The position numbers and the translations under genes are program-made. From Acutalibacteraceae bacterium (lineage in GTDB: Bacteria > Bacillota > Clostridia > Oscillospirales > Acutalibacteraceae), in assembly GCA_045649405.1 (NCBI GenBank), contig JAZRPW010000038.1:13442-77441 (forward strand): a stretch of 64,000 nucleotides of DNA. The letters are read 5' to 3'. The notes below the pieces were generated by a model. It made no database searches. It was not told where the DNA came from and saw nothing but the letters and a program-made list of their open reading frames with translations. Every line of letters starts with the position of its first letter. Position 1 is the first letter of the stretch. This document shows positions 1 to 64,000 of the stretch, one piece after another.

Positions 1-1
1 C

Positions 2-1186
2 GCAGAAGTAATTGATATGGAAATCGACTTCAAATTAAAAAGCGTTACATACCAACCAAGAAACTATGACTCAGATGGTATTGGTATGTTAGACCTTTAC
101 TTCTCACCATTGTACGTTAACAACGTTCCTGGTTCAAATGGTATTGACCCAATGAACGTAGATGATTTCAAATTGTACGACATTCGTCCTTATATTAATA
201 GCACAACATTCGTTTCAGGCAAACTTGACAAAGATGGCGACGGCGACATTTTCAACGATTGGCAATGGACAACATGGGAAAAAGGTCCAGATGATGACCA
301 CCCACCAATTTATGGTTCAGATGAATACGGCAACAAGGGTGATATCGAAAGAGATAAAGAAACAAGATGCCCAATTATGGCAGACGGTTCTCTTTACAAC
401 CCAATTCCAATTGTTCAACTTGTAAAAGAAGGCGACGTTGTTGTTTCTAATTTGAAAGCAGAAGTTAACGGTTCAAGCGTTAAAGTTTCATGGGAAAACA
501 CTGGTTCTGAAGCAAGTGGTTATGATGTTGACCTTTACAAAGATGGTGAATGGTTAGAATATGCTGAAACAACAGGCACATCTGTTGAATTTACAGATCT
601 TGAAGAAGGTTCTTATGTTGCAACTGTTTATGGTTACAATGTAGAAGGTACAATGGCTCGTGGTAGAGATGTTGCATTTGAAATTGGTGGTAGTGCACCA
701 GTTGAAACAGAACCAACAACAGTTCCTATTCCAACAGCTCCTACAACAAAACCAACAGAAGCTCCAGCTCCTACAACAGCTGCTCCAACTACAGTAGCTC
801 CAACTACAGTAGCTCCAACTACAGCTGCTCCAACTACAGTTGCTCCTACAACAGTAGCTCCAACAACTGCAGCTCCTACTACAGTAGCTCCTACAACACC
901 TGCTAAAGTTGTAAAATTAAAAGTACCTAAATTCAAATTGACTTCAGGTAAAAAACAATTTAAAGTTAAATACACAAAAGTAGCAAATGCTACTGGCTTC
1001 CAAGTAAGATATAAACTTAAAGGTAAATGGATTACAAAAACATTTAAAACCAAAAAGACAGCTACAAAAGCAATCAAAAAGCTCAAAAAAGGTACTTACC
1101 AAGTACAAGTTAGAGCAATGCTTACAAAAGGCAAAACTAAAACATACTCAGCTTGGAGCAAAGCTAAAAAAGTTAAAGTAAAATAA
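2..1186 (+). CDS. Cell-surface protein, 5' end cut by the window edge: Fn3-like domain, Pro/Thr linker, Lys-rich C-terminal Fn3-like module
   Basis: The frame is open from nt 2, with no stop upstream of the Met at 17. Fn3-like pattern SVKVSWENTGSEASGYDVDLYKDG..YVATVYGYN. (APTTV/A)n linker. The last ~90 aa closely match the C-terminus of 40947..42761. Confidence 0.7.
   Translation, partial: AEVIDMEIDFKLKSVTYQPRNYDSDGIGMLDLYFSPLYVNNVPGSNGIDPMNVDDFKLYDIRPYINSTTFVSGKLDKDGDGDIFNDWQWTTWEKGPDDDHPPIYGSDEYGNKGDIERDKETRCPIMADGSLYNPIPIVQLVKEGDVVVSNLKAEVNGSSVKVSWENTGSEASGYDVDLYKDGEWLEYAETTGTSVEFTDLEEGSYVATVYGYNVEGTMARGRDVAFEIGGSAPVETEPTTVPIPTAPTTKPTEAPAPTTAAPTTVAPTTVAPTTAAPTTVAPTTVAPTTAAPTTVAPTTPAKVVKLKVPKFKLTSGKKQFKVKYTKVANATGFQVRYKLKGKWITKTFKTKKTATKAIKKLKKGTYQVQVRAMLTKGKTKTYSAWSKAKKVKVK
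767..901 (+). repeat. Nine tandem 15-nt coding repeats (gct-cca/cct-act/aca-aca-gta/gct) encoding an APTTV/APTTA linker
   Basis: Read directly from the sequence: consecutive in-frame 15-mers from 767 to 901. Confidence 0.9.
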
Positions 1187-1198
1187 TTACTATTTCTA

Positions 1199-1228
1199 AA
1201 AAGGTCGGCTAATTTAAGCCGACCTTTT
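1199..1228 (+). terminator. Rho-independent terminator after the surface-protein gene
   Basis: Hairpin aggtcggct-aattta-agccgacct followed by a T run. Confidence 0.8.
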
Positions 1229-1236
1229 ACTTTTAA

Positions 1237-1265
1237 TTGACAATTAATCTTATTTATTATATAAT
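1237..1265 (+). promoter_or_regulatory. Consensus sigma-A-type promoter (TTGACA-17-TATAAT)
   Basis: TTGACA at 1237..1242, a 17-nt spacer, TATAAT at 1260..1265. It lies ~30 nt upstream of the ATG at 1297. Confidence 0.75.
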
Positions 1266-1296
1266 TAATTTGTTAATTTTAAGTGGAGGCAAATAG

Positions 1297-2865
1297 ATGA
1301 AAAAGATAATTTCAATTTTGCTTGTAGTAGCCATTTTTATTTTTGGTAACTGCATAGTTCAGGCAAGTGAAGATGAGCAATATAACCCAGTTGATTTAGT
1401 GATGGGCGATGTTAACGGAGATGGAGAAGTTAATGTTGCTGATTGTTTAAATTTTAGAGAGACAATGGTCAATAAAAAGAATGCTTATATTTTGTGTGAA
1501 TATGCTGATTTAAATGGAGATTTTGTTTGCAATGTTGCTGACCTTTTGCTTTTGAGAAAACAACTTTGCGGGTTTGATGTGCAGTTTGCAGATTATAATT
1601 TTGGAGAATTTGTTGGAGATGTAACTAATGAACTTCAAGATTTAGGAAAAAACAATTTTGACACCGCAAATACCGATTGGGATGATAGCAACGTTGAAAA
1701 AATTGACGCAAGAAACCCTAATGATATGATTGCCTACAAATCAAAGGTTTATGTAACAGGTGGCAATTATGATACAAACCAAGGCCCTGTTAGAGTTACT
1801 TATTATTCCCGTGAATATAATGAAGGTAAAAATGCAGGCACAATTGATACTGAGCAAATCAATCGTTTTTACAAATTTGATGATGTGGTTTTCACAACTT
1901 CAATTGATGAACGCACTTGGGGTTCTGGTAGCGTTAGTTTTTTGAAAGATTATAGATTGTTTTTCCAAACAAACGCAGGTGTTTTGCAAAAAAACATTCA
2001 CTGTTATGATATGTCGAAATTCGGTGGCACCTACTTTTTTGCCGGCTCTGCTGTTGATTATAATGATAAATATGTTGGATACAGTGGAAGTAAACTTGAA
2101 CTTTCAAAAGGCATTATTTATATGTTTAAGGGTAGCGACATTACAAAATGCACCGCAAATGATTTTGTAGATGTGCCTATTGTAAACAAAAATGGCGATG
2201 TAATTGACTTCGATACTGATATGAATGAGTACACAACTTCAAGCGGAAAAACTTATTATACAACCGCTTATGGAGTGCCAAGGGTTTATGACCTTTTTGA
2301 GTGGGGCGAAGATTTATATGCGCTTTATTATGACCAGTATATGTATGGCAATTATTATCCACAAGAAAAAAATTATAACGGTCTTTATAAGTTTGATGCG
2401 CAAAAACAAGCATTTGTTTTTGAGCCAGATTTAAAAATCGACATCTTTAGAGATAAGTTTGTTGAATCTCAAGATAAAAACAAAATCTTGCACGACTTTG
2501 AGTGGGGTGACAGATACTATTTTGTTACCGATGTTGGTTTGTTAAGCACAAATGATTTTAAAAATTATCAAGAAGAGTATATTGATGAAGTACCATATGC
2601 TATTATAAAAGATGTGATTTTTAGAGACAACAGTGCTTATTTGGTTTGCAGTGAGGTAAACAGTAAAGGCAACTACACAACCTATTTGTACAAAACAACC
2701 GACTTTAGAAATTATTCTAAAATCTTGCAGTTTGACGCTGGCTCATTTGTAAGAAGCTTTGAATATTGCAACGGCGCTTTTTACTTTGGGCTTGGCGCAA
2801 CAAAAGAAGGGAATTACTGCAACACAGAATGTGGCAGAATTTATAGATATATTTATTACAAATAA
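1297..2865 (+). CDS. Secreted dockerin-containing protein with a C-terminal beta-propeller-like domain (distant paralog of the 15133..18855 family)
   Basis: RBS GGAGG upstream. Signal peptide MKKIISILLVVAIFIFGNCIVQA. Two dockerin Ca-binding loops, DVNGDGEVNVAD and DLNGDFVCNVAD. The C-terminal region shares motifs with the tandem paralogs (SKVYVTGGNYD, INRFYKFDD, FEYCNGAFYFG). Confidence 0.8.
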   Translation: MKKIISILLVVAIFIFGNCIVQASEDEQYNPVDLVMGDVNGDGEVNVADCLNFRETMVNKKNAYILCEYADLNGDFVCNVADLLLLRKQLCGFDVQFADYNFGEFVGDVTNELQDLGKNNFDTANTDWDDSNVEKIDARNPNDMIAYKSKVYVTGGNYDTNQGPVRVTYYSREYNEGKNAGTIDTEQINRFYKFDDVVFTTSIDERTWGSGSVSFLKDYRLFFQTNAGVLQKNIHCYDMSKFGGTYFFAGSAVDYNDKYVGYSGSKLELSKGIIYMFKGSDITKCTANDFVDVPIVNKNGDVIDFDTDMNEYTTSSGKTYYTTAYGVPRVYDLFEWGEDLYALYYDQYMYGNYYPQEKNYNGLYKFDAQKQAFVFEPDLKIDIFRDKFVESQDKNKILHDFEWGDRYYFVTDVGLLSTNDFKNYQEEYIDEVPYAIIKDVIFRDNSAYLVCSEVNSKGNYTTYLYKTTDFRNYSKILQFDAGSFVRSFEYCNGAFYFGLGATKEGNYCNTECGRIYRYIYYK

Positions 2866-2916
2866 ATAAGTAAAAAAATGGGCATAATAATACAAAAACA
2901 AAAGGAGAGTATTATT

Positions 2917-4203
2917 ATGCCTATTATTGATTCTATAAAAGCCTTGCAGGTGCTTGATTCAAGAGGCAACCCAACAATCAAAGTAACCGTTACAACCGAT
3001 TGTGGGGCGTCTGGTAGCGCTTTTGTGCCATCTGGCGCATCAACCGGCGAATACGAAGCACATGAATTGCGTGATGGCGAAAAAGAGTATGGTGGCAAGG
3101 GCGTTTTAAAAGCCGTTGAAATGATTGAAAATGTAATTGCCAAGATTTTGGTTGGCCATTACAGCGTTTTAAATCAACGCCAAATCGACAATGTTTTAAT
3201 ACAAGCCGATGGCACAAAAAACAAATCAACCTTTGGCGCAAATGCAATTCTTGGCGTGTCATTAGCAGTTGCAAAAGCCGCGGCAGATTATTTTTGTATG
3301 CCACTTTATCAATACATTGGTGGAATTAGCGCAAACGTTTTGCCAACGCCAATGATGAACATTTTAAACGGTGGCGCTCACGCAAAAAACGGGCTTGATT
3401 TTCAAGAGTTTATGATAATGCCGACAGGAGCTAAAAGTTTTGCAGATGCTGTTAGAATTGGAAGCGAGATTTTTCATTCTTTAAAACAGGTGCTAAATTC
3501 AAAAAATCTTTCAACTGGGGTAGGAGATGAAGGTGGCTTTGCACCTGAAATTTCAAGCACAATTGAATCATTAGATTTAATAACTAAAGCAACTGAAAAC
3601 GCAGGTTACAAATTAGGTCAAGATGTAATGTTGGCAATTGATGCGGCATCAAGCGAATTTTATAACAAGACCAACAATTGTTATGATTTTGAAGGTAAAC
3701 AGAGAACGGCAAAAGAAATGATAGACTTTTACATTGAGTTGTGTGAAAAATATCCAATCATTTCAATTGAAGATGCACTTGAACAAAACGACTTTGAAAA
3801 TATGAAGATTTTGACCGAGACTTTGGGCAAAAATGTTCAACTTGTTGGCGATGATTTGTTTGTCACTAACACGCAAAGATTAAAAACTGGAATTGATGAA
3901 AAGTGTGCAAATTCAATTTTGATAAAACCAAACCAAATTGGCACATTATCAGAAACAATTGATGCAATTGTAATGGCAAAAAGGGCAAATTACACAGCTG
4001 TTATGTCACATCGCTCAGGCGAAACCGAAGATACAACAATTGCAGATTTAGCAGTAGCACTCAATGTTGGACAAATTAAAACTGGCTCGCTTTCAAGAAG
4101 TGAACGCACTGCAAAATACAACAGATTAATTGAAATTGAAAGTAATTTGAAAAACTCTTGCTGTTTTGCAGGTAGCGATGCTTTTAATAATATTATTCAC
4201 TAA
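2917..4203 (+). CDS. eno: Enolase (phosphopyruvate hydratase)
   Basis: [26 protein letters not shown]-terminus and [17 protein letters not shown] signature. Start set at the ATG at 2917, which follows AAGGAGAG. The track start at 2878 adds 13 non-homologous residues. Confidence 0.95.
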
Positions 4204-4207
4204 AATA

Positions 4208-4242
4208 AAAAAACATCGTTTGAAATTCAAACGATGTTTTTT
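4208..4242. terminator. Bidirectional rho-independent terminator between convergent eno and 4247..4987
   Basis: Hairpin catcgtttga/tcaaacgatg flanked by an A run and a T run. Confidence 0.8.
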
Positions 4243-4246
4243 GCTT

Positions 4247-4987
4247 TTAAAGATATAGATCGTCGTCTTTTGATTTATTAAAATCATCATCAACTAATTT
4301 TTGATTGAATTTAACATCAGAATTTTCGTTTTTCTTGCTAAATGAAGATAAATCAACAACTGCAGTTTGGTCAAGATTGTTTTTTGAATTAGAAAATCTT
4401 GCATTTGTATCTAATCTTGAACTTTTTCTTGAACGCTTTTTAGATGAACTGCCGTGAACCTTTTTATATCTAACATTAACAAAAATCAAAGCAGCTGCAC
4501 TGCCAATCATAAGAATAAATGAAATCCATTTCAAAGGACGAAATTCACTTGCATAGTTAGTGATGTTCTTTTTAGGAGTTGTTGGCTCGGTGGCCTTGGT
4601 GGTATAAATTTCTTTTGTTTCTTTAGTGCCACCATAATAATCATAATATTGTGTATATGATTGAGTTTGTTGTGTAGTAGTTTCAGTTGTAGTTTTGCTT
4701 GTTTGTGTTGTCTTTGTATAAACAGGGTCAGCAACAGTAGCCATTGTAGTGCTTTGTGTTTCAGTAGCCAATGTTGTTTCAACAATTGTTGTTTCTTCGG
4801 CTGGCAATGTTGTTTCATCAACCGATAAGGTTGGCTCTTCTGGGAACATTGTTTCTACCGTTTCTACAACTGGTGCGCCAGTTGTGGTTACAATTCCTTC
4901 TTCAGAAGCCGAGGCATTGAAAAAACTCAAACAACTAATCATAAACACAACAACAAGAATTGTTGATAATACATTAGTTTTGCTCAT
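4247..4987 (-). CDS. Thr-rich type I membrane protein of unknown function
   Basis: N-terminal signal peptide, a low-complexity T/E/Q-rich ectodomain, one TM helix (WISFILMIGSAAALIFVNV) and a basic/acidic cytoplasmic tail. Confidence 0.6.
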   Translation of the reverse strand: MSKTNVLSTILVVVFMISCLSFFNASASEEGIVTTTGAPVVETVETMFPEEPTLSVDETTLPAEETTIVETTLATETQSTTMATVADPVYTKTTQTSKTTTETTTQQTQSYTQYYDYYGGTKETKEIYTTKATEPTTPKKNITNYASEFRPLKWISFILMIGSAAALIFVNVRYKKVHGSSSKKRSRKSSRLDTNARFSNSKNNLDQTAVVDLSSFSKKNENSDVKFNQKLVDDDFNKSKDDDLYL

Positions 4988-4996
4988 ATTGTTACC

Positions 4997-6436
4997 TTAA
5001 TAAGCCTTTCCCCAATAAACAAGTTTGTCGGCTTTTTTGCCACAACAAACGCATTTATCAGAAATCTTTTCATTGGTAAATGGCATACATCTTGAACCAA
5101 CGCCTGTGATTTCTTTTACTTTATCCTCACAAGCTTCATCGCCACACCACATTGCTTTAACAAAACCATCGCCGTTTTCTTCTAATGCTTTTGTAATTTC
5201 ATCCATTGTTGTGCAAGCGTAGGTTCTTTTTTCTCTGTTTTCGAGCGCACGAGCAAAAATGCCATCATGTACTTCTTTGAGTTTCTCAGCAACAACTGTT
5301 TCAATATTTTCAATTGGAACAACTGTTTTTTCACGGTTGTGACGGGTTACAACAACACAAACGCCGTTTTCAATATCTCTTGGTCCCATTTCAATTCTAA
5401 CAGGAACACCCTTCATTTCATATTCAGCATATTTCCAACCAGGTGAATTGTCAGAATCATCAAACTTAACCCTAAATTTTTCTTTCAATCTGTCATAAAG
5501 TTTAGCGCAGTTTTCTTTAACGCCTTCTTTGTGAGAAGCAACCGGAATAACAACTGCTTGAATTGGTGCTACTGCAGGTGGCAAAACAAGACCGTTGTCA
5601 TCACCGTGAGTCATAATAATAGCGCCAATCAAACGAGTTGTAACACCCCAAGAAGTTTGGTGTGGATAAGATTTTTTGTTTTCTTTATCAGAGAATTGAA
5701 TGTCAAATGCTTTAGCAAAACCATCGCCAAAGTAGTGTGATGTACCTGCTTGAAGCGCTTTACCATCATGCATTAACGCTTCAATTGCGTAAGTAGAAAC
5801 AGCGCCAGCAAATTTGTCAGACTCGGTCTTTTTACCCTTTACAACTGGAATTGCAAGAGCGTTTTCACAAAAGTCTGCATAAACATTAAGCATTTTTTCT
5901 GTTTCAACAATTGCTTCATCAGCAGTTGCGTGAATTGTGTGACCTTCTTGCCATAAGAACTCACGTGAACGAAGGAAAGGACGAGTTGTTTTTTCCCAAC
6001 GAACAACAGAAACCCATTGGTTATAAAGTTTTGGCAAATCTCTGTATGACTGAATAATGTTTTTGTAATGCTCGCAAAAAAGTGTTTCAGAAGTAGGACG
6101 AACACAAAGTTTTTCTTCCAATGGTTCAGAACCACCGTGAGTAACCCAAGCAACTTCAGGTGCAAAACCTTCAACGTGGTCTTTTTCTTTTTGCAAAAGG
6201 GACTCAGGAATAAACATAGGCATACAAACATTTTCGTGCCCTGTTTCTTTAAACATTTTGTCAAGAATGGCAACAATGTTTTCCCAAATTGCATAACCAT
6301 AAGGGCGAATAACCATACAACCCTTAACGCTTGTGTATTCAATCAATTCTGCTTTTTTGCAGATGTCTGTGTACCATTTCGCAAAATCTTCATTCATTGA
6401 AGTAATTTGCTCAACCAACTTTTTATTATCAGCCAT
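4997..6436 (-). CDS. proS: Proline--tRNA ligase, short archaeal/eukaryote-like type
   Basis: 479 aa with class II aaRS motifs and a C-terminal Cys cluster ([18 protein letters not shown]), typical of this ProRS type in Clostridia and Bacteroidetes. Confidence 0.9.
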
Positions 6437-6502
6437 TTTATTTCCTCCGATTTTTAACTATTAACAAATATTAATTATATAATAAATTAATTTAAATTTC
6501 AA

Positions 6503-7486
6503 CTATAAATTTTCTTGCTTTTTGTCTCTTGTCATCAAACTAATAAGCGAATCTTTAGCGTTATTGCCTTTGTATAAAATGTTGTAACATTCACTAACAA
6601 TCGGCATTTCAACGCCGTGCTTGTCTGCCAAAAGTTTTGCCGCTTTAGTTGCAAAATAACCTTCAACTGTGCCAACTGCACGTTTTGCTTCTTCAACCGA
6701 AATGCCTTTGCCAACAAGTTTGCCAAACGCACGGTTTCTTGAATGTTCAGAAGTGCAGGTAACAACCAAATCGCCAATGCCTGAAAGACCAGCAAAAGTT
6801 GCACGATTACCACCAAGCGCTTCACCAAGTGTCGCCATTTCAGCAAGGCCACGTGTCATAAGAGCCGCAGTTGTATTATCACCAAGTTTCATACCAGTAA
6901 TAACACCGGCTGCAACAGCAATAACGTTTTTAAGCGCTGCACCAACCTCAACACCAACAACATCTGTGTTTGTGTAAATTCTAAAATATTTGTTAGAAAG
7001 TGCCTCTTGCACCGCAGTAGCTGCATCTAAATCTTCACTTGCTGCAACAATTGAAGTTGGAATTTTTCTGCCAACTTCTTCTGCGTGTGAAGGACCAGAC
7101 AAAACAACAACTGGGTTGTTCGGCAACTCATCTTTAATAACCTGTGAAAACCTTTTCAAAGTGTCTTTTTCAAAACCCTTTGCAACAGAAACAACAATTG
7201 TTTTGTTGTCAATGTACTTGCCAATCATCTGCGCAGTTTCTTCAACAGCAAATGAAGGTGTTGCAATAATCACAATGTCACTATTTTTAATTTTCTTAAT
7301 TTCACTTGTCACATTAATGCTTTCAGGAATTTCAACGCCTTTTAAAAGTGGGTTCTCCAAAGTGGTTTTAATTGTTTTAACCTCTTCTTCAAACTTTCCC
7401 CAAAGCACTGTTTTGTGAGAGCAGTTATAGCTCAAAATAGCAAGGGCAGTACCCCAACCACCAGAGCCTAAAACAGAAATCTTCAT
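6503..7486 (-). CDS. gpsA: NAD(P)H-dependent glycerol-3-phosphate dehydrogenase
   Basis: MKISVLGSGGWGTALA Rossmann N-terminus. Conserved position next to plsY and der. Confidence 0.92.
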   Translation of the reverse strand: MKISVLGSGGWGTALAILSYNCSHKTVLWGKFEEEVKTIKTTLENPLLKGVEIPESINVTSEIKKIKNSDIVIIATPSFAVEETAQMIGKYIDNKTIVVSVAKGFEKDTLKRFSQVIKDELPNNPVVVLSGPSHAEEVGRKIPTSIVAASEDLDAATAVQEALSNKYFRIYTNTDVVGVEVGAALKNVIAVAAGVITGMKLGDNTTAALMTRGLAEMATLGEALGGNRATFAGLSGIGDLVVTCTSEHSRNRAFGKLVGKGISVEEAKRAVGTVEGYFATKAAKLLADKHGVEMPIVSECYNILYKGNNAKDSLISLMTRDKKQENL

Positions 7487-7492
7487 AAAAGT

Positions 7493-8257
7493 TTAACCTT
7501 TCTTGCGTTTCTTGTCAGAGATTTTTCGCTCAGTACCTTTAATAAGTCTGCCAATATTTTCATGGTGTCTTGCAATTACTAAACCAGCCATAATAGCAGT
7601 GCAAATTACTGCAACCCATACTTGATAATCAGAGAACCAAAGGTAAGTGCCTTCAGAGTCAAAGAATATATATGAGAGTGGAACGGCAGATGCTACTGCA
7701 ACAATTGATGCGAGCGAAACATATTCGCTCATAAGCAAAACAAGACCGAAAATGATAAATGCAAAAAGTGCAGTAAAAGGTGAGAATGCAGCGCCTGCAC
7801 CAACGAGTGTTGCAACGCCTTTGCCACCTTTAAATTTAAAGAAAACAGGGTACATATGACCGAGTAAACAGAAAATTGCAACAATAAATCCAACAAGATT
7901 TGGATTTAAAACAACTTCAGGGTCTGTAATAACATAACCAGTCAAAACCATGTTTCTAACACCAATTGAGAAAAGCAAATTTGCCAAAGGAACATACAAA
8001 AACTTTGCTAAAAGAACAGCAACCGTGCCTTTCAAAAAGTCGCAAACAAATGTCAAAATGCCAGGCAACTTACCCGCAGTTCTCATAACATTTGTCATAC
8101 CCGCATTGCCTGAACCGTGCTCACGAATGTCGGTATTCATAAATTTTTTAGTGAAAATAATTGCAAAACTAACGCTACCCAAAAGGTAAGCCACAATACA
8201 AAAAATAACAACAGATAGAAGAATTGCAAATTGATTTGCACTGTAGGAATAAAACAT
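7493..8257 (-). CDS. plsY: Glycerol-3-phosphate acyltransferase PlsY (longer than usual at 254 aa)
   Basis: GSGNAGMTNV and FKGGKGVAT motifs, multiple TM helices. The start ATG overlaps the der stop (TAATG). Confidence 0.9.
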   Translation of the reverse strand: MFYSYSANQFAILLSVVIFCIVAYLLGSVSFAIIFTKKFMNTDIREHGSGNAGMTNVMRTAGKLPGILTFVCDFLKGTVAVLLAKFLYVPLANLLFSIGVRNMVLTGYVITDPEVVLNPNLVGFIVAIFCLLGHMYPVFFKFKGGKGVATLVGAGAAFSPFTALFAFIIFGLVLLMSEYVSLASIVAVASAVPLSYIFFDSEGTYLWFSDYQVWVAVICTAIMAGLVIARHHENIGRLIKGTERKISDKKRKKG

Positions 8258-9579
8258 TATTTGTCGCCTCTTTCTCTAACTATAACTTTAACCGGTGTAC
8301 CCTCAAGGCCGAAGGTTTGTCTAATTTGATTTTCTAAATATCTTTGATAAGAAAAATGGAACAACTCTGCATTGTTACAGAAGAAAACAAATGTCGGTGG
8401 GGCAGTGGTTGCTTGAGTCATATAGTAAATTTTCAAGCGTTTACCTCTGTCTGAAGGTGGTTGCACCCTTGCAGTTGCCTCTGCTAACAACTCATTAAGT
8501 CTACCAGTAGAAATACGCATATTATTTTGCTCATAAGCATATTTAATAACTTCCATAAGTCTGTCAAGTCTTTGACCTGTTTTTGCAGAAATGAAAATAA
8601 TTGGCGCATAAGACATAAATGAAAAATCAACTGCCAACTCTTTGCGATATTGGTCCATTGTCTTGCCGTCTTTTTCAACCAAGTCCCATTTGTTAACTGC
8701 AATAACACATGCCTTACCACCGTCAAGTGCAATTGAAGCCACCTTTGAGTCTTGCTCGGTAAAGCCCTCAACTGCATCAATCATAATAACGCAAACATCG
8801 GCACGCTCAACCGCCATTTTTGCACGAATAACAGAGTATTTTTCAATTTTGTCGTCAACACGAGATTTTCTACGAAGTCCTGCTGTGTCAATGAAATTAA
8901 ATTTGCCAAATTCGTTGCTTATAGAAAAGTCAATTGCATCACGAGTAGTACCTGCAATGTCAGAAACAATTGCTCGCTCATCACCTGCGATTTTATTGAT
9001 AAGCGAAGACTTGCCGGCATTTGGTTTGCCAATAATAGCAACATTAATTACATCTTCATCATCTTCTTGTGATTCATCATCAAACACTAGATGCTCAAAA
9101 ACTGCATCAAGCAAGTCGCCAGTGCCATGACCGTGAACAGATGAAACCGCAATTGGCTCACCAAGGCCTAAATTATAAAATTCATAAAACTCTGGCTCAA
9201 CTTCGCCAATGCCGTCACACTTGTTAACGCAAAGTGCAATAGGTTTGCCAGATTTTTGAAGCATTGCTGCAACCTCTTCGTCAGCGGCAGTAATGCCAGA
9301 TTTCATATCAACAACAAAAATAATCGCCTGCGCCATATCAATTGCCAAATTTGCTTGCGCGCGCATTTGTGAAAGAATAATATCATCAGTTTTTGGCTCA
9401 ATACCGCCTGTGTCAATCATAGTAATTGTTTTGCCACGCCATTCACAGTCACCAAAAATTCTATCTCTTGTAACACCTGGTGTGTCATCAACAATTGACA
9501 AGCGTTGACCAATAAGTTTATTAAAAAGTGTAGATTTACCAACATTAGGTCTGCCTACAACTGCAACAATTGGATTCAC
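8257..9579 (-). CDS. der: Ribosome-associated GTPase Der/EngA
   Basis: Two G domains (GRPNVGKSTLFN and GKPNAGKSSLIN) plus a KH-like C-terminus. Start moved to the GTG at 9579, which follows GGAGGAG; the track start at 9639 adds 20 unlikely residues. Confidence 0.92.
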   Translation of the reverse strand: MNPIVAVVGRPNVGKSTLFNKLIGQRLSIVDDTPGVTRDRIFGDCEWRGKTITMIDTGGIEPKTDDIILSQMRAQANLAIDMAQAIIFVVDMKSGITAADEEVAAMLQKSGKPIALCVNKCDGIGEVEPEFYEFYNLGLGEPIAVSSVHGHGTGDLLDAVFEHLVFDDESQEDDEDVINVAIIGKPNAGKSSLINKIAGDERAIVSDIAGTTRDAIDFSISNEFGKFNFIDTAGLRRKSRVDDKIEKYSVIRAKMAVERADVCVIMIDAVEGFTEQDSKVASIALDGGKACVIAVNKWDLVEKDGKTMDQYRKELAVDFSFMSYAPIIFISAKTGQRLDRLMEVIKYAYEQNNMRISTGRLNELLAEATARVQPPSDRGKRLKIYYMTQATTAPPTFVFFCNNAELFHFSYQRYLENQIRQTFGLEGTPVKVIVRERGDK

Positions 9580-9716
9580 TTTTTCTCCTCCTTGGGTTTT
9601 GAAAGGACATAAAAATCCTAGTTTAAAAATTATACACAATTATTATACACCAAATTTATGAATAAGTAAATATTTAAAAGCAAATTTTTTATAATAAATT
9701 AACTAAAAATTCCAAC

Positions 9717-9746
9717 TTGACTAAAACAAACTTCTTGTGTTAAAAT
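9717..9746 (+). promoter_or_regulatory. Sigma-A-type promoter with an extended -10 (TTGACT-18-TAAAAT, TGTG-T upstream of the -10)
   Basis: TTGACT at 9717..9722, TGTGT at 9736..9740, TAAAAT at 9741..9746. It lies upstream of the sigma-factor gene. Confidence 0.55.
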
Positions 9747-9814
9747 TTTTTTAGAAAAAAGTGTCAGAAAATCAATTTTTTGGAGTTATTATTAGTAGAA
9801 GGGGGAGGAAAAGC

Positions 9815-10351
9815 ATGCTATTTTTAATCGATTACACACCACAAATGCAAGAAAAATTTAGAAGAATTTATAATAAATATTTGAATTTAATGTTTTACAT
9901 TGCTTCTGGATTTTTTGACAATCAGCAAGACAAAGAAGATGCGGTTTTTGAAGCATTATATAAAATTGTTTCGCATCTTGAAAACTTAGATGAAGATGAA
10001 AAACGCATCAAAAATTTTATTGCTGTTGTCACAAAAAACACCTGTATCTCAATTAAACAAAAGCAAGACAAAATCAAGCAAGTTTCGTTTGAAAATATTG
10101 CAGAAAGTGAAGTCACTTTTGAAAATATAGAAGAAGATTTTGACAACAAAATTTCTTTGCAAAATTACAAAAAAGCACTTCTAAAACTCCCCCAGAATTA
10201 TTATGAAATCATTTATCTTAAGTTTTTTGAAGAGCTTTCAAATAAAGAGATTTCTAAACTTTTGGGCATTTCAGAACAAACTTGTTATAAACGTCTTTCT
10301 CGTGCACGAAAAATGCTTGAAAAAGTTGTAAAGGAGAATGAAGATGAGTAA
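9815..10351 (+). CDS. Sigma-70 family (ECF-like) RNA polymerase sigma factor
   Basis: Region 2-like segment (DKEDAVFEALYKIVSH..FIAVVTKNTCIS) and region 4 HTH (LSNKEISKLLGISEQTCYKRLSRARKML). ATG at 9815 follows GGGGGAGG. Confidence 0.8.
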   Translation: MLFLIDYTPQMQEKFRRIYNKYLNLMFYIASGFFDNQQDKEDAVFEALYKIVSHLENLDEDEKRIKNFIAVVTKNTCISIKQKQDKIKQVSFENIAESEVTFENIEEDFDNKISLQNYKKALLKLPQNYYEIIYLKFFEELSNKEISKLLGISEQTCYKRLSRARKMLEKVVKENEDE

Positions 10352-11138
10352 CGAAAATTTGAAATTAGCACTAATGCAAACAGCACCAGAAATGATTTTA
10401 AATGAAATTCCTGAAAAATTGCCAGAGGCAGAAGTTTCAAACGAATTTGAACAAAGAGTAAAAGGCATTTTCAAAAAGAAACCAAAAAAACCAATATGGG
10501 CTATTGTGGCGGCAATTGCAATTGTTTTGCTTGTAACTCCATTAATTGCTAATCATATTAAAAATGAAAATATGATTGAAGGTTGCGAAGTTGAAATAAT
10601 AACGGGTTGTTTGCCAGCGCAAGATTATGAAGGCAATAATGATGTGCCTATAAAAGAAGATAATTTAGTTGTTGAAATCACAACAACATTTTCAAAAGAA
10701 AGTTCAACAGAACAAAACATGTCTGCTCAGCAGAGTAATGTAAATGTATTAGAAATATTGAGAAGTATTAAAAACTTTGATGATTATGATGTTTATTTAA
10801 ATAGTGACAATGGTAAAGATGTTGTCCAATATACTAAAGATGAAAGTCTTGAGATAATGAAAGAATATTTAGATACTGATTTTGTGATTTTTGAAAAAGT
10901 TAAGTTTAGCAAAAAATATCTTCGTGGAATACAAAAATTTCTTAGTGATTATATGGGAGATGAGTACACAATTTATGGTGTAGGCAGTGGCTCTGGCGAA
11001 GACAACAAAGTAGTAATTGACATTGCTGATAAAAGCAAAATAAAAGAAATTCTTGAATTGCTTTATGAAAATTACGAAAACTTTGATAAAGATGCAATAA
11101 AGTTTGATGTGTATGAATGTGAAGTACGAGCTTATTAA
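10344..11138 (+). CDS. Putative anti-sigma factor: single-pass membrane protein with an unknown ectodomain
   Basis: Overlaps the sigma-gene stop by 8 nt (ATGAGTAA). Short cytoplasmic N-terminus, one TM helix (IWAIVAAIAIVLLVTPLI) and a ~190-aa extracytoplasmic part. The call rests on position and topology only. Confidence 0.5.
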   Translation: MSNENLKLALMQTAPEMILNEIPEKLPEAEVSNEFEQRVKGIFKKKPKKPIWAIVAAIAIVLLVTPLIANHIKNENMIEGCEVEIITGCLPAQDYEGNNDVPIKEDNLVVEITTTFSKESSTEQNMSAQQSNVNVLEILRSIKNFDDYDVYLNSDNGKDVVQYTKDESLEIMKEYLDTDFVIFEKVKFSKKYLRGIQKFLSDYMGDEYTIYGVGSGSGEDNKVVIDIADKSKIKEILELLYENYENFDKDAIKFDVYECEVRAY

Positions 11139-11162
11139 AAAGTGCAAAAGGAGTGGATTGTT

Positions 11163-11594
11163 TTGAAAAAAAGATTCATTTATTTAGTGATTGTATTTGT
11201 TCTTTTGTTGACTTCTTGCTCTTTTGCACAAGAAAACGGCGTTACATTATCTATTGAAAACAATGTTTTTCCGGTTGGAACAAAAAGCGTTGTGACAAAA
11301 TGGACTAACAATACTAATGATGTAATATCGTTCGGCTTTGGATTCAAATTAGAGCAAAAGGAAAAAGTCGAATGGGTAGAAGTAGAACATTCTAAGGATT
11401 ATATAGTTGAAGATGTTTTAGCAAAGTTGTTACCAAAAGGCGAAACAGAAGCACAATATAACATAACAGCGTATTACGGCAAAGATTTGCCAAAAGGCGA
11501 GTACAGAATAAAAGCAAACTATAGTTTTGATGATGACAAGGAATATGGCGAAAAAGACTATTGTGTTGCTTTTGCAGAATTTGAAATAAAATAA
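11163..11594 (+). CDS. Small lipoprotein of unknown function
   Basis: TTG at 11163 lies 9 nt after AAAGGAG. Lipobox LLLTSC. It is the third gene of the sigma/anti-sigma unit. Confidence 0.55.
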   Translation: MKKRFIYLVIVFVLLLTSCSFAQENGVTLSIENNVFPVGTKSVVTKWTNNTNDVISFGFGFKLEQKEKVEWVEVEHSKDYIVEDVLAKLLPKGETEAQYNITAYYGKDLPKGEYRIKANYSFDDDKEYGEKDYCVAFAEFEIK

Positions 11595-11608
11595 GAACAA
11601 AACAAAAA

Positions 11609-11635
11609 CTCGGGGTGGCAACACCCCGAGTTTTT
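11609..11635. terminator. Bidirectional rho-independent terminator
   Basis: Hairpin ctcggggtg-gcaa-caccccgag flanked by AAAAA and TTTTT, between convergent genes. Confidence 0.9.
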
Positions 11636-11646
11636 AAATTTAAAAT

Positions 11647-11853
11647 TTAGTTTTTGCTGTCTTTCAAGAAATTGTTGATTTTTTCAACCAATTCGTCAGC
11701 ATCAACACCGTGAACTGCACAAGCGTCTTCAATTGACTCACCACGTGAAGCAGGGCAACCAAGACAATGCATTCCCATTTCAAAGAAGAAAGGCGCTGTG
11801 TCAACATTATAATCAAGAATATCGCCGATAATAGTATCTTTTGTTACAACCAT
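11647..11853 (-). CDS. DUF1858-type small redox-disulfide domain protein
   Basis: DTIIGDIL..APFFFEMGMHCLGCPASRGESIEDACAVHGVD pattern. RBS GGAGGT upstream. Confidence 0.7.
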   Translation of the reverse strand: MVVTKDTIIGDILDYNVDTAPFFFEMGMHCLGCPASRGESIEDACAVHGVDADELVEKINNFLKDSKN

Positions 11854-11883
11854 TTTTATTACCTCCGTTAATTTAGTTTCTAA

Positions 11884-13056
11884 TTATATTATAACAATAC
11901 TTTCAGAAAATTCAACCCCTGCAGGCGCAATTTTTGGTGTAAGCATTGTAAAAAAATCTGTAAAACGGGCTTCTTGCTCAAAAAAGTCCTTTGCATTCTC
12001 GCCAATTTTTTTAGCATCTGCATAACTTGTAACAATTTCTTTTTTGCCGTTTTCTTTGATTTTGCCAAGCAATTCCTTGCCGTTTTGTGAAAAGCCCAAA
12101 ACCCTTAAATACGGCTGTTTTTTATAAGAAAAAATGCCGAGCGTTGCATTTAAAATTAGCCTTCTAATTCGTGCGTTTGTGTACCTTTTTGTCTGTGCTA
12201 AACACAACAATTCTTCAAGCGACTTTGCGTTTCTAACTGCATCAAAAAGGCGGTTGTGAAGTCCCTCGCTAACATCAGCCAAACGCTCAAAATCACACTC
12301 TTTCAACTCTCGCAACTTTGCCAAAACAACCCTTTCGTTGTCTTTCAAACTTGCAGGGAAAAGTTGTGATTCGTTTAAGAATTTTTTGCTGCTTTCAGGC
12401 ACGAATTTTGAGTAATCTTCGCCGCTTTCAATCATCTTTCTAACGGCAGATGCACTTGCAAAATTATCAACCGCATTACTGTCATTATGCCCTACGCCAA
12501 CACGCTTTAAACTAAGTGCAGAAATGTTAGAATTAAGAAGTTTTAACGCTTTTAAATATTCAATACCCAAAACATCATTCGGGTTTTTAAGATTCTTTAC
12601 AAAATCTTCAGAAAGTTCTTTTTTGACAACCTTTTCACGCGCTTCAATAAAACTTTTGCTTGCTACTAAAAATTCGCCGATTTGCCCGTCGGTTTTAGGG
12701 TCTAACAAAAAAGTGCAAAGGGTGTTAAGTTTGTCTAAATCTCCGGTTTCGCTTCCAAAACAAAGGGTGTCAACAACACCTAAATTGTCAAGAATTTCAA
12801 CTGCAGAAAAGCAATATTTTTCTGCAGGAGCAAGGCAGTAGCAGGTTGGAATTTCAACCACCAAATCTGCGCCGTTTTCCAGCGCAATTTTTGCCCTTGT
12901 CCACTTGTCTGCAATTGCTATGTCACCACGTTGTACAAAGTTACCACTCATTGCAACGATAATATGTGAAAAGTCCATTTCACGCAAAGCGTCAATTTGG
13001 TGTTTATGCCCGTTGTGAAAAGGGTTATATTCCGCAACAATTCCTGCAACTTTCAT
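11884..13056 (-). CDS. tmcAL: tRNA(Met) cytidine acetate ligase (YlbM/UPF0348 nucleotidyltransferase family)
   Basis: N-terminal GIVAEYNPFHNGHKHQI HxGH-type motif; ~390 aa. Confidence 0.8.
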   Translation of the reverse strand: MKVAGIVAEYNPFHNGHKHQIDALREMDFSHIIVAMSGNFVQRGDIAIADKWTRAKIALENGADLVVEIPTCYCLAPAEKYCFSAVEILDNLGVVDTLCFGSETGDLDKLNTLCTFLLDPKTDGQIGEFLVASKSFIEAREKVVKKELSEDFVKNLKNPNDVLGIEYLKALKLLNSNISALSLKRVGVGHNDSNAVDNFASASAVRKMIESGEDYSKFVPESSKKFLNESQLFPASLKDNERVVLAKLRELKECDFERLADVSEGLHNRLFDAVRNAKSLEELLCLAQTKRYTNARIRRLILNATLGIFSYKKQPYLRVLGFSQNGKELLGKIKENGKKEIVTSYADAKKIGENAKDFFEQEARFTDFFTMLTPKIAPAGVEFSESIVII

Positions 13057-13125
13057 AAAAATCTCCTAAAAATTTTAGTTCTTTTATATATTAACATCTT
13101 TTTTTAATTTTTTCAATGATTTAGA

Positions 13126-13154
13126 TAGACTTTTTTGAAAAAATGTGTTAAAAT
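13126..13154 (+). promoter_or_regulatory. Promoter with extended -10 TGTGTTAAAAT; shares a ~34-nt module with 34378..34411
   Basis: TAGACT-17-TAAAAT with TGTG-T immediately upstream of the -10. It lies 43 nt upstream of the aconitase ATG. Confidence 0.5.
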
Positions 13155-13196
13155 GAATGGTAATTAAAAATCTTTAAATTTCGGAGGAAAATTAAA

Positions 13197-15131
13197 ATGG
13201 GCAAGACAATTGCAGAAAAAATATTAGAAGCACATTTAGTATGTGGCGAAATGAAAAAAGGTGAAGACATTGGCATTCGCATTGACCAAACTTTAACACA
13301 AGATGCTACTGGCACAATGGCTTATCTTGAGTTCGAAGCAATGGGTGTAAAACGCGTTAAAACAGAGCGTTCAGTTGCTTACATTGACCACAACACACTT
13401 CAAACTGGTTTTGAAAATATGGATGACCACCGTTTCATTGGCTCAATTGCTAAAAAACACGGCATCTATTTCTCACGCCCTGGTAACGGCATTTGCCACC
13501 AAGTTCATCTTGAGCGTTTTGGCATTCCAGGCAAAACATTAATCGGTTCTGACTCACACACACCAACCGGTGGCGGTATTGGTATGCTCGCTTTCGGTGC
13601 AGGTGGTCTTGACGTTGCCGTTGCAATGGGCGGTGGCGAATATCACATCACAATGCCAAAAATGACAAGAATTAATTTAACTGGCAAACTTTCTCCATAC
13701 GTTTCAGCAAAAGATGTTATCTTGGAAGTTCTTAGAATTATGTCGGTTAAAGGTGGCGTTGGCAAAATTGTTGAATACGGTGGCGAAGGTGTTAAAACTT
13801 TGTCAGTTCCAGAACGTGCAACAATTACAAATATGGGTGCAGAACTTGGCGCTTCGACTTCAGTTTTCCCTGCAGATGAAGTAACTCGTGAATTCTTAAA
13901 AGCACAAGGCAGAGAACAAGACTTCACACCTGTTTTTGCAGATGAAGATGCAGTTTATGATGAAGTAATTGACATTGATTTGTCAACACTTAAAGCAGCT
14001 GCTGCAATGCCTCATATGCCTGACAACGTTAAATCAGTTGAAGAAATCGGTCAAATTAAAGTAGACCAAGTTCTCATTGGTTCTTGCACAAACTCTTCAC
14101 TTCGTGATTTGCTCCGTGTTGCACAAATTTTAAAAGGCAAAACTGTTCATCCTGATGTTTCAGTTGGTATTGCCCCTGGTTCAAAACAAGTTTTCACAAT
14201 GCTCGCTAAATGTGGTGCGCTTGCAGACCTTATTTCTGCAGGTTGCCGTATTTTAGAGTGTACTTGCGGTCCTTGTATCGGTATGGGTCAATCTCCAAAC
14301 TCAAAGGGTATCTCACTTAGAACATTCAACCGTAACTTTGAAGGTCGTTCAGGTACTGCTGATGGTCAAATTTATCTTGTTTCTCCTGAAACAGCAGCAG
14401 CTTCAGCACTCACAGGTGTTTTAACGGACCCAACAACTCTTGGTGGTTATACTGAAATTGAAATGCCTGAAAAATTCCTTATTTGCGATAATTTGATTGT
14501 TCCACCAGCATCAGAGGAGGAAGCAGACAGTGTTGAAATTCTTCGTGGTCCAAACATCAAACCTTTCCCAGTTACAACTGCAATGGAAGACACAATTGCG
14601 GCTAAAACTGTTCTTAAAGTTGAAGATAATATCACAACTGACCATATTATGCCGGCAGGCGCTAAAATCTTGCCTTACCGTTCAAACATTCCTTATCTTT
14701 CACAATTCTGCTTTAAACAATGTGATGAAAACTTTGCAGAAAATTGTAAAGCAGCAGGCAATGGCGTAATTATCGGCGGCGCAAACTATGGTCAAGGTTC
14801 ATCTCGTGAACACGCAGCACTTGTTCCACTTTATCTCGGTATCAAAGCGGTTATCACAAAATCTTTTGCTCGTATTCACGTTGCTAACCTTATCAATGCA
14901 GGTATCATTCCAATGACTTTCGTTAACGAAGCAGATTATGACAAAGTTTCAAAAGATGATGATTTGAGTTTTGACGGCATCGCAACAGCTATTAAAAATG
15001 GCGATGTTACATATACAGTTAAAAATAAAACTCAAGGCACAACATTCGAAGTTAACCTTGACTTCTCAACTCGTCAAAGAGATATGTTGTTAGCAGGCGG
15101 TCTTTTAAACTATACAAAAGAAAATGCTTAA
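13197..15131 (+). CDS. acn: Aconitate hydratase (aconitase family, ~640-aa form)
   Basis: IDQTLTQDATG, GSDSHT, GSCTNS and CGPCIGMGQ motifs (Fe-S cluster Cys ligands) plus a C-terminal swivel domain. Confidence 0.88.
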   Translation: MGKTIAEKILEAHLVCGEMKKGEDIGIRIDQTLTQDATGTMAYLEFEAMGVKRVKTERSVAYIDHNTLQTGFENMDDHRFIGSIAKKHGIYFSRPGNGICHQVHLERFGIPGKTLIGSDSHTPTGGGIGMLAFGAGGLDVAVAMGGGEYHITMPKMTRINLTGKLSPYVSAKDVILEVLRIMSVKGGVGKIVEYGGEGVKTLSVPERATITNMGAELGASTSVFPADEVTREFLKAQGREQDFTPVFADEDAVYDEVIDIDLSTLKAAAAMPHMPDNVKSVEEIGQIKVDQVLIGSCTNSSLRDLLRVAQILKGKTVHPDVSVGIAPGSKQVFTMLAKCGALADLISAGCRILECTCGPCIGMGQSPNSKGISLRTFNRNFEGRSGTADGQIYLVSPETAAASALTGVLTDPTTLGGYTEIEMPEKFLICDNLIVPPASEEEADSVEILRGPNIKPFPVTTAMEDTIAAKTVLKVEDNITTDHIMPAGAKILPYRSNIPYLSQFCFKQCDENFAENCKAAGNGVIIGGANYGQGSSREHAALVPLYLGIKAVITKSFARIHVANLINAGIIPMTFVNEADYDKVSKDDDLSFDGIATAIKNGDVTYTVKNKTQGTTFEVNLDFSTRQRDMLLAGGLLNYTKENA

Positions 15132-15132
15132 A

Positions 15133-16362
15133 ATGAAAATCAATAAAAAAATAATTTTTTCAGTTGTATCGGTTGCTTTGGTGTTAGCAATTGTTTTTGG
15201 TGTAATAGCGTTTTATCCATTTAAACCAAAAGCAAAAGTTGTGTCGCAAAAACAACCGGTCAGCGTTACTTTGCCAAATCCAAGCACTGCCCTGATTGAG
15301 CAATATTCTAATTATATGTTTGCTCGCAACCCTTGGGATATGCAAACATATAACGGTAAAGTTTATATTAGCGCAGGGGATTATGGCGAAAACTCGGGTC
15401 CTACTAAAATCATATGTTATGACCCACAAGACGGCAGTTTTGAAAAGTGTGATAGCATTTATTCAGAACAAATTTCAAGATTTTATGTTTTTGATGATTG
15501 TTTATATACCGTTTCGGTTGACCCTGTTAATTGGGGTGTAGGCGAATTTTACAGAAAAACTAAAGACGATGAATATGACTGGTTTGAATATTTCACAGTT
15601 TTACCATCTTCTGTTCATTGTCTTGATATGGCAGAGTTTGATGACAAGTTGTTTTTCTGTGGACAGGTTCAAGACAATGACAATTACGCAATGATTCAGT
15701 ATATTGAGAAAAGCGATATGCCGGTTGACTATGATGACACAACAAAACACGCCTTTATTTATAAAGACGGCAAAGAAATTACTGATGAGTATCTTCGTGT
15801 TGTGGTTTCTGAGTTGATTGTGTTTAAGGACAATCTTTATGCTTGGCATAACAGTTCAGAGCGAATTGGCGACCCTTACGAAGGGCTTTATGTTTACAAC
15901 AAAGAAGAGTGTCGATTTGATTATATCGAAGGCGAAAAAACATTCGAACCAGTTGTTGAAAAGGGCGACAGTCAGTATGATTATGCGCTTGTTCAAGCAG
16001 ATGTTGAGTATGATGGCAAACTGGTTTTCGCTAACAATGGTCTGTTGTATACAGAAGATTTGAAAAACTACACCGAGTGTAATTTTGGCAAAGGTTATGA
16101 AGATTTTGTGGCTCGTGATTTGTTGGTAATTGAAGACCAACTTTACATTCTTGCAAGTAAACAACTTGAAAATGGCAAATTCAAAACTTGTGTTTTTGTA
16201 ACAGAAGACCTTGAAAAATTTTCTGAAGTTTTGAATTTTGAAGCCAATAGCTATATGATTAGTTTTGAGTATATTGACAAAACATTTATTTTCGGCGAAG
16301 GTGGAGCATATAAAGATATTCCAGAAAGTTGTGGTAATTTATATTCTATAAAGGTGGAATAA
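15133..16362 (+). CDS. Membrane-anchored beta-propeller-like protein, tandem paralog 1 (uncharacterised family)
   Basis: Start chosen at the second ATG (MKINKKIIF) to match the paralog N-termini; the alternative ATG at 15124 overlaps the acn stop. Single N-terminal TM helix. About half the residues match paralog 2, rising to near identity at the C-terminus. Confidence 0.8.
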   Translation: MKINKKIIFSVVSVALVLAIVFGVIAFYPFKPKAKVVSQKQPVSVTLPNPSTALIEQYSNYMFARNPWDMQTYNGKVYISAGDYGENSGPTKIICYDPQDGSFEKCDSIYSEQISRFYVFDDCLYTVSVDPVNWGVGEFYRKTKDDEYDWFEYFTVLPSSVHCLDMAEFDDKLFFCGQVQDNDNYAMIQYIEKSDMPVDYDDTTKHAFIYKDGKEITDEYLRVVVSELIVFKDNLYAWHNSSERIGDPYEGLYVYNKEECRFDYIEGEKTFEPVVEKGDSQYDYALVQADVEYDGKLVFANNGLLYTEDLKNYTECNFGKGYEDFVARDLLVIEDQLYILASKQLENGKFKTCVFVTEDLEKFSEVLNFEANSYMISFEYIDKTFIFGEGGAYKDIPESCGNLYSIKVE

Positions 16363-16365
16363 ATA

Positions 16366-17613
16366 ATGAAAAATACTAAAAAAATTATAATTGCAGCATC
16401 AGTTGTTTTAATTTTGGCGCTTGTTTTTACTGTAATATTGATTAATCCTTTTAAGTTAAAAGCAAAAATTGTGTCAGCTAAACAACCCGTTCAAATAACT
16501 TTACCAAAAGCAGATACTTCGTTGAAAGATTTTTATAATGAAAAAGGCGAAGGCAAGTATAATTTTGCTGCTCAAGCGTGGGATATGATTGAGTTTAAAG
16601 GCAAAGTTTTTCTTAGCGCAGGGGATTATAATAATAATTCGGGGTCTGCTCCGGTTTATTATTACGACCCAAAGGCGAGAAAGTTTGAGTATTGCGATTC
16701 AGTTTATACCGAGCAAGTTTCAGAGTTTGAAATAATTAACGATAAACTTATAACAACAGCAGTTGACCCTGTTTCTTGGGGCGTTGGCGAATATTATGTT
16801 TATAATGAGCAAGATGATAAGTTCGATTATTATTCAACCTTGCCTTCTAATATTCATTGTTATGATGTTGAGTATTTTGATGGTAAATACTTTTTCTCTG
16901 GCTCTGTAGATGATGACGAGAATTATGCAGGCGTTCAATGGATTAAGGAAGAAGATTTTTGTTCAGATGATTTAGATAAAACTCATCAAGCGTTTTTAAT
17001 GGTTGATGGCAAGCGAAATCCTTTGAATTTTCGTATTTATCAGTTATTCGCTTTTAAAGGCGAACTTTTTGCTTGGCATTATGAGGCAATACCAGAACAA
17101 TTTCATGAGCAGTTGGGCATACCAAAGTATTTGGGCTTGTTTAAATATAATAAAGAGAAAAATTATTTTGAAAAGCTGAGTAATGAATATAATCTTGACC
17201 CAATAATTGAAAAAGTTGATCATAAGATTGATTTGGCAAAAATTCAGGCAAAGTTAATTTATGATGAAAAATATGTTTTTGTAAACAATGGTCTTTTGTT
17301 TACAGAAGACTTCAAAAATTATACCGAGTGCAGTTTTGGCGAAGGATATGATGGCTTTATAGCACATGATATGTTTGAGCGTGAAGGTCAACTTTATATT
17401 CTTGCAAGTAAGACCACGAAAAACGGTAAATATAAAACTTGCGTTTTTGTAACAGAAAACCTTGAAAAATTTGCAGAGGTTTTGAATTTTGAAGTTGATA
17501 GTTATATGATAAGCTTTGAATATGTTGATAACACATTTATTTTCTGTGAAGGTGGAGCATATAAAGATATTCCAGAAAGTTGTGGTAATTTATATTCTAT
17601 AAAGGTGGATTAA
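16366..17613 (+). CDS. Membrane-anchored beta-propeller-like protein, tandem paralog 2
   Basis: Starts 3 nt after paralog 1. Most residues are identical to paralog 3. Confidence 0.85.
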   Translation: MKNTKKIIIAASVVLILALVFTVILINPFKLKAKIVSAKQPVQITLPKADTSLKDFYNEKGEGKYNFAAQAWDMIEFKGKVFLSAGDYNNNSGSAPVYYYDPKARKFEYCDSVYTEQVSEFEIINDKLITTAVDPVSWGVGEYYVYNEQDDKFDYYSTLPSNIHCYDVEYFDGKYFFSGSVDDDENYAGVQWIKEEDFCSDDLDKTHQAFLMVDGKRNPLNFRIYQLFAFKGELFAWHYEAIPEQFHEQLGIPKYLGLFKYNKEKNYFEKLSNEYNLDPIIEKVDHKIDLAKIQAKLIYDEKYVFVNNGLLFTEDFKNYTECSFGEGYDGFIAHDMFEREGQLYILASKTTKNGKYKTCVFVTENLEKFAEVLNFEVDSYMISFEYVDNTFIFCEGGAYKDIPESCGNLYSIKVD

Positions 17614-17616
17614 ATA

Positions 17617-18855
17617 ATGAAAAACACTAAAAAAATAATAATTGTAACATCAGTTGTTTTGGTTTTGGCTCTTGTTGTTGGCGTGATTTTGATTAATCCG
17701 TTTAAATTAAAAGCAAAAATTGTGTCAGCTAAACAACCCGTTCAAATAACTTTGCCAAAAGCAGATACTTCGTTGAAAGATTTTTATAATGAAAAAGGCG
17801 AAGGCAAGTATAAATTTGCTGCTCAAGCTTGGGATATGATTGAGTTTAAAGGCAAAGTCTTTCTTAGCGCAGGGGATTATGACATCAATTCAGGTTCTGC
17901 TCCGGTTTATTATTATGACCCAAAGACGCAAAAGTTTGAGTATTGCGATACAGTTTATACCGAGCAGGTTTTAGAATTTGAAAAGCAAGATGATAAACTT
18001 GTAACCGTTTCAATCGACCCTGTTTCTTGGGGTGCAGGCGAGTATTATGTTTATAATGAACAAGATAATATGTTTGATTATTATACAACTTTGCCTTCTA
18101 ATATTCATTGTTATGATATTGAGTATTTTGATGGTAAATACTTCTTTTCAGGCTCTGTAAATGATACTGAAAATTATTCAGGTGTTCAATGGATTAAAGA
18201 AGAAGATTTTTGTTCAGATGATATGGATAAAACTCATCAAGCGTTTTTAATGGTTGATGGTGAGAGAATTCCGAAATTTTTGAATATGCGTGTTTATCAG
18301 TTGTTTGCTTATAAAGGTGAACTTTTTGCTTGGCATTATGCAGTAGTACCAGAAGAATTTCAAAAGTATTTTGGTTTGTTCAAATATAATAAAGAGAAAA
18401 ATTGTTTTGAAAAGCTAAGTGATGAATATAATCTTGACCCTATAATAGAAAAAATTGGTCAAGGTATTGATTATTCGAAAATTCAAGCAAAATTGATTTA
18501 TGATGATAAATATGTTTTTGCAAATAACGGTCTTTTGTTTACAGAAGATTTTAAAAATTACACCGAGTGTAGTTTTGGCGAAGGATATGAGGGATTTATA
18601 GCGCGTGATATATTTGAGCGTGAAGGGCAGCTTTATATTCTTGCAAGTAAGACCACGAAAAACGGTAAATATAAAACTTGTGTTTTTGTAACAGAAAACC
18701 TTGAAAAATTTGCAGAGGTTTTGAATTTTGAAGCCGATAGTTATATGATTAGTTTTGAGCATGTTGATAACACTTTTGTTTTTTGCGAAGGTGGTAAAGA
18801 TTCAGAAGACATCGCAAAAAGTTGCGGAAATTTATATGCTATAAAAGTAGATTAA
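17617..18855 (+). CDS. Membrane-anchored beta-propeller-like protein, tandem paralog 3
   Basis: Starts 3 nt after paralog 2 and has the same architecture. Confidence 0.85.
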   Translation: MKNTKKIIIVTSVVLVLALVVGVILINPFKLKAKIVSAKQPVQITLPKADTSLKDFYNEKGEGKYKFAAQAWDMIEFKGKVFLSAGDYDINSGSAPVYYYDPKTQKFEYCDTVYTEQVLEFEKQDDKLVTVSIDPVSWGAGEYYVYNEQDNMFDYYTTLPSNIHCYDIEYFDGKYFFSGSVNDTENYSGVQWIKEEDFCSDDMDKTHQAFLMVDGERIPKFLNMRVYQLFAYKGELFAWHYAVVPEEFQKYFGLFKYNKEKNCFEKLSDEYNLDPIIEKIGQGIDYSKIQAKLIYDDKYVFANNGLLFTEDFKNYTECSFGEGYEGFIARDIFEREGQLYILASKTTKNGKYKTCVFVTENLEKFAEVLNFEADSYMISFEHVDNTFVFCEGGKDSEDIAKSCGNLYAIKVD

Positions 18856-18872
18856 AAATCAAGGAGAAGAAA

Positions 18873-19520
18873 ATGGCAAATTATAAAATTTCAGATTCGG
18901 TAATCAAACGTTTGCCGAGATATTATAGATTTTTAGGCGAGCTTATAAATAACAATGTGCCACGAATTTCTTCTGGCTCGCTTGCAACAAAAATGGGCAT
19001 CACCGCTTCACAAATCAGACAAGATTTAAACTGTTTTGGTGGTTTTGGTCAACAAGGTTATGGTTATAATGTTATTGAGTTGCACAATGAAATTGCCGAG
19101 ATTTTAGGTCTTGATAAAAAGTACAGCGCAATTATCATTGGTGCTGGTAACTTAGGCCGTGCAATTGCAACCCATATGGCTTTTGAAAAACGTGGCTTTA
19201 GTTTGATTGGCGTTTTTGATAAAAAAGAGTCAATTGCAGGGCAACTTATAAAAGGAATGCCTGTGCGCCACATTAGCGGTCTTGATGAGTTTTGCAGAGC
19301 ACACAAACCAACGGTTGCAGTTTTGTGCATTCCGGAAACCGAAACCGAAGACACAGTAAAACAATTGCTTAAATTAGGCGTTCGTGGTTTTTGGAATTTC
19401 TCTCATTACGACTTTAATTTAAAATTCCCAGATGTACCGGTTGAAAACGTGCATTTGAGTGACTCGTTAATGACATTTTGTTACAAAGTAAAAACTCTTG
19501 AGGAAGTAGAAAATCAATAA
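18873..19520 (+). CDS. rex: Redox-sensing transcriptional repressor Rex
   Basis: MANYKISDSVIKRLPRYYRFL winged-helix N-terminus and a GAGNLGRA Rossmann motif. ATG at 18873 follows AAGGAG; the track start at 18822 overlaps paralog 3. Confidence 0.9.
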   Translation: MANYKISDSVIKRLPRYYRFLGELINNNVPRISSGSLATKMGITASQIRQDLNCFGGFGQQGYGYNVIELHNEIAEILGLDKKYSAIIIGAGNLGRAIATHMAFEKRGFSLIGVFDKKESIAGQLIKGMPVRHISGLDEFCRAHKPTVAVLCIPETETEDTVKQLLKLGVRGFWNFSHYDFNLKFPDVPVENVHLSDSLMTFCYKVKTLEEVENQ

Positions 19521-19541
19521 ACTTTTAATCGGAGTGATTTA

Positions 19542-20420
19542 ATGAAAAAAATCAAAAAGTGGATTAACAAAGTCTTTGAAATTTTTTCAAAACTTTCAAA
19601 CCTTTTTATCGACAACCACATTTTTGCTTATGCATCGCAGGCATCGTTTTTTGTAATAATATCAGCAGTGCCGTTTGCAATGCTTTTGCTCAACATTTTG
19701 CAAGCGGTAATGACCATTCCGCAACAAACAGTTGAAAATGTTGTCTTGGAATTTTTGCCGGTTCAGGTTCATCAAATTGCTTATAACATAATTGCTGACT
19801 TTTACAGCAACATCAACATTCCTTTTGTGTCGGTTACAACCATCTTTCTCATTTGGACCGCGTCAAGGGGAGTAAACGCAATTTCATCAGGGCTGAAGGT
19901 TGTTTTTAACACAAATGATGACGGCAACTATTTCAAATCTGCCTTTTTCTCACTTGTTTACACCGTTTTGTTTATTGTTGTAATAATAGCAATGGTTGTT
20001 GCAGTGTTTTTCGGTGGGCATTTGGTAGACCTTTTAGCCATCTACATTCCAGGTCTGCACTCGGTTGTAGATGCTGTGTTGCAAGCAAGATATTTAATTT
20101 TGTTAATAGCGTTAACACTATTCTTTATGAGTGCTTACAAACTTTTGGGCAAATCCAAAATCAAGTTTTTAAACCAATTTTCAGGTGCGTTTTTGTCTAG
20201 TTGTTTTTGGCTCATCTTTTCATATTTTTACTCGGTTTACATTCAAAATATGGGAAGAATGTCTTACATCTACGGCTCGCTTGCAGCAATCGTGTTTTTA
20301 ATGCTTTGGCTGTGGTTCTGTATGATAAGTATGCTTTTAGGCGCACAATTTAATAGGTGGATTTTTGAAAAAAACATCACCTTAAAGTCAATTTTCACAG
20401 GAAAGTTGTCAAAAACATAA
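19542..20420 (+). CDS. YihY/BrkB (virulence factor BrkB / 'RNase BN-like') family membrane protein
   Basis: ~290 aa, six TM helices, and the ..ASQASFF..ISAVPF.. / ..YGSLAAIVFLMLWLW.. pattern typical of the family. Confidence 0.7.
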   Translation: MKKIKKWINKVFEIFSKLSNLFIDNHIFAYASQASFFVIISAVPFAMLLLNILQAVMTIPQQTVENVVLEFLPVQVHQIAYNIIADFYSNINIPFVSVTTIFLIWTASRGVNAISSGLKVVFNTNDDGNYFKSAFFSLVYTVLFIVVIIAMVVAVFFGGHLVDLLAIYIPGLHSVVDAVLQARYLILLIALTLFFMSAYKLLGKSKIKFLNQFSGAFLSSCFWLIFSYFYSVYIQNMGRMSYIYGSLAAIVFLMLWLWFCMISMLLGAQFNRWIFEKNITLKSIFTGKLSKT

Positions 20421-20449
20421 AATTTTAAGAAAAATGTTAAAGATTTTTG

Positions 20450-20478
20450 TTGACATTTTATAAATAATAGGTTATAAT
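20450..20478 (+). promoter_or_regulatory. Perfect consensus sigma-A promoter (TTGACA-17-TATAAT)
   Basis: TTGACA at 20450..20455, a 17-nt spacer, TATAAT at 20473..20478. Confidence 0.8.
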
Positions 20479-20509
20479 ATAGACGAAGAAAGAAATAGGG
20501 GTGATACCG

Positions 20510-20725
20510 ATGGGCGAAGAAAAACAAAGTTTTACTAAAAGCTTGCTGTTAGTGGTTGGCTTTATTGCAACAATTGCAGGCATCGCCGCAGCTGTTTACG
20601 CAGCTATTAAATATTTCGAGAACAAAAAAACTGAAGAATTTATGGATTATTACTTCGATGAAGATGATTATTTAGAAGAAGATGAAATCCCTTATGAACA
20701 ACTCGAAGAGGAAACAGAAGAATAA
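20510..20725 (+). CDS. Small single-pass membrane protein with a poly-acidic C-terminal tail
   Basis: ATG at 20510 follows AGGGGTGA. TM helix LLLVVGFIATIAGIAAAVYAAI, then DYYFDEDDYLEEDEIPYEQLEEETEE. Confidence 0.6.
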   Translation: MGEEKQSFTKSLLLVVGFIATIAGIAAAVYAAIKYFENKKTEEFMDYYFDEDDYLEEDEIPYEQLEEETEE

Positions 20726-20764
20726 TTAATCGGCGACATTTGACTTACCGACTACTAACTAAAC

Positions 20765-21010
20765 CACTTGTGAACTTAATATAAAAAAGGTTGGGATAGT
20801 GATGTACATTTAATTTTTAAAATGTAGGTTGTAAGTTTAAGTATCAAACGAGAGGTTTTAAGCCAATGGAAAATTAAATTTTAATTTCAACAAAATTTAA
20901 GAAAAGGATATTGGTCCAATGAGAAGTTAAGTTTTTTCTTTAAAGTGAATTTTAAAAAAGGAAATAACTCCAATGTATAAATAATTTTTGTTTTCAAACA
21001 TTTTAGACTT
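20765..21010 (+). repeat. Four degenerate tandem repeats (~53-64 nt), each with an SD-like box and a 3-codon mini-ORF ending in TAA
   Basis: Unit consensus: GTRAnyTTAA..AAAAAGG-N9-12-(C)CA-ATG-NNN-NNN-TAA-T-rich. Mini-ORFs: 20802..20813 (MYI), 20866..20877 (MEN), 20919..20930 (MRS), 20973..20984 (MYK). Confidence 0.7.
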
Positions 21011-21020
21011 CTTTAAAATT

Positions 21021-21053
21021 AAAAAAGCAAGGTGAATTTTCACCTTGCTTTTT
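21021..21053. terminator. Bidirectional rho-independent terminator
   Basis: Hairpin gcaaggtg-aatttt-caccttgc flanked by AAAAAA and TTTTT. It lies between the repeat region (+) and the rpiB end (-). Confidence 0.88.
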
Positions 21054-21070
21054 CTTATTTATCAAAAATA

Positions 21071-21514
21071 TTAATATTCGCCGTTTTCAATTTTTTCAAT
21101 TTTGTCAAGTCTGTTTTGGTGTCTGCCACCTTCATATTCTGTGTTCAAGAAAATGTCAACCAATTCAAGCGCAAACAAGTCGCCCAAAACTCTGCCACCA
21201 AGACAAAGAATGTTTGTGTTGTTGTGAAGGCGAGTAAATTTAGTTGAAAAATGGTCAGTACAAACTGCTGCACGAATGCCTTTAACTTTGTTAGCAGCAA
21301 TAGACATACCAATACCAGTACCGCAAACCAAAATTCCTTTTTCTGCTTCTTCACTTGCAACACATTGTGCAACTGGGTAAGCAGTGTCAGGATAGTCAAT
21401 GCTTTTGCCTTCAAAAGTGCCGAAGAACTTGTATTCAATACCTTTTTCATCAAAATCTTTCATAATCTTTACGGCTAATTCATAACCGCCGTGGTCACAA
21501 CCAATTGCAATCAT
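21071..21514 (-). CDS. rpiB: Ribose-5-phosphate isomerase B
   Basis: MIAIGCDHGGYELA.. and GTGIGMSIAANK motifs (RpiB/LacAB family). Confidence 0.92.
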   Translation of the reverse strand: MIAIGCDHGGYELAVKIMKDFDEKGIEYKFFGTFEGKSIDYPDTAYPVAQCVASEEAEKGILVCGTGIGMSIAANKVKGIRAAVCTDHFSTKFTRLHNNTNILCLGGRVLGDLFALELVDIFLNTEYEGGRHQNRLDKIEKIENGEY

Positions 21515-21516
21515 TT

Positions 21517-22206
21517 TTATTTCTCCTTTTTCTTAAGTAATTCTCTGCTTGCTTGCGGAAGTCGCAAATAAACAGGGGTTATTTTCTCGGGGCTTTTTGC
21601 CTCGTTTTTGTACATTTCTGAAAGCAAACAAACACTGTTTGCATGTGGCAACCTAACATCTTCATCTGCAATTGTGCAAGAAATTTCATTAAAATTCTTA
21701 TCGCAAACCGCAGTACCATCGCCACAAAGAATAATCGGTTTATTTAGTGTTTTTAATTCTTTTTCAAGGTCTTCAATAGAAATTGCTCTATCTTCACAAA
21801 GTCTAATTAACTCGCCATTTTTTTCTTCAAAAAGTGCGTTGTAAACCTGGTTGCATCTCGCATCCATAACTGCACAAAAAATGCCATCGTGACGTTCGCT
21901 TGCTGTGTGAGCAATTGTCTCAAGAGTTGAAATGCAAACACAAGGGGTATTAAAAGGTGCTGCCATTCCTTTAACAGTAGCCATTCCAATTCTAAGACCT
22001 GTAAAAGAGCCAGGACCTTTTGTAACAGCAATTAAATCAACCTCTTTAACCGAAAGATTTGCTTCGGTTAAAACTTCATTAATCATTGGCAAAAGTGTTT
22101 GCGAATGTGTAAGTCCGTTGTTGACAATTTTGCCAATTTGCTCATTGCCTTTTAAAACTGCAACCGAACAACTAATGCTTGAAGAATCAATGCCTAAAAT
22201 TATCAT
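21517..22206 (-). CDS. tsaB: tRNA t6A biosynthesis protein TsaB
   Basis: MIILGIDSSS..GPGSFTGLRIG motif. ATGA overlap with the tsaE stop. Confidence 0.9.
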   Translation of the reverse strand: MIILGIDSSSISCSVAVLKGNEQIGKIVNNGLTHSQTLLPMINEVLTEANLSVKEVDLIAVTKGPGSFTGLRIGMATVKGMAAPFNTPCVCISTLETIAHTASERHDGIFCAVMDARCNQVYNALFEEKNGELIRLCEDRAISIEDLEKELKTLNKPIILCGDGTAVCDKNFNEISCTIADEDVRLPHANSVCLLSEMYKNEAKSPEKITPVYLRLPQASRELLKKKEK

Positions 22207-22628
22207 AAATCTAATCCTTCTATTTCAAAAATTCTTGTTGTGTCATCTTCACCCTTTGAAATTGAAATTTTGATAAAGTTTTCAGGAAGCACATTTTCAA
22301 TGTTTTCACTCCACTCACAAACCACAACACCACCCATTTCACAATAAGCGAAAAAGTCGGTTGAATAAAGGTCATCAAAAGTTTCAATTCGGTACATATC
22401 AAAGTGGTAAACATTAAGTCTGCCACCGCTATATTCATTAATAATTGCAAATGTAGGAGAAGAAGCTTCGCCGGTAAAACCTAGCGCTTTTGCAAGGTGG
22501 CGAGTAAAAGTTGTTTTACCCATTCCCATTCCACCAAAAAACGCAATAAAATCATTTGGCTTTAACTTTTCTGCAATTTTATCTGCCAAAAGCGCCGTGT
22601 CTTTTTCAGATTTAGAAATAAATTTCAT
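22203..22628 (-). CDS. tsaE: tRNA t6A biosynthesis ATPase TsaE
   Basis: Walker A-like GGMGMGKTTFTRHLAKALG; ~140 aa. Confidence 0.9.
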   Translation of the reverse strand: MKFISKSEKDTALLADKIAEKLKPNDFIAFFGGMGMGKTTFTRHLAKALGFTGEASSPTFAIINEYSGGRLNVYHFDMYRIETFDDLYSTDFFAYCEMGGVVVCEWSENIENVLPENFIKISISKGEDDTTRIFEIEGLDL

Positions 22629-23768
22629 CTAACTTTTATCCCTCAAATACATCGTTCTCATAAAACGGTTTTTGTAAACTGACAACACCAACCCAATACT
22701 AATGTACAAACAAACAAGTGAAGAACCACCTGCTGAGAAGAATGGCAATGTTACACCAATAACAGGCAAAAGCGCCATAACCATTCCGGTGTTAATAAAT
22801 AACTGTGCAGCAAGCATACCAAAAGCGCCTGCACAAATAATTTTACCAATTGTGTCTTTTGAAACGGTGCTAATGTAAATTACACGAATAATAATAAGTG
22901 TCAAAATCAAGAACACAGCCAAACAACCAAAAAGACCTAACTCTTCGCCGGCAACGGTCAAAATAAAGTCGTTGTGCGCTTCAGGAACGCCGTTAGTTTG
23001 TGTTTTTGCACCACTCAAGTAACCTTGACCAAAAAGCCCACCAGAGCCAATTGCTTTGATTGATTGCAACTGTTGATAACCATAACCCTTTGCATCTGCT
23101 TCAAGGTCAAAAATAACTGCAAATCTTTCTTTTTGATATTCTGACAAAACATAAAACCAAGCAAACGGAGCGGCAACTGCAACCCCACCAAGACCAACAA
23201 GAAAATACTTTAATTTAACGCCTGCCATAAACATCATTGAAAGGAAAATGATTGTCATAACAGTAACAGTACCAAGGTCTTTTTGAAAAATCATAACAAG
23301 TGCCGGAGCACACATACCATGCAAAGTTAACAAAATAACATTGCCAACGTTGTTAATATCTTCTTTTTTGATTGAAGAAACGTGTTTTGCAAAGGTCAAA
23401 ATCATAAAAATTTTAATAAGCTCACTGACCTGAACAGAAACGCCAAAAATTTTCAACCACGCTTTGTTGTCAGAGCCAGTAGGTGTAATACCAAATTTAT
23501 ATGTAACAAGCAGTAATACAAGCGATAATACAATATAAACAGGCCAAAATTTTGTTAAATTTGAATATTCAAAAAGTGAAACAATAATAGCAACGCCAAG
23601 ACCCAACACAAGCGCACCCAACTGTACAATAACCTGCTCATAGCCATACATATTTGTTGCAGAGTAAATAAGCGTTGCACCAAAAAGTGACGCTGCAATA
23701 CACAAAATTAATAGAATTTTGTCGGTTTCTCTAATATAGTCCGCAGTTGCTTGTAAGATTTTTTTCAA
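22629..23768 (-). CDS. SEDS-family peptidoglycan polymerase (FtsW/RodA/SpoVE)
   Basis: ~10 TM helices and the PEAHNDFILTVAGEELGLFG signature. Confidence 0.88.
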   Translation of the reverse strand: MKKILQATADYIRETDKILLILCIAASLFGATLIYSATNMYGYEQVIVQLGALVLGLGVAIIVSLFEYSNLTKFWPVYIVLSLVLLLVTYKFGITPTGSDNKAWLKIFGVSVQVSELIKIFMILTFAKHVSSIKKEDINNVGNVILLTLHGMCAPALVMIFQKDLGTVTVMTIIFLSMMFMAGVKLKYFLVGLGGVAVAAPFAWFYVLSEYQKERFAVIFDLEADAKGYGYQQLQSIKAIGSGGLFGQGYLSGAKTQTNGVPEAHNDFILTVAGEELGLFGCLAVFLILTLIIIRVIYISTVSKDTIGKIICAGAFGMLAAQLFINTGMVMALLPVIGVTLPFFSAGGSSLVCLYISIGLVLSVYKNRFMRTMYLRDKS

Positions 23769-23790
23769 AATTCAAATTCCTTTCGAAAAT

Positions 23791-26157
23791 CTATTTTAAT
23801 TCAACAATAGTAACGCCATCTTCACCTTCGCCAAAAAGCCCAACTCTGAATGTGCGAACAGATGGGTGGCGACGTAAAAATGTTTGCACACCTTTTCGCA
23901 AAGCGCCGGTGCCTTTGCCGTGAATAATGGTAAATTGGCTAATTGAGCCAAGTTGTGCGTTGTCAATAAATCTGTCAATATCCATAACTGCTTCATCAAC
24001 GGTCATTCCACGCACATCAATTTCAAGCGATGCCGAACGAGTTGCCTTTGAGTCAACCCCGGTTCGTCTAACAATTGATTTTGGAATGTTAACCTTCTTT
24101 TCTTCAACAAGACGAACAGTATCGGCAGAAATTTTCATTTTCATAATGCCTGCTTGCACCTGAATTTTGTTTTTGCTGTCAGGAAGTGTTAGCACAACTG
24201 CCTTTGTGTTTGTGTCAGGCATCAAAATTGTGTCGCCAACTTTAAGTGGGCGAGGCAACTTGTAATCATCTTTAAACTTTTTGCCAGAAGAAGCAATGTT
24301 GTCAAGTTTGTTAAAACTCTGCCTTGCAGCTTGTTCTGCCTTTGAAAGCGCATCTTTCGCACCTTGCTTTTTGAGTTCTTTCAACTCATCTAAAAGTCGG
24401 TTTGCTTCAATTCTTGCATTGTCTGTAATAATTCTTGCTTGTGCCTTTGCATCTTCAATTTTTTTGTTATATTCAATGCGTAACGCGTCAGATTTAGCAT
24501 TTGCTTCATCTGCTCTGCGTTTAGCATCTGCAAGACGCATTTCGGCATCTCTAATTTTATCATCAAATTCTTTTTGTCGAGATTGCAACTGCTCAACAAC
24601 ACGCTCAAAACGGTTGTTGTCAGCAGAAATAAAATCATTTGCTCTGCTAATAATTGTCTGGTCCATTCCAAGTTTTGCAGAAATTGCAAAAGCGTTAGAT
24701 TTTCCAGGCACACCAACCAAAAGACGGTAAGTAGGTGCAAGTGTCTTAACATCAAACTCGCAACAAGCGTTTTCAACGCCTTGTGTATCAAGCGCATAAG
24801 CTTTGAGTTCGGCATAGTGAGTTGTTGCTGAAAGTGTTGCACCAAATTTACGGAAAGTTTCAAGAATAGATGTTGCAAGAGCAGCACCTTCAACAGGGTC
24901 TGTACCAGAGCACAACTCATCAAGCAAAACAAGTGAGTTGTTGTCAACCTGCTCTAAAATTGAAACAATATTTTTAATGTGAGAAGAGAATGTTGAAAGT
25001 GATTGCTCAATACTCTGCTCATCGCCAATATCAGAAAAAATGTTGTTGAAAACTGCAACTTCACTGCCTTCAGAACAAGGCACCAAAAGGCCACTTGCAG
25101 CCATAATTGAAAGAAGCCCAATTGTTTTAATTGTAACAGTTTTACCGCCGGTGTTAGGACCGGTTATAACAAGCAATTTATAGTCTTTGCCAAGTGTAAC
25201 ATTAATTGGCACAACTGTGTTTTTGTCAAGCAAAGGGTGGCGTGCATTTTTAAGTTCAATGTAACTTTTGTCATTTAAAAGTGGCTTTGTTGCATTCATC
25301 TTTTGCGCCAATTTTGCTTTGCCAAAAATATAATCAAGTTCAGTCAAAAGCCAAAGAGAATTTAAAATTGATTCTTTAACTTCGGCACATTCGCTTGAAA
25401 GTTCAAACAAAATTCTTTCAATTTCTTCTTTTTCTTTTGACTTCAAAATTTTAATTTCGTTGTTTGCTTCTACAACTGCCATTGGCTCAATGAATACAGT
25501 AGAGCCGGTAGAAGAAGTGTCATGCACAAGACCTGAAACTTCTGATTTATACTCTGCTTTAACCGGCACAACATATCTGCCGTTGCGTTGTGTAACAATA
25601 GCGTCTTGCAAAAATTTGTTGTAAGAAGATGAACGAGTGATTTTTTCTAACTTTTCTCTAATTGAGTTGCTAATGCTAATCATCTTTCTTCTAATTGAAA
25701 AAAGTGTGTCAGAAGCATTGTCATTCAACTCTTCATCGTTGCGAATGCATGTAAAAATCTTGTCAGATAAACGCTTGTTTTCATAAAGATTAGCAAAGTA
25801 ATTGTCAATTGAAGTTGAAATGCCTTCAGAATGAGAACGCCAATCTTTAATGGCAGTAACATTTTTTAAAACTCCGCCAATTGCCAAAATTTCAGAGTTG
25901 TTCAACATACCACCAGAAGCCGCACGAGTAAGTGGCGCAGTTACATCTTTAACCCCTGAAAATGGTGGGGTAGAGAAACTACAAATCAATTTGTAAGCGT
26001 CATCAGTTTTTTCTATTAACTTTTTTGTCTTTTCTAAATCATTTTGCGGTGTTGTTTCAAGCGCCTTTTGTTTAGCGCCTTCAGACACGCAACACTCTTT
26101 TAATAAAACGCAAATTTTATCAAATTCAAGTGCTTTGTAATGTTTATTCATTTGCAA
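23791..26157 (-). CDS. mutS2: Endonuclease MutS2 (MutS ATPase domain + C-terminal Smr)
   Basis: GPNTGGKTV Walker A, a coiled-coil region and Smr (IDVRGMTVDEA..IIHGKGTGALR). TTG at 26157 lies 7 nt after GAGGA; an ATG at 26151 is the alternative start. Confidence 0.92.
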   Translation of the reverse strand: MQMNKHYKALEFDKICVLLKECCVSEGAKQKALETTPQNDLEKTKKLIEKTDDAYKLICSFSTPPFSGVKDVTAPLTRAASGGMLNNSEILAIGGVLKNVTAIKDWRSHSEGISTSIDNYFANLYENKRLSDKIFTCIRNDEELNDNASDTLFSIRRKMISISNSIREKLEKITRSSSYNKFLQDAIVTQRNGRYVVPVKAEYKSEVSGLVHDTSSTGSTVFIEPMAVVEANNEIKILKSKEKEEIERILFELSSECAEVKESILNSLWLLTELDYIFGKAKLAQKMNATKPLLNDKSYIELKNARHPLLDKNTVVPINVTLGKDYKLLVITGPNTGGKTVTIKTIGLLSIMAASGLLVPCSEGSEVAVFNNIFSDIGDEQSIEQSLSTFSSHIKNIVSILEQVDNNSLVLLDELCSGTDPVEGAALATSILETFRKFGATLSATTHYAELKAYALDTQGVENACCEFDVKTLAPTYRLLVGVPGKSNAFAISAKLGMDQTIISRANDFISADNNRFERVVEQLQSRQKEFDDKIRDAEMRLADAKRRADEANAKSDALRIEYNKKIEDAKAQARIITDNARIEANRLLDELKELKKQGAKDALSKAEQAARQSFNKLDNIASSGKKFKDDYKLPRPLKVGDTILMPDTNTKAVVLTLPDSKNKIQVQAGIMKMKISADTVRLVEEKKVNIPKSIVRRTGVDSKATRSASLEIDVRGMTVDEAVMDIDRFIDNAQLGSISQFTIIHGKGTGALRKGVQTFLRRHPSVRTFRVGLFGEGEDGVTIVELK

Positions 26158-26160
26158 AAG

Positions 26161-26901
26161 TTAAATCCTCATCTGTTTATAAAAATCAAGTGTGTTGTAA
26201 TTTTTTTCGGTCTGTGCTAAAAGATATTTTTCACAAACTTCGCCAAGAATTTTCTCGCTTTGTTCGTTAATTTTAAAAGAAAACATTTTCTTTTCATCTT
26301 GATAAATAATGTGGCAAATTGCCGCAAAAACACTGTTTGGAATTGAAATAAAATTCTCATCTTTACAGTTTTCACAAGCCACAACGCCGTTTATAATGTC
26401 AAAACCAATGTTATCAAGATTTTCGCTCTTGCATTTTGTACAGCAAGAAACCGAAGGGCAATAACCAGAATATTCAAGAATTTTTAATTCAAAAATTGCC
26501 TTCAACATCTCGGGCGAACGTTTTTTCTCGCACAACAAATGCAAACTGTTAAGAATAAGTCTTAAATAATTATCTGCCTTTTCAAAAATTGGCGCTAAAT
26601 TTAATAACAATTCGCAAAAATAACCTGCAAGGGAAAGTGAAACAATGTCATCACGAAGTCCAAAAAATATCTCCTTGCTTGTTGCCGAGTTGATTTTATA
26701 TGTATCTCGGGACTGATAAATTGTAAGTTCCGAGTAAGAAAGCAAAGAGGTTGCCGAAATGTTTTTAGATTTAATTTTCAAAGCACCAGGCGCAAAAGCA
26801 CGAATGAGCCCCAAATCTTCAGTTAAAACAGTAACAAGACGGTCAGCTTCGCCAACCTTTTGTTCCTTGATTATCAAACCGGTCGTTGTTGTAAGACTCA
26901 A
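26161..26901 (-). CDS. recO: DNA repair protein RecO
   Basis: OB-fold N-terminus (GLIIKEQKVGEADRLVTVLT) and a Cys4 zinc motif (CTKC..CENC). TTG start follows AAGGAGG. Confidence 0.9.
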   Translation of the reverse strand: MSLTTTTGLIIKEQKVGEADRLVTVLTEDLGLIRAFAPGALKIKSKNISATSLLSYSELTIYQSRDTYKINSATSKEIFFGLRDDIVSLSLAGYFCELLLNLAPIFEKADNYLRLILNSLHLLCEKKRSPEMLKAIFELKILEYSGYCPSVSCCTKCKSENLDNIGFDIINGVVACENCKDENFISIPNSVFAAICHIIYQDEKKMFSFKINEQSEKILGEVCEKYLLAQTEKNYNTLDFYKQMRI

Positions 26902-27001
26902 ACTGTTTTGCCTCCTTTTCTTCGAAAATGCTATTTTTATATTTTAAATAATCATCAATTTTGCCACTGTTAACAAAATTTTCCCAAAAGTTTTCACTCA
27001 C
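26843..27001 (-). CDS. yqzL: YqzL-like small protein (52 aa), absent from the ORF track
   Basis: My own translation: GTG at 27001, 8 nt after GGAG, gives MSENFWENFVNSGKIDDYLKYKNSIFEEKEAKQFESYNNDRFDNQGTKGWRS, with TGA at 26843. It sits in the era-recO gap as yqzL does in Bacillus. The FW..F...G.I..YL.YK pattern matches my recollection of the YqzL family. Confidence 0.55.
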   Translation of the reverse strand: MSENFWENFVNSGKIDDYLKYKNSIFEEKEAKQFESYNNDRFDNQGTKGWRS

Positions 27002-27114
27002 AAAATCATCTCCAAAAAAAGTTTTTGTATTATGATTTTTTGAATTAAAACAACTTTTATAATTGGAAAAATTATAACACTGTCAAAATCGCTTTATTTA
27101 TGCGACAAGGGAAT

Positions 27115-28008
27115 TTAATCCAACCCAAGCCCATGAATAATGCTATTTGATGTTCGCCAATTTTCTTTAACTTTAACCCAAAGTTTAAGATTAACTTTAA
27201 TCTCGAAAAAGTTTTCAAGGTCGTGGCGAGCCATTGTACCAATCTTTTTAAGTGTTTGACCACCTTTGCCAATAACAATACCTTTGTGGCTTTGTCTTTC
27301 GCAGTAAATTGCCGCATCGATATCAAGAATGTCTGCCATCTCACGTTCTGCAAAACGCTCAATATCAACGGCAATGCCGTGTGGCACTTCCTTATCAAGA
27401 CAACGAAGCAACTTTTCTCTAATCATCTCTGCAGTGATAACACGCTCTGGTTGGTCAGTGAAAGAGTTTTCATCGAAAAAGTGAACAGATGGCACTGCAA
27501 ACTTTTCAAGTTCTTCAAGCAAAACATCAAGCCCATCTTTTGTTTTTGCGCTAACAGGCACAACTGCTTGAAAGTCAAACAAATCTGTGTAATTTTTAAT
27601 AATTTCAAAAAGTTCTTCTTTGTCTTTAAGCAAGTCAACCTTGTTAATTGCCAAAACTGCTTTCAAATTTCTCTTTTTAAATTTAGCAATAAGTTCTTCT
27701 TCTGCAGGTGTAATTTTAGTGTTTGCTTCAACCACCAAAAGACAACAGTCAACATCTGCCATACCTTCATTGACGGCTTTTACCATATATTCGCCTAAAG
27801 TGTTTTTAGGTTTGTGAAGGCCAGGTGTGTCAATGAAAACAAGTTGCATTTCATCTTTTGTAATAATACCTGAAATTTTTGTTCTGGTTGTTTGTGGCTT
27901 GTCAGAAACAATGGCAATTTTTTGACCAATAATTTTGTTCAAAATTGAAGATTTGCCAACGTTTGGTTTGCCAACAATAGCAATAAATGCAGATGTAGTT
28001 TTGCTCAT
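27115..28008 (-). CDS. era: GTPase Era
   Basis: GKPNVGKSSILN G1 motif, DTPG, NKVD and a KH C-terminal domain. Confidence 0.95.
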   Translation of the reverse strand: MSKTTSAFIAIVGKPNVGKSSILNKIIGQKIAIVSDKPQTTRTKISGIITKDEMQLVFIDTPGLHKPKNTLGEYMVKAVNEGMADVDCCLLVVEANTKITPAEEELIAKFKKRNLKAVLAINKVDLLKDKEELFEIIKNYTDLFDFQAVVPVSAKTKDGLDVLLEELEKFAVPSVHFFDENSFTDQPERVITAEMIREKLLRCLDKEVPHGIAVDIERFAEREMADILDIDAAIYCERQSHKGIVIGKGGQTLKKIGTMARHDLENFFEIKVNLKLWVKVKENWRTSNSIIHGLGLD

Positions 28009-28017
28009 AAATACTCC

Positions 28018-28503
28018 TTAAGCCAAATCTCTTGGTTGCCCAACAAGATTCATAACTTCTTCTTCTTTTTCACGCATTGTTGCGGCTTCAATGCCACCGT
28101 TTACATGGTCATAACCTAAAAGGTGAAGCATTGAGTGGGTTGTAAGAAAACCAAGTTCTCTTCTAATTGAGTGGTCATATTCTTCTGCTTGTACAACTGC
28201 ACGCTCAACAGAAATAACCACGTCGCCAAGCATTTTAAAGTTTGTTTCTGGGTTTACTGGATAATCGCCGTCTTCACCAAGAGGGAAAGAAAGCACATCA
28301 GTAGCTTTATCAATGTTGCGGAAGTTTTTGTTTAATTCGTGAATTCTTTCGTTGTCAACAAAAGTAATATTAACTTCATATTCGCCAACTAAATTTTCAA
28401 CCTTTGCAACTGCATTGCAACATCTTCTAAGTAAAATTCTAATTCCTGTTGGAATTTTAACCTTTTTCTGTTCGTTTGAAATAATAACCTTAACCTTGTC
28501 CAT
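28018..28503 (-). CDS. ybeY: rRNA maturation endoribonuclease YbeY
   Basis: HSMLHLLGYDH zinc motif. Confidence 0.93.
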   Translation of the reverse strand: MDKVKVIISNEQKKVKIPTGIRILLRRCCNAVAKVENLVGEYEVNITFVDNERIHELNKNFRNIDKATDVLSFPLGEDGDYPVNPETNFKMLGDVVISVERAVVQAEEYDHSIRRELGFLTTHSMLHLLGYDHVNGGIEAATMREKEEEVMNLVGQPRDLA

Positions 28504-28515
28504 TTTTGCCGTTCC

Positions 28516-29493
28516 TTATTTGTAATTCTTATTTCTTTTTTGTTCTTCGGCCTTTTCATAAGCTTTTACAATAGATTGCACAAGTTTGTGCCTTACAACG
28601 TCTTTTTCAGTGAGTTTAACTGTTTGAATATCATCAAGATTTTTCAAAATCCTAATAGCATCGTTAAGTCCTGAAGGCTTGCCGTCTGGCAAGTCGATTT
28701 GGGTGTTGTCGCCCGTAACAATCATTTTTGAATTAAATCCAAGACGAGTCAAAAACATTTTCATTTGTTCTTTTGTTGTGTTTTGCGCCTCATCAAGAAT
28801 AATAAAAGAATCATCAAGTGTTCTACCACGCATGTAAGCAAGTGGAGCAACCTCAATTGCGCCTTTTTCATGAAGTCGTGCAAATGTTTCAGCACCAAAC
28901 ATATCAAAAAGCGCGTCATAAAGTGGTCGCAAATAAGGGTCAACCTTTTGTTGTAAATCGCCTGGTAAAAAGCCCAACTTTTCGCCCGCCTCAACTGCAG
29001 GTCTTGTCAAAATAATGCGAGTAATTTTCTTTTCTTTAAACGCTCTAACTGCCGCAGCCACTGCAAGATAAGTTTTACCAGTACCTGCAGGACCAACGCC
29101 AATTACAATTGTGTTGTTTTCAATTGCCTCAACATATTTTTTCTGCCCCAAAGTTTTTGGCTTGATTGGTTTGCCACTTACTGTAACAGCAACGCAAGTT
29201 TTATCAGTAATCTCATACAAACTTTCGTCTTCGCCATCACGAATAAGCGAAATAATATAACCAATGTTTTGGTCTGTCAAAGTTTCCCCGCGTGACAAAA
29301 ACATAATCATATTTTTAACGGTTTTAATTGCGTTTTCAATTGTTTTTTCGTCGCCGGCAAACTTTAATTTCCCATCACGGTAGGTAATAGAAACACCAAA
29401 TTCTTTTTCAACAATTCTAATATTTTCATCATAGCTGCCAAAAAGCCCACTAACAAGCTCGGCATCATCAATTTGCAAGTGTTTTTCAATCAC
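28516..29493 (-). CDS. phoH: PhoH-family ATPase (PhoH/YbeZ)
   Basis: GPAGTGKTYLA Walker A and FIILDEAQN. GTG start. Confidence 0.9.
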   Translation of the reverse strand: MIEKHLQIDDAELVSGLFGSYDENIRIVEKEFGVSITYRDGKLKFAGDEKTIENAIKTVKNMIMFLSRGETLTDQNIGYIISLIRDGEDESLYEITDKTCVAVTVSGKPIKPKTLGQKKYVEAIENNTIVIGVGPAGTGKTYLAVAAAVRAFKEKKITRIILTRPAVEAGEKLGFLPGDLQQKVDPYLRPLYDALFDMFGAETFARLHEKGAIEVAPLAYMRGRTLDDSFIILDEAQNTTKEQMKMFLTRLGFNSKMIVTGDNTQIDLPDGKPSGLNDAIRILKNLDDIQTVKLTEKDVVRHKLVQSIVKAYEKAEEQKRNKNYK

Positions 29494-29600
29494 TAAATTG
29501 CATCTCCAATTATATATTTTTATAATCGATTTATTATAACATATTATTTTGATTTTGTCATTATAATATTAAAACTTTTTTAAAATATTTTCAAAAAGAA

Positions 29601-29630
29601 AACGGCCATCTCAAAAAAGAGATAGCCGTT
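29601..29630 (-). terminator. Rho-independent terminator downstream of hppA
   Basis: Imperfect hairpin aacggccatctc/gagatagccgtt, with a T run on the minus strand. Confidence 0.7.
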
Positions 29631-29648
29631 AAAATTTTTCAGTTTAAA

Positions 29649-31724
29649 TTAAAGAATACTAAATGCTACAACGAGTGCTGCAAAAACGATTGAAACCATT
29701 GATAAAAGTTTAATCAAAATGTTAATTGCAGGACCTGAAGTATCTTTGAATGGGTCACCAACTGTGTCACCAACAACAGCTGCTTTGTGGTTGTCTGAAC
29801 CTTTACCACCGTGAACGCCACTTTCAATATACTTTTTAGCATTGTCCCAAGCACCACCAGAGTTTGACATAAATACTGCCATCAAGAAACCTGAAACAGT
29901 AGCACCAGCAAGCATACCAACAACGCCTGTGCAACCCAAAATCATACCAACTGCAACTGGAACAACAACTGCAACAATGGTAGGAAGAACCATTTCTTTC
30001 AAACTTGATTTTGTGCAAAGGTCAACGCATTTAGCATAATCAGCTTCAGCTTTGCCGTCCATAAGACCAGTAATTTCTTTGAACTGACGACGAACTTCTT
30101 TAACAACGCTTTGCGCTGCACGACCAACAGATTCCATTGTGAGTGCTGCAAAAACGAATGGCAAGCATGCACCAATAAACAAACCAATAAGAACAGTTGG
30201 GTTTGTGATTGACAAGTCAGCAATTGCTTCTTTACCGCCTTCAATTGATTTGATTTTGTCAATATAAGAAACCATCAAAGCAAGAGCAGTCAAAGCAGCT
30301 GAACCAATAGCAAAACCTTTGCCTGTTGCCGCTGTTGTGTTGCCAAGTGAGTCAAGAGCATCAGTTCTTTCACGAACTTCTTTCTCAAGACCAGCCATTT
30401 CAGCAATACCACCAGCATTATCAGCAACTGGACCATAAGCATCAGTAGCAAGTGTAATACCGAGTGTTGAAAGCATACCAACGGCTGCCAAAGCAATACC
30501 GTACAAACCTTGAGCACCGCCACCAGAAACAAAGAATGAAACCAAAACGCAAATTGCAACAATAACAATTGGAAGAGCGGTTGAAAGCATACCAAGTGAA
30601 ATACCTGAAATAATGATTGTCGCAGAGCCGGTTTCAGAAGAAGCAGCAAGTTTTTTGGTTGGTTTATAAGAATCAGATGTGAAGTATTCTGTAGCTTGAC
30701 CAATCAAAACACCAGCAACAAGACCAGAAATAATTGGAATATACATTGTCCAGTTTTCAGCACCCAAAATAAAATAAACAAGTGGGAATGAAATAACTGC
30801 AATCAAAATTGCTGAGAAGTTAGTACCACGGCTTAAAGCTTTCAAAAGATTCTTTTGAGAAGCGCCTTCTTGTGTTCTAACCAAAGCAGTACCAAAGATT
30901 GAGCAAACAATACCAATTGCCGCAATAAGCATTGGTAAAGCCATTGCAGTAACAGAGTGGAAAGCAGAAACACCAAGTGCTGCTGCAGAAATAATACTAC
31001 CAACATAAGACTCATAAAGGTCAGCGCCCATACCAGCAACGTCACCAACGTTGTCACCAACGTTATCAGCAATAACAGCTGGGTTTCTTGGGTCATCTTC
31101 AGGAATGCCTGCTTCTACTTTACCAACAAGGTCAGCACCAACGTCTGCCGCTTTTGTGAAAATACCACCGCCAACACGAGCAAAAAGTGCCATTGAAGAA
31201 GCACCCATACCGAATGTAAGCATTGCAGAAGTAATTTCTTCAGGAGACAAGTGGAAAACAAATTTCAATAAGAAGAACCAAATTGAAATATCAAGAAGTC
31301 CAAGACCAACCACAGTAAAGCCCATAACAGAGCCAGCTGAAAAAGCAACTCTAAGACCTTTGTTCAAGCCTTCTCTACAAGCGTTAGCAGTACGAGCATT
31401 TGACAAAGTAGCAATCTTCATGCCAATAAAACCTGAAAGGGCAGAGCAGAAACCACCTGTAATAAATGCGAATGGCACATAGAATGTCAAAAGGTTGAAC
31501 ACTGCCATTACTGTGAGAATTACAAAGAGTACAGCAAAGAAAACAATAACAATTGCGTATTGGCGTTTCAAATAAGCGTTAGCGCCTGCACGAATTGATT
31601 GCGAAATTTTCTGCATTTTGTCAGTACCCTCAGAGAATTTCAATACTTTTTTAGCGGTAAAAATTGCGTATAAAAGAGCGATTACCGCACCTACAAAAGT
31701 TGCAATAACTAAATATCTTTCCAT
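29649..31724 (-). CDS. hppA: Membrane-bound ion-translocating pyrophosphatase
   Basis: 691 aa, ~16 TM helices, with the motifs GGGIFTKAADVGADLVGK, DNVGDNVGD and GDTVGDPFKDT. Confidence 0.95.
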   Translation of the reverse strand: MERYLVIATFVGAVIALLYAIFTAKKVLKFSEGTDKMQKISQSIRAGANAYLKRQYAIVIVFFAVLFVILTVMAVFNLLTFYVPFAFITGGFCSALSGFIGMKIATLSNARTANACREGLNKGLRVAFSAGSVMGFTVVGLGLLDISIWFFLLKFVFHLSPEEITSAMLTFGMGASSMALFARVGGGIFTKAADVGADLVGKVEAGIPEDDPRNPAVIADNVGDNVGDVAGMGADLYESYVGSIISAAALGVSAFHSVTAMALPMLIAAIGIVCSIFGTALVRTQEGASQKNLLKALSRGTNFSAILIAVISFPLVYFILGAENWTMYIPIISGLVAGVLIGQATEYFTSDSYKPTKKLAASSETGSATIIISGISLGMLSTALPIVIVAICVLVSFFVSGGGAQGLYGIALAAVGMLSTLGITLATDAYGPVADNAGGIAEMAGLEKEVRERTDALDSLGNTTAATGKGFAIGSAALTALALMVSYIDKIKSIEGGKEAIADLSITNPTVLIGLFIGACLPFVFAALTMESVGRAAQSVVKEVRRQFKEITGLMDGKAEADYAKCVDLCTKSSLKEMVLPTIVAVVVPVAVGMILGCTGVVGMLAGATVSGFLMAVFMSNSGGAWDNAKKYIESGVHGGKGSDNHKAAVVGDTVGDPFKDTSGPAINILIKLLSMVSIVFAALVVAFSIL

Positions 31725-31755
31725 AGTTTATTTCCTTTCAAAAATGGTACCTTAC

Positions 31756-31784
31756 ATTATAAACTAACTTTTTTAAAAAGTCAA
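31756..31784 (-). promoter_or_regulatory. Sigma-A-type promoter for hppA (TTGACT-17-TATAAT on the minus strand)
   Basis: The reverse complement of 31779..31784 is TTGACT and of 31756..31761 is TATAAT, with a 17-nt spacer. Confidence 0.7.
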
Positions 31785-31817
31785 TACAATAAAGCCAAAA
31801 TATTGTTGAAATATTAA

Positions 31818-32990
31818 CTATTTAAGAATGTTTTTAGTGCTTGCAATGTTTTCTTCGCAAATAAAGACTTTTGTAAACAAAATCCCACTGTTTTTGACAT
31901 CAAAATTTTCATATTCAACAGACTTAATTGTGTCTTTGAGTGTCTGTTTTGATTTTTCATTCATTTTCTTAATTGCCAACACTTTTGCAGTTTCTTGGTT
32001 TAAAACCATCTTTTCATAGCGATAAGTTTTGAAAAATGCAGTGGTTTTTGAAAAGGGTAATTCCACACCCAAAAATGAGTAATTTTTTATTTTGTGTTTT
32101 GAAATATAAGGACGTTTGACTTCGCCAAAAAACAGCGGAATTTTAATGTTGGCAATGTTAAAAACAGAGCGCTTTTTGGTGGTTTCATCAAAAACTTTTT
32201 GCTTGTAATTAAAAGGCACAAAAACCGTGAGTTTATGCCGTGTTTGCGCAATAACTTCGGCGTTTGAATGAACAAATTTCGTCGCTTTGTTGGTAAGTTC
32301 AATTGCACCTGAAACCAACAAATCTCCCTTTGCCACCGCCTCGCCAATTTTAACACTAACCCTGCCGGAATATGCTTTGATTTTCAAAATTTTGCCGTCT
32401 GTTTTAGCAACAATATTGCAGGGCTTTTTTGTGTTTTTTGTGGCTTGTTTTTTCTCGGTTTTAATTAGTTCAACATCAACAAAACACCCTTTAATATTAA
32501 AAGCAGCCCAAGAAAATTCGGGGTTTTCAATCAAAAAAATCTGCCTTGTTTTTTCTGTGTCAATTTCGCTTATCTTTCTGCCAAGGTAAATGCCAGTTTT
32601 GCTCAAAGAATTTAAAACTTTTTCTTTGTTTATTTCCTTGTCACAAACAAGTGAAATGTTCAAACAAAGCCCGGAAAGATAAAACAGTAAAAAGAAAAAC
32701 AAAACAACTCCAACAGGAATTCCATATCTAAAACGATATCTTCTTATCAAAAAGGGAAGACCACATCGTTTTGTAACTTTAAGTCGCATACAAGATTTTT
32801 TGGCTAAAGTTTTAATTTTTTTATAGTCTTTTGCATACATTTTTCCGCTCAAATCGTTAACATTTGCCTTTGCTTCCCAAACCAAAATGTTGTTTTTTGC
32901 GCAAAGATTCAAAAATCTTTCAGGAAAAACACCGTTGCCATAAAAATGCACATAGCCAGTAATGTTTTTGAAAAGGTTAAGCATAAACAT
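31818..32990 (-). CDS. yqfD: Sporulation protein YqfD
   Basis: ~390 aa. N-terminus GYVHFYGNGVFPERFLNL.., central TM helix, directly downstream of yqfC as in other sporeformers. Confidence 0.85.
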   Translation of the reverse strand: MFMLNLFKNITGYVHFYGNGVFPERFLNLCAKNNILVWEAKANVNDLSGKMYAKDYKKIKTLAKKSCMRLKVTKRCGLPFLIRRYRFRYGIPVGVVLFFFLLFYLSGLCLNISLVCDKEINKEKVLNSLSKTGIYLGRKISEIDTEKTRQIFLIENPEFSWAAFNIKGCFVDVELIKTEKKQATKNTKKPCNIVAKTDGKILKIKAYSGRVSVKIGEAVAKGDLLVSGAIELTNKATKFVHSNAEVIAQTRHKLTVFVPFNYKQKVFDETTKKRSVFNIANIKIPLFFGEVKRPYISKHKIKNYSFLGVELPFSKTTAFFKTYRYEKMVLNQETAKVLAIKKMNEKSKQTLKDTIKSVEYENFDVKNSGILFTKVFICEENIASTKNILK

Positions 32991-33002
32991 TACTAAACAC
33001 CT

Positions 33003-33323
33003 CTAATCTTGAAATTCAATCTTTTGAAATTGCCCAGAAATACAAGCAGTTTCGGTTGTCAAACTGTCAAGTTTTAAATTAGCACCAAAAAATGCAACAA
33101 CCCCTGAATTTGTGTTGATTTTAATTTCGGTTTCGCTATATTGCAAAATTGTGCATTTGCAGTCAATTAAAGCAGATTCGTTTGACTGCAATTCAATTCT
33201 CGCACCGCTTAAAGCTCCGCTTGGCAATTCAAGATATCTGTTAATAATGTTTTTCTTGCTCTTCTTTTCAGACAAAAAACCACCCCAAATAAATTTATGA
33301 ATTAAAGGATTGTTTGATGACAA
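33003..33323 (-). CDS. yqfC: Sporulation protein YqfC (YabP/YqfC family); start uncertain
   Basis: LELPSGALSGARIELQSNESALIDCKCTILQYSETEIKI.. matches the YabP/YqfC fold pattern. The track start at 33323 is TTG. An internal TTG at 33275 after GGGGTGG would give a ~90-aa product of the usual size. Confidence 0.75.
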   Translation of the reverse strand: MSSNNPLIHKFIWGGFLSEKKSKKNIINRYLELPSGALSGARIELQSNESALIDCKCTILQYSETEIKINTNSGVVAFFGANLKLDSLTTETACISGQFQKIEFQD

Positions 33324-34369
33324 TGAAAAAGTTTAAAATTGCAATCGTTTTAATCGCCTTTGTCTTTGCCTTTGTTTTGCTTTTTGTGTGTTATGACTGC
33401 GTTGCAAAGGGCGTCACATCAGGACTTTATCTTTGTGGAAATGTCATTATTCCAACGCTTTTTCCACTGCTTTGTTTAAATTCATTTTTCATCAACACCG
33501 GTGTGGTTGAGTTTTTTCAAAAGCATTTCAATAAATTTTGCAAAAGGTTTTTCAATTTAAGTGGTTACTTTTTGCCAATCTTTTTAATAAGCATAATTTC
33601 AAGTTACCCAGTCGGCGCTTTTCTTTCAAACACGCTTTATGAAAATAAAAAAATCTCTCTTTTAGAGAGGAACAACATTGCTTTAATAAGTTGTAGCGCA
33701 GGGCCTTCTTTTGTTGTGCTTGCAGTTGGCGTTAACATTTTAAAGTCGTTTGAATGTGGCGTTTTGTTGCTTGTCTGTCACATTTTATCAAGTCTTACTG
33801 TTGCTGTGTTAATTTCAAGAAGATTTGAATTTAGTGGCAGTTTTTGTGCTAGCCAACAAAAAATATCCGTTTCAGATGCGTTAGTAAAAGGTGTTGCGGC
33901 TGGCTCAAATTCAATAATTTCAATCTGTGCTTACACAATTTTGTTTTCGGCAATAATCAATATTCTTTCAACATTTTTGCGTTTTACTCCAATGTTTTTG
34001 CCACTTGTTTGCACTCTCGAAGTAACAAACGCCTGTGTTGTTTTGAGCTTTGAAAATGCGTCGCTATCAGTAATTTGTGCAGTTTTGGGTTTTGGTGGAT
34101 TTTCAATAATTTTTCAGGTGTCATCAATGTTAAAGAACAACCGGCCACCATTGTTAAGACTAATTTTGGTGCGCATTTTTCACGCAGCAGTTTCATTTTT
34201 GTATTGTGAAATTGCCTTGAAGTTTTTTAAAATCACAATTCCGGTTTTAAAAAACACAACACCGGTTGCCAGTGTTTCAAGTAACAATATTCTATTTTCT
34301 TTAAGTTTAATTTTGCTGGCAATTGTATTTTTGAATTTTTTAAACAACTCAATAAAACAAGAAATTTAA
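33317..34369 (+). CDS. ylbJ: Sporulation integral membrane protein YlbJ-like (nucleoside-recognition/Gate domain family)
   Basis: GLYLCGNVIIPTLFPLLCLNSF.. and ..SSYPVGA.. patterns, ~8-10 TM helices. ATG at 33317 lies 7 nt after AAAGGA. Confidence 0.7.
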   Translation: MTMKKFKIAIVLIAFVFAFVLLFVCYDCVAKGVTSGLYLCGNVIIPTLFPLLCLNSFFINTGVVEFFQKHFNKFCKRFFNLSGYFLPIFLISIISSYPVGAFLSNTLYENKKISLLERNNIALISCSAGPSFVVLAVGVNILKSFECGVLLLVCHILSSLTVAVLISRRFEFSGSFCASQQKISVSDALVKGVAAGSNSIISICAYTILFSAIINILSTFLRFTPMFLPLVCTLEVTNACVVLSFENASLSVICAVLGFGGFSIIFQVSSMLKNNRPPLLRLILVRIFHAAVSFLYCEIALKFFKITIPVLKNTTPVASVSSNNILFSLSLILLAIVFLNFLNNSIKQEI

Positions 34370-34377
34370 AATAAAAG

Positions 34378-34406
34378 TAGATTTTTTGAAAAAAGTGTGT
34401 TAAAAT
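34378..34406 (+). promoter_or_regulatory. Promoter with extended -10 TGTGTTAAAAT; near-copy of the aconitase promoter module
   Basis: TAGATT-17-TAAAAT with TGTG-T upstream of the -10. It lies 31 nt upstream of the ATG at 34437. Confidence 0.5.
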
Positions 34407-34436
34407 GTATGTAACTTGTAAAAAGGGGGAGAGAAA

Positions 34437-34658
34437 ATGGCAAAAAAACTTTACGGTGCTAATATTGTGCCAATGTGTGCTTACTGTGCAAAAGGCGAAA
34501 TGTCAACAGATAAGAAAAATGTGCTTTGCACCAAAAAAGGCATTGTTGATGCTAGTTATTCTTGCAGAAGGTTTAAATATGACCCGTTGTTAAGAGTGCC
34601 AAAAATCCCTCAAGAAATTGAAAAGTTCACAATGGAAGATTTTAAAATTGAAGATTAA
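34437..34658 (+). CDS. Small Cys4 protein of unknown function
   Basis: RBS GGGGGAGAG. 73 aa with C14-x2-C17 ... C31 ... C43 (CAYC..C..C), a likely Zn ribbon. Confidence 0.6.
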   Translation: MAKKLYGANIVPMCAYCAKGEMSTDKKNVLCTKKGIVDASYSCRRFKYDPLLRVPKIPQEIEKFTMEDFKIED

Positions 34659-34670
34659 TTAGCAAAATAA

Positions 34671-34700
34671 AAAACGCTATCTCAAATGAGATAGCGTTTT
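34671..34700. terminator. Bidirectional rho-independent terminator
   Basis: Hairpin aaaacgctatctc-aaat-gagatagcgtttt between convergent genes. Confidence 0.88.
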
Positions 34701-34714
34701 GTTTTTTAAATCAA

Positions 34715-34978
34715 TTATTCAGCGAAACCTGACAAAACAAGGTTTACAAGTGATTCAGTTGCTTCTTCTTCATCAGAACCGTCAGCAATAATTCTAATTG
34801 AAGTACCGCCTAAAATACCTAATGAAAGAACGCCCAAAAGACTTTTAGCATTAACTCTTCTTTCTTCTTTTTCAACCCAAATTGAAGATTTGAATTCATT
34901 TGCTTTTTGAATAAAGAAAGTTGCTGGACGAGCATGAAGACCAACTTGGTTTTGAACAATTACATCTTTAACGCACAT
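34715..34978 (-). CDS. ptsH: Phosphocarrier protein HPr
   Basis: GLHARPA (His15 site) and NAKSLLGVLSLG (Ser46 site). ATG at 34978 follows AAAGGAA; the track start at 35017 adds 13 residues. Confidence 0.92.
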   Translation of the reverse strand: MCVKDVIVQNQVGLHARPATFFIQKANEFKSSIWVEKEERRVNAKSLLGVLSLGILGGTSIRIIADGSDEEEATESLVNLVLSGFAE

Positions 34979-35049
34979 ATTAAAATTTTCCTTTCGTGTC
35001 ATTAACTGTATCATCAATACAAAAAATAATCTACTAATATACTGTTGTT

Positions 35050-35077
35050 ATTATACCACATTTTATAAATAGGTCAA
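35050..35077 (-). promoter_or_regulatory. Proximal ptsH promoter (TTGACC-16-TATAAT with TGTGG extended -10)
   Basis: The reverse complement of 35072..35077 is TTGACC and of 35050..35055 is TATAAT. Confidence 0.65.
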
Positions 35078-35133
35078 TGACAAAAATGTCTTTTCAAAGT
35101 AAAATCTATTCTATATACAAACTGTCAAATTTT

Positions 35134-35163
35134 ATTATACCCACATTTGTTGAAAATGCACAA
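35134..35163 (-). promoter_or_regulatory. Distal ptsH promoter (-10 TATAAT with TGTGGG) overlapped by the 17-mer TTGTGCATTTTCAACAA
   Basis: The reverse complement of 35134..35139 is TATAAT. The reverse complement of 35147..35163 is TTGTGCATTTTCAACAA, which occupies the -35/spacer region. Confidence 0.5.
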
Positions 35164-35239
35164 AAAAATTGCCGAAATTACAACGAGTAGCACAGTAAAG
35201 AGTGTTGAAAACTTTTTATTTTGTCATTTTTTGTTGCGT

Positions 35240-35965
35240 TTATTGGTTATTTTTTATAAATTCAACATCTTGCTGTGAAAGATTTGCGCTTTCTAACATT
35301 TCAGGTCTCTTTTTTAGTGTATTCAAAAGACTTTGTTCGTGTTTATACTTTTCAATGTTTTTGTGGTGACCAGAAAGCAAAACTTCCGGCACTTCTCTGT
35401 CTTGCCAAACTGCAGGACGGGTGTATTGTGGGTGCTCTAAAAGCCCATTAAAATGGCTTTCTTCGGTAAAACACTCTTCGCTTGAAAGCACACCATCAAC
35501 CATTCGGGCCATCGCATCAGTAAGCACAAGGGCAGGCAATTCGCCGCCTGTTAAAACATAATCTCCAATTGAAATTTCTTCATCACAAAGTTTGTCAAGC
35601 ACACGTTGGTCAACGCCTTCATAATGCCCACACAAAAGCACAATGTTGTCCATTTTTGAAAGTTCAATTGCCTTTTGTTGTGTTAAAGTTTTGCCCTGTG
35701 GCGACATATAAATGAAATGTGGCTTTTGTCCAATTTCTTCAACAATGTGGTTATAACAGTCATCAATAGGTTGCGCAGTCATAACCATTCCCATTCCACC
35801 ACCATAAGGCATTTCATCGGTTTTTTTATGCTTGTCAATTGAAAAATCTCTGATATTGTGGCATTTAACGGTAATTGCACCGCTTTGTCTTGCTCTGCCA
35901 ATAATGCTTTCATCTAAATAAGCATTCATCATATCAGGGAAGATAGTCATAATATCAATTCTCAT
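35240..35965 (-). CDS. trmD: tRNA (guanine37-N1)-methyltransferase
   Basis: MRIDIMTIFPDM N-terminus and the LLCGHYEGVDQR motif. ATG at 35965; the track start at 35971 is TTG. Overlaps the rimM end. Confidence 0.93.
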   Translation of the reverse strand: MRIDIMTIFPDMMNAYLDESIIGRARQSGAITVKCHNIRDFSIDKHKKTDEMPYGGGMGMVMTAQPIDDCYNHIVEEIGQKPHFIYMSPQGKTLTQQKAIELSKMDNIVLLCGHYEGVDQRVLDKLCDEEISIGDYVLTGGELPALVLTDAMARMVDGVLSSEECFTEESHFNGLLEHPQYTRPAVWQDREVPEVLLSGHHKNIEKYKHEQSLLNTLKKRPEMLESANLSQQDVEFIKNNQ

Positions 35966-36464
35966 CGTCAAAAATTCCTTTCAACGGACGAATTACAACC
36001 TTTTGTTCATCTATATCAACATTGATAACAACATCTGGAATTGACGGAATCAAATACTCTTTGCCATCACGAGTAATGTGCCAAACATCGTTAGCACCGG
36101 TTTGAGAAACATCAGTAATAACGCCTAATTCTTCGTTAGAATCGGCATCAAACACTTTGCAACCAAACAAGTCGCATTGAAAAAATGTACCTTTTGGCAA
36201 CGCAGCATCTTCTCTATCTAAATACAAAACTTTGCCACGCAATTTTTCGGCATCTTCAATAGTTTCAACGCCTTTAATTTTCATCAAAACCATATTTTTA
36301 TTGGTTCTTGAAGTTACTTTTAACGCAGTTTCGCCTTTGTTAAGATAAAGTGTTTTGAATTTTGTTAAAAATTCAGGAGAGTCACACCAAGGGTAAACCC
36401 TCATTTCGCCACGCACACCATGAGTGCCGACAATTTCTCCAGTTTCAATGTATCTTTCTTTCAT
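35955..36464 (-). CDS. rimM: 16S rRNA processing protein RimM
   Basis: GEIVGTHGVRGEMRVYP N-terminus and a PRC-barrel C-terminus. Confidence 0.92.
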   Translation of the reverse strand: MKERYIETGEIVGTHGVRGEMRVYPWCDSPEFLTKFKTLYLNKGETALKVTSRTNKNMVLMKIKGVETIEDAEKLRGKVLYLDREDAALPKGTFFQCDLFGCKVFDADSNEELGVITDVSQTGANDVWHITRDGKEYLIPSIPDVVINVDIDEQKVVIRPLKGIFDDEN

Positions 36465-36517
36465 TTTTCTACCTCAAAAAACTAAATAAAGGAGCAAAGA
36501 AATTTTGCTCCTTTGAA

Positions 36518-36751
36518 TTAGTCAATTTCTACCATAATTTTTTCATCATTACGGTTAGCAACTGCACGCATAACAACGCGAATTGCTTTTGCAATTCTAC
36601 CTTGTTTGCCGATTACGCGGCCCATGTCATCAGCAGCAACGCTAAGATGATAAACAACAACACCATCTTCGTTTGGTTCATCAACTGTAACCTTAACTGC
36701 ATCTGGGTCATTAACAAGGCCAGCTGCGAGAGATTTAAGAAGTTCTTGCAT
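36518..36751 (-). CDS. ylqC: KH-domain RNA-binding protein (UPF0109, YlqC-like)
   Basis: 77 aa with the GRVIGKQGRIAKAIR KH motif, between rpsP and rimM. Confidence 0.88.
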   Translation of the reverse strand: MQELLKSLAAGLVNDPDAVKVTVDEPNEDGVVVYHLSVAADDMGRVIGKQGRIAKAIRVVMRAVANRNDEKIMVEID

Positions 36752-36769
36752 TTTACAAAACTCCTTTCA

Positions 36770-37012
36770 TTAGATAATATTGTTCTTTTTAAGCAATGCT
36801 TTAACTGTGTCAGTTGGTTGAGCACCGTTAGCAATCCATTTTTTAGCTGCTTCAGCGTCAATGCTTACTTCAGCTGGGTCTGTGTTTGGATTGAATGTAC
36901 CGATTTCTTCGATAAATCTACCGTCTCTTGGGAATCTTGAGTCAGCAACTACTACTCTGTAGAAAGGAGCTCTTTTAGCGCCCATACGACGAAGTCTGAT
37001 TTTTACTGCCAT
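36770..37012 (-). CDS. rpsP: 30S ribosomal protein S16 (bS16)
   Basis: [26 protein letters not shown]. Confidence 0.97.
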
Positions 37013-37069
37013 TTTAATTTCACCTCACAAAAAAAGTTTTAAAATTTATATTATCAAACAGAACACTGT

Positions 37070-38476
37070 TTAAAAACCACCGAAATCTTTTTTACCACCA
37101 GAAAGCGCTTGTGGGTCAAAAGTATTTGGGTCAAAGCCCATATTGTTACCGCCAAGACCCTTAAGAAGTCTGCGGTTTTTGTGCTTGCCACCACCGTTGA
37201 TTTGTTTGAACATTTTTTTCATTTGTTCATATTGCTTGAGAAGTCTGTTAACATCTTCAACCTTCATGCCACAACCAGCAGCAATTCTTTTCTTTCTTGA
37301 AGCGTTTAGAATTTCAGGTTTTGCACGCTCTTTTTTAGTCATTGAATAAATAATTGATTCAACCCTTACAAGTTGTTTGTCATCAATATCAGCGTTTTCA
37401 ACCTGTTTTGCCATTCCGGGAATCATACTCATTACTTGTTTGAGTGGACCCATTTTTTTAATTTGCTGGAATTGCGCTAGCAAGTCATCAAGGTCAAACT
37501 TGTTTTTCAAAAGTTTTTGCTCAAGCTCTGCTGCTTGTTTTTCATCAAGAGCAGTTTCTGCCTTTTCAATAAGCGACATAACATCGCCCATGCCAAGAAT
37601 TCTTGAAGCCATTCTGTCAGGGTGGAACTCTTCAAGGTCTGTAAGTTTTTCGCCAGTACCAACAAATTTAATTGGTTTGCCGGTTACTTCCTTAACTGAA
37701 AGAGCAGCACCACCACGGGTGTCACCATCAAGCTTTGTCAAAATAACACCGGTAATTTCAAGTGTATCATTAAAAGCTTTAGCAACATTAACCGCATCTT
37801 GACCGGTCATTGAGTCAATAACAAGCAAAATGTCATCAGGTGTTGCAACTTTGCAAACACGTTTTAACTCATTCATCAACTCTTCATCAATGTGAAGACG
37901 ACCTGCGGTATCAAGAATAATATAATCATGGCCATAATCTTTTGCATGTTTAATTGCTTTTTCAACAATTTTTTCAGGCTTTTGCGTACCCATTTCAAAA
38001 ACAGGAACGCCAACCTGCTCACCAACAATTTGCAATTGTGAAATAGCCGCCGGACGATAAATGTCACAAGCAACAAGCATTGGTCTGTGGCCTTTTGATT
38101 TCAAATACTTACCAAGTTTTGCAGAGTGTGTTGTTTTACCAGAACCTTGCAAACCACACATCATAATAACGGTTGGAAGTTTTGAAGAAGTGTTAAGACG
38201 ACTGTTTTCGCCACCCATGAGTGCAGTCAATTCTTCATTAACAATTTTAACAACCATTTGAGCAGGTGTTAAACTTTCCATAACCTTTTCGCCAATGCAA
38301 CGCTCAGCAACCTTGTTAGTAAAGTCTTTTGCAACCTTGTAGTTAACATCTGCTTCTAAAAGAGCAAGACGCACTTCTCTCATAGCACTCTTAACATCAG
38401 CTTCAGACAATTTACCTTTTGAACGGATTTTTTTAAATGCCGCACTAAGTTTGTCAGACAATCCTTCAAATGCCAT
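37070..38476 (-). CDS. ffh: Signal recognition particle protein Ffh
   Basis: N/G domains (GLQGSGKTT, DTAGR, TKLDG) and a Met-rich M domain. Confidence 0.96.
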   Translation of the reverse strand: MAFEGLSDKLSAAFKKIRSKGKLSEADVKSAMREVRLALLEADVNYKVAKDFTNKVAERCIGEKVMESLTPAQMVVKIVNEELTALMGGENSRLNTSSKLPTVIMMCGLQGSGKTTHSAKLGKYLKSKGHRPMLVACDIYRPAAISQLQIVGEQVGVPVFEMGTQKPEKIVEKAIKHAKDYGHDYIILDTAGRLHIDEELMNELKRVCKVATPDDILLVIDSMTGQDAVNVAKAFNDTLEITGVILTKLDGDTRGGAALSVKEVTGKPIKFVGTGEKLTDLEEFHPDRMASRILGMGDVMSLIEKAETALDEKQAAELEQKLLKNKFDLDDLLAQFQQIKKMGPLKQVMSMIPGMAKQVENADIDDKQLVRVESIIYSMTKKERAKPEILNASRKKRIAAGCGMKVEDVNRLLKQYEQMKKMFKQINGGGKHKNRRLLKGLGGNNMGFDPNTFDPQALSGGKKDFGGF

Positions 38477-38482
38477 TTAAGT

Positions 38483-38803
38483 TTACGCCTCCTCTTTGTA
38501 AATTATATCTTTAATATTTTTAGCACAGTCGGTGGCGTTGCCACCAGCCAAAATATCATCAGCTTGATTATAAATTTTTTGAAACCGTTCATTAATCAAA
38601 AGTTTCTTTTCATAATTCAAAAGTTGATTTTTTGCACGGTTTACAATGTCATAAGCACCTTGGCGGGTAATACCTTCATTTTCGGCAATTTCAGCAAGTG
38701 ACAAATCATCATTATAATAAAATTCCAAAAAGGCTTTTTGCTTGTCAGTAAGCAACCCACCATAAATGTCAAGAAGCAACGAAATATCTAAATCTTTTGG
38801 CAT
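38483..38803 (-). CDS. ylxM: YlxM/UPF0122 helix-turn-helix protein
   Basis: ~106 aa with LSLAEIAENEGITRQGAYD, directly upstream of ffh. Confidence 0.88.
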   Translation of the reverse strand: MPKDLDISLLLDIYGGLLTDKQKAFLEFYYNDDLSLAEIAENEGITRQGAYDIVNRAKNQLLNYEKKLLINERFQKIYNQADDILAGGNATDCAKNIKDIIYKEEA

Positions 38804-39005
38804 TTTCGCTCCTCCTTATTTTATGTCTGCAAAGTATTTTTGCTTTGCACCTATACGATTATATACACATAAGCTCATTTTGTCAAGTGTTTTTGTTAAA
38901 AAAGTTGCCAAATTCTTAATATTTTTAACGGTCGTCAATATCGCTAAAAGGGTATTTTTATTTTAGCCAAATTATACAAAAATTGTGAATTCTTCTTAAA
39001 ATGGG

Positions 39006-39034
39006 TTGACATATTTCGAAATGTATATCATAAT
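39006..39034 (+). promoter_or_regulatory. Sigma-A-type promoter (TTGACA-17-CATAAT) for the GH25 operon
   Basis: TTGACA at 39006..39011 and CATAAT at 39029..39034. Confidence 0.65.
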
Positions 39035-39071
39035 TTATATATATTATTTTAATATATAGGGAGAGTTTTTC

Positions 39072-40931
39072 ATGAAAAAATTATTGGCTTTTATGCTTTC
39101 GTTTTTGATGGTTTTTCAACTTTCAATAACTGCATTTGCCTTTAAAGATACAACAAATAATATTTTTACAGGCAAGAAATATACACATGATGACAGATTT
39201 AAAGATTATGAAATTGTTAATGGTTTAGATATTTCTTATTATCAAAAAAACGTTGACTTTGAAAAACTTAAAGCAGCAGGCGTTGACTTTTTGTTTTTGC
39301 GCGCAGGTTTTCGTGGCTATGGTTCAAAAGGAACTTTGAATAAAGACACAACCTTTGACGCTTATGCTAAAGGTGCAATTGAGGCCGGCATTGATGTTGG
39401 TGTGTATTTTTATTCTCAAGCAATTACCGTTAAAGAAGCGCAAGAAGAAGCAGATTACACAATGAGCATTATTAAAGATTACGACATTACAATGCCTGTT
39501 ATGTTTGACTTTGAATATGCAAATGGTGGTAGGCTTGAAAAAGCAAAATTAAGCAACTCTGCCCACACTGAAATTTGTTTGGCATATTGCCAAAGGGTAG
39601 AAAATGAAGGTTATACTTCAGGCGTTTACGCAAACCATTCAATGCTTCTTAACGACCTTAATGATGAGGAAATTGCAAAAGATTATATGATTTGGCTTGC
39701 AAATTACAACACTGCTCCAAAATATAACAGCAAACTTTATGAGCAAGAATATTCTTATTGGCAATACACAAGTTCAGGTAGTGTTGATGGCATTGACGGT
39801 AGAGTTGACTGTAATTTTAGATATTTTAAAGCGCCACAAAAGGTTGTTAATTTGCAGATTGATACTAATGATTATCAACAACCGGTTCTTACTTGGGACA
39901 GAGTAAAAGATTGTTATGGTTATGAAATTTACAAGCTTGATAAAGACACAAAACAATATGTTAAAATTGGCACAAATAAAGGCGCGGCAATTTGTACATA
40001 TACTGATACTGCTGATAAAGGCGAATCAAACTCTTACAAAGTAAAGGCAATTTCAAGAAACAAGGGTGAATTTGTTGGTGGCGAAATGTCAGATGAAGTT
40101 AAATCACAAGGCATTTTCAAAATGACAATGCAGTCAAACGGCACAGGTTATGCAACATTTACTTGGCGAGTAGTACCAGGCGCTAGCGAATATCAAGTTT
40201 TGCGTGCAGATACTGAAAACGGCACATATGATTATGTGGCAACTTTAAATTCAGAAACAACTCATTTTACTGATTACACCGATGACGGATTTAAAACATA
40301 TTTCTATATGGTAAGAGCAGTAATGCGTGATAGCGAAGGTGTTTTAACCGATAATATTTACACTCCTTGCTTGAAAGCAGAAAAACCACAGCCAGTTTTA
40401 GAAAACGTTGCGTTAACAGAAAACAACGCAATTGTGGTTAATTTTACTGCAATGCCTTATGCAACCGGCACAGAAATTTGGGCGGCCTCTGGTACGGCAG
40501 CGTTTAAAAAGGTTGGCACAGTTTTAGGTGATACAAATAGTTACACCCACTCAAAATTAAAACGTGGTGTTAAATATCAATACAAAGTTCGTCAATACAT
40601 AGTTAAAGACGGCAAGACATATTACAGTGAATTTAGTAATGTTGAAGACGAAACAACTTTAAAAACAACCACAATTACTTTGACAACAACCAAAGCGGCT
40701 GCAAAAATTGTTTGTGAAAAGGTAACTGGTGCTAATGGTTATGAAATTTATATGAAGGCACCAACCAGCAAAACATACAAAAAACAAGTTGCAACTAAAA
40801 AACAAAAATACACTAAAAAAGGTTTGAAGTCAGGTAAAACTTACAAGTTCAAAGTTAGAACTTACAGGGTTGTAGATGGCAAAACAATTTACAGTCCATA
40901 TTCAAAGACAAAGAAAATTAAAATTAAGTAA
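39072..40931 (+). CDS. Secreted GH25 muramidase (lysozyme) with Fn3-like repeats and a Lys-rich C-terminal module
   Basis: Signal peptide. GLDISYYQKNVDFEKLKAAGVDFLFLRAG and MFDFEY (DxE) are GH25 motifs. These are followed by several ~90-aa Fn3-like repeats (W..V.GA..Y.V.R). Confidence 0.85.
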   Translation: MKKLLAFMLSFLMVFQLSITAFAFKDTTNNIFTGKKYTHDDRFKDYEIVNGLDISYYQKNVDFEKLKAAGVDFLFLRAGFRGYGSKGTLNKDTTFDAYAKGAIEAGIDVGVYFYSQAITVKEAQEEADYTMSIIKDYDITMPVMFDFEYANGGRLEKAKLSNSAHTEICLAYCQRVENEGYTSGVYANHSMLLNDLNDEEIAKDYMIWLANYNTAPKYNSKLYEQEYSYWQYTSSGSVDGIDGRVDCNFRYFKAPQKVVNLQIDTNDYQQPVLTWDRVKDCYGYEIYKLDKDTKQYVKIGTNKGAAICTYTDTADKGESNSYKVKAISRNKGEFVGGEMSDEVKSQGIFKMTMQSNGTGYATFTWRVVPGASEYQVLRADTENGTYDYVATLNSETTHFTDYTDDGFKTYFYMVRAVMRDSEGVLTDNIYTPCLKAEKPQPVLENVALTENNAIVVNFTAMPYATGTEIWAASGTAAFKKVGTVLGDTNSYTHSKLKRGVKYQYKVRQYIVKDGKTYYSEFSNVEDETTLKTTTITLTTTKAAAKIVCEKVTGANGYEIYMKAPTSKTYKKQVATKKQKYTKKGLKSGKTYKFKVRTYRVVDGKTIYSPYSKTKKIKIK

Positions 40932-40946
40932 AGGATTAATTGAACA

Positions 40947-42761
40947 ATGAGAAAATTTTTAGCAGTTGTGGTTGCAGTTGTAATGATTTTGCAAATCACA
41001 ACATCTGTTTTTGCTTTTGTTGACACAAAAAACGATATTTTTACAGGCAGTAAATATACCCATGATGATAGATTTGCTGGTCGTGAAATTACACATGGTT
41101 TGGACATTTCTTTTTATCAAGGAGATGTTGATTTTGGAAAAATTAAAGCTGCTGGTGTGGATTTTTTGATTTTGCGTGCAGGTAATCGTTACTCACAATC
41201 AGGCAAATTGGATAAAGACTCAATGTTTGATACATATGTTGCAGGAGCAACCGCCGCTGGCATTGATATGGGTGCTTATATTTTTTCTCAAGCAATAACA
41301 GTTAAAGAAGCACAAGAAGAGGCAGATTATCTTTTATCACTTGTTAAGGGTTATGATATGACAATGCCACTTATGTTTGACTTTGAGTATTATTCTGGTG
41401 GTAGATTGTCAAACGCAAATCTGACAAACAGACAACGCACAGACATTTGCTTGGCATTTTGTGAAAGAATAGAAGCAGCAGGTTATACTGCCGGTGTTTA
41501 TGCAAACCATTCAATGTTTAAAAACGACCTTTACGCCGATGAAATTGCTGAAAAATATATTCTTTGGCTTGCACAATACCATACAAAGCCAGAGCTTGGT
41601 GGAACATTCTTCCAACCTGATTATGAATATTGGCAGTATTCAAGTTCGGGTGGGGTTAATGGTATTGCCGGTAGAGTTGACTGTAACTTTAGATATTTCA
41701 AAGCTCCAGACAAAATTACCAATTTAAAACTCACAACCAACACATCAAAACAACCAGTTCTCACTTGGGACAAGAATAAAAATTGTTATGGTTATGAGAT
41801 TTATAAATTTGATGTTAACACACAAGATTATGAGTTCTATGCAACGAATAAAGGTGCAGGAAGTTGTACATTTACAGATACAAGCACAGAACAAAGTTCT
41901 TACAAAGTAAGAGCAATTTCAAGAAATAAAGGTAGATTTGTTGAAGGCGAATTTTCAGATGAAGTAGGCGAAGCACCTTCTTTTAAAGCGACTATTTTAT
42001 CAACCGGCGCAGACTATGTAACACTTAAATGGACACAAGTACCTAATGCTGCAAAATACAGCATTTTACGTACCGACGTTGAAAATGGTGCATACACTTC
42101 GGTTGGTATGGTAGATGCTGACACAACAGTATTCACTGACAAACTTGAAAATGAAACAAAAACTTATTACTATGTAATCAAGGCAATAATTTGTAATGTA
42201 TTAGGCGATGAAATTGAATATTTGTTTACTGAAAAATTAACACTTGAAAAGGTAAAGGTTGATTTGCCAGAAACTACAACTCAACCTACCACAACTCAAC
42301 CTACCACAACTCAACCAACTACAACAACCCAACCAACTACAACAACTCAACCAACTGAATGCAAACACTCTTCAATTGAAATTGTTGGCAAAAAAGCAGA
42401 AACTTATTTTGAAGATGGTTACACTGGTGATAAGGTTTGTGGTTTGTGTAAATTTGAATTTGTAAAAGGCGAAAAAATTGAAAGATTGAAATTAAAAGTG
42501 CCAAACTTTAAACTTGTCAGCGGAAAAAAACAATTCAAAATTAAATACACAAAGGTTTCAGGCGCTATTGGATTCCAAGTTAGGTATAAAGTTAAAGGTA
42601 AATGGATTACCAAAAACTACACCACAAAGAAAACAGTAACAAAGACTATCAAAAAACTTAAAAAAGGTAATTATAAAGTTCAAATCAGAGCTTTTGTTAA
42701 ATCTGGCACAAAAACTGTTTATTCTTCTTGGTCAAAAACAAAATCTGTAAAGGTTAAATAA
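40947..42761 (+). CDS. Secreted GH25 muramidase paralog with a TTQP linker, a Cys-containing segment and a Lys-rich C-terminal module
   Basis: Same GH25 motifs (GLDISFYQGDVDF.., MFDFEY). (TTQP)n linker. The C-terminal 90 aa closely match the C-terminus of 2..1186. Confidence 0.85.
   Translation: MRKFLAVVVAVVMILQITTSVFAFVDTKNDIFTGSKYTHDDRFAGREITHGLDISFYQGDVDFGKIKAAGVDFLILRAGNRYSQSGKLDKDSMFDTYVAGATAAGIDMGAYIFSQAITVKEAQEEADYLLSLVKGYDMTMPLMFDFEYYSGGRLSNANLTNRQRTDICLAFCERIEAAGYTAGVYANHSMFKNDLYADEIAEKYILWLAQYHTKPELGGTFFQPDYEYWQYSSSGGVNGIAGRVDCNFRYFKAPDKITNLKLTTNTSKQPVLTWDKNKNCYGYEIYKFDVNTQDYEFYATNKGAGSCTFTDTSTEQSSYKVRAISRNKGRFVEGEFSDEVGEAPSFKATILSTGADYVTLKWTQVPNAAKYSILRTDVENGAYTSVGMVDADTTVFTDKLENETKTYYYVIKAIICNVLGDEIEYLFTEKLTLEKVKVDLPETTTQPTTTQPTTTQPTTTTQPTTTTQPTECKHSSIEIVGKKAETYFEDGYTGDKVCGLCKFEFVKGEKIERLKLKVPNFKLVSGKKQFKIKYTKVSGAIGFQVRYKVKGKWITKNYTTKKTVTKTIKKLKKGNYKVQIRAFVKSGTKTVYSSWSKTKSVKVK
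42273..42356 (+). repeat. Tandem 12/15-nt coding repeats encoding the (T)TTQP linker
   Basis: act aca act caa cct-type units repeated five to six times. Confidence 0.85.
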
Positions 42762-42773
42762 GGAAGTTTTAAA

Positions 42774-43517
42774 ATGAAAATAGTAGGTAAAGTTATTTAT
42801 GTGCTGTGGGCGTGTGTTATTGCTTTGACATTGTCGTTTTACTGTTTTTCTTGTTATATCGGTGCAAAGGTTGAGCCAATTGTTATCTCGGCAATTGAGT
42901 CAATGGGCGAAGACTATGCTGATTATGATAATGTAATTGAAGACTTTAATTATTTACGACTTTGGCACGAAATCCCTAACAACGCTTCTTATGACAGAGT
43001 TAATATTGTTGAAGAAGGCGCAACACAAGAATACAGCATTTCACACCCATATATTGTTGCTTTTAAAGATAGAGATAACGGATTTTTCTCACTCGGAAAA
43101 GTGGGTTATATCTACAACAATAAAACAGTATCAAAAACTGGCGAAAAAACAAATTTGGTTGCAACCGAAAACTCAAAGGTTATTTTGAGTTTGCGATATA
43201 ACGGTCTTGATTTTGTTGTTGATGATGTTTATTACGACAATGATTTTAATGACTATGGTGTGAGTCGTTTTCACGGCATTTGGTTGGCGTTAATACTTAT
43301 TGTTAATGCTTTTGCCAGAAACATCAGATATTTCAATTTCTGCGCATTAAATAGAAAAAAGAAAAATGTTTTTAGAATGGCACAACCTTATTTCTTTAGC
43401 ATTTTAATTTTCATTTCATTCTTTACAAACACATTCCCATTAATGCTTTTAATTGGAATGGCGCAAGAAGTGGTATTTACAATAATCTTTACAATTAAAA
43501 AACGCTGTCTTAAATAG
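42774..43517 (+). CDS. Membrane protein of unknown function, third gene of the GH25 operon
   Basis: Starts 12 nt after the upstream stop. RBS AAGGAAG. N-terminal TM helix, ~150-aa extracytoplasmic segment, two or three C-terminal TM helices. Confidence 0.6.
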   Translation: MKIVGKVIYVLWACVIALTLSFYCFSCYIGAKVEPIVISAIESMGEDYADYDNVIEDFNYLRLWHEIPNNASYDRVNIVEEGATQEYSISHPYIVAFKDRDNGFFSLGKVGYIYNNKTVSKTGEKTNLVATENSKVILSLRYNGLDFVVDDVYYDNDFNDYGVSRFHGIWLALILIVNAFARNIRYFNFCALNRKKKNVFRMAQPYFFSILIFISFFTNTFPLMLLIGMAQEVVFTIIFTIKKRCLK

Positions 43518-43529
43518 ACAGCGTTTTTG
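43497..43529. terminator. Bidirectional rho-independent terminator overlapping the stop codon
   Basis: Hairpin aacgctgtct-taaa-tagacagcgtt flanked by A and T runs. Confidence 0.85.
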
Positions 43530-43537
43530 TTTTTTAT

Positions 43538-44086
43538 TTACATTTTGCTTTCGTCATAATTAGCACGAGCGCCACCGATGAATTTTAATCTTGTTCTAGC
43601 GGCGGTAACGTTTGCACAGCCAATTGTTTTAGTGTTAAGTCTAACCGGCACTGCAACTTCTTTTAAATGCATTCCAATTAAAGTTGAGCCAATGTCAAGC
43701 CCTGCGTCTGCTTTGATTTTTTCAACCGCAGTTGGGTTTTCAAATGCATTGTAAGCGGCAGTTGCAAATGAGCCACCTGCTTTTGGTTGTGGCACAACAT
43801 TAACCTGGTCTAAACCTTTTTTCTCTGCAAATTCTGTTTCAATAATAATTGCTCTGTTCAAATGCTCACAACATTGCGCAGCAAGGTAAATTCCTTTTTG
43901 TTTGCACACTTCATAAATTGCGCCAAACAACTCATTTGCAGTGTCAACCGATGAATTTGTGCCGATTTTCTCGCCAATTACTTCGCTTGAAGAACAACCA
44001 ACCACCAAAACATCGCCTTTTTTCAACTTTGCAACGCCTATAAGTTCGTTCACTGCATCTTGAGCTTGTGTTTTAATGTTTTTCAA
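43538..44086 (-). CDS. TIGR01440/UPF0340 family protein
   Basis: GDVLVVGCSSSEVIGEKIG.. and ..AAQCCEHLNRA.. patterns. Start placed at the TTG at 44086, 8 nt after AAGGAAG, because the track ATG at 44122 lies inside the pfkA terminator hairpin. Confidence 0.75.
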   Translation of the reverse strand: MKNIKTQAQDAVNELIGVAKLKKGDVLVVGCSSSEVIGEKIGTNSSVDTANELFGAIYEVCKQKGIYLAAQCCEHLNRAIIIETEFAEKKGLDQVNVVPQPKAGGSFATAAYNAFENPTAVEKIKADAGLDIGSTLIGMHLKEVAVPVRLNTKTIGCANVTAARTRLKFIGGARANYDESKM

Positions 44087-44107
44087 AAAACTCACTTCCT
44101 TTATTTT

Positions 44108-44142
44108 AAAAAACGACCGCATTTTAACAAACGGTCGTTTTT
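44108..44142 (-). terminator. Rho-independent terminator downstream of pfkA
   Basis: Minus strand reads aaaaacgaccg-tttgttaaaatg-cggtcgttttt. Confidence 0.75.
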
Positions 44143-44152
44143 AAAAGACAAA

Positions 44153-45118
44153 TTAAATACCAATTTCTTGAGCCATTACATACATATCTTTTTCAAAAGT
44201 TCTGTTCATTTGCAATGCTTCATAAATATCAAAATCAACAATCTTGTTATCTTTAAGTGCAATAACACGGTTGCCAATGCCTTTTTCCAAAAGGTCAACT
44301 GCTGCAATACCCATGCCAGAAGCACAAACTCTGTCACGAACTGTTGGGCTACCGCCTCTTTGAACGTGACCTAAAATTGAAGCACGAGATTCGATGCCAG
44401 TTGCAGCTTCAATCTTTTTAGCAAGTTCTTCAACACCTCCAACGCCTTCAGCAACAACGACAATGAAGTGCTTTTTGCCGCTTGCTTGACCTTTGTTAAT
44501 TTTAGTAACAATCTCTTCAAAAGTCCATTCAACTTCAGGTACCAAAATGCAAGTAGCACCTACTGCAATACCTGTGTGAAGAGCAATGTCGCCACAGTTT
44601 CTACCCATAACTTCACAAACGTTACATCTTTCGTGTGATTGTGAAGTATCACGAATTCTGTCAATCATTTCAAGTGCTGTGTTCATTGCTGTGTCAAAAC
44701 CAATTGTATAATCAGTGCAAGCAATGTCGTTATCAATAGTACCTGGAACGCCAACGCAAGGAATACCACGAAGTGATAAGTCACGAGCGCCACGGTAAGA
44801 ACCGTCACCACCGATTACAACACAACCTTCAATGCCATATTTTTTGCAGGTTGCAATTGCTTTTTGCATTCCTTCTTCTGTTTTGAATTCTGGGCTACGT
44901 GCTGTGTAAAGAACAGTACCACCTCTATGAATAATATCAGAAACGCTTCTTAAATCCATTTCAAAAACATCATCATGAATAAGACCGTTGTAACCACGAT
45001 GAATGCCGTAAACCTTCATTCCTCTTGAAATTGCGGCACGCACAACTGCACGAACTGCAGCATTCATTCCAGGTGCGTCGCCACCTGATGTCAAAACACC
45101 AATTGTTCTGTTTGCCAT
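44153..45118 (-). CDS. pfkA: ATP-dependent 6-phosphofructokinase
   Basis: GVLTSGGDAPGMNAA, GGDGS and PGTIDND motifs. Confidence 0.96.
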   Translation of the reverse strand: MANRTIGVLTSGGDAPGMNAAVRAVVRAAISRGMKVYGIHRGYNGLIHDDVFEMDLRSVSDIIHRGGTVLYTARSPEFKTEEGMQKAIATCKKYGIEGCVVIGGDGSYRGARDLSLRGIPCVGVPGTIDNDIACTDYTIGFDTAMNTALEMIDRIRDTSQSHERCNVCEVMGRNCGDIALHTGIAVGATCILVPEVEWTFEEIVTKINKGQASGKKHFIVVVAEGVGGVEELAKKIEAATGIESRASILGHVQRGGSPTVRDRVCASGMGIAAVDLLEKGIGNRVIALKDNKIVDFDIYEALQMNRTFEKDMYVMAQEIGI

Positions 45119-45312
45119 TTTTTAGCCTCCTGTATATCAAGCGAAGTCGAAAACTCCCTAAAATATCATACAAAAATATAAGATTACAACTTATTATAAT
45201 AAATTTGTTTCAAAACTTCAAGTCTTTTTTTCTAAAACTCAAAAAAATCTTGTTTTTTTAATTATGTGTGATATAATTAGTCTATATTTATTTTGTTTTT
45301 TTAGAGGTTATT

Positions 45313-46968
45313 ATGGCAAAATTAAAGAAAAATGGATTTGTTGATGGCACACTTTTGTCATACGCTTCAATAGTTTTCACAAAACTTTTGGGACTTTTTT
45401 ACATCATTCCTTTTACTGCGCTCATTGGCGAAGATGGAATGGTTATTTATTCTTGCGCTTACGTTATTTATAACTTGGTGCTTAATGCTTCAACTTCAGG
45501 CGTGCCAACAGCAATGAGTATTTTGGTTAGTGAATACAACACGTTGCAAAAACACAAAACCAAGATGAAGGTTTACAGAATTGGTAACATTTTCTCTTGC
45601 TCACTTGGTGTTTTGTTCTTTTTGGTGCTTGTTTCATTTGCAAACACAATTGCTTCGTTTTATGTCAATACCGTTGCAGAAAATGCCGCTTCCATTTCGG
45701 TTGATTCTTTAGCAAACGCAGTTCGTTGTGTTGCAGTTTGTTTGTTGGTTGTACCGTTTTTGTCAATTTTCCGTGGATTTTTGCAAGGTCAAAAGGTGTT
45801 GGCAGTTTCAGCTTTTTCACAGGTTGTTGAGCAAATTGCAAGAATCGGCTTTGTGCTTATTGGCGCTTATGTTGCGATTAAAGTGTTTAACTTCTCAACA
45901 TCAACTGGTGTTAACATTGCACTTCTTGGTGCGGGAATAGGCGCTTTTTGTGCCATTCTTTATTTAAAAATTAAGTCGTACGGGGCAGATGATGTTATTG
46001 TTAAAGTTTCTGATGAGACCGATATTCTTTCAACAAAAGAAATTTTAAAGAAGTTTTTGTTCCATTGCATTCCAATTTTAATTGTTGCCGTTTCTGCTAA
46101 CATTTATGAAATGACAAACAACATTTTGGTTGTTGGTGTTTATGCAAATTTGGGCTTTGACAATGCAACTCAAGTTGGTTCGGTTATTACAACTTACGGT
46201 CCAAAAATCGCAATGATTATTTCGGCACTTGCAATGGGCCTTACAAGCACAATTGTTCCTGAAATGACAGCGCTTGTTGCTAAAAATGATTTAAAACAAG
46301 CCAACCAAAAACTTAACTCTGCTGTTGACATTATCTTTGCAATTTCACTTCCAATTTGCGTTGGAATGGTTGTTTTGTCTGACGCAGTTTACGCCTTTTT
46401 CTACGGCAATAATATGGCAGATGTCGGCGGAATGATGATTAAATTTATCATTCCGGTAAACGTTGTTTCTTGCATTAAAATCACACTTTGTATGGCAATG
46501 CAAGGATTGAAGAAAACCAAGGCGGTTTGTATTGCAACGATTTCTGGCATTTTGGTTAATTTAATTCTTGCAGTGCCACTTATGTACCTTTGTTATTATG
46601 TTTTAGGCTTTGGGCTTCACTCTTACATTGGTGCTTGCATTTCAACATTTATCGGCCAGTCAATTTGCGTGGTAATTATTCTTTTGGTGCTTAGAAAAAG
46701 TTTCAACTTCCGTTATGGCTCTATTTTTAGAACATTTATTAAAACTGCAATTCCTGCTTTAATTATGGGCGCTGTTGTATTCTTGCTTAACTACTTCTTG
46801 CCAATCAGCACAACCCGTTCGCTTTCACAAATAATTCATCTTTGTGCTTATGCCGGCGTTGGTGCAATAATTTACTTTGTGGCAATTTATTTAAACGGTG
46901 GGCTTTACGAAGTTTTCGGCAAAGAACAAGTTGAAAAAATTATGAGAAAATTACATCTTAAACCATAA
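45313..46968 (+). CDS. MOP-superfamily flippase (MurJ/SpoVB-like polysaccharide biosynthesis protein)
   Basis: 551 aa, ~14 TM helices, with an N-terminal region typical of SpoVB/polysaccharide-biosynthesis proteins (..GLFYIIPFTALIG..G..Y..AY.IY). Confidence 0.7.
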   Translation: MAKLKKNGFVDGTLLSYASIVFTKLLGLFYIIPFTALIGEDGMVIYSCAYVIYNLVLNASTSGVPTAMSILVSEYNTLQKHKTKMKVYRIGNIFSCSLGVLFFLVLVSFANTIASFYVNTVAENAASISVDSLANAVRCVAVCLLVVPFLSIFRGFLQGQKVLAVSAFSQVVEQIARIGFVLIGAYVAIKVFNFSTSTGVNIALLGAGIGAFCAILYLKIKSYGADDVIVKVSDETDILSTKEILKKFLFHCIPILIVAVSANIYEMTNNILVVGVYANLGFDNATQVGSVITTYGPKIAMIISALAMGLTSTIVPEMTALVAKNDLKQANQKLNSAVDIIFAISLPICVGMVVLSDAVYAFFYGNNMADVGGMMIKFIIPVNVVSCIKITLCMAMQGLKKTKAVCIATISGILVNLILAVPLMYLCYYVLGFGLHSYIGACISTFIGQSICVVIILLVLRKSFNFRYGSIFRTFIKTAIPALIMGAVVFLLNYFLPISTTRSLSQIIHLCAYAGVGAIIYFVAIYLNGGLYEVFGKEQVEKIMRKLHLKP

Positions 46969-47004
46969 AAAAACACTCGCATTTTTGCGAGTGTTTTTTT
47001 ATGG
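46963..47004. terminator. Bidirectional rho-independent terminator
   Basis: Long palindrome ccataaaaaaacactcgc-attttt-gcgagtgtttttttatgg. Confidence 0.88.
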
Positions 47005-47012
47005 TTTAAAGT

Positions 47013-48188
47013 TTATTCTTTTTTGCCTTTAAGTTGTTTTTTGTTTTCATAATAAACAACTATTTTTTTAACAATGTCATAAATAATTGCGAAAACAGGA
47101 ACACCAATAATCATACCAGTAACGCCATATAATCCACTGAAAATCAAAATTGAGAATAATACCCAGAATGATGAAAGACCAATAGAATCGCCAACAATTT
47201 TCGGACCAATAATGTTGCCGTCAATTTGTTGTAAAACAATAATCATAATAACAAAAATCAAACATTTAATTGGACTTTCAATAAGTATTAAAATTGCTGA
47301 AGGAATTGCACCAATAAATGGACCAAAGAAAGGAATTACATTTGTAACACCAATTATTACAGAAATTAAAACCGGGAATGGCAATCTCAAAATTACCATA
47401 AGAAGATAACACAAAACACCAATAATTGCAGAATCAACAATTTTGCCTGAAATGAAATTCAAAATAACACCATTTGCAAATTTGATTTCTTGTTTTACTA
47501 CAAGCGCTGCGTTCTTTTTAAACAAAACGTCAACAAATCTTTTAAGTATAGTTTTGAATTTTTGGCGGTCTGCCAAAAGATAAACCGCAACAATAACACC
47601 AACAAAAATGTTTTTTGTTACAACAAAGACTGATAAAACGCCGTCTCCAATACCTTTTACAATTGCACCAATTTGACCGCTCCAACTTTCAAGCAAGTGT
47701 GTAATGTTTTCGGTGTATTTTGAAATTGCATAGGTAACGCTTTGTTTTAATTCAGCGTTGTCAGAAAGTTGATTGTCAACAAACACATAAATCTTTTCAA
47801 TGTAAGCAGGAATTGAGTTGATGATTGTAACAATGCTTTCGTAAATTTGTGGAATAATTAAATAAAGAAGGACCGTTACAACGCCGATGCCAAAAATAAA
47901 ACTCAATACAATGCTTAAAACCCTTGTGAACTTTGTGGCAAGTTTGCGGTTTTTTAGCTTTTTGAAAATCAATGTAAAAAGCTTTTCAAACCATGTGCAA
48001 GGAGTGTACAAAAGATAAGCAATAACTCCACCATAAATTAATGGTTTAGCTGCTGAAACAAACAACGCCAAAACGTTTTTAATTTCTGAAACTTTGTCTA
48101 AAACAAAGAAAAGCAAAATGCTAGCGCCAAGCGCCAAAAACACAGTCAAACCAATATAAAAATACTTTTTAAATTGTTCGTTTTTCAT
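47013..48188 (-). CDS. AI-2E family transporter (PerM/UPF0118)
   Basis: ~390 aa, 8 TM helices, with the ..NVIPFFGPFIGAIP.. motif. Confidence 0.8.
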   Translation of the reverse strand: MKNEQFKKYFYIGLTVFLALGASILLFFVLDKVSEIKNVLALFVSAAKPLIYGGVIAYLLYTPCTWFEKLFTLIFKKLKNRKLATKFTRVLSIVLSFIFGIGVVTVLLYLIIPQIYESIVTIINSIPAYIEKIYVFVDNQLSDNAELKQSVTYAISKYTENITHLLESWSGQIGAIVKGIGDGVLSVFVVTKNIFVGVIVAVYLLADRQKFKTILKRFVDVLFKKNAALVVKQEIKFANGVILNFISGKIVDSAIIGVLCYLLMVILRLPFPVLISVIIGVTNVIPFFGPFIGAIPSAILILIESPIKCLIFVIMIIVLQQIDGNIIGPKIVGDSIGLSSFWVLFSILIFSGLYGVTGMIIGVPVFAIIYDIVKKIVVYYENKKQLKGKKE

Positions 48189-48261
48189 ATTATTTATTCC
48201 TTTTAAAAAATAAAGTCTATTAGTATTATAATAGACTTCTTTCCTAATTTCAATAGAAATT

Positions 48262-48834
48262 TTAAATTATGATTGGTTGAATTTGTCTGTTTTCAAGCGC
48301 GTTGTGCATTGCAATAATTGTTTTGTCAAAGTCTGCAACTAACGAGCGCTCTTTTAAAACGGGGTCATCTTGAGCATAAGGCACAAAGAAAATGTTTTTT
48401 TGGTTTTGCAAAATTCCAATGTTTTTTGCACTGGTTGAAAGACCATCGTTTGTTGAAACTGCAATCAAAACAGGGCGATTGTTTCTAAGGTGCGCCTTTG
48501 CCGCCATTGTAACGCAAGTGTCGGTAATTCCGTTTGCGATTTTACCCAAAGTGTTGCCTGTGCATGGCTCAATGATCAAAATATCAAGCATTTTTTTAGG
48601 GCCAATCGGTTCGGCAGTAGCAATTGTGTGAATAATCTCTTTTTGGCAAATTTCTTCAATTCTTTTAATATGGTCTTGCGCCTTGCCAAATCTTGTGTCG
48701 GTAGAATAAGCATTTTCAGACATAATCGGAATTACATTAGCACCTTGCTCTTTCAATTGCTTCATAATAGGTATAACTTTTGCAAAGGTGCAGTAAGAAC
48801 CACAAAGTGCAAATCCCACCCTAATGTCATTCAT
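48262..48834 (-). CDS. spoVFB: Dipicolinate synthase subunit B
   Basis: MNDIRVGFALCGSYCTF flavoprotein-like N-terminus. ATG at 48834 overlaps the spoVFA stop by 8 nt. The track start at 48963 would run through the spoVFA 3' end. Confidence 0.88.
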   Translation of the reverse strand: MNDIRVGFALCGSYCTFAKVIPIMKQLKEQGANVIPIMSENAYSTDTRFGKAQDHIKRIEEICQKEIIHTIATAEPIGPKKMLDILIIEPCTGNTLGKIANGITDTCVTMAAKAHLRNNRPVLIAVSTNDGLSTSAKNIGILQNQKNIFFVPYAQDDPVLKERSLVADFDKTIIAMHNALENRQIQPIII

Positions 48835-49630
48835 AAAATTCACTAACCTTCCTATTGTTTCGTAAATGTCTGTCAATAAATTTAAAAAGTGAGTTTGCAC
48901 TGCTTTGCATACAATAATTTGCAGGCAAAGCTTTTGCGTCAATATAATTAGCGTTAGCACCAATTAGCAAACTGTTTTTTGAAGCAAGGTCAACAATTAA
49001 TGCATCTTTACTAATTGAAAGAATGGTTTGAGGGCTTAAAACAGTTTGTGGAATGGTGTTAAAAATAACATTAAAAGCCGACAAATCTTCAATTTCGTTT
49101 GTGTGAATATAATTTGTTTTTTGTTGCTTTAAAAACAAAAAATCTTGTTCTTTTCTCGCACTGACTGTAATATCTTTGCAAAACGGATTTAAAAGTTTTG
49201 TCAGTGTTTTGCCAATTCTGCCACATCCCAAAACCAAAATTTTTGCTTCAGTCAATGAAAATGGTGTGTTTAAAATGCTAAGCGCCACAGCGGTTTCGGC
49301 TGTGTAAAATGCATTTTGTAAAACAAAATTTTCATCTTGGTTATAGTCAATAACCTTTCTCTTTTCATTAAGTTTATAATCGGGAAGAAAGACAATTGTT
49401 TCTTTTGAAATGGTGTCAATAGTTTTTGCAATGTCAAAACCGGTGGTGTTAATTGTTTTGTTATCTCTTGTAAATGGCAAAGGAAAAATCACCACATCAG
49501 AGATTTTTAAAATGCTTTTTACCTTTTTAAATTCTTCATTACCACCTAAGTAAATGGTGTCGTGTTGGCGGTTTAAAAGTTTTGCTAATTCTTTTTGTCG
49601 GTGGTCATTACCAATTACAGTTATAATCAT
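48827..49630 (-). CDS. spoVFA: Dipicolinate synthase subunit A
   Basis: MIITVIGNDHRQ.. N-terminus and the internal NAD-binding-like VLGCGRIGKT. ATG at 49630; the track start at 49639 is TTG. Confidence 0.85.
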   Translation of the reverse strand: MIITVIGNDHRQKELAKLLNRQHDTIYLGGNEEFKKVKSILKISDVVIFPLPFTRDNKTINTTGFDIAKTIDTISKETIVFLPDYKLNEKRKVIDYNQDENFVLQNAFYTAETAVALSILNTPFSLTEAKILVLGCGRIGKTLTKLLNPFCKDITVSARKEQDFLFLKQQKTNYIHTNEIEDLSAFNVIFNTIPQTVLSPQTILSISKDALIVDLASKNSLLIGANANYIDAKALPANYCMQSSANSLFKFIDRHLRNNRKVSEFYE

Positions 49631-49781
49631 AAAACTCAACTCGCTTTAAATTTTATTTCCATTATTACATTTTATGAAAAGATAGATAATATTGTTATAA
49701 ATTAAATAAATTTATGTTGACGAAAAAGATAAATAATGATAATATATATTTAATTGAATTTGTGAGAAAGGAATTTTTAAT

Positions 49782-51302
49782 ATGAACTTTAAATATAAAA
49801 ATTCAAATAAAAATAATTTGCTTGTAAATATGTTGATTATTATGATTTCAGCAGTTCTTACCTTTATGGGTGCAAAAATGTTTGGCGCAAAGGTTGGCGT
49901 TGTTGTTTTCGCAATTGCAATTGCAGTTTGTTTTTACAAAATTGCAATTGAAGCAATTGAAAAATTAATCAGTGGCAAAATTCATTATACATTGGTGTGT
50001 TTGGTATCTGTGTTGTGCATTTTTGCTTCACAAAAGTTTTTAATGTCAGCAATTGTTGCAATGATAATATCTTTGTCAATGACAATTTATGATTTTATAA
50101 ACAGTATAATTTCAGATAAGATTTTAGAAGATGATGACAACAAGTTAAAATATGAAGTTGTAGTTTCAGAAGAACAAACTGAATTTGTTTTTGCAGATGA
50201 TTTGCAAGAAGGAGATTTGGTAAAAGTTCAAAAAGGGGAATACCTTGCGTTTGACTATTTATATACCGACAAAAAGGGTGTAGAAAGAAAAACAAAAGCA
50301 GGCAAATTCAATTTTGAAACAGATGAAGAAACATTTGTAAAAGTTCAAGAAGTTGTTGAATATGATATTGATTTTGAAGAAAGCGAGCAAGATAAAAACT
50401 CAAAGGTTTTGAAAATTGTAAAACTTTCTTCACAAGCGTATGTTTTTGCATTAATCGCGGTTGCCATTTTAATGTGTGGTTTAGATTTTGTGCAAAGCAA
50501 AGCAGTTTTACAATCAGTTTATGTTTTGGGTGTTTATTTGATTTTTGCTAATCCATTGGTTGTAAATTCAGGTGTTTTAGCAAGTGGTCTTATTTCTTTA
50601 AAAGATTTAAAACAAAAAGGTTTGTGCCTTGAAAGTGTTTCTAATTTAGAAAAATTATCAAACGTTAAAAAGATTTATGTTACTAATGAATTGGTAGCAG
50701 AAGAAACAAAAGTTAACCCTGAAGTTATTAAAGCAGTAAAAATTGCAGAAGTTTTGAAAATTGATACAGAACTTTTGAGTGATGTTGATGAAGAAAAAAC
50801 TGAAGTAATTGCAAAAACAGTTGGCTTTGAAAAATTCAGTAGCAATGTGTCAGCGCAAGATGTAAGTGCAATAGTTGACGCGCCTTTGAAAACAGGTGGC
50901 AGTATATGTGTAACATCACTTCCAATTGAATGTGAAAAAGCAATGGTTATTTCAACTGATTGTGAAGCGAAAAATCACATTTGCAAAAACAAAATTTTTG
51001 AATTGGCAAAAGCAATTAAATATTCAAGTTTTTTCAAATGGTTTTCATATGCAAGAGTGGCAGTCGGCGCAGTTGTAAACGCAGGCGTTTTGGCATTGTT
51101 TGCAAGTGGCAAAGGTGCTAATTTTATAGCAAATAAACTTGTTGAAACAGATGTCGAAACATTAAAAGGCAAAATTTTAACAGCGCTTTATCAATACGAA
51201 ATGTTAACCCCTTGGGTTATTTGCGCTGTTCAATTAGTTTTAATAAATGTTTTGTTATTTGTAACATTATCATTTTTAACTGATAACGACAAAAAACTTT
51301 AA
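49782..51302 (+). CDS. Degenerate P1B-type ATPase-like membrane protein (catalytic motifs absent)
   Basis: The N-terminal TM region and actuator-like segment (LQEGDLVKVQKGEYLAFD) resemble heavy-metal P-type ATPases. However, ANP replaces the CPC position, IYVTNELV replaces DKTGT, and I found no TGES or GDGxND. Confidence 0.5.
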   Translation: MNFKYKNSNKNNLLVNMLIIMISAVLTFMGAKMFGAKVGVVVFAIAIAVCFYKIAIEAIEKLISGKIHYTLVCLVSVLCIFASQKFLMSAIVAMIISLSMTIYDFINSIISDKILEDDDNKLKYEVVVSEEQTEFVFADDLQEGDLVKVQKGEYLAFDYLYTDKKGVERKTKAGKFNFETDEETFVKVQEVVEYDIDFEESEQDKNSKVLKIVKLSSQAYVFALIAVAILMCGLDFVQSKAVLQSVYVLGVYLIFANPLVVNSGVLASGLISLKDLKQKGLCLESVSNLEKLSNVKKIYVTNELVAEETKVNPEVIKAVKIAEVLKIDTELLSDVDEEKTEVIAKTVGFEKFSSNVSAQDVSAIVDAPLKTGGSICVTSLPIECEKAMVISTDCEAKNHICKNKIFELAKAIKYSSFFKWFSYARVAVGAVVNAGVLALFASGKGANFIANKLVETDVETLKGKILTALYQYEMLTPWVICAVQLVLINVLLFVTLSFLTDNDKKL

Positions 51303-51315
51303 TTAAAGCAAAATA

Positions 51316-51346
51316 AAAGTCGGATGAATTTTCATCCGACTTTTTT
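51316..51346. terminator. Bidirectional rho-independent terminator
   Basis: Hairpin aaaagtcggatgaa-t-ttcatccgactttt followed by a T run. Confidence 0.88.
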
Positions 51347-51355
51347 GTTTTTTGT

Positions 51356-53317
51356 TTACCAGAAAAGGCTACCAATTGAACCGTCATTAAATTCTAATTG
51401 TTTGCCGTTTACAACAATATCATAAAGTTGTTTGTTACCTTCTGCAATAATATCCATTGTTTCTTCATAAGGCAAACCGCAAACATCAATCCAACCAATT
51501 GCCGCACAAGCACCATCAAATCTGCCCAAAAGTGACATATCACAATATTCAAAATAATGAACACCAACGCAGTTTTTACAACTAGCACCTGCTAACATAT
51601 AATCTCTGCAAGCAATACCTCTGTCGTGCTCATCTTTAGAACCTTTAAGACCAGGTGTGAACATTTTGTCAGTAGCAAGACCAATATGCCATTCGCTAAT
51701 AATTTGAGGCTTTTTGTTTGTAATTTCACCTGCGCGTATAATTTCTTCTGCAGGGTTTGGTTTGTAACAGTTGAATGAGTAAACATCAAGTTCACTACAA
51801 CCAAGACCAAATGAAGCAGCCCAAGGACCAGCGCTTCTGTAACCAAAGTTAATTGCTTTGCCAGCGGTCACTTTATTGCACTCAATTGCAGGAATGTCAA
51901 AGAACTTGTCAACAAGCATAATGCTAAGTTCTTTCAAAACTTTTTCCATTTCTTCACTGCCACCAACAAACTCGTGCATACTGTCAAAGTCTTTGAAATT
52001 TTGTTGCCATTTTTTATTGAGTGTAGCAATGTCGCCGTATCTTTCTTTTAACATATCAATAACAACTTTTTTAGAAACTGTTTCTTCATCAGAAGAAAGC
52101 AATACCTTAGCCATGTTAATGTTGTGGTCTGCTGCCATCCATTCTGGCTCATTGTACATATAAAAGCCCATAAAGTTTTCATCGTCTAAATATTGCTCAA
52201 GTTGTTTTGCAAATTTAGCGCTTAATTCTTTGTATTCATCAGAGAAAACATCACAAAAATCTCTAAATATAGTAGTTTTTGTTTTAGGGAATAAAACCAT
52301 TCTAATAATATAAGGCATATCAAGGCGTTTTGCAAAATCTTTTTGTGATTCTTGTGTTTCTTCATCAACACCAATGCAAACTGTGTTAAAGCCCCATTTT
52401 TTCATTCGGCCTTTTTGCAACAAGCACCATTTATCAAGCCATTCATCGCCAAAAGCACGAATAAAGTTAGCAATTGTAAAGTTAAACATAACTCTGTCTT
52501 TGCCAATTTCTCTGCCGTTTCTTTTTACAAATTCAGGGTTTAAGTTTGGCTCTGAATAACAAACCTTAAACTTTTCATCGTTTCTGTCAGGCAACCATTC
52601 GTGAATTTCTTCCATTCCATCAACATAGCCATAGCAACCAAGGCGGTTTGCACTGCCGTAACCAATGCCCATACTGAAAAATCCGTTTCCTTCAGGGGTT
52701 ACAAGGTAATCACGCTCGCCATCATTTGTTACATAAAAATGACCTTTTTTCTCAAACTTTTTGGATTTAAAACCGCCAAATCTGTCAAGTTTGTCATCTT
52801 CATTGTAATCAATGTTTTCATAAGAAGCCGCTTCATCGCGAAGTTTTTTAACAAGTTCTTCTTCGGTTTTAATTTTGCCTTTCCATTCAGCACCAGTGTA
52901 TTGACCAAACTTGTCAACACAAGGTTTTCCGTGAACAGTAAAGTCAGGCAACTGTTGTGAAATTTCAAAAGAGTAAACTTCAAATGAGTCAACCTTTGTA
53001 ATTACAAATTCAACTTCATCAATTTTTGAAATGTCACATTTAAGACCAGCTGTAGTGCCTTTTAAATTACCTGGTCTTGTCATAGGGAACCAGTTTTTTG
53101 CATGCAATTCTTTAACTTCAAAAACAACTGTAACATCGTAATTCGGCAAAATGTGTTGGCGGATTGCGTATTTTTGCTCACCGTTTTGCAAAAAAATTGC
53201 ATCAATTCTAGCCCTTTTTGTGCTTTTAGCATTCATTTTTAAAATAATAATGTCTTTATCGGTCAAAGTTTTTTCTACCTTGTAGCGAAAAACATTATTC
53301 TCAAAAATTGGTTTCAT
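51356..53317 (-). CDS. Cytoplasmic glycoside-hydrolase-like protein (clan GH-A TIM-barrel candidate, family unassigned)
   Basis: No signal peptide. YNEPEW (a typical acid/base NEP motif) and ISEWH (candidate nucleophile), with an N-terminal beta-sandwich-like ~130 aa. Confidence 0.5.
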   Translation of the reverse strand: MKPIFENNVFRYKVEKTLTDKDIIILKMNAKSTKRARIDAIFLQNGEQKYAIRQHILPNYDVTVVFEVKELHAKNWFPMTRPGNLKGTTAGLKCDISKIDEVEFVITKVDSFEVYSFEISQQLPDFTVHGKPCVDKFGQYTGAEWKGKIKTEEELVKKLRDEAASYENIDYNEDDKLDRFGGFKSKKFEKKGHFYVTNDGERDYLVTPEGNGFFSMGIGYGSANRLGCYGYVDGMEEIHEWLPDRNDEKFKVCYSEPNLNPEFVKRNGREIGKDRVMFNFTIANFIRAFGDEWLDKWCLLQKGRMKKWGFNTVCIGVDEETQESQKDFAKRLDMPYIIRMVLFPKTKTTIFRDFCDVFSDEYKELSAKFAKQLEQYLDDENFMGFYMYNEPEWMAADHNINMAKVLLSSDEETVSKKVVIDMLKERYGDIATLNKKWQQNFKDFDSMHEFVGGSEEMEKVLKELSIMLVDKFFDIPAIECNKVTAGKAINFGYRSAGPWAASFGLGCSELDVYSFNCYKPNPAEEIIRAGEITNKKPQIISEWHIGLATDKMFTPGLKGSKDEHDRGIACRDYMLAGASCKNCVGVHYFEYCDMSLLGRFDGACAAIGWIDVCGLPYEETMDIIAEGNKQLYDIVVNGKQLEFNDGSIGSLFW

Positions 53318-53338
53318 TATACATCACCTCTGTTGTTT

Positions 53339-53366
53339 ATGATATCATTTTCAAAACAAAATTCAA
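53339..53366 (-). promoter_or_regulatory. Candidate promoter for 51356..53317 (TTGAAT-16-TATCAT with TG extended -10)
   Basis: The reverse complement of 53361..53366 is TTGAAT and of 53339..53344 is TATCAT. Confidence 0.4.
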
Positions 53367-53436
53367 TACCTTTTTCAAGCAAAAATTTGCAGTTTTCACG
53401 CATTAAAAAATTTTTTGCCAAAATCAAATAAAATAA

Positions 53437-53465
53437 TTGAAAAATAATTTTGTTTGTGTTATCAT
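53437..53465 (+). promoter_or_regulatory. Candidate promoter for the CE4/Na-Pi operon (TTGAAA-17-TATCAT with TGTGT extended -10)
   Basis: TTGAAA at 53437..53442 and TATCAT at 53460..53465. Confidence 0.5.
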
Positions 53466-53502
53466 TTAGGTGTATGCGAAAATTACACAATGGAGTTTTA
53501 TT

Positions 53503-54306
53503 ATGATAGAATTTAAAACATATAAAGATGGCAAGAAACATATTGTAACATTTAGTTATGATGATGGCGCTAAAGAAGATTACAGATTAGTTGAAATTTT
53601 TAACAAATATGGAATGAAAGGCACTTTCAATCTTAACTCTGGTAGAGTTTACGCTGACAATGAGGATGTTAGCGCACAAGATTTGAAAGGTTTGTACGAA
53701 GGCCACGAAGTTGCTGTTCATACAGTAAACCACCCTTGGCTTGAAAAGTGCCCAAGTATATCTGTTATCAATCAAGTAATTGAAGATAGAAAGGCGCTTG
53801 AGAAACAATGTGGTTATGTTGTTAGGGGAATGGCTTATCCTTTCGGTACATATAATGATGATGTAATTAGCATCTTAAAAAACTGTGGCATTGTTTATTC
53901 AAGAATTGTTGGCGATGGTGGTTTTGGTCTTCCTTCTGACTTTATGCAATGGAAACCTACTTGTCACCATTTAGGCGCAAAAAAATATATCGATAATTTT
54001 ATTAATGGTCTTGATACACCTTGGGCTTCAAACCTTTTCTACATTTGGGGTCACTCTTATGAGTTTAGCCGAATTGACGGTTATGGCTTTGAATATATTG
54101 AAGGTATTTGCAAACGCCTTGCTGAACATAAAGATAAAATTTGGTTTGCAACAAACATTGAAATCTACGATTACATCAACGCACAAAGGTCACTTCACGT
54201 TGCAGCAGATGAATCGTTCATATACAACCCAACACAAATTGATGTTTGGGTAACCAAAGACTGGAAGGATGTTAAAATTCCTGCTGGCGAAACAGTTACA
54301 TTCTAA
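53503..54306 (+). CDS. Polysaccharide deacetylase (CE4 / NodB homology domain)
   Basis: VTFSYDDG (TFDDG-like) and HTVNHPWL (HxxxH) motifs. ATG at 53503 follows GGAG. No signal peptide. Confidence 0.8.
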   Translation: MIEFKTYKDGKKHIVTFSYDDGAKEDYRLVEIFNKYGMKGTFNLNSGRVYADNEDVSAQDLKGLYEGHEVAVHTVNHPWLEKCPSISVINQVIEDRKALEKQCGYVVRGMAYPFGTYNDDVISILKNCGIVYSRIVGDGGFGLPSDFMQWKPTCHHLGAKKYIDNFINGLDTPWASNLFYIWGHSYEFSRIDGYGFEYIEGICKRLAEHKDKIWFATNIEIYDYINAQRSLHVAADESFIYNPTQIDVWVTKDWKDVKIPAGETVTF

Positions 54307-54327
54307 TTAGGGAAAGGAAAAACAAAA

Positions 54328-56127
54328 ATGGTATCTGTTATTTTACAATTAATTTTGTTGGGTGGCGGTCTTGCGTTTTTTATGTTCGGTATGAACATAA
54401 TGTCATCAGGCCTTGAAAAAATGGCTGGTGGTAAACTTGAGTCAGCGCTTAAAAAAATGACATCAAACAAGGTAAAAGCACTTTTGCTTGGTGCTGGCAT
54501 TACAATTGCAATTCAGAGTTCTTCTGCAATGACGGTAATGCTCGTTGGTCTTGTAAACTCTGGTGTAATGAAACTTGGCCAAACAATCGGCGTTATTATG
54601 GGTTCAAACATTGGTACAACTCTTACCGCTTGGATTACTGGTATGTCTGGTCTTGAAGGCTCAGGTTTGATGGATTTCTTAAAACCAGAAAACTTCTCGC
54701 TTGTTCTTGCTTTAATAGGAACAATCTTCACAATGTTCTCAAAGAGTGATAAAAAGAAAAACTTGGCAGAAATTTTCATTGGCTTTGCAGTGCTCATCTG
54801 GGGCATGGAGCTTATGTCAATGGCAATGGACCCATTAAAAGATGCGCTTGAGGCAGAATCTGCAGCAGGCGGCGGCACAATTCAAAGCATTCTTGGTTGG
54901 TTTAACAATCCACTCGTTGGTGTTTTGGTTGGCGCAGTTGTTACTGGTGTAATTCAAAGTTCAGCGGCTTCAGTTGCTATTTTGCAAAACTTGGCTGCAA
55001 CCGGCGCGGTTTCATTTGGCATGGCAATTCCTATTATTATGGGTCAAAACATTGGTACTTGTGCAACAGCGCTTATTTCATCAATTGGTGTTAACAAAAA
55101 CGCTCGTAGAGTTGCAGTTGTACATATTTCGTTCAACCTTATTGGTACAGTAGTTTGTCTTGTTTTGTTCTATCTTGCAAAATTCCTTTGCACACTTTTA
55201 ATACCACAACTTGGCATTTTTGATTTTGCACAAAATCAAGTAAACGGATTTGGCATTGCACTTGTTCACACAATCTTCAATGTAACTACAACTGCAATGT
55301 TAATTCCATTCTCAAAACAACTTGAAAAAATTGCTTATAAAGTTATTAAAGAAGATGAAACAGAAGAACAATTCACATTTATTGATGACCGTCTTCTTTC
55401 AACACCTTCAGTTGCTGTTAGTGAAAGTAATAGTAAAGCAATTGAAATGTTTAACATTGCTTATGAATCAATTACAGACGCAATTGATGTTATTAATCAA
55501 TATGATGAGCAAAAGGTTAAAAACATTTTTGAATGTGAAAACCAACTTGATATTTATGAGGACAAGCTTGGTACATATTTAGTTCGCCTTTCTCGTCAAG
55601 AAATGTCAGCAAAAGACTCTGACACAGTTTCAAAACTTCTTCATGCAATTAGTGATTTTGAGCGTTTGGGAGACCACGCAGTAAATCTTTATAAAGTTGC
55701 TGAAGAATTAAAAGAAAAAGGCTTAAGCTTCTCAAAACAAGCACAAGAAGAAATTAAGATTTTGTCTGGCGCATTACATGAGATTTTGTCAATTACAAGA
55801 CTTGCTTTTGAAACAGGGGATGTTTCAATCGCAGAAAAAGTTGAACCGCTTGAACAAGTAATCGACAGAATGATTAAGAAAATTAGAGCAAGACATATTG
55901 AAAGACTTAGCCAAGGCGATTGTACAATTGAACTTGGTTTCGTTCTTGCAGACTTGCTTAACAACTGTGAAAGGGTTTCAGACCACTGTTCAAACATCGC
56001 AGTTTTGATTATTGAAATTGATAGAAAAGAATTAGATTCTCACGAATATCTTTACACAGTTAAATATTCTGACAATCCAGAATTTAACGAAGCTTACGAA
56101 GAATACAAAGCAAAATATTATATTTAA
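54328..56127 (+). CDS. Na/Pi cotransporter family protein with C-terminal PhoU-like repeats
   Basis: Duplicated QSSSA motifs (AIQSSSAMTVMLVG and VIQSSAASVAILQNL) and a C-terminal helical region (ERLGDHAVN, ERVSDHCSN). Confidence 0.85.
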   Translation: MVSVILQLILLGGGLAFFMFGMNIMSSGLEKMAGGKLESALKKMTSNKVKALLLGAGITIAIQSSSAMTVMLVGLVNSGVMKLGQTIGVIMGSNIGTTLTAWITGMSGLEGSGLMDFLKPENFSLVLALIGTIFTMFSKSDKKKNLAEIFIGFAVLIWGMELMSMAMDPLKDALEAESAAGGGTIQSILGWFNNPLVGVLVGAVVTGVIQSSAASVAILQNLAATGAVSFGMAIPIIMGQNIGTCATALISSIGVNKNARRVAVVHISFNLIGTVVCLVLFYLAKFLCTLLIPQLGIFDFAQNQVNGFGIALVHTIFNVTTTAMLIPFSKQLEKIAYKVIKEDETEEQFTFIDDRLLSTPSVAVSESNSKAIEMFNIAYESITDAIDVINQYDEQKVKNIFECENQLDIYEDKLGTYLVRLSRQEMSAKDSDTVSKLLHAISDFERLGDHAVNLYKVAEELKEKGLSFSKQAQEEIKILSGALHEILSITRLAFETGDVSIAEKVEPLEQVIDRMIKKIRARHIERLSQGDCTIELGFVLADLLNNCERVSDHCSNIAVLIIEIDRKELDSHEYLYTVKYSDNPEFNEAYEEYKAKYYI

Positions 56128-56140
56128 TTTGAATTCAACA

Positions 56141-56174
56141 AAACACCTGCAACAAAAGTTGCGGGTGTTTTTTG
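56141..56174 (+). terminator. Rho-independent terminator
   Basis: Hairpin aacacctgcaac-aaaa-gttgcgggtgtt followed by TTTT. Confidence 0.85.
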
Positions 56175-56182
56175 CTTTTGCA

Positions 56183-56381
56183 AAATAGTGATATTTATTT
56201 GTGCAATTTTAACAAATGGCTAAATTGATTTGTGCAAAATGAATGAGGGCTATTTTGTAGTTTCTTAACGATAATTGAAAAATACTGTAAAAAAGCGTTA
56301 TTAGCCAGTATTCAAAATGATTTTGGCTTTTTGAATGCTTTAAAAAAATATGTTATTTTTAACAACAAAATATCACTATTT
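56183..56381. repeat. 14-nt long-range inverted repeat within the leader (aaatagtgatattt / aaatatcactattt)
   Basis: 56183..56196 is the exact reverse complement of 56368..56381. Confidence 0.7.
56199..56215 (+). promoter_or_regulatory. Candidate operator TTGTGCAATTTTAACAA (site 1), followed by a TGTGCA half-site at 56231..56236
   Basis: 17-mer with TTGT..ACAA inverted ends. Two further copies lie at 56445..56461 and at 35147..35163 (minus strand). Confidence 0.4.
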
Positions 56382-56444
56382 AACAAGAATTGACCCTGTT
56401 TATATGGTAATATTAAGCGTCTTTGAATAAATGTCGCCATTCAA

Positions 56445-56461
56445 TTGTGCAACATTAACAA
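56445..56461 (+). promoter_or_regulatory. Candidate operator TTGTGCAACATTAACAA (site 2), followed by a TGTGCA half-site at 56479..56484
   Basis: Same 7+3+7 architecture as site 1, ~140 nt upstream of the ATG at 56602. Confidence 0.4.
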
Positions 56462-56601
56462 AAGCCAGTGCGAAAAACTGTGCATTATAACTAAAATATA
56501 ATTATAAAGCCAAATTTCGACTGAAAATTTGTTCTTGTTGTATGATGAGTTGCGGGGTTTGTTATAGAGAAAACTCGAAAAAAGCAAAAGGAGATTTAGT
56601 G

Positions 56602-59600
56602 ATGGCAAGAGTTATTTCTATGGTTTTAGCGATTGTTATGGCATTTTCAGTAATGAGCATTGCCGTATCCGCTGACTCAAAATCGCTTTCTGCTATGGTA
56701 GCGTTGTCAGGTTCTGAAAAGAATGAAGCATCAAATGCAACATTCGGTACAGTATCTTACGATGAGCTTGCAACTTATGAAGAGTACATGAATGCAAACT
56801 CAAACGTTGCTGAGGGTAAAGAGCATATCGTTATTGACGCATCTAATCTTGTTTCAAAAACAGATAGTGCAGAACTTCTTGACGGTAGCGAATACCCAGT
56901 TGAAGGCGGAAAAAATTATGACAAGGTCATTATGACCGATGAAAGTGATGATATTACTTTCAAATTCAACCTCAAAAATGCAGGTAAGTATAATATCGTT
57001 TTGAATTATTATACTGTTGTCGGTAAAGACATTAGCATTTCAAGAGAACTTCAAATCAATGGCGAAGTTCCTTTTGAAAATGTTGCAAACTGTAATTTTA
57101 CAAGATGCTTTACTGACAAACTTGTAGAAAGAGAAGATGGAACAATTGGTTTCAAAGTTGACTACTATGGCAACGAAATGCGTCCTGACCAAGTTGAAAA
57201 ATTCACTTGGAAAAGCGAATATGTAATCGACAGCTTTGGTTATGTTTCAGACCCACTTGAGTTCTTCTTCAAAAAAGGTGAAAACACAATTTCATTAAAC
57301 GGTGTTGCAGAACCGGTTATTGTTGGTAGCATTGAAATTGTTCCTTTGACAAAAACAATTTCTTACGATGAATACATCAAACAATACTCAGGCAAAGATT
57401 ACCAAGGTGAAGAAATCATCGTTGAAGGTGAAACAGCTTTATACAAGTCTGATAAAACTCTTTATCCTTCAGTTGACGTTTCAACAGCTTCAACATCATC
57501 AGGTGACAAAAACATTTCTGCTTACACACAAACTGTAAACATCATCGGTGGCTCAAGCTGGGCTGGTACAGGTCAAACAATTACTTGGGTTTTGGGTGAT
57601 GATTTCAAAGAAGGTTTGTACGCTGTTAACTTTAAATATCGTCAAAACGTTAATGATGGTATGAACTCACCAAGACGTCTTTATGTAAACGGCGAAGTTC
57701 CATTTACTGAAGCTAAAGCACTTGAGTTTGGTTACACAAGAGAGTGGAGCATGCTTACTCCTGAAAAAGAAGATGCAAGCCAATGCTTGGTTTACTTAAA
57801 AGCTGGCGATGAAATCACTCTTGAAACTAACCTTTCACAACTTGGTGACTATTTGAGCAGAACAAATGAAGTTTTGACTGCAGTTAACGAAATTTATCGT
57901 AAAATCATCAAAATTACATCAACCGAGCCAGATAAAAACCGTGACTATCAACTTGATGAGTTGATTCCGGAAGATATCAAAGCAATCGGTCAAAACGCTC
58001 AAGTTTTACAAGAAATCGTTGATGGTATCACTGCTTATGCGGGCGAAAAGAGTTCAGGTCTTGCAATTATTGATACACTCATTCGTCAAATGACAAAGAT
58101 GTATGAAGACCCTGATGAAATCGCAAAAGAACTTGCTTATTTCAAAACAAATATCGGTTCTTTGGGTACATGGCTTAACAGTGCGTCATCAATTCCTCTT
58201 GAAATTGACTACATTTCATTCTCACAACCAGAAACAGAAATTAAATCACCTGAAGCAAATGCTTTCAAAAACTTTATTTATGGTGTGAACAGATTTATCT
58301 CATCATTCACAGTTGACTACAATGCAATTGGTAATGACAGAGAAATTGATGTTGATGATGAAAATACAATTACTGTTTGGATGGCAGGCGGTCGTGACCA
58401 ATTCCAAGTACTCCGTCAGTTAATCAACAGCACATACACAGTAGAAACTGGTAACCTTGTTAACCTTGAACTTGTTAACATGGGTGCTATTTTGCCATCA
58501 GTTGTATCAGGTATTGCTCCTGACGTTGCAATTGACCAAGCACCAGGTGAACCAGTAAACTTTGCACTTCGTAACTCAATTTACGATTTGAAAAACTTTA
58601 AAGATGATAAGGGTGTAGAAGGCTCAAAATGGGATATTTCTTATGATGATGTATTCGCAAAATTCCACCCAAAAGCATTCGAACAATACACATTCGATAG
58701 AAAAGGTTATGGCAAAGAAGAAGATATCGGTATCTATGCTATTCCTGAAAGACAAAGCTACATTGTAATGTTCTATCGTACTGACGTTCTTGCTGCAGAA
58801 GGAATTGCAATTCCTGAAACATGGGGACAACTTATTTCAACCATCACTGCTTTAAATAAAAAGAATCTTGAATTTGGTATGCCAGTAGCATCTGGTACAT
58901 TCTACGCAATGCTCAAACAAATGGGTGGCGAATGGTACAGAGAAGATGCAAAAGCAACAAATTTACAAACAGATGAGGCAATCAAAGCTTTCAAACAATG
59001 GACTAACTTCTATGTAAACTATGACTTGCCACTTACATATGACTTCCAAAACCGTTTTAGAACAGGTGAAATGCCACTCGGTATTGCTGAGTACACATTG
59101 TACAACACACTTGCAGTTGCAGCGCCTGAAATTAAAGGTAGATGGGGTTACACACTCATTCCTGGTACAGAGCGTGTTGATGAAAATGGTCAAAAATACA
59201 TCGACCACACATCAGCACTTGCAACAAACTGTGCGGTTATCTTGTTAGACAATGTAAACTACGACCTTTCTTGGAAATTCCTTAAATGGTGGGTATCAAC
59301 AGATACACAAGCATCATTTGGTAACCAAATTGAAAGCATTTTGGGTCGTTCATCACGTTACAACTCTGCTAACCAAGACGCTTTTGATAAATTGCCTTGG
59401 ACAGCAGAAGAAAAAATAGTTCTTAACGAGCAATTGGCTTGGGCTGACCCAATTCCACAAATTGCTGGTAGTTACTTTATTGATAGACACATTAACAACG
59501 CATTTAGAAAAGTTGTTTATAAAGAAAAAGACGCAAAAGACACTCTTTATGATTACGTTAATATCATTAACGCAGAAATTTCTAAGAAACGTGAAGAGTT

Positions 59601-59628
59601 CGGTTTGCCATTACTTGAAGAAGAATAG
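56602..59628 (+). CDS. Giant extracellular solute-binding protein (ABC SBP family 1-like C-terminal half) with two N-terminal beta-sandwich (CBM-like) modules
   Basis: ATG at 56602 lies 8 nt after AAAGGAG. Signal peptide ..MSIAVSA/DS. Duplicated module (YNIVLNYYTV..LQINGEVPFE and YAVNFKYRQN..LYVNGEVPFT). SBP-like region from ITVWMAGGRDQFQVLRQL to the end. Confidence 0.7.
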   Translation: MARVISMVLAIVMAFSVMSIAVSADSKSLSAMVALSGSEKNEASNATFGTVSYDELATYEEYMNANSNVAEGKEHIVIDASNLVSKTDSAELLDGSEYPVEGGKNYDKVIMTDESDDITFKFNLKNAGKYNIVLNYYTVVGKDISISRELQINGEVPFENVANCNFTRCFTDKLVEREDGTIGFKVDYYGNEMRPDQVEKFTWKSEYVIDSFGYVSDPLEFFFKKGENTISLNGVAEPVIVGSIEIVPLTKTISYDEYIKQYSGKDYQGEEIIVEGETALYKSDKTLYPSVDVSTASTSSGDKNISAYTQTVNIIGGSSWAGTGQTITWVLGDDFKEGLYAVNFKYRQNVNDGMNSPRRLYVNGEVPFTEAKALEFGYTREWSMLTPEKEDASQCLVYLKAGDEITLETNLSQLGDYLSRTNEVLTAVNEIYRKIIKITSTEPDKNRDYQLDELIPEDIKAIGQNAQVLQEIVDGITAYAGEKSSGLAIIDTLIRQMTKMYEDPDEIAKELAYFKTNIGSLGTWLNSASSIPLEIDYISFSQPETEIKSPEANAFKNFIYGVNRFISSFTVDYNAIGNDREIDVDDENTITVWMAGGRDQFQVLRQLINSTYTVETGNLVNLELVNMGAILPSVVSGIAPDVAIDQAPGEPVNFALRNSIYDLKNFKDDKGVEGSKWDISYDDVFAKFHPKAFEQYTFDRKGYGKEEDIGIYAIPERQSYIVMFYRTDVLAAEGIAIPETWGQLISTITALNKKNLEFGMPVASGTFYAMLKQMGGEWYREDAKATNLQTDEAIKAFKQWTNFYVNYDLPLTYDFQNRFRTGEMPLGIAEYTLYNTLAVAAPEIKGRWGYTLIPGTERVDENGQKYIDHTSALATNCAVILLDNVNYDLSWKFLKWWVSTDTQASFGNQIESILGRSSRYNSANQDAFDKLPWTAEEKIVLNEQLAWADPIPQIAGSYFIDRHINNAFRKVVYKEKDAKDTLYDYVNIINAEISKKREEFGLPLLEEE

Positions 59629-59642
59629 GAGGGGGAATAAAA

Positions 59643-60584
59643 ATGGCTGTTATGAGTAATGCTTCTAAAAAAGAAATTAGAGCTACTGACAGAAAATTGT
59701 TGAAGAGAAAATTCCAAAACAACTGGGACTGCTATCTTTATATTGCCCCTTGGGGATTAATCTTCTTCACATTTACAGTTTTGCCAGTTTTGGCATCAAT
59801 CGTTTTAGGTTTTACCTATTACAACGTTCTTGAGTTTCCTACTTGGATAGGGCTTGAAAACTATCGTCAATTGCTTGGTAATGATGACATCTTTATCACA
59901 GCGGTTAAAAACACATTAACTTTAGCGGTTGTTACTGGACCTCTTGGCTACTTAATGTCAATTATGTTTGCTTGGCTCATTAATGAGTTAGGTCCAAGAA
60001 CAAGAGCTATCATGGTAACAATTCTTTATGCTCCTTCAATTTCTGGTGGTGCATTTACAATCTTCGCAATCATGTTCTCTGGTGACTCTTATGGTTGGGT
60101 TAACGGTACATTGATGAACATCGGTCTTATTGATGAACCAATCCAATTTATGACTGATACATCTTATATGATTTGGATTGCAATGCTCGTAATTGTTTGG
60201 ATGTCACTTGGTACCGGCTTCTTGTCAAACGTTGCTGGTTTTAGAACACTTGACAAATCACAATACGAAGCAGGTTACGTTGAAGGTATTAGAAACCGTT
60301 GGCAAGAATTGTGGTTCATTACTTTGCCAAGTATGAAACCTCAACTTATGTTCTCTGCTGTAATGAGTATTACCCACTCATTCTCAGTAGGTGCAGTTAC
60401 AACTGGTTTGTTTGGTATGCCAAGTACAGACTACGCCGTTCACACAATCCTCAACCATATTGAAGACTATGGTGGAGCTCGTTTTGAAATGGGTTATGCT
60501 TGTGCAATTGCAACTGTATTGTTCGGTATCATGGTTGCTTCAAACGAAATTATTCAAAAAGCTTTAAGAAGGGTGGGACAGTAA
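59643..60584 (+). CDS. Carbohydrate-type ABC transporter permease (MalF/LplB-like)
   Basis: Six TM helices and an EAA-like loop YEAGYVEGIRNRWQELWFITLP. Confidence 0.85.
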   Translation: MAVMSNASKKEIRATDRKLLKRKFQNNWDCYLYIAPWGLIFFTFTVLPVLASIVLGFTYYNVLEFPTWIGLENYRQLLGNDDIFITAVKNTLTLAVVTGPLGYLMSIMFAWLINELGPRTRAIMVTILYAPSISGGAFTIFAIMFSGDSYGWVNGTLMNIGLIDEPIQFMTDTSYMIWIAMLVIVWMSLGTGFLSNVAGFRTLDKSQYEAGYVEGIRNRWQELWFITLPSMKPQLMFSAVMSITHSFSVGAVTTGLFGMPSTDYAVHTILNHIEDYGGARFEMGYACAIATVLFGIMVASNEIIQKALRRVGQ

Positions 60585-60585
60585 A

Positions 60586-61491
60586 ATGGCGATTAATACA
60601 AATACTGTTGACCTTAACAAACTTAAGGTTTCAAAGAAAAAATTTAACCCAGGTCCTGCAAGAAGTAGAGCCGGCGTTATTACAAACTTGTTGTTCTTAT
60701 GTGCAGTGGGCTTTTTAATGGTAGTTCCAATGGTTTACGTTGTTTGTAACGCGTTTAAACCACTTGATGAATTGTTCTTGTTCCCACCAACAATTATCGT
60801 AAGAAACCCAACCCTTTCAAACTTTAAGAGTATTTCAACTCTTATGAGTTCGTCTTGGGTTCCATTTTCAAGATACATTTTCAACACTGTATTCGTAACA
60901 GTTGTTGCAACAGTGTTCCACATTATGCTCGCGTCACTTGCAGCTTACGTACTTGAAAAGAGAGATTTTCCTGGTAGAGACTTTATGTCAAGAGTAATTG
61001 TCTTGTCACTTATGTTTACACCTGCAGTAACAGGTATTCCTAACTACATCATTCAATCAAAACTTGGTATGATTGATACATATTGGGTAATGATTGTTCC
61101 TTACGTAGGCGGTTCAATGGGTCTTTACCTTATGAAACAGTTTATGGCTTCATCAATTCCAAATGTATTGCTTGAAGCAGCACGAATTGACGGTGCTAGT
61201 GAACTTAGAATTTTCACACAAATTGTAATGCCACTTGTTAAACCAGCTTGGCTTACAATGCTTATGACATCTGTACAATCAATGTGGGGTATTTCAGCTT
61301 CAACAGTAGTATTTACTGAAGCTAAAAAACCTTTGCAATATGCTTTGGGTCAAATTGCAGCCGGTGGTATCGCTCGTACAGGTTCAGCAGCCGCAATTTC
61401 ACTCATTATGATTTTGCCACCATTGTTGGTATTCATTATTTCTCAAAGTAACATTCTTGATACCATGGCATCATCAGGTATTAAGGATTAG
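60586..61491 (+). CDS. Carbohydrate-type ABC transporter permease (MalG/LplC-like)
   Basis: EAA loop LEAARIDGASELRIFTQIVMPLVKP. Starts 1 nt after the upstream stop. Confidence 0.88.
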   Translation: MAINTNTVDLNKLKVSKKKFNPGPARSRAGVITNLLFLCAVGFLMVVPMVYVVCNAFKPLDELFLFPPTIIVRNPTLSNFKSISTLMSSSWVPFSRYIFNTVFVTVVATVFHIMLASLAAYVLEKRDFPGRDFMSRVIVLSLMFTPAVTGIPNYIIQSKLGMIDTYWVMIVPYVGGSMGLYLMKQFMASSIPNVLLEAARIDGASELRIFTQIVMPLVKPAWLTMLMTSVQSMWGISASTVVFTEAKKPLQYALGQIAAGGIARTGSAAAISLIMILPPLLVFIISQSNILDTMASSGIKD

Positions 61492-61507
61492 AAAGGGGAG
61501 GTAAAGT

Positions 61508-63718
61508 ATGTTAAAGAAAATTTTAGCGTTTTCGCTTGTTTTTATAGTGCTTTTTGGCTTTAGTGCAAGTGCAGCCTCCTCTTATAAATCATATGTTTAT
61601 GATAATAATGGTGTTGCATTTGAAGCCCCAGACGCTTTCTATTTTGATGAGAAAATTGACCTTGTTAATATGAAAGATGAAAAGGGCAAAACTGTTGATA
61701 TGTACTATCCAAGTGATATGTGCGTTGACAAAAATGGTCTTGTTTATGTTTCTGGTAAAAACCAAGACGAACAAGGTATGCTTTTGATTCTTAACTCTGA
61801 CTTTACTTTTAATAAGGTAATCAAGAGTTTTGAAAACGAAGTAAAAGTTTCTGAAACTGAAACAAAGGTAATCAAAAAAGACTTCTTTGGTGATGTTACA
61901 AGTACCTTTGTTGATGATAATGACGGTAGCATTTACATTTGTGATATGACAGGTGCTAATGCTGATAATACAAATTATGATGTTGTTGAACACATTAAAG
62001 AAGAAGGCTCAGGCCGTTTGATTAAACTTGACAAAAACTTCAACACCCAAATGGTAGTTGCTGGTGTTTCAAGTGAAATATTGCCTGATGACTTCAACTT
62101 TAAACCATACAAATGCGTTGTTGATAATTACGGAAGAATTTTCGTTCTCTCACAAGGTTGTACAATGGGTATCTTGGAACTTGATGACGCTGGTGATTTT
62201 GTTCAAACAATCGGTGCTCCAACAGTTACATACAACCCAATCGAACTTATCTGGAGAGCAATCAGTTCTGATGCTGCTAGAGAAGGTATGCAAGACTTCG
62301 TACCAACTGAATATAGCGGTATTGAAATTGATGATGAAGGATTTATCTTCGTAACAAACAGCACATTCAATAAATCAAGTTATAGTGGCATTGACTGTGT
62401 TTCAAGACTTAATGCTAAAGGTAATGACGTATTAAGAAGAGTTGAAGCAAGCAAACCTTATGGTGACGTTAATGCATCTTGGCGTGGTACTCTTGAAGGT
62501 GCTTCAAGACTTGTTGATGTTAAAACACTTGATTATGGTAACTACGCTATTCTTGATAGTTTGAGAGGTAAAGTTTTCTTCTATAATATTGATGGTGTAA
62601 ACCTTTTTGAGTTTGGTACAGTTGAAGACGACCCAGATGATGACCACGTAACATTTATTGAAGGCAACTTAGATGTGCCTGTAGCAGTTGAGTGGTTGAA
62701 CAATGAATGTATCGTTCTTGACTCTGAACTTCGCTCAATCAATGTTTATTCAATGACTGAATATGCAAGTTTAATTATTGAAGCTTCACGTCTTCACGAA
62801 TTAGACCTTTATGATGAAGAAATTGAAATTTGGAAAGAAGTTTTAAAACTTAACAACAACTCAGTTGCTGCTAAACAAAATATCGGTAAAGTTTATTACC
62901 GTGATGGCGAGTGGACAACAGCAATGGAATATTTCAGAGAAATCAAAGACCAAGAGAACTATTCTAAAGCTTATAAATATCGTCGTCAAGAATTAATTAA
63001 TGAATATTTCACACCAGCAGTTCTTACAATCGTTTTGATTATTGTGGCTTGTTGGTTATTCAAAAAGTTCAAGAAAAAATCAGACAAAGAGAAAAAAGAA
63101 TATGCATACATTAAAGAACTCAAATTCGCTAATGTAATGATGTTTAGACCTTTGAATGCACCTTGGCTTTTGACCCGTGAAAACAAGGGTTCAGTAAGAG
63201 CGGCAACAACAATTTTGCTTGCAGTTTCATTAATGAGCTTGTTCCAAGCAAGATTTACTGGTTTCATTTTCGACCCTAATGCTGAAGATGTTAATATTAT
63301 TGCAGAATTTGCTGCAATCTGCTTGCCAGTATTGTTGTTCACAGTTTGTAACTGGGCTGTTACTTCACTTATGAATGGTGAAGGTAGCTTCAAAGCAATT
63401 TACATGCAAACTTGTTACTCATTAGCTCCAATTCTTTTCTTGTATCCAGTTGCAATTGTTTTGTCAAATGTAATGGTACAAGAAGAAGGTGACTTCTACA
63501 CAGTATTTGTTACTTTAGCGCTTGTATGGGTATTAGGTTTGATATTCTTAGGTAATATGCGTGTTCATGACTATACATTAGGTATGGCTGTAATTGAAAT
63601 TGTTATTACAGTTGTTGTAATGTTGTTGGTTGTGTTCCTTGCAGTATTGTTCTTTGCTCTTATTCAACAAATGAGCGCATTTGTTGGTGATATCATTGAA
63701 GAACTCGCAACAAGATAG
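61508..63718 (+). CDS. Fusion membrane protein: signal peptide, NHL-type six-blade propeller, TPR-like segment, C-terminal Yip1-like 5-TM domain
   Basis: Repeated blade motifs (DKNGLVYVSG, DGSIYICD, DNYGRIFVLSQG, DDEGFIFVTN, YGNYAILDS, NECIVLDS). AAKQNIGKVYYRDGEWTTAMEYFRE is TPR-like. Five TM helices follow from residue ~505. Confidence 0.65.
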   Translation: MLKKILAFSLVFIVLFGFSASAASSYKSYVYDNNGVAFEAPDAFYFDEKIDLVNMKDEKGKTVDMYYPSDMCVDKNGLVYVSGKNQDEQGMLLILNSDFTFNKVIKSFENEVKVSETETKVIKKDFFGDVTSTFVDDNDGSIYICDMTGANADNTNYDVVEHIKEEGSGRLIKLDKNFNTQMVVAGVSSEILPDDFNFKPYKCVVDNYGRIFVLSQGCTMGILELDDAGDFVQTIGAPTVTYNPIELIWRAISSDAAREGMQDFVPTEYSGIEIDDEGFIFVTNSTFNKSSYSGIDCVSRLNAKGNDVLRRVEASKPYGDVNASWRGTLEGASRLVDVKTLDYGNYAILDSLRGKVFFYNIDGVNLFEFGTVEDDPDDDHVTFIEGNLDVPVAVEWLNNECIVLDSELRSINVYSMTEYASLIIEASRLHELDLYDEEIEIWKEVLKLNNNSVAAKQNIGKVYYRDGEWTTAMEYFREIKDQENYSKAYKYRRQELINEYFTPAVLTIVLIIVACWLFKKFKKKSDKEKKEYAYIKELKFANVMMFRPLNAPWLLTRENKGSVRAATTILLAVSLMSLFQARFTGFIFDPNAEDVNIIAEFAAICLPVLLFTVCNWAVTSLMNGEGSFKAIYMQTCYSLAPILFLYPVAIVLSNVMVQEEGDFYTVFVTLALVWVLGLIFLGNMRVHDYTLGMAVIEIVITVVVMLLVVFLAVLFFALIQQMSAFVGDIIEELATR

Positions 63719-63735
63719 AAAGGAGAAGGTTATTT

Positions 63736-64000
63736 ATGTTTAGAAAAATTATTTCTATTTTAATGATGATAGCAATTGTTTTCACAACATTGACTTTTTC
63801 CTCTTGTGGTGAGATTGAGTCAAAAAACCCTGAAAAACCTGAAGAAGTGCCACTCGCTGGAACAACCTATTCAGACCTTTTCAGTGAAAATTATCAATTG
63901 ATTGCTGAAAACAACGAATTGCAATTCTATTTTAATGAAGAAACAACTGATATTAAGTTGGTTAACAAAAAAACAAAGTTTGAATGGACATCTGAGTACT
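63736..64000 (+). CDS. Probable lipoprotein, 3' end beyond the window (possibly DUF5696-like; recollection only)
   Basis: RBS AGGAGAAGG. MFRKIISILMMIAIVFTTLTFSSCGE signal/lipobox-like sequence. The frame is open to the window end. Confidence 0.6.
   Translation, partial: MFRKIISILMMIAIVFTTLTFSSCGEIESKNPEKPEEVPLAGTTYSDLFSENYQLIAENNELQFYFNEETTDIKLVNKKTKFEWTSEY

Follow-up and report, generated by a model that had tools for sequence, protein, structure and literature searches.

Several described beta-propellers can be compared with the system reported here. The sialic-acid mutarotase NanM/YjhT is a bacterial extracytoplasmic Kelch propeller with six blades whose substrate is a soluble sugar in the vicinity of the membrane, while the PL24 and PL25 ulvan lyases are secreted, seven-bladed, carbohydrate-active enzymes that display a His/Tyr/Arg set at their top face. 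Kelch-like modules are also listed among the dockerin proteins of Acetivibrio cellulolyticus (PMC3413522). In the 64,000-nucleotide stretch of DNA from a gut or rumen Clostridia member, an Acutalibacteraceae bacterium, analyzed in this work (hereafter, the window), three tandem genes and a distant fourth paralog belong to a large family that has no name and whose members are seven-bladed propellers located outside the cytoplasm, with a remote likeness to Kelch proteins (Table 1).

Table 1. Features of the propeller locus and of the distant paralog (window coordinates)
Feature	Position	Strand	Basis or comment
Fourth paralog, 522 aa	1297..2865	+	Signal peptide, type I dockerin, then the same propeller
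Aconitase gene, upstream neighbor	13197..15131	+	Pfam Aconitase E=1e-109; synteny
Copy 1, 409 aa	15133..16362	+	ORF; N-terminal signal-anchor, then seven-bladed Kelch-like propeller (predicted)
Homogenized 3' tract of copy 1 (probable)	16195..16359	+	Matched by copy 2 at 17446-17610, its own 3' end
Copy 2, 415 aa	16366..17613	+	ORF; TM helix, then seven-bladed propeller (AF2 model)
Copy 3, 412 aa	17617..18855	+	ORF; recent paralog of copy 2
Rex-type redox-sensing repressor gene	18873..19520	+	Pfam Put_DNA-bind_N plus CoA_binding; 17 nt past copy 3
BrkB/YihY-family membrane protein gene	19542..20420	+	Pfam Virul_fac_BrkB E=6.5e-43; last conserved gene of the syntenic block
Consensus promoter	20450-20478		Past the BrkB gene
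Strong terminator	21022-21053		Past the consensus promoter

Copies 1-3 are intact ORFs on the + strand with 3-nt spacers, and each encodes a Lys-rich start, one hydrophobic helix of ~20 residues and an all-beta ectodomain. This organization is the one given by the first-pass annotation, which had described three adjacent genes for ~410-aa proteins (15133-18855) with a single TM helix and a set of recurring motifs, all of which were found in the sequences. In copy 2, the AF2 model places the helix at residues 2-26 (16369-16443) and the propeller at residues ~62-415 (16549-17610). Copy 1 starts 1 nt past the aconitase stop codon (TAA, 15129-15131), a second in-frame ATG at 15124 would extend it to 412 aa, and a Shine-Dalgarno-like AAGGTGGA lies within the 3' end of each preceding gene. 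Copies 2 and 3, initially noted as alike at most residues, share 85% of their protein and 88% of their DNA sequence; copy 1, said to match at about half of positions, is 56% identical to copy 2 and 54% to copy 3 at the protein level. The near-identity of copy 1 previously assigned to its last ~110 aa is restricted to the last 55 codons (90% DNA identity with copy 2) and does not extend to residues 301-360 (74%), while residues 62-300 are at 58%. For the first two copies of related loci, the corresponding nucleotide identities in the 3' tract versus upstream are 70% versus 59% in L001 and 76% versus 57% in L006, compared with 90% versus 58% here. Within this tract, copy 1 and its ortholog L006_a are down to 79% identity. 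Such a pattern of identities suggests that the 3' tract of copy 1 was probably homogenized with copy 2 by gene conversion.

The propeller fold proposed from the repeated strand-like motifs was recovered in two independent AF2 models, one of copy 2 (pLDDT 90.8, pTM 0.87) and one of the 22%-identical relative P0198 (pLDDT 90.0, pTM 0.87). Both display seven blades, resolved by DSSP as seven groups of four strands in which the N-terminal strand completes blade 7, and the propeller begins ~15 residues past the membrane anchor. As modeled, copy 2 and this relative are seven-bladed beta-propellers behind an N-terminal anchor. Foldseek searches of the PDB at E<=1e-3 returned 494 (copy 2) and 440 (P0198) propeller matches. 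The combined AlphaFold and Foldseek check that had been suggested predicts a repeat fold with no confident placement in a characterized family: both models were compared with PDB structures and one of them also with BFVD, which retrieved generic propellers only (TM <=0.58) and no annotated close neighbor.

At the sequence level, the family comprises 1350 clusters (50% identity) with a cut-off of E<=1e-3, or 807 when the cut-off is tightened to E<=1e-10; it is large and not lineage-private. The initial statement that the ectodomain could not be assigned to a named domain family holds insofar as Pfam, NCBIfam and PADLOC (anti-phage defense models, E<=0.01) gave no significant match for the four window proteins, and no source offers a functional name beyond 'hypothetical protein'. 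Literature searches for a described family returned nothing relevant, and the label 'SpoIIIAC/AD' attached to one family cluster is an artifact that belongs to a 50-aa fragment. The same statement has to be amended by a remote Kelch link in blades 1-3. A PDB search with a four-sequence profile found nothing, whereas a 76-member profile retrieved Kelch proteins only (E=5e-12 to 7e-4), namely SAKe (5e-12), NS1-BP (5e-6), KBTBD10 (4e-5) and Keap1 (7e-4). This signal is confined to profile positions 27-189 (blades 1-3), and no PDB chain was retrieved when the profile was built from the C-terminal half alone. Weak Kelch Pfam matches occur in 16-27 of the 76 members (Kelch_6 in 27, best E=2.9e-5), and the window copies reach 12.8-14.8 bits (E=0.025-0.085) against Kelch_1 to Kelch_6, below the gathering cut-offs of 20.1-25.3. 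Regarding the BNR/Asp-box (sialidase-like) propellers, the repeated hairpins between strands C and D that define them were not observed: there is no Pfam BNR match among the window proteins and the 76 members, 72 of 141 relatives contain the strict motif (S-x-D-x-G-x-T-W) a single time, in blade 3, where the window copies have a degenerate version with an insertion, and blades 5 and 6 keep only T-x-D...[FY] remnants. No GH or PL family was matched by the window proteins in Pfam or NCBIfam, nor by the 76 members in Pfam.

When every window ORF of 100 aa or more was scanned by HMM, exactly four family members emerged, namely the three tandem copies and the distant gene that the first-pass annotation had already singled out. 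By BLASTP, the latter is 28% identical to copy 2 over 388 aa (E=7e-34). It also carries a dockerin absent from the earlier annotation and found by Pfam (Dockerin_1, E=9.2e-8, 32.6 bits for a cut-off of 22.9) at residues 37-90 (about 1405-1566). This is the only dockerin among the window members, copies 1-3 having none, and no cohesin was returned by Pfam scans of some of the window's ORFs. Through its dockerin, the fourth paralog would be brought to a scaffold that bears cohesins, and the presence of this domain suggests that the family probably binds or processes carbohydrate outside the cell. The Dockerin_1-propeller arrangement is found in 15 of 37 mid-length relatives, making dockerin the commonest extra domain; other fusions involve SLH, ChW, choline-binding repeats, Big_2, SH3_3 and Por_Secre_tail, with single cases of GH113 and Laminin_G_3. 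Among the N-termini of 175 relatives, 48 contain a lipobox ([LVI][ASTVI][GAS]C closing the signal peptide) and 118 are hydrophobic. The syntenic orthologs P0018-P0020, like the distant P0198, have lipoboxes (L-S-[GA]-C, V-A-C), which are missing from copies 1-3, where no Cys occurs within the N-terminal 40 residues. Given the lipoboxes, dockerins and SLH, ChW or choline-binding repeats of its relatives, the propeller lies outside the cytoplasm in every case, in line with the extracellular location first proposed. For copies 1-3, an uncleaved signal-anchor would hold the propeller on the outer membrane face, where the short tether of the models is expected to keep it below the wall. Because of this membrane-proximal position, they would be poorly suited to contact with insoluble plant fiber.

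Nine polar residues (D73, N91, E116, D134, H164, D167, R223, D335 and S383, in copy 2 numbering) are 87-99% conserved among 141 representatives sharing ~22% identity. All four window paralogs keep this set, R223 being moved by a two-residue indel in copy 1. The residues are located in D-A loops, in B-C loops or at the starts of A strands, and the strand order combined with the canonical propeller topology would arrange them as a ring around the top-face mouth of the central channel. Some conserved residues could be structural rather than functional, such as D87 and N91 in the Kelch 'GG-x-D-G' loop, or H164, D167 and D335 within inner strands. As residue types differ from blade to blade, the nine residues point to one site and not to repeated lectin sites, and a multivalent lectin was ruled out on this basis. 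A copper radical oxidase of the galactose oxidase type was also discarded, given that only one His is conserved across the family and that the neighboring Cys is unconserved outside the close subfamily. Differences between copies 2 and 3 affect 37 of 135 top-face loop positions versus 25 of 217 elsewhere (p=2.7e-4), or p=0.047 when top-face and bottom-face loops alone are compared; loops usually vary more than strands, which tempers this enrichment.

From these features, we tentatively propose, with a confidence somewhat short of even, a surface-held, single-pocket module that binds or processes glycans with a paralog-specific specificity. The family-invariant polar residues would form one asymmetric pocket at the channel mouth that would bind a carbohydrate-type ligand, possibly with the help of a metal ion, and would probably process it chemically. 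The chemistry would be held constant by the conserved core, and the variable top-face loops would give the paralogs different specificities. Evidence against such a glycan module is the lack of any match to a catalytic or carbohydrate-binding family in the Pfam, NCBIfam and PDB profile searches. The best Foldseek matches, which are protein-binding WD40, Kelch and EPTP propellers, speak in the same direction, as do the membrane-proximal position of copies 1-3 and the lack of a conserved CAZyme or transporter gene beside distant members. A more specific version, which we regard as unlikely, is an undescribed CAZyme family of seven-bladed hydrolases or lyases derived from Kelch propellers. Their active site would consist of D/E/H/R residues at the mouth of the channel, they would operate on cellulosomes in the dockerin forms and at the membrane surface in the anchored forms, and the tandem paralogs would have distinct substrates. 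Alternatively, the propeller might be a non-catalytic platform that docks or organizes an envelope protein at the membrane, or within the cellulosome for the dockerin paralog. The protein-binding nature of its closest relatives in sequence and fold (Kelch, WD40 and LGI1-EPTP), the absence of an enzyme signature in Pfam/NCBIfam and the short tether, which sets copies 1-3 beside membrane proteins, would all fit. However, interfaces normally co-vary with their partner, whereas the acidic/His/Arg set persists across very divergent relatives with many anchors and hosts, and the distant members have no conserved adjacent partner gene. We therefore consider this platform rather unlikely.

Intergenic gaps from aconitase through brkB are 1, 3, 3, 17 and 21 nt, with no strong terminator-like site between aconitase and position 21022. 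Aconitase is likely the first gene of a transcription unit with copies 1-3, which would be co-transcribed with aconitase, rex and brkB. Autoregulation by Rex through its canonical box (TTGTTAA-N4-TTAACAA) was discarded as an idea, since chance alone would give 26.8 matches in the window, where 23 occur, and the region upstream of aconitase has none. A phyletic and copy-number survey, as initially recommended, revealed that the order aconitase-propeller-rex-brkB is kept in related Acutalibacteraceae and Ruminococcaceae genomes with one, two or three propeller copies, and at least one copy occupies the slot in every related genome seen. The orthologs of copy 1 are L006_a and the only copy of L007, and those of copy 2 are L006_b and L001_b. 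Judging from these orthologies, the triplication is old and precedes the divergence of three species or more. dN/dS values of 0.14-0.33 across all copies (0.17 for copies 2 and 3) denote purifying selection and compare with 0.12-0.13 for the neighboring BrkB. These data do not sustain the first-pass view that expansion inside a housekeeping region is an adaptive signature, the slot being conserved, the triplication old and the dN/dS low. Outside this block, the gene neighborhoods of distant members are mutually unrelated and show no conserved CAZyme or transporter partner.

Two other explanations bear on this locus. In the first, the protein has a housekeeping function as an enzyme or chaperone whose target is the envelope of the cell itself (peptidoglycan, a teichoic-type polymer or an S-layer glycan), which would account for the presence of one copy as a core gene in a conserved slot. 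This reading also agrees with the proximity of the copies to the membrane, by tether or lipobox, and with the fusion of relatives to modules that typically target autolysins to the wall (SLH, ChW, choline-binding repeats, SH3_3). Yet, dockerin, the most frequent extra domain, locates the propeller at a distance from the wall, one relative has a GH113 mannanase as its fusion partner, and the locus has no link to cell-wall synthesis genes, making this role improbable in our opinion. In the second explanation, the protein serves as a surface antigen or phage-receptor decoy that evolves fast, with copy number and sequence under diversifying selection. The propeller indeed diverges far faster than its neighbors (amino acid identities of 26-89% versus 93-97% for aconitase and 74-93% for Rex), copy number varies from 1 to 3, and the recent differences sit in exposed loops. 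Nevertheless, such a function appears very unlikely in view of whole-gene dN/dS values similar to that of BrkB, an old triplication with stable orthology, a short tether that would bury the protein under the wall, and the absence of PADLOC links and of any tblastn match to annotated plasmids and phages.

The family matters since its sequence clusters, which number several hundred or more in metagenomes of gut, rumen and other anaerobes, have no Pfam/NCBIfam model, solved structure or functional name, and since it is encountered repeatedly as a cellulosome module borne on dockerin proteins. If the pocket is catalytic or glycan-binding, it would represent a new module class for fiber- or mucin-degrading machineries and provide an annotation for thousands of 'hypothetical' proteins. 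If it is a scaffold only, the locus would amount to a routine domain of unknown function with a routine tandem duplication.

Compared with known systems, the family shares four-stranded blades with Kelch proteins (Keap1, KLHL, NS1-BP and the designed SAKe), and its blade 1 has a Kelch-like pattern ('G-K-x-Y-x-x-G-D-Y-x-x-N-x-G ... Y-D-x-x-x-x-x-[FW]'). It differs from them by its seven blades instead of the usual six, by a sequence signal limited to blades 1-3 with TM-scores of 0.4-0.57, and by its extracytoplasmic, anchored location, whereas the Kelch comparators are cytosolic adaptors. The best TM-scores (0.52-0.58) were obtained with beta-TrCP (WD40) and the LGI1 EPTP domain, eukaryotic protein-binding modules that also have seven blades but, at 7-10% identity, no sequence-level relationship. 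The PL25 ulvan lyases combine seven blades and secretion as this family does; Foldseek aligned PDB entry 5uam with E=1.2e-7, TM 0.47/0.41 and an rmsd of 7.6 in the absence of sequence similarity. With H164, R223 and Y225 conserved in the family, this resemblance is a lead and not a claim of membership. NanM/YjhT was matched by none of the window proteins in NCBIfam or Pfam and is absent from the top Foldseek matches, and it may serve as a functional analogy for the tethered copies. Finally, the fourth paralog shares the layout of cellulosomal dockerin-borne modules with its dockerin-bearing relatives, while the tandem copies, unlike these modules, come without a dockerin.

The tandem triplication of propeller genes proposed by the first-pass annotation is real and every copy is intact. 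Spacers of 3 nt separate the three genes, and AAGGTGGA precedes the start of each downstream copy, within the 3' end of the gene before it; an in-frame ATG at 15124 is an alternative start for copy 1, adding three residues. The motifs quoted in that annotation were found in the tandem copies, and its distant fourth member, a dockerin-bearing paralog, is 28% identical to copy 2 over 388 residues (E=7e-34). When all window ORFs of at least 100 aa were searched with the family HMM, these four members alone matched. Copies 2 and 3 share 85% protein identity, and copy 1 is 56% and 54% identical to copies 2 and 3, respectively. The near-identity claimed between copies 1 and 2 over the last 110 residues shrinks to the last 55 codons (90% at the nucleotide level); DNA identity is 58% over residues 62-300 and 74% over residues 301-360. 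This 3' tract is likely a local gene-conversion patch, since the first and second copies are less alike there in the related loci L001 (70%) and L006 (76%), and the identity of copy 1 to its ortholog L006_a falls to 79% in this tract.

Positions of the window features discussed in the text
Feature	Position (nt)	Strand	Remarks
fn3 ORF	17-1186	+	directly upstream of dockerin paralog
Fourth paralog	1297-2865		dockerin-bearing propeller gene
ECF-type sigma factor gene	9761-10351	+	within 9761-11594
Big_14 Ig-like protein	11142-11594	+	after 266-aa ORF
Copy 1	15133-16362	+	ORF, 409 aa
Copy 2	16366-17613	+	ORF, 415 aa
Copy 3	17617-18855	+	ORF, 412 aa
Promoter consensus	20450-20478		past brkB
Terminator	21022-21053	+	strong, 14-bp stem
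GH25 pair	39072-40931, 40947-42761	+	second tandem pair, 619 and 604 aa
1028-aa protein	56542-59628	+	solute-binding-protein domain, residues 634-932 only (C-terminal third)

Related loci keep the gene order aconitase-[propeller]-rex-brkB with a varying number of propeller genes: three in the window, L001 and L006, two in L002 to L005, L010 and L011, and one in L007, L008 and L017/L018 (from a Hadza human-gut sample and from another metagenome sample, ∼30% identical). The nearest genome records come from Acutalibacteraceae MAGs (89% identity for copy 2 in L006), and rumen and gut MAGs of Ruminococcaceae and Clostridia contain more distant relatives. A neighbour-joining tree groups the genes by position (copy 1 with L006_a and L007, copy 2 with L006_b and L001_b, copy 3 with L006_c and L001_c), and the triplication is therefore older than the split of these species, the two-copy lineage representing a separate duplication. 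The tree also suggests that L007 lost copies 2 and 3. In that locus, the lone propeller gene and rex are ∼540 bp apart (9228-9766), at the place that copies 2 and 3 occupy in the window. Tandem duplication recurs independently in the family, since a distant lineage also has an adjoining pair; in L019 (5851-9122), as in L020 and L021, the two members (660 and 374 aa) sit beside an MntP gene. The neighbourhoods of distant members are unrelated to one another, and gene context thus says nothing about the function of the family overall.

The window intergenic gaps from aconitase to brkB are 1, 3, 3, 17 and 21 nt, the first strong terminator-like hairpin is the one beyond brkB, and the sole perfect sigma-70 consensus (TTGACA-17-TATAAT) also lies past brkB. 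For these reasons, the six genes from aconitase through brkB are predicted to be co-transcribed. No Rex box rose above chance in the window. The consensus promoter and the terminator enclose a short stretch downstream of brkB, where related loci have a conserved gene of 73-79 aa without family assignment.

Across syntenic loci, protein identity is 93-97% for aconitase, 74-93% for Rex, 46-78% for BrkB and 26-89% for the propellers. Nei-Gojobori dN/dS is 0.14-0.33 among propeller orthologs and paralogs, compared with 0.045 for aconitase, 0.03-0.05 for rex and 0.12-0.13 for brkB. The propellers therefore change quickly, yet remain under purifying selection. Differences between copies 2 and 3 affect 37/135 top-loop positions versus 25/217 elsewhere (Fisher p=2.7e-4), and top versus bottom loops alone give p=0.047. 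That the protein is a surface antigen under diversifying selection, or a target related to phage, is an improbable reading. Aconitase dS (window 13197-15131 versus L001-L018) is ∼0.7, and that of rex and brkB is ∼1.5-2.8 and largely saturated. This high protein identity, with a dS below that of rex and brkB, points to exceptionally strong constraint on aconitase, to codon bias or to a recent exchange of the gene.

The propeller family is large and unnamed. Copies 1-3 gave no significant match to Pfam or NCBIfam (best Pfam score Kelch_1 or Kelch_6, 13-15 bits, under the cut-offs) and none in PADLOC, source records say 'hypothetical protein' throughout, and no description of the family was found in the literature; as anticipated from the sequence, no well-characterised family claims the ectodomain. 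A word-indexed search returned only 20 relatives, and an exhaustive profile search gave 1350 representative clusters (E<=1e-3), of which 807 reach E<=1e-10 and 180 reach E<=1e-30; the low-scoring tail may contain generic Kelch proteins. Among the best 150 and the first 20 proteins, 140 domain matches span the whole profile. In a 76-member alignment (mean column identity 21%), 16-27 members have weak Kelch Pfam matches, and its profile detects the PDB Kelch chains SAKe (5e-12), NS1-BP (5e-6) and Keap1 (7e-4). This signal is confined to positions 27-189, i.e. blades 1-3, and the C-terminal-half profile had no match in PDB. One canonical Asp-box, S-x-D-x-G-x-x-[FWY], is present in blade 3 of 72/141 relatives and is degenerate in the window copies.

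An AlphaFold2 model of copy 2, built on a 22-sequence alignment (mean pLDDT 90.8, pTM 0.87), has a helix (residues 2-26) followed by a short strand-containing linker and seven four-strand groups (74-113, 122-160, 162-213, 226-270, 295-321, 332-377 and 381-413), with the N-terminal strand completing the last group. The lipoprotein-type relative P0198, which shares 22% identity with copy 2, was also modelled (pLDDT 90.0) and repeats this seven-blade layout with N-terminal closure. Both models are thus propellers, as had been predicted; the fold is seven-bladed, with a remote link to Kelch. Foldseek against PDB matched hundreds of propellers, none of them close (for copy 2, Fbw7, Kelch domains, LGI1 EPTP and BT4673, TM 0.4-0.55, ∼10% identity; for P0198, beta-TrCP, TM 0.55-0.58, LGI1 EPTP, 0.52-0.58, and PL25 ulvan lyase, 0.41-0.47), and BFVD yielded generic or unnamed propellers only.

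The N-termini of copies 1-3 consist of a Lys-rich stretch and a ∼20-residue hydrophobic helix with no small-x-small cleavage site close behind it, and are predicted to act as uncleaved signal-anchors. As the first propeller strand of the models begins within ∼15 residues of this helix, the domain would lie at the membrane surface. The syntenic orthologs P0018-P0020 have lipoboxes (L-S-[GA]-C) in place of the window transmembrane anchor, and the anchoring mode has thus changed within one syntenic gene lineage. Lipoprotein signals were noted in the same aconitase-rex slot of L002-L005 and L010 (genes P0019 and P0020) and in P0018. Among the N-termini of 175 relatives, 48 are lipobox-like and 118 otherwise hydrophobic. 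Dockerin_1 occurs in 15/37 mid-length relatives and in the window fourth paralog (E=9.2e-8), and longer relatives also carry SLH, ChW, choline-binding repeats, Big_2, Big_7, fn3, SH3_3, a T9SS sorting domain or Cu_amine_oxidN1, with single cases of GH113, Laminin_G_3 and LRR. These N-termini and added surface domains show a consistently extracytoplasmic module, presented on membrane, wall or cellulosome. One paper names 'Kelch-like' as a structural domain type of Acetivibrio cellulolyticus dockerin proteins (PMC3413522). A housekeeping function in which the protein acts on the envelope of its own cell is conceivable, if unlikely.

The fn3 ORF, whose 5' end the window edge may truncate, also has a long Pro/Thr-rich repeat (APTTVAPTT...) and, at its C-terminus, a region of Lys-rich repeats, and it resembles proteins of the surface or wall. 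Both GH25 proteins carry their lysozyme-type domain at the N-terminus; their long C-terminal regions match no family significantly, the first with a sub-threshold GH85_C match. A 266-aa ORF overlapping the ECF-type sigma factor gene, without Pfam match, is possibly an anti-sigma factor. The N-terminal 630 residues of the 1028-aa protein matched no family; two ORFs of ∼300 aa and a 736-aa Yip1-domain protein lie downstream.

Over 141 representative domains (copy 2 numbering), the conserved residues are D73 (89%), G86 (100%), N91 (97%), E116 (93%), D134 (98%), H164 (99%), D167 (95%), R223 (91%), D315 (81%), D335 (95%) and S383 (87%). All are present in the four window paralogs, a two-residue indel offsetting the Arg in copy 1. 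A DSSP strand map places D73, E116 and R223 in D-A connections, N91 and D134 in B-C loops, D315 in a C-D hairpin, and H164, D167, D335 and S383 among the first residues of inner A strands. In propellers, the top face surrounding the central channel is made up of D-A loops, B-C loops and A-strand starts. From strand order and this standard topology, the conserved residues would cluster at the top of the channel. Because residue types vary from blade to blade, they argue for a single asymmetric site and against lectin-type sites repeated around the ring. Some of them may have a structural role, such as D87 and N91 of the Kelch loop and the His and Asp that are buried. A protein-interaction scaffold is an alternative reading of fairly low probability.

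The propeller is a well-supported domain of unknown function, and its tandem array is routine. A single polar pocket is predicted at the channel mouth, with variable loops around it. Tentatively, the data fit best a module that binds a carbohydrate-type substrate and probably acts on it catalytically, each paralog having its own specificity. With its family size, invariant polar constellation and recurrent dockerin fusion, the propeller is a sensible subject for CAZyme discovery.

Follow-up and report, generated by a model that had tools for sequence, protein, structure and literature searches.

A small protein gene in an Acutalibacteraceae genome is followed, ahead of its terminator, by a conserved tandem array of four units, each of which comprises a Shine-Dalgarno (SD) sequence, a short spacer, an ATG, two sense codons and an in-frame stop. 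By anatomy, these units are minigenes; they would be translated and may provoke peptidyl-tRNA drop-off. The interpretation we favor is that the array belongs to the 3' UTR, that its minigenes, which mimic the start site of the gene itself, are translated, and that they act as a sink or decoy for a start-site factor or for ribosomes; we consider this reading plausible, if not quite probable. The array may further represent an undescribed class of cis-elements, i.e., conserved chromosomal tandem minigenes of two to three codons in a 3' UTR that would trap ribosomes, peptidyl-tRNA or a start-site-specific factor and would be read via the CC at positions -3/-2, a possibility that we put forward with some reserve. 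The window on which the analysis is based comprises 64 kb of an Acutalibacteraceae bacterium (assembly GCA_045649405.1, contig JAZRPW010000038.1), and all coordinates given below refer to it.

The small protein gene (20510..20725, plus strand) starts with an ATG at 20510, has an in-frame GTG at 20501 and ends with a stop codon at 20723-25. Its product of 71 amino acids has a single transmembrane helix at the N terminus and an acidic tail rich in aromatic residues (KKTEEFMDYYFDEDD); a comparison with Pfam yielded sub-threshold matches only and assigned no family. The promoter of the small gene is a sigma-A-type consensus promoter, TTGACA-17-TATAAT (20450..20478, plus strand), with a match at 12 out of 12 positions, and it probably also gives rise to the array transcript. 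Its sequence is conserved across the aligned orthologues, with 12/12 matches in loci L003 and L031 and 11/12 in L005. A terminator scan of the window revealed none between the small gene and the array and a single one at 21022..21053, which has a 14-bp stem flanked by an A-tract on the 5' side and a T-tract on the 3' side and is potentially bidirectional. In the window genome, this terminator is predicted to close both the array transcript and the convergent rpiB gene. These scans agree with a preceding reading of the sequence alone (hereafter the sequence-only reading), which had proposed a perfect promoter at 20450 and no terminator before the one at around 21021. Between the stop codon of the small gene and the first unit lies a conserved, unstructured block (20740..20783, plus strand) with the layout ..TTGACTTACCGACTACTAAC-TAAACC-N9-10-CTTAAYAT, in which TAAACC and CTTAAYATAAAAAAGG show little or no variation among 12 sequences.

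The four units occupy positions 20784..20984 of the plus strand, and in each of them 9-11 nt separate the SD from the ATG. U1 (20784..20813) consists of an A-rich tract with the SD AAAGG (20786-90), followed by GGGATAGTG, ATG at 20802, the codons TAC ATT and a TAA at 20811-13. In U2 (20850..20877), the SD GAGAGG (20850-55; SD duplex of -7.7 kcal/mol) is followed by 7 nt, CCA, ATG at 20866, GAA AAT and a TAA at 20875-77. U3 (20902..20930) has the SD AAAAGGA (20902-08; -7.2 kcal/mol), again 7 nt and CCA, ATG at 20919, AGA AGT and a TAA at 20928-30. Finally, U4 (20954..20984) carries an A-tract, the SD AAGGA (20958-62; -6.2 kcal/mol), 7 nt, CCA, ATG at 20973, TAT AAA and a TAA at 20982-84. The distances from ATG to ATG amount to 64, 53 and 54 nt. 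The coordinates, sequences and periods of the four units as described earlier were all confirmed in the window sequence, and the (C)CA that was said to precede each ATG is indeed found at -3..-1 of U2, U3 and U4, but U1 has GTG at these positions. A repeat search of the window groups U2-U4 into one repeat family (28 nt, 71-79% identical). The array is not among the calls of Tandem Repeats Finder and is therefore best described as an array of motifs and not as a sequence repeat.

A chance origin of the four-unit array is excluded. In 2000 dinucleotide-preserving shuffles of a 296-nt region, the mean number of units was 0.11 and the maximum two, versus four observed, and the claim that the stretch is more than random AT-rich spacer was thereby borne out. 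When a generic site is defined as an SD duplex of -5.5 kcal/mol or below, an ATG, at most four sense codons and a stop, 26 such sites occur in the 64-kb window (both strands summed). The sole cluster of at least three generic sites within 300 nt is this array (128 kb, counting both strands).

Relatives of the small protein were found in metagenome-assembled genomes (MAGs) of Acutalibacteraceae and Ruminococcaceae, and the array is present at about 18 non-identical orthologous loci in Acutalibacteraceae and related MAGs. Arrays were collected from the window and from loci L001-L007, the L013-group, L023/24, L025, L028, L029, L031, L034, L036, L037 and L040/41. Every relative with the gene order Rex, YihY/BrkB, small gene carries the array in its 3' flank, followed by an intrinsic terminator, with three to five copies per array. 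The layout of SD, ATG and stop is kept at these loci. The gene beyond the terminator varies and is mostly located on the opposite strand; it may encode RpiB, a Zip transporter, a Met gamma-lyase, a Big_2 protein, an acyl-ACP thioesterase or VanW. It is hence the small gene, and not rpiB, that the array accompanies, and the link to rpiB that had been drawn from the window genome is incidental. More distant homologues of the small protein without an array comprise the GC-rich loci L008-L012 and locus L038, which has a different synteny. A search with the U1 pattern returned 0 matches in JGI metagenomes and 0 in IMG/VR, and the small-protein profile gave 0 confirmed matches in JGI metagenomes. 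A two-unit pattern had at least 120 matches in IMG/VR; those inspected were all due to chance and none was array-like. To the extent that these searches show, its distribution is restricted to a single gut-associated clade, and a large part of the 55 units compared below therefore has common ancestry and does not count as independent observations.

The scored set comprises 55 non-redundant units, 15 of which are first units and 40 non-first units; the GG of the purine tract is set by the unit definition. All 55 units have the ATG; in 54 of them the reading frame closes after one or two further sense codons, and in the remaining one after three. In frames +1 and +2, the same stop test was positive for 20% and 3% of the non-first units and for 0% and 13% of the first units, respectively. 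The enrichment of stops is thus frame-specific, at 97-100% of the units versus 0-20% in other frames. Meanwhile, the stop codon itself turns over (TAA: n = 48; TAG: n = 4; TGA: n = 3), including TAA-to-TGA changes in orthologous units such as U3 of L025 and U2 of L028. Mini-ORFs change their length in whole-codon steps only, with 17 units of two codons, 37 of three and a single one of four. The proposal that the length of the ORF is kept consequently applies to the units of the window, but not to those of the relatives. CC is present at -3/-2 in all non-first units (40/40), where the next base is A in 35 cases, G in four, C in one and T in none. The most conserved unit is U1, for which the 15 copies give the consensus AAtATAAAAAAGGatGGGATaGTG ATG TAc nnn TAA. 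Its second codon encodes Tyr in 13 out of 15 copies (TAC: n = 10; TAT: n = 3), and its in-frame stop is located exactly two sense codons past the ATG in 15/15. Among close relatives, 0/24 columns vary in the -3..-1 positions plus ATG, versus about 51% of the spacer columns. At the stop, variation affects two out of 12 columns; the only clear substitution, from TAA to TGA in U3 of L025, still provides a stop. The cores of the units remain invariant across lineages in which the small proteins are only about 50-90% identical. The ATG-to-ATG spacing in the relatives ranges from 48 to about 105 nt and is mostly 50-70 nt; one gap of 126 nt skips a unit.

The ribosome-binding potential of the units was assessed by pairing the region from -20 to -4 with the 3' tail of 16S rRNA, with random ATGs of the window and gene starts as controls. 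The tail used, CACCUCCUUUCU, is a general Firmicutes sequence not taken from this genome. The SD duplexes of the units have a mean of -6.85 kcal/mol, and 82% are at or below -6 kcal/mol. For random ATGs, the mean is -2.2 kcal/mol and 7% attain -6 or lower; for 54 long ORFs, each taken at the start with the best SD, it is -7.8 kcal/mol and 76% do so. The distance from GG to ATG is 8-13 nt, and from GG to CC 5-10 nt. The purine element slides over the anti-SD register, e.g., AAGGA, GAGGU, AAGGU, GGAG and GGGGU, and because of this sliding it is interpreted as SD-like rather than as a fixed protein motif such as the GGA of CsrA. The units thus display the anatomical features that define a minigene, i.e., an SD at a functional distance, an AUG, at most about seven sense codons and an in-frame stop. 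Frame-specific stops, codon-wise changes in length and gene-grade SDs together indicate that selection acts through translation. Along with the turnover of the stop codons, they make the earlier suggestion that selection concerns the start/stop geometry and not a peptide strongly supported, as far as comparative sequence analysis can tell.

The units also resemble the start site of the small gene. The initiation region of the latter (20497..20512, plus strand; AGGGGtgataCCgATG) reads AGGGG-tgata-CCg-ATG and has the layout SD-spacer-CC[A/G]ATG in common with the array units. In every array-bearing orthologue that was examined, the gene start site consists of GGAG, GGGG or GAGG, followed by 6-8 nt ending in GAUA, and CC[A/G]AUG. 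GAUA at -7..-4 is common to U1 and the start site of the small gene. This build is atypical, as CC at -3/-2 occurs in 0/49 other SD-led long ORFs of the window. Distant homologues without the array have CAT, CAA or ATT before the start of the small gene, never CC; the CC signature at the gene start and the array thus co-occur among the relatives. Given the same SD-spacer-CC[A/G]AUG build, the units are copies or mimics of the initiation region of the small gene. To our knowledge, no initiation rule accounts for a CC just before the start codon. As known ribosome-mRNA contacts do not account for the invariant CC, it points to an additional recognition partner.

From these elements a mechanism can be proposed in which co-transcription, translation, ribosome parking and competition or decoy function are all conditional. 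The approximately 300 nt past the small gene would be the 3' part of its mRNA, which would extend from the consensus promoter to the only terminator. This tail would expose separate initiation regions that lack structure, four in the window and three to five in relatives, each a minigene, for which the atypical start site of the gene (an SD, about 8-11 nt and CC[A/G]AUG) would have been the template. Ribosomes that initiate at each unit would produce only fMet-X or fMet-X-X, as the ORF would be too short for a ribosome to break its SD contact. In Escherichia coli, minigenes shortened from eight to two codons terminate more slowly, lose more peptidyl-tRNA by drop-off and show more re-initiation by ribosomes that stay on the mRNA (PMC2490762). 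If this behavior applies here, one ribosome would be parked per unit, for which the spacing of at least 48 nt would be sufficient. Made in a fixed ratio to the message of the small gene, the array could compete for ribosomes, or for a CC-AUG-reading factor, with the start site of the gene. As an outcome, synthesis of the small protein would be tuned, and the AU-rich tail would incidentally be covered. Ribosome occupancy of natural minigenes has been described to protect AU-rich mRNAs, as is the case for LEE4 and axe-txe (PMC8708949).

Besides the invariant CC and the restriction to one clade, several observations count against a ribosome sink. The ATG is more uniform (55/55) than ordinary start-codon usage. 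In U2 of the L013-group, which was kept outside the 55-unit set, a 1-nt shift creates an ORF of 10 codons. How an array at the 3' position could protect the upstream ORF or regulate it is not obvious. Finally, a ribosome sink as such gives no reason why the mRNA of the small gene should carry one.

A different explanation, which seems unlikely to us but deserves to be weighed, is that the array is a sponge or decoy for an RNA-binding protein or sRNA that recognizes the SD and CC[A/G]AUG of the gene start and controls its translation, the stops serving only to abort the translation that such sites attract. It would explain why the CC signature is common to the gene start site and the units alone, why signature and array co-occur phylogenetically, and why ATG and CC are more invariant than a ribosome alone requires; repeated motifs followed by a terminator also recall RNAs of the CsrB/RsmZ type. 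Nonetheless, the half-sites are 5-10 nt apart at a variable distance, which is typical for a ribosome but would be uncommon in recognition by a protein or antisense RNA, and the purine element shifts along the anti-SD register without keeping any single motif. Damage control would not need a stop at one or two sense codons either, as found in 54/55 units, since a stop is expected by chance after about 12 codons (estimated from base composition). No candidate factor or complementary sequence was found within the mRNA. Neither CATTGG nor CATCGG is present in the small gene of any orthologue, and the coding sequence contains no complementary element; GUUGGC at Gly-Phe codons was considered as an anti-CCAAUG element and dropped, as the preceding codon varies. 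CsrA in particular, whose sponge RNAs carry many A(N)GGA motifs, for the most part in short hairpin loops, was rejected as the sponged protein. The base past GG is A in 30, U in eight and G in two out of 40 units, so that GGU or GGG replaces GGA in 10/40; the gene start itself has GGAG or GGGG, and conserved hairpins are absent. From the sequence-only proposal of a sponge for ribosomes, 30S subunits or CsrA, the ribosome sink fits the data and the CsrA variant does not.

Alternatively, the products themselves may matter, either as formyl di- or tripeptides (fMet-Tyr-X, fMet-Arg-X) or because tRNA-Tyr and tRNA-Arg(UCU) are loaded as peptidyl-tRNA, with a bar-like modulation of the tRNA pool or sensing of peptidyl-tRNA hydrolase (Pth). 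The second codon is strongly biased over the 55 units, with Tyr (TAC and TAT) in 24, AGA in 18 and AAC in six of them. Moreover, units of the form ATG AGA TAA are very similar to the laboratory minigenes with AGA by which tRNA is sequestered in E. coli (PMC2490762). Yet, the third codon is free, peptide length is not conserved and several second codons occur inside one array. AGA is a normal Arg codon in an AT-rich genome, where general codon-usage knowledge does not lead one to expect a hungry codon, and toxicity of the bar type requires limiting Pth. An effect of the products would also leave the shared CC signature unaccounted for, and we regard it as improbable.

The array could also be a structured or processed sRNA or a DNA element (protein sites, phased A-tracts or internal promoters), with the SD-ATG-stop pattern as a by-product. 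The strong conservation of U1 and the preceding block in primary sequence fits such an origin, but the folding analyses do not. RNAalifold predicted 0 consensus pairs for U1 plus the upstream block (12 sequences), and Rfam 15 gave nothing below E = 1 in 19500-22500 and nothing at the gathering score in the whole window or six orthologous loci. The fold z-score of the plus strand is an unremarkable -1.9 with the terminator included. The minus strand has -3.2, a value dominated by the shared terminator, and it lies beyond that convergent terminator. A mini-hairpin between SD and CC was tried as well. The GGN/N'CC complementarity is slightly enriched, with the third base pair possible in 24/40 units (permutation P of about 0.01, uncorrected for shared ancestry), which was judged too weak. 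Regarding DNA elements, a weak TTAACT-16-TAATAT precedes U1 in some orthologues (aligned by eye); it is sub-threshold in the window, the scans are inconsistent, and an internal promoter was therefore not retained. The promoter and the conserved block were also inspected by eye for a Rex operator, an idea that was abandoned because only poor half-site matches emerged. The periods of 53-54 nt in the window correspond to approximately five helical turns, but the spacing of 48 to about 105 nt among relatives is at odds with helical phasing. Neither an sRNA nor a DNA element leads one to expect frame-specific stops and codon-wise length steps, and we find this origin quite improbable. Last, the idea that the units are neutral relics, i.e., pseudo-start-sites from old duplications of the 5' end of the gene that decay in AT-rich spacer, or a decaying duplicated leader in the words of the sequence-only reading, is hardly credible, for although the units do copy the signature of the gene start site and number three to five, their cores stay invariant next to spacers and small proteins that diverge, their stop is retained through TAA-to-TGA and TAA-to-TAG changes, and the array is kept despite many rearrangements of the downstream neighborhood.

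Minigenes have so far been a phage curiosity (bar), laboratory tools or single 5'-leader mini-ORFs. If the array is indeed a conserved set of translated minigenes in a 3' UTR that acts as a sink or decoy, it would mean that bacteria deliberately keep sites of non-productive translation. It would then provide a natural system for ribosome behavior on ORFs that are too short to break the SD contact, for the recruitment of ribosomes by Firmicutes 3' UTRs in regulation, and for whatever reads CC just before a start codon. With its seemingly very strong promoter in uncultured gut Clostridia, the transcript may be abundant in gut metatranscriptomes.

No described element with this organization came to light, in line with the sequence-only reading, which knew of none: neither Rfam nor the literature searched showed an equivalent, and the literature on minigenes yielded single 5'-leader cases and bar, and no tandem or 3'-located arrays. 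Nonetheless, the array shares features with several known systems. In ToxI RNAs, tandem repeats of about 34-36 nt follow one another almost unchanged and immediately precede the gene of an endoribonuclease toxin. Like the array, ToxI RNAs comprise tandem short units closed by a terminator; in contrast to ToxI, the array units have only motifs in common, no tandem repeat was found and no toxin gene adjoins, and a type III toxin-antitoxin RNA was rejected on these grounds. With CsrB and RsmZ, the array has in common SD-like purine motifs every few tens of nucleotides, an intrinsic terminator and the mimicry of start sites to titrate a factor. Unlike in these RNAs, GGA is not invariant and conserved hairpin loops are missing, while the ATG and a frame-specific stop are kept, which a CsrA sponge does not need. 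Stab-SD of cryIIIA, the ermC leader and the 5' SD of hbs are located on the 5' side, where they counteract RNase J1 and its 5'-to-3' decay, and an array at the 3' side cannot shield an upstream ORF in that manner. In such Firmicutes mRNA stabilizers, a ribosome or 30S subunit is reportedly retained by a strong SD on an otherwise untranslated stretch, which alters the fate of the mRNA (PMC5737220).

Closer in build are the minigenes of 5' leaders. In LEE1 (two-codon) and LEE4 (six-codon) of EHEC and in axe-txe (two-codon), it is translation and not the peptide that acts in cis on mRNA stability or a neighboring ORF (PMC8708949). The dipeptide ORFs of Bacillus subtilis ycbK are also reported to be 5'-leader minigenes (PMC3262186). 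All of these are SD-led mini-ORFs of two to six codons, as are the units. They are, however, single or paired and located upstream, where distance and frame to the gene matter, whereas the array has no downstream gene on its transcript; a regulatory leader minigene or uORF, as in LEE1, axe-txe or the erm, cat and ABC-F leaders, was accordingly discarded, as the array sits past the only ORF and before the terminator. The best fit to the anatomy is provided by lambda barI and barII and the synthetic minigenes of two to eight codons, which share with the units an SD, an AUG, one or two sense codons, a UAA and an A/U-rich context. The comparison with bar that the sequence-only reading had made thus stands as far as the anatomy goes, but the 3' position and the array form are without precedent. 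The lambda bar elements are single sites in an early phage transcript and exert their effect only under limiting Pth. By contrast, the present element is chromosomal, occurs in tandem with three to five units, is conserved in many lineages, follows a cellular gene on its 3' side and has its CC signature in common with the start of that gene.

Sequence conservation at the array-bearing loci extends beyond the minigene units themselves. Between the stop codon of the small gene and the first unit of the array lies a conserved unstructured block (20740-20783 in the window), which reads ..ACGACTnTTAAC-TAAACC-N9-10-CTTAAYAT and is conserved to the same degree as the array units. Possible roles for this block are those of weak internal promoter, processing site and binding site. 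Two features following the first unit in the window (20805-20827), a local hairpin pairing UACAUUU with AAAUGUA and an ATG TAG start-stop that lacks a Shine-Dalgarno (SD) sequence (20822-27), are not retained in other species.

Within the array, the rule of an early in-frame stop is broken by a single unit among those found, namely the second unit of the orthologous loci L013, L014 and L015, at an offset of about 115 past the gene stop. There, the usual TAA has left the reading frame through a 1-nt shift, and the resulting ORF runs to 10 codons (ATG TGC AAA TTA AAT TTT ATT AAA GAA ATT TAG), with a distance of 13 nt between SD and ATG. At the other end of the array, just 6 nt separate the last mini-ORF stop from the arm of the terminator stem that carries the A-tract in the loci L001 and L025. 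A ribosome terminating on this mini-ORF would overlap the terminator hairpin. This close spacing is not conserved, as the corresponding gap in the window measures 37 nt.

Upstream of the array, the order of Rex (a redox-sensing repressor), a YihY/BrkB-family membrane protein and the small TM/acidic-tail protein is strictly kept in the window (18873-20725) and in all array-bearing loci. An aconitase gene lies directly upstream of Rex in L013 and L014. Pfam holds no family for the small protein, which retains the motif KKTEEFMDYYFDEDD across the array-bearing loci. In the window, the coding region for its acidic tail contains an imperfect 18-nt tandem repeat, GATGATTACTTAGAAGAA, in 2.3 copies (20645-20685).

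At its very 5' end, the predicted small-gene transcript carries an extra tiny ORF in several of the orthologous loci (L001, L002, L025, L031 and L034). It reads ATG ACC TAA or ATG AAC TAA and begins 4-6 nt past the TATAAT of the -10 box; the window has no such ORF because ACG occupies this place instead. Closer to the small gene, a codon of the start type, GTG, TTG or ATG, always stands in frame exactly three codons 5' of the ATG, in the window (GTG at 20501) as well as in the orthologues. The codon order is GTG/TTG/ATG, AT[A/T] or ACT, CC[A/G] and ATG, within 20497-20512 in the window. Given this upstream codon, the small protein might start with M-I-P-M, although the SD of the small gene is too close to the upstream codon for that start. 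The conserved GAUACC preceding the ATG could be coding, regulatory or both.
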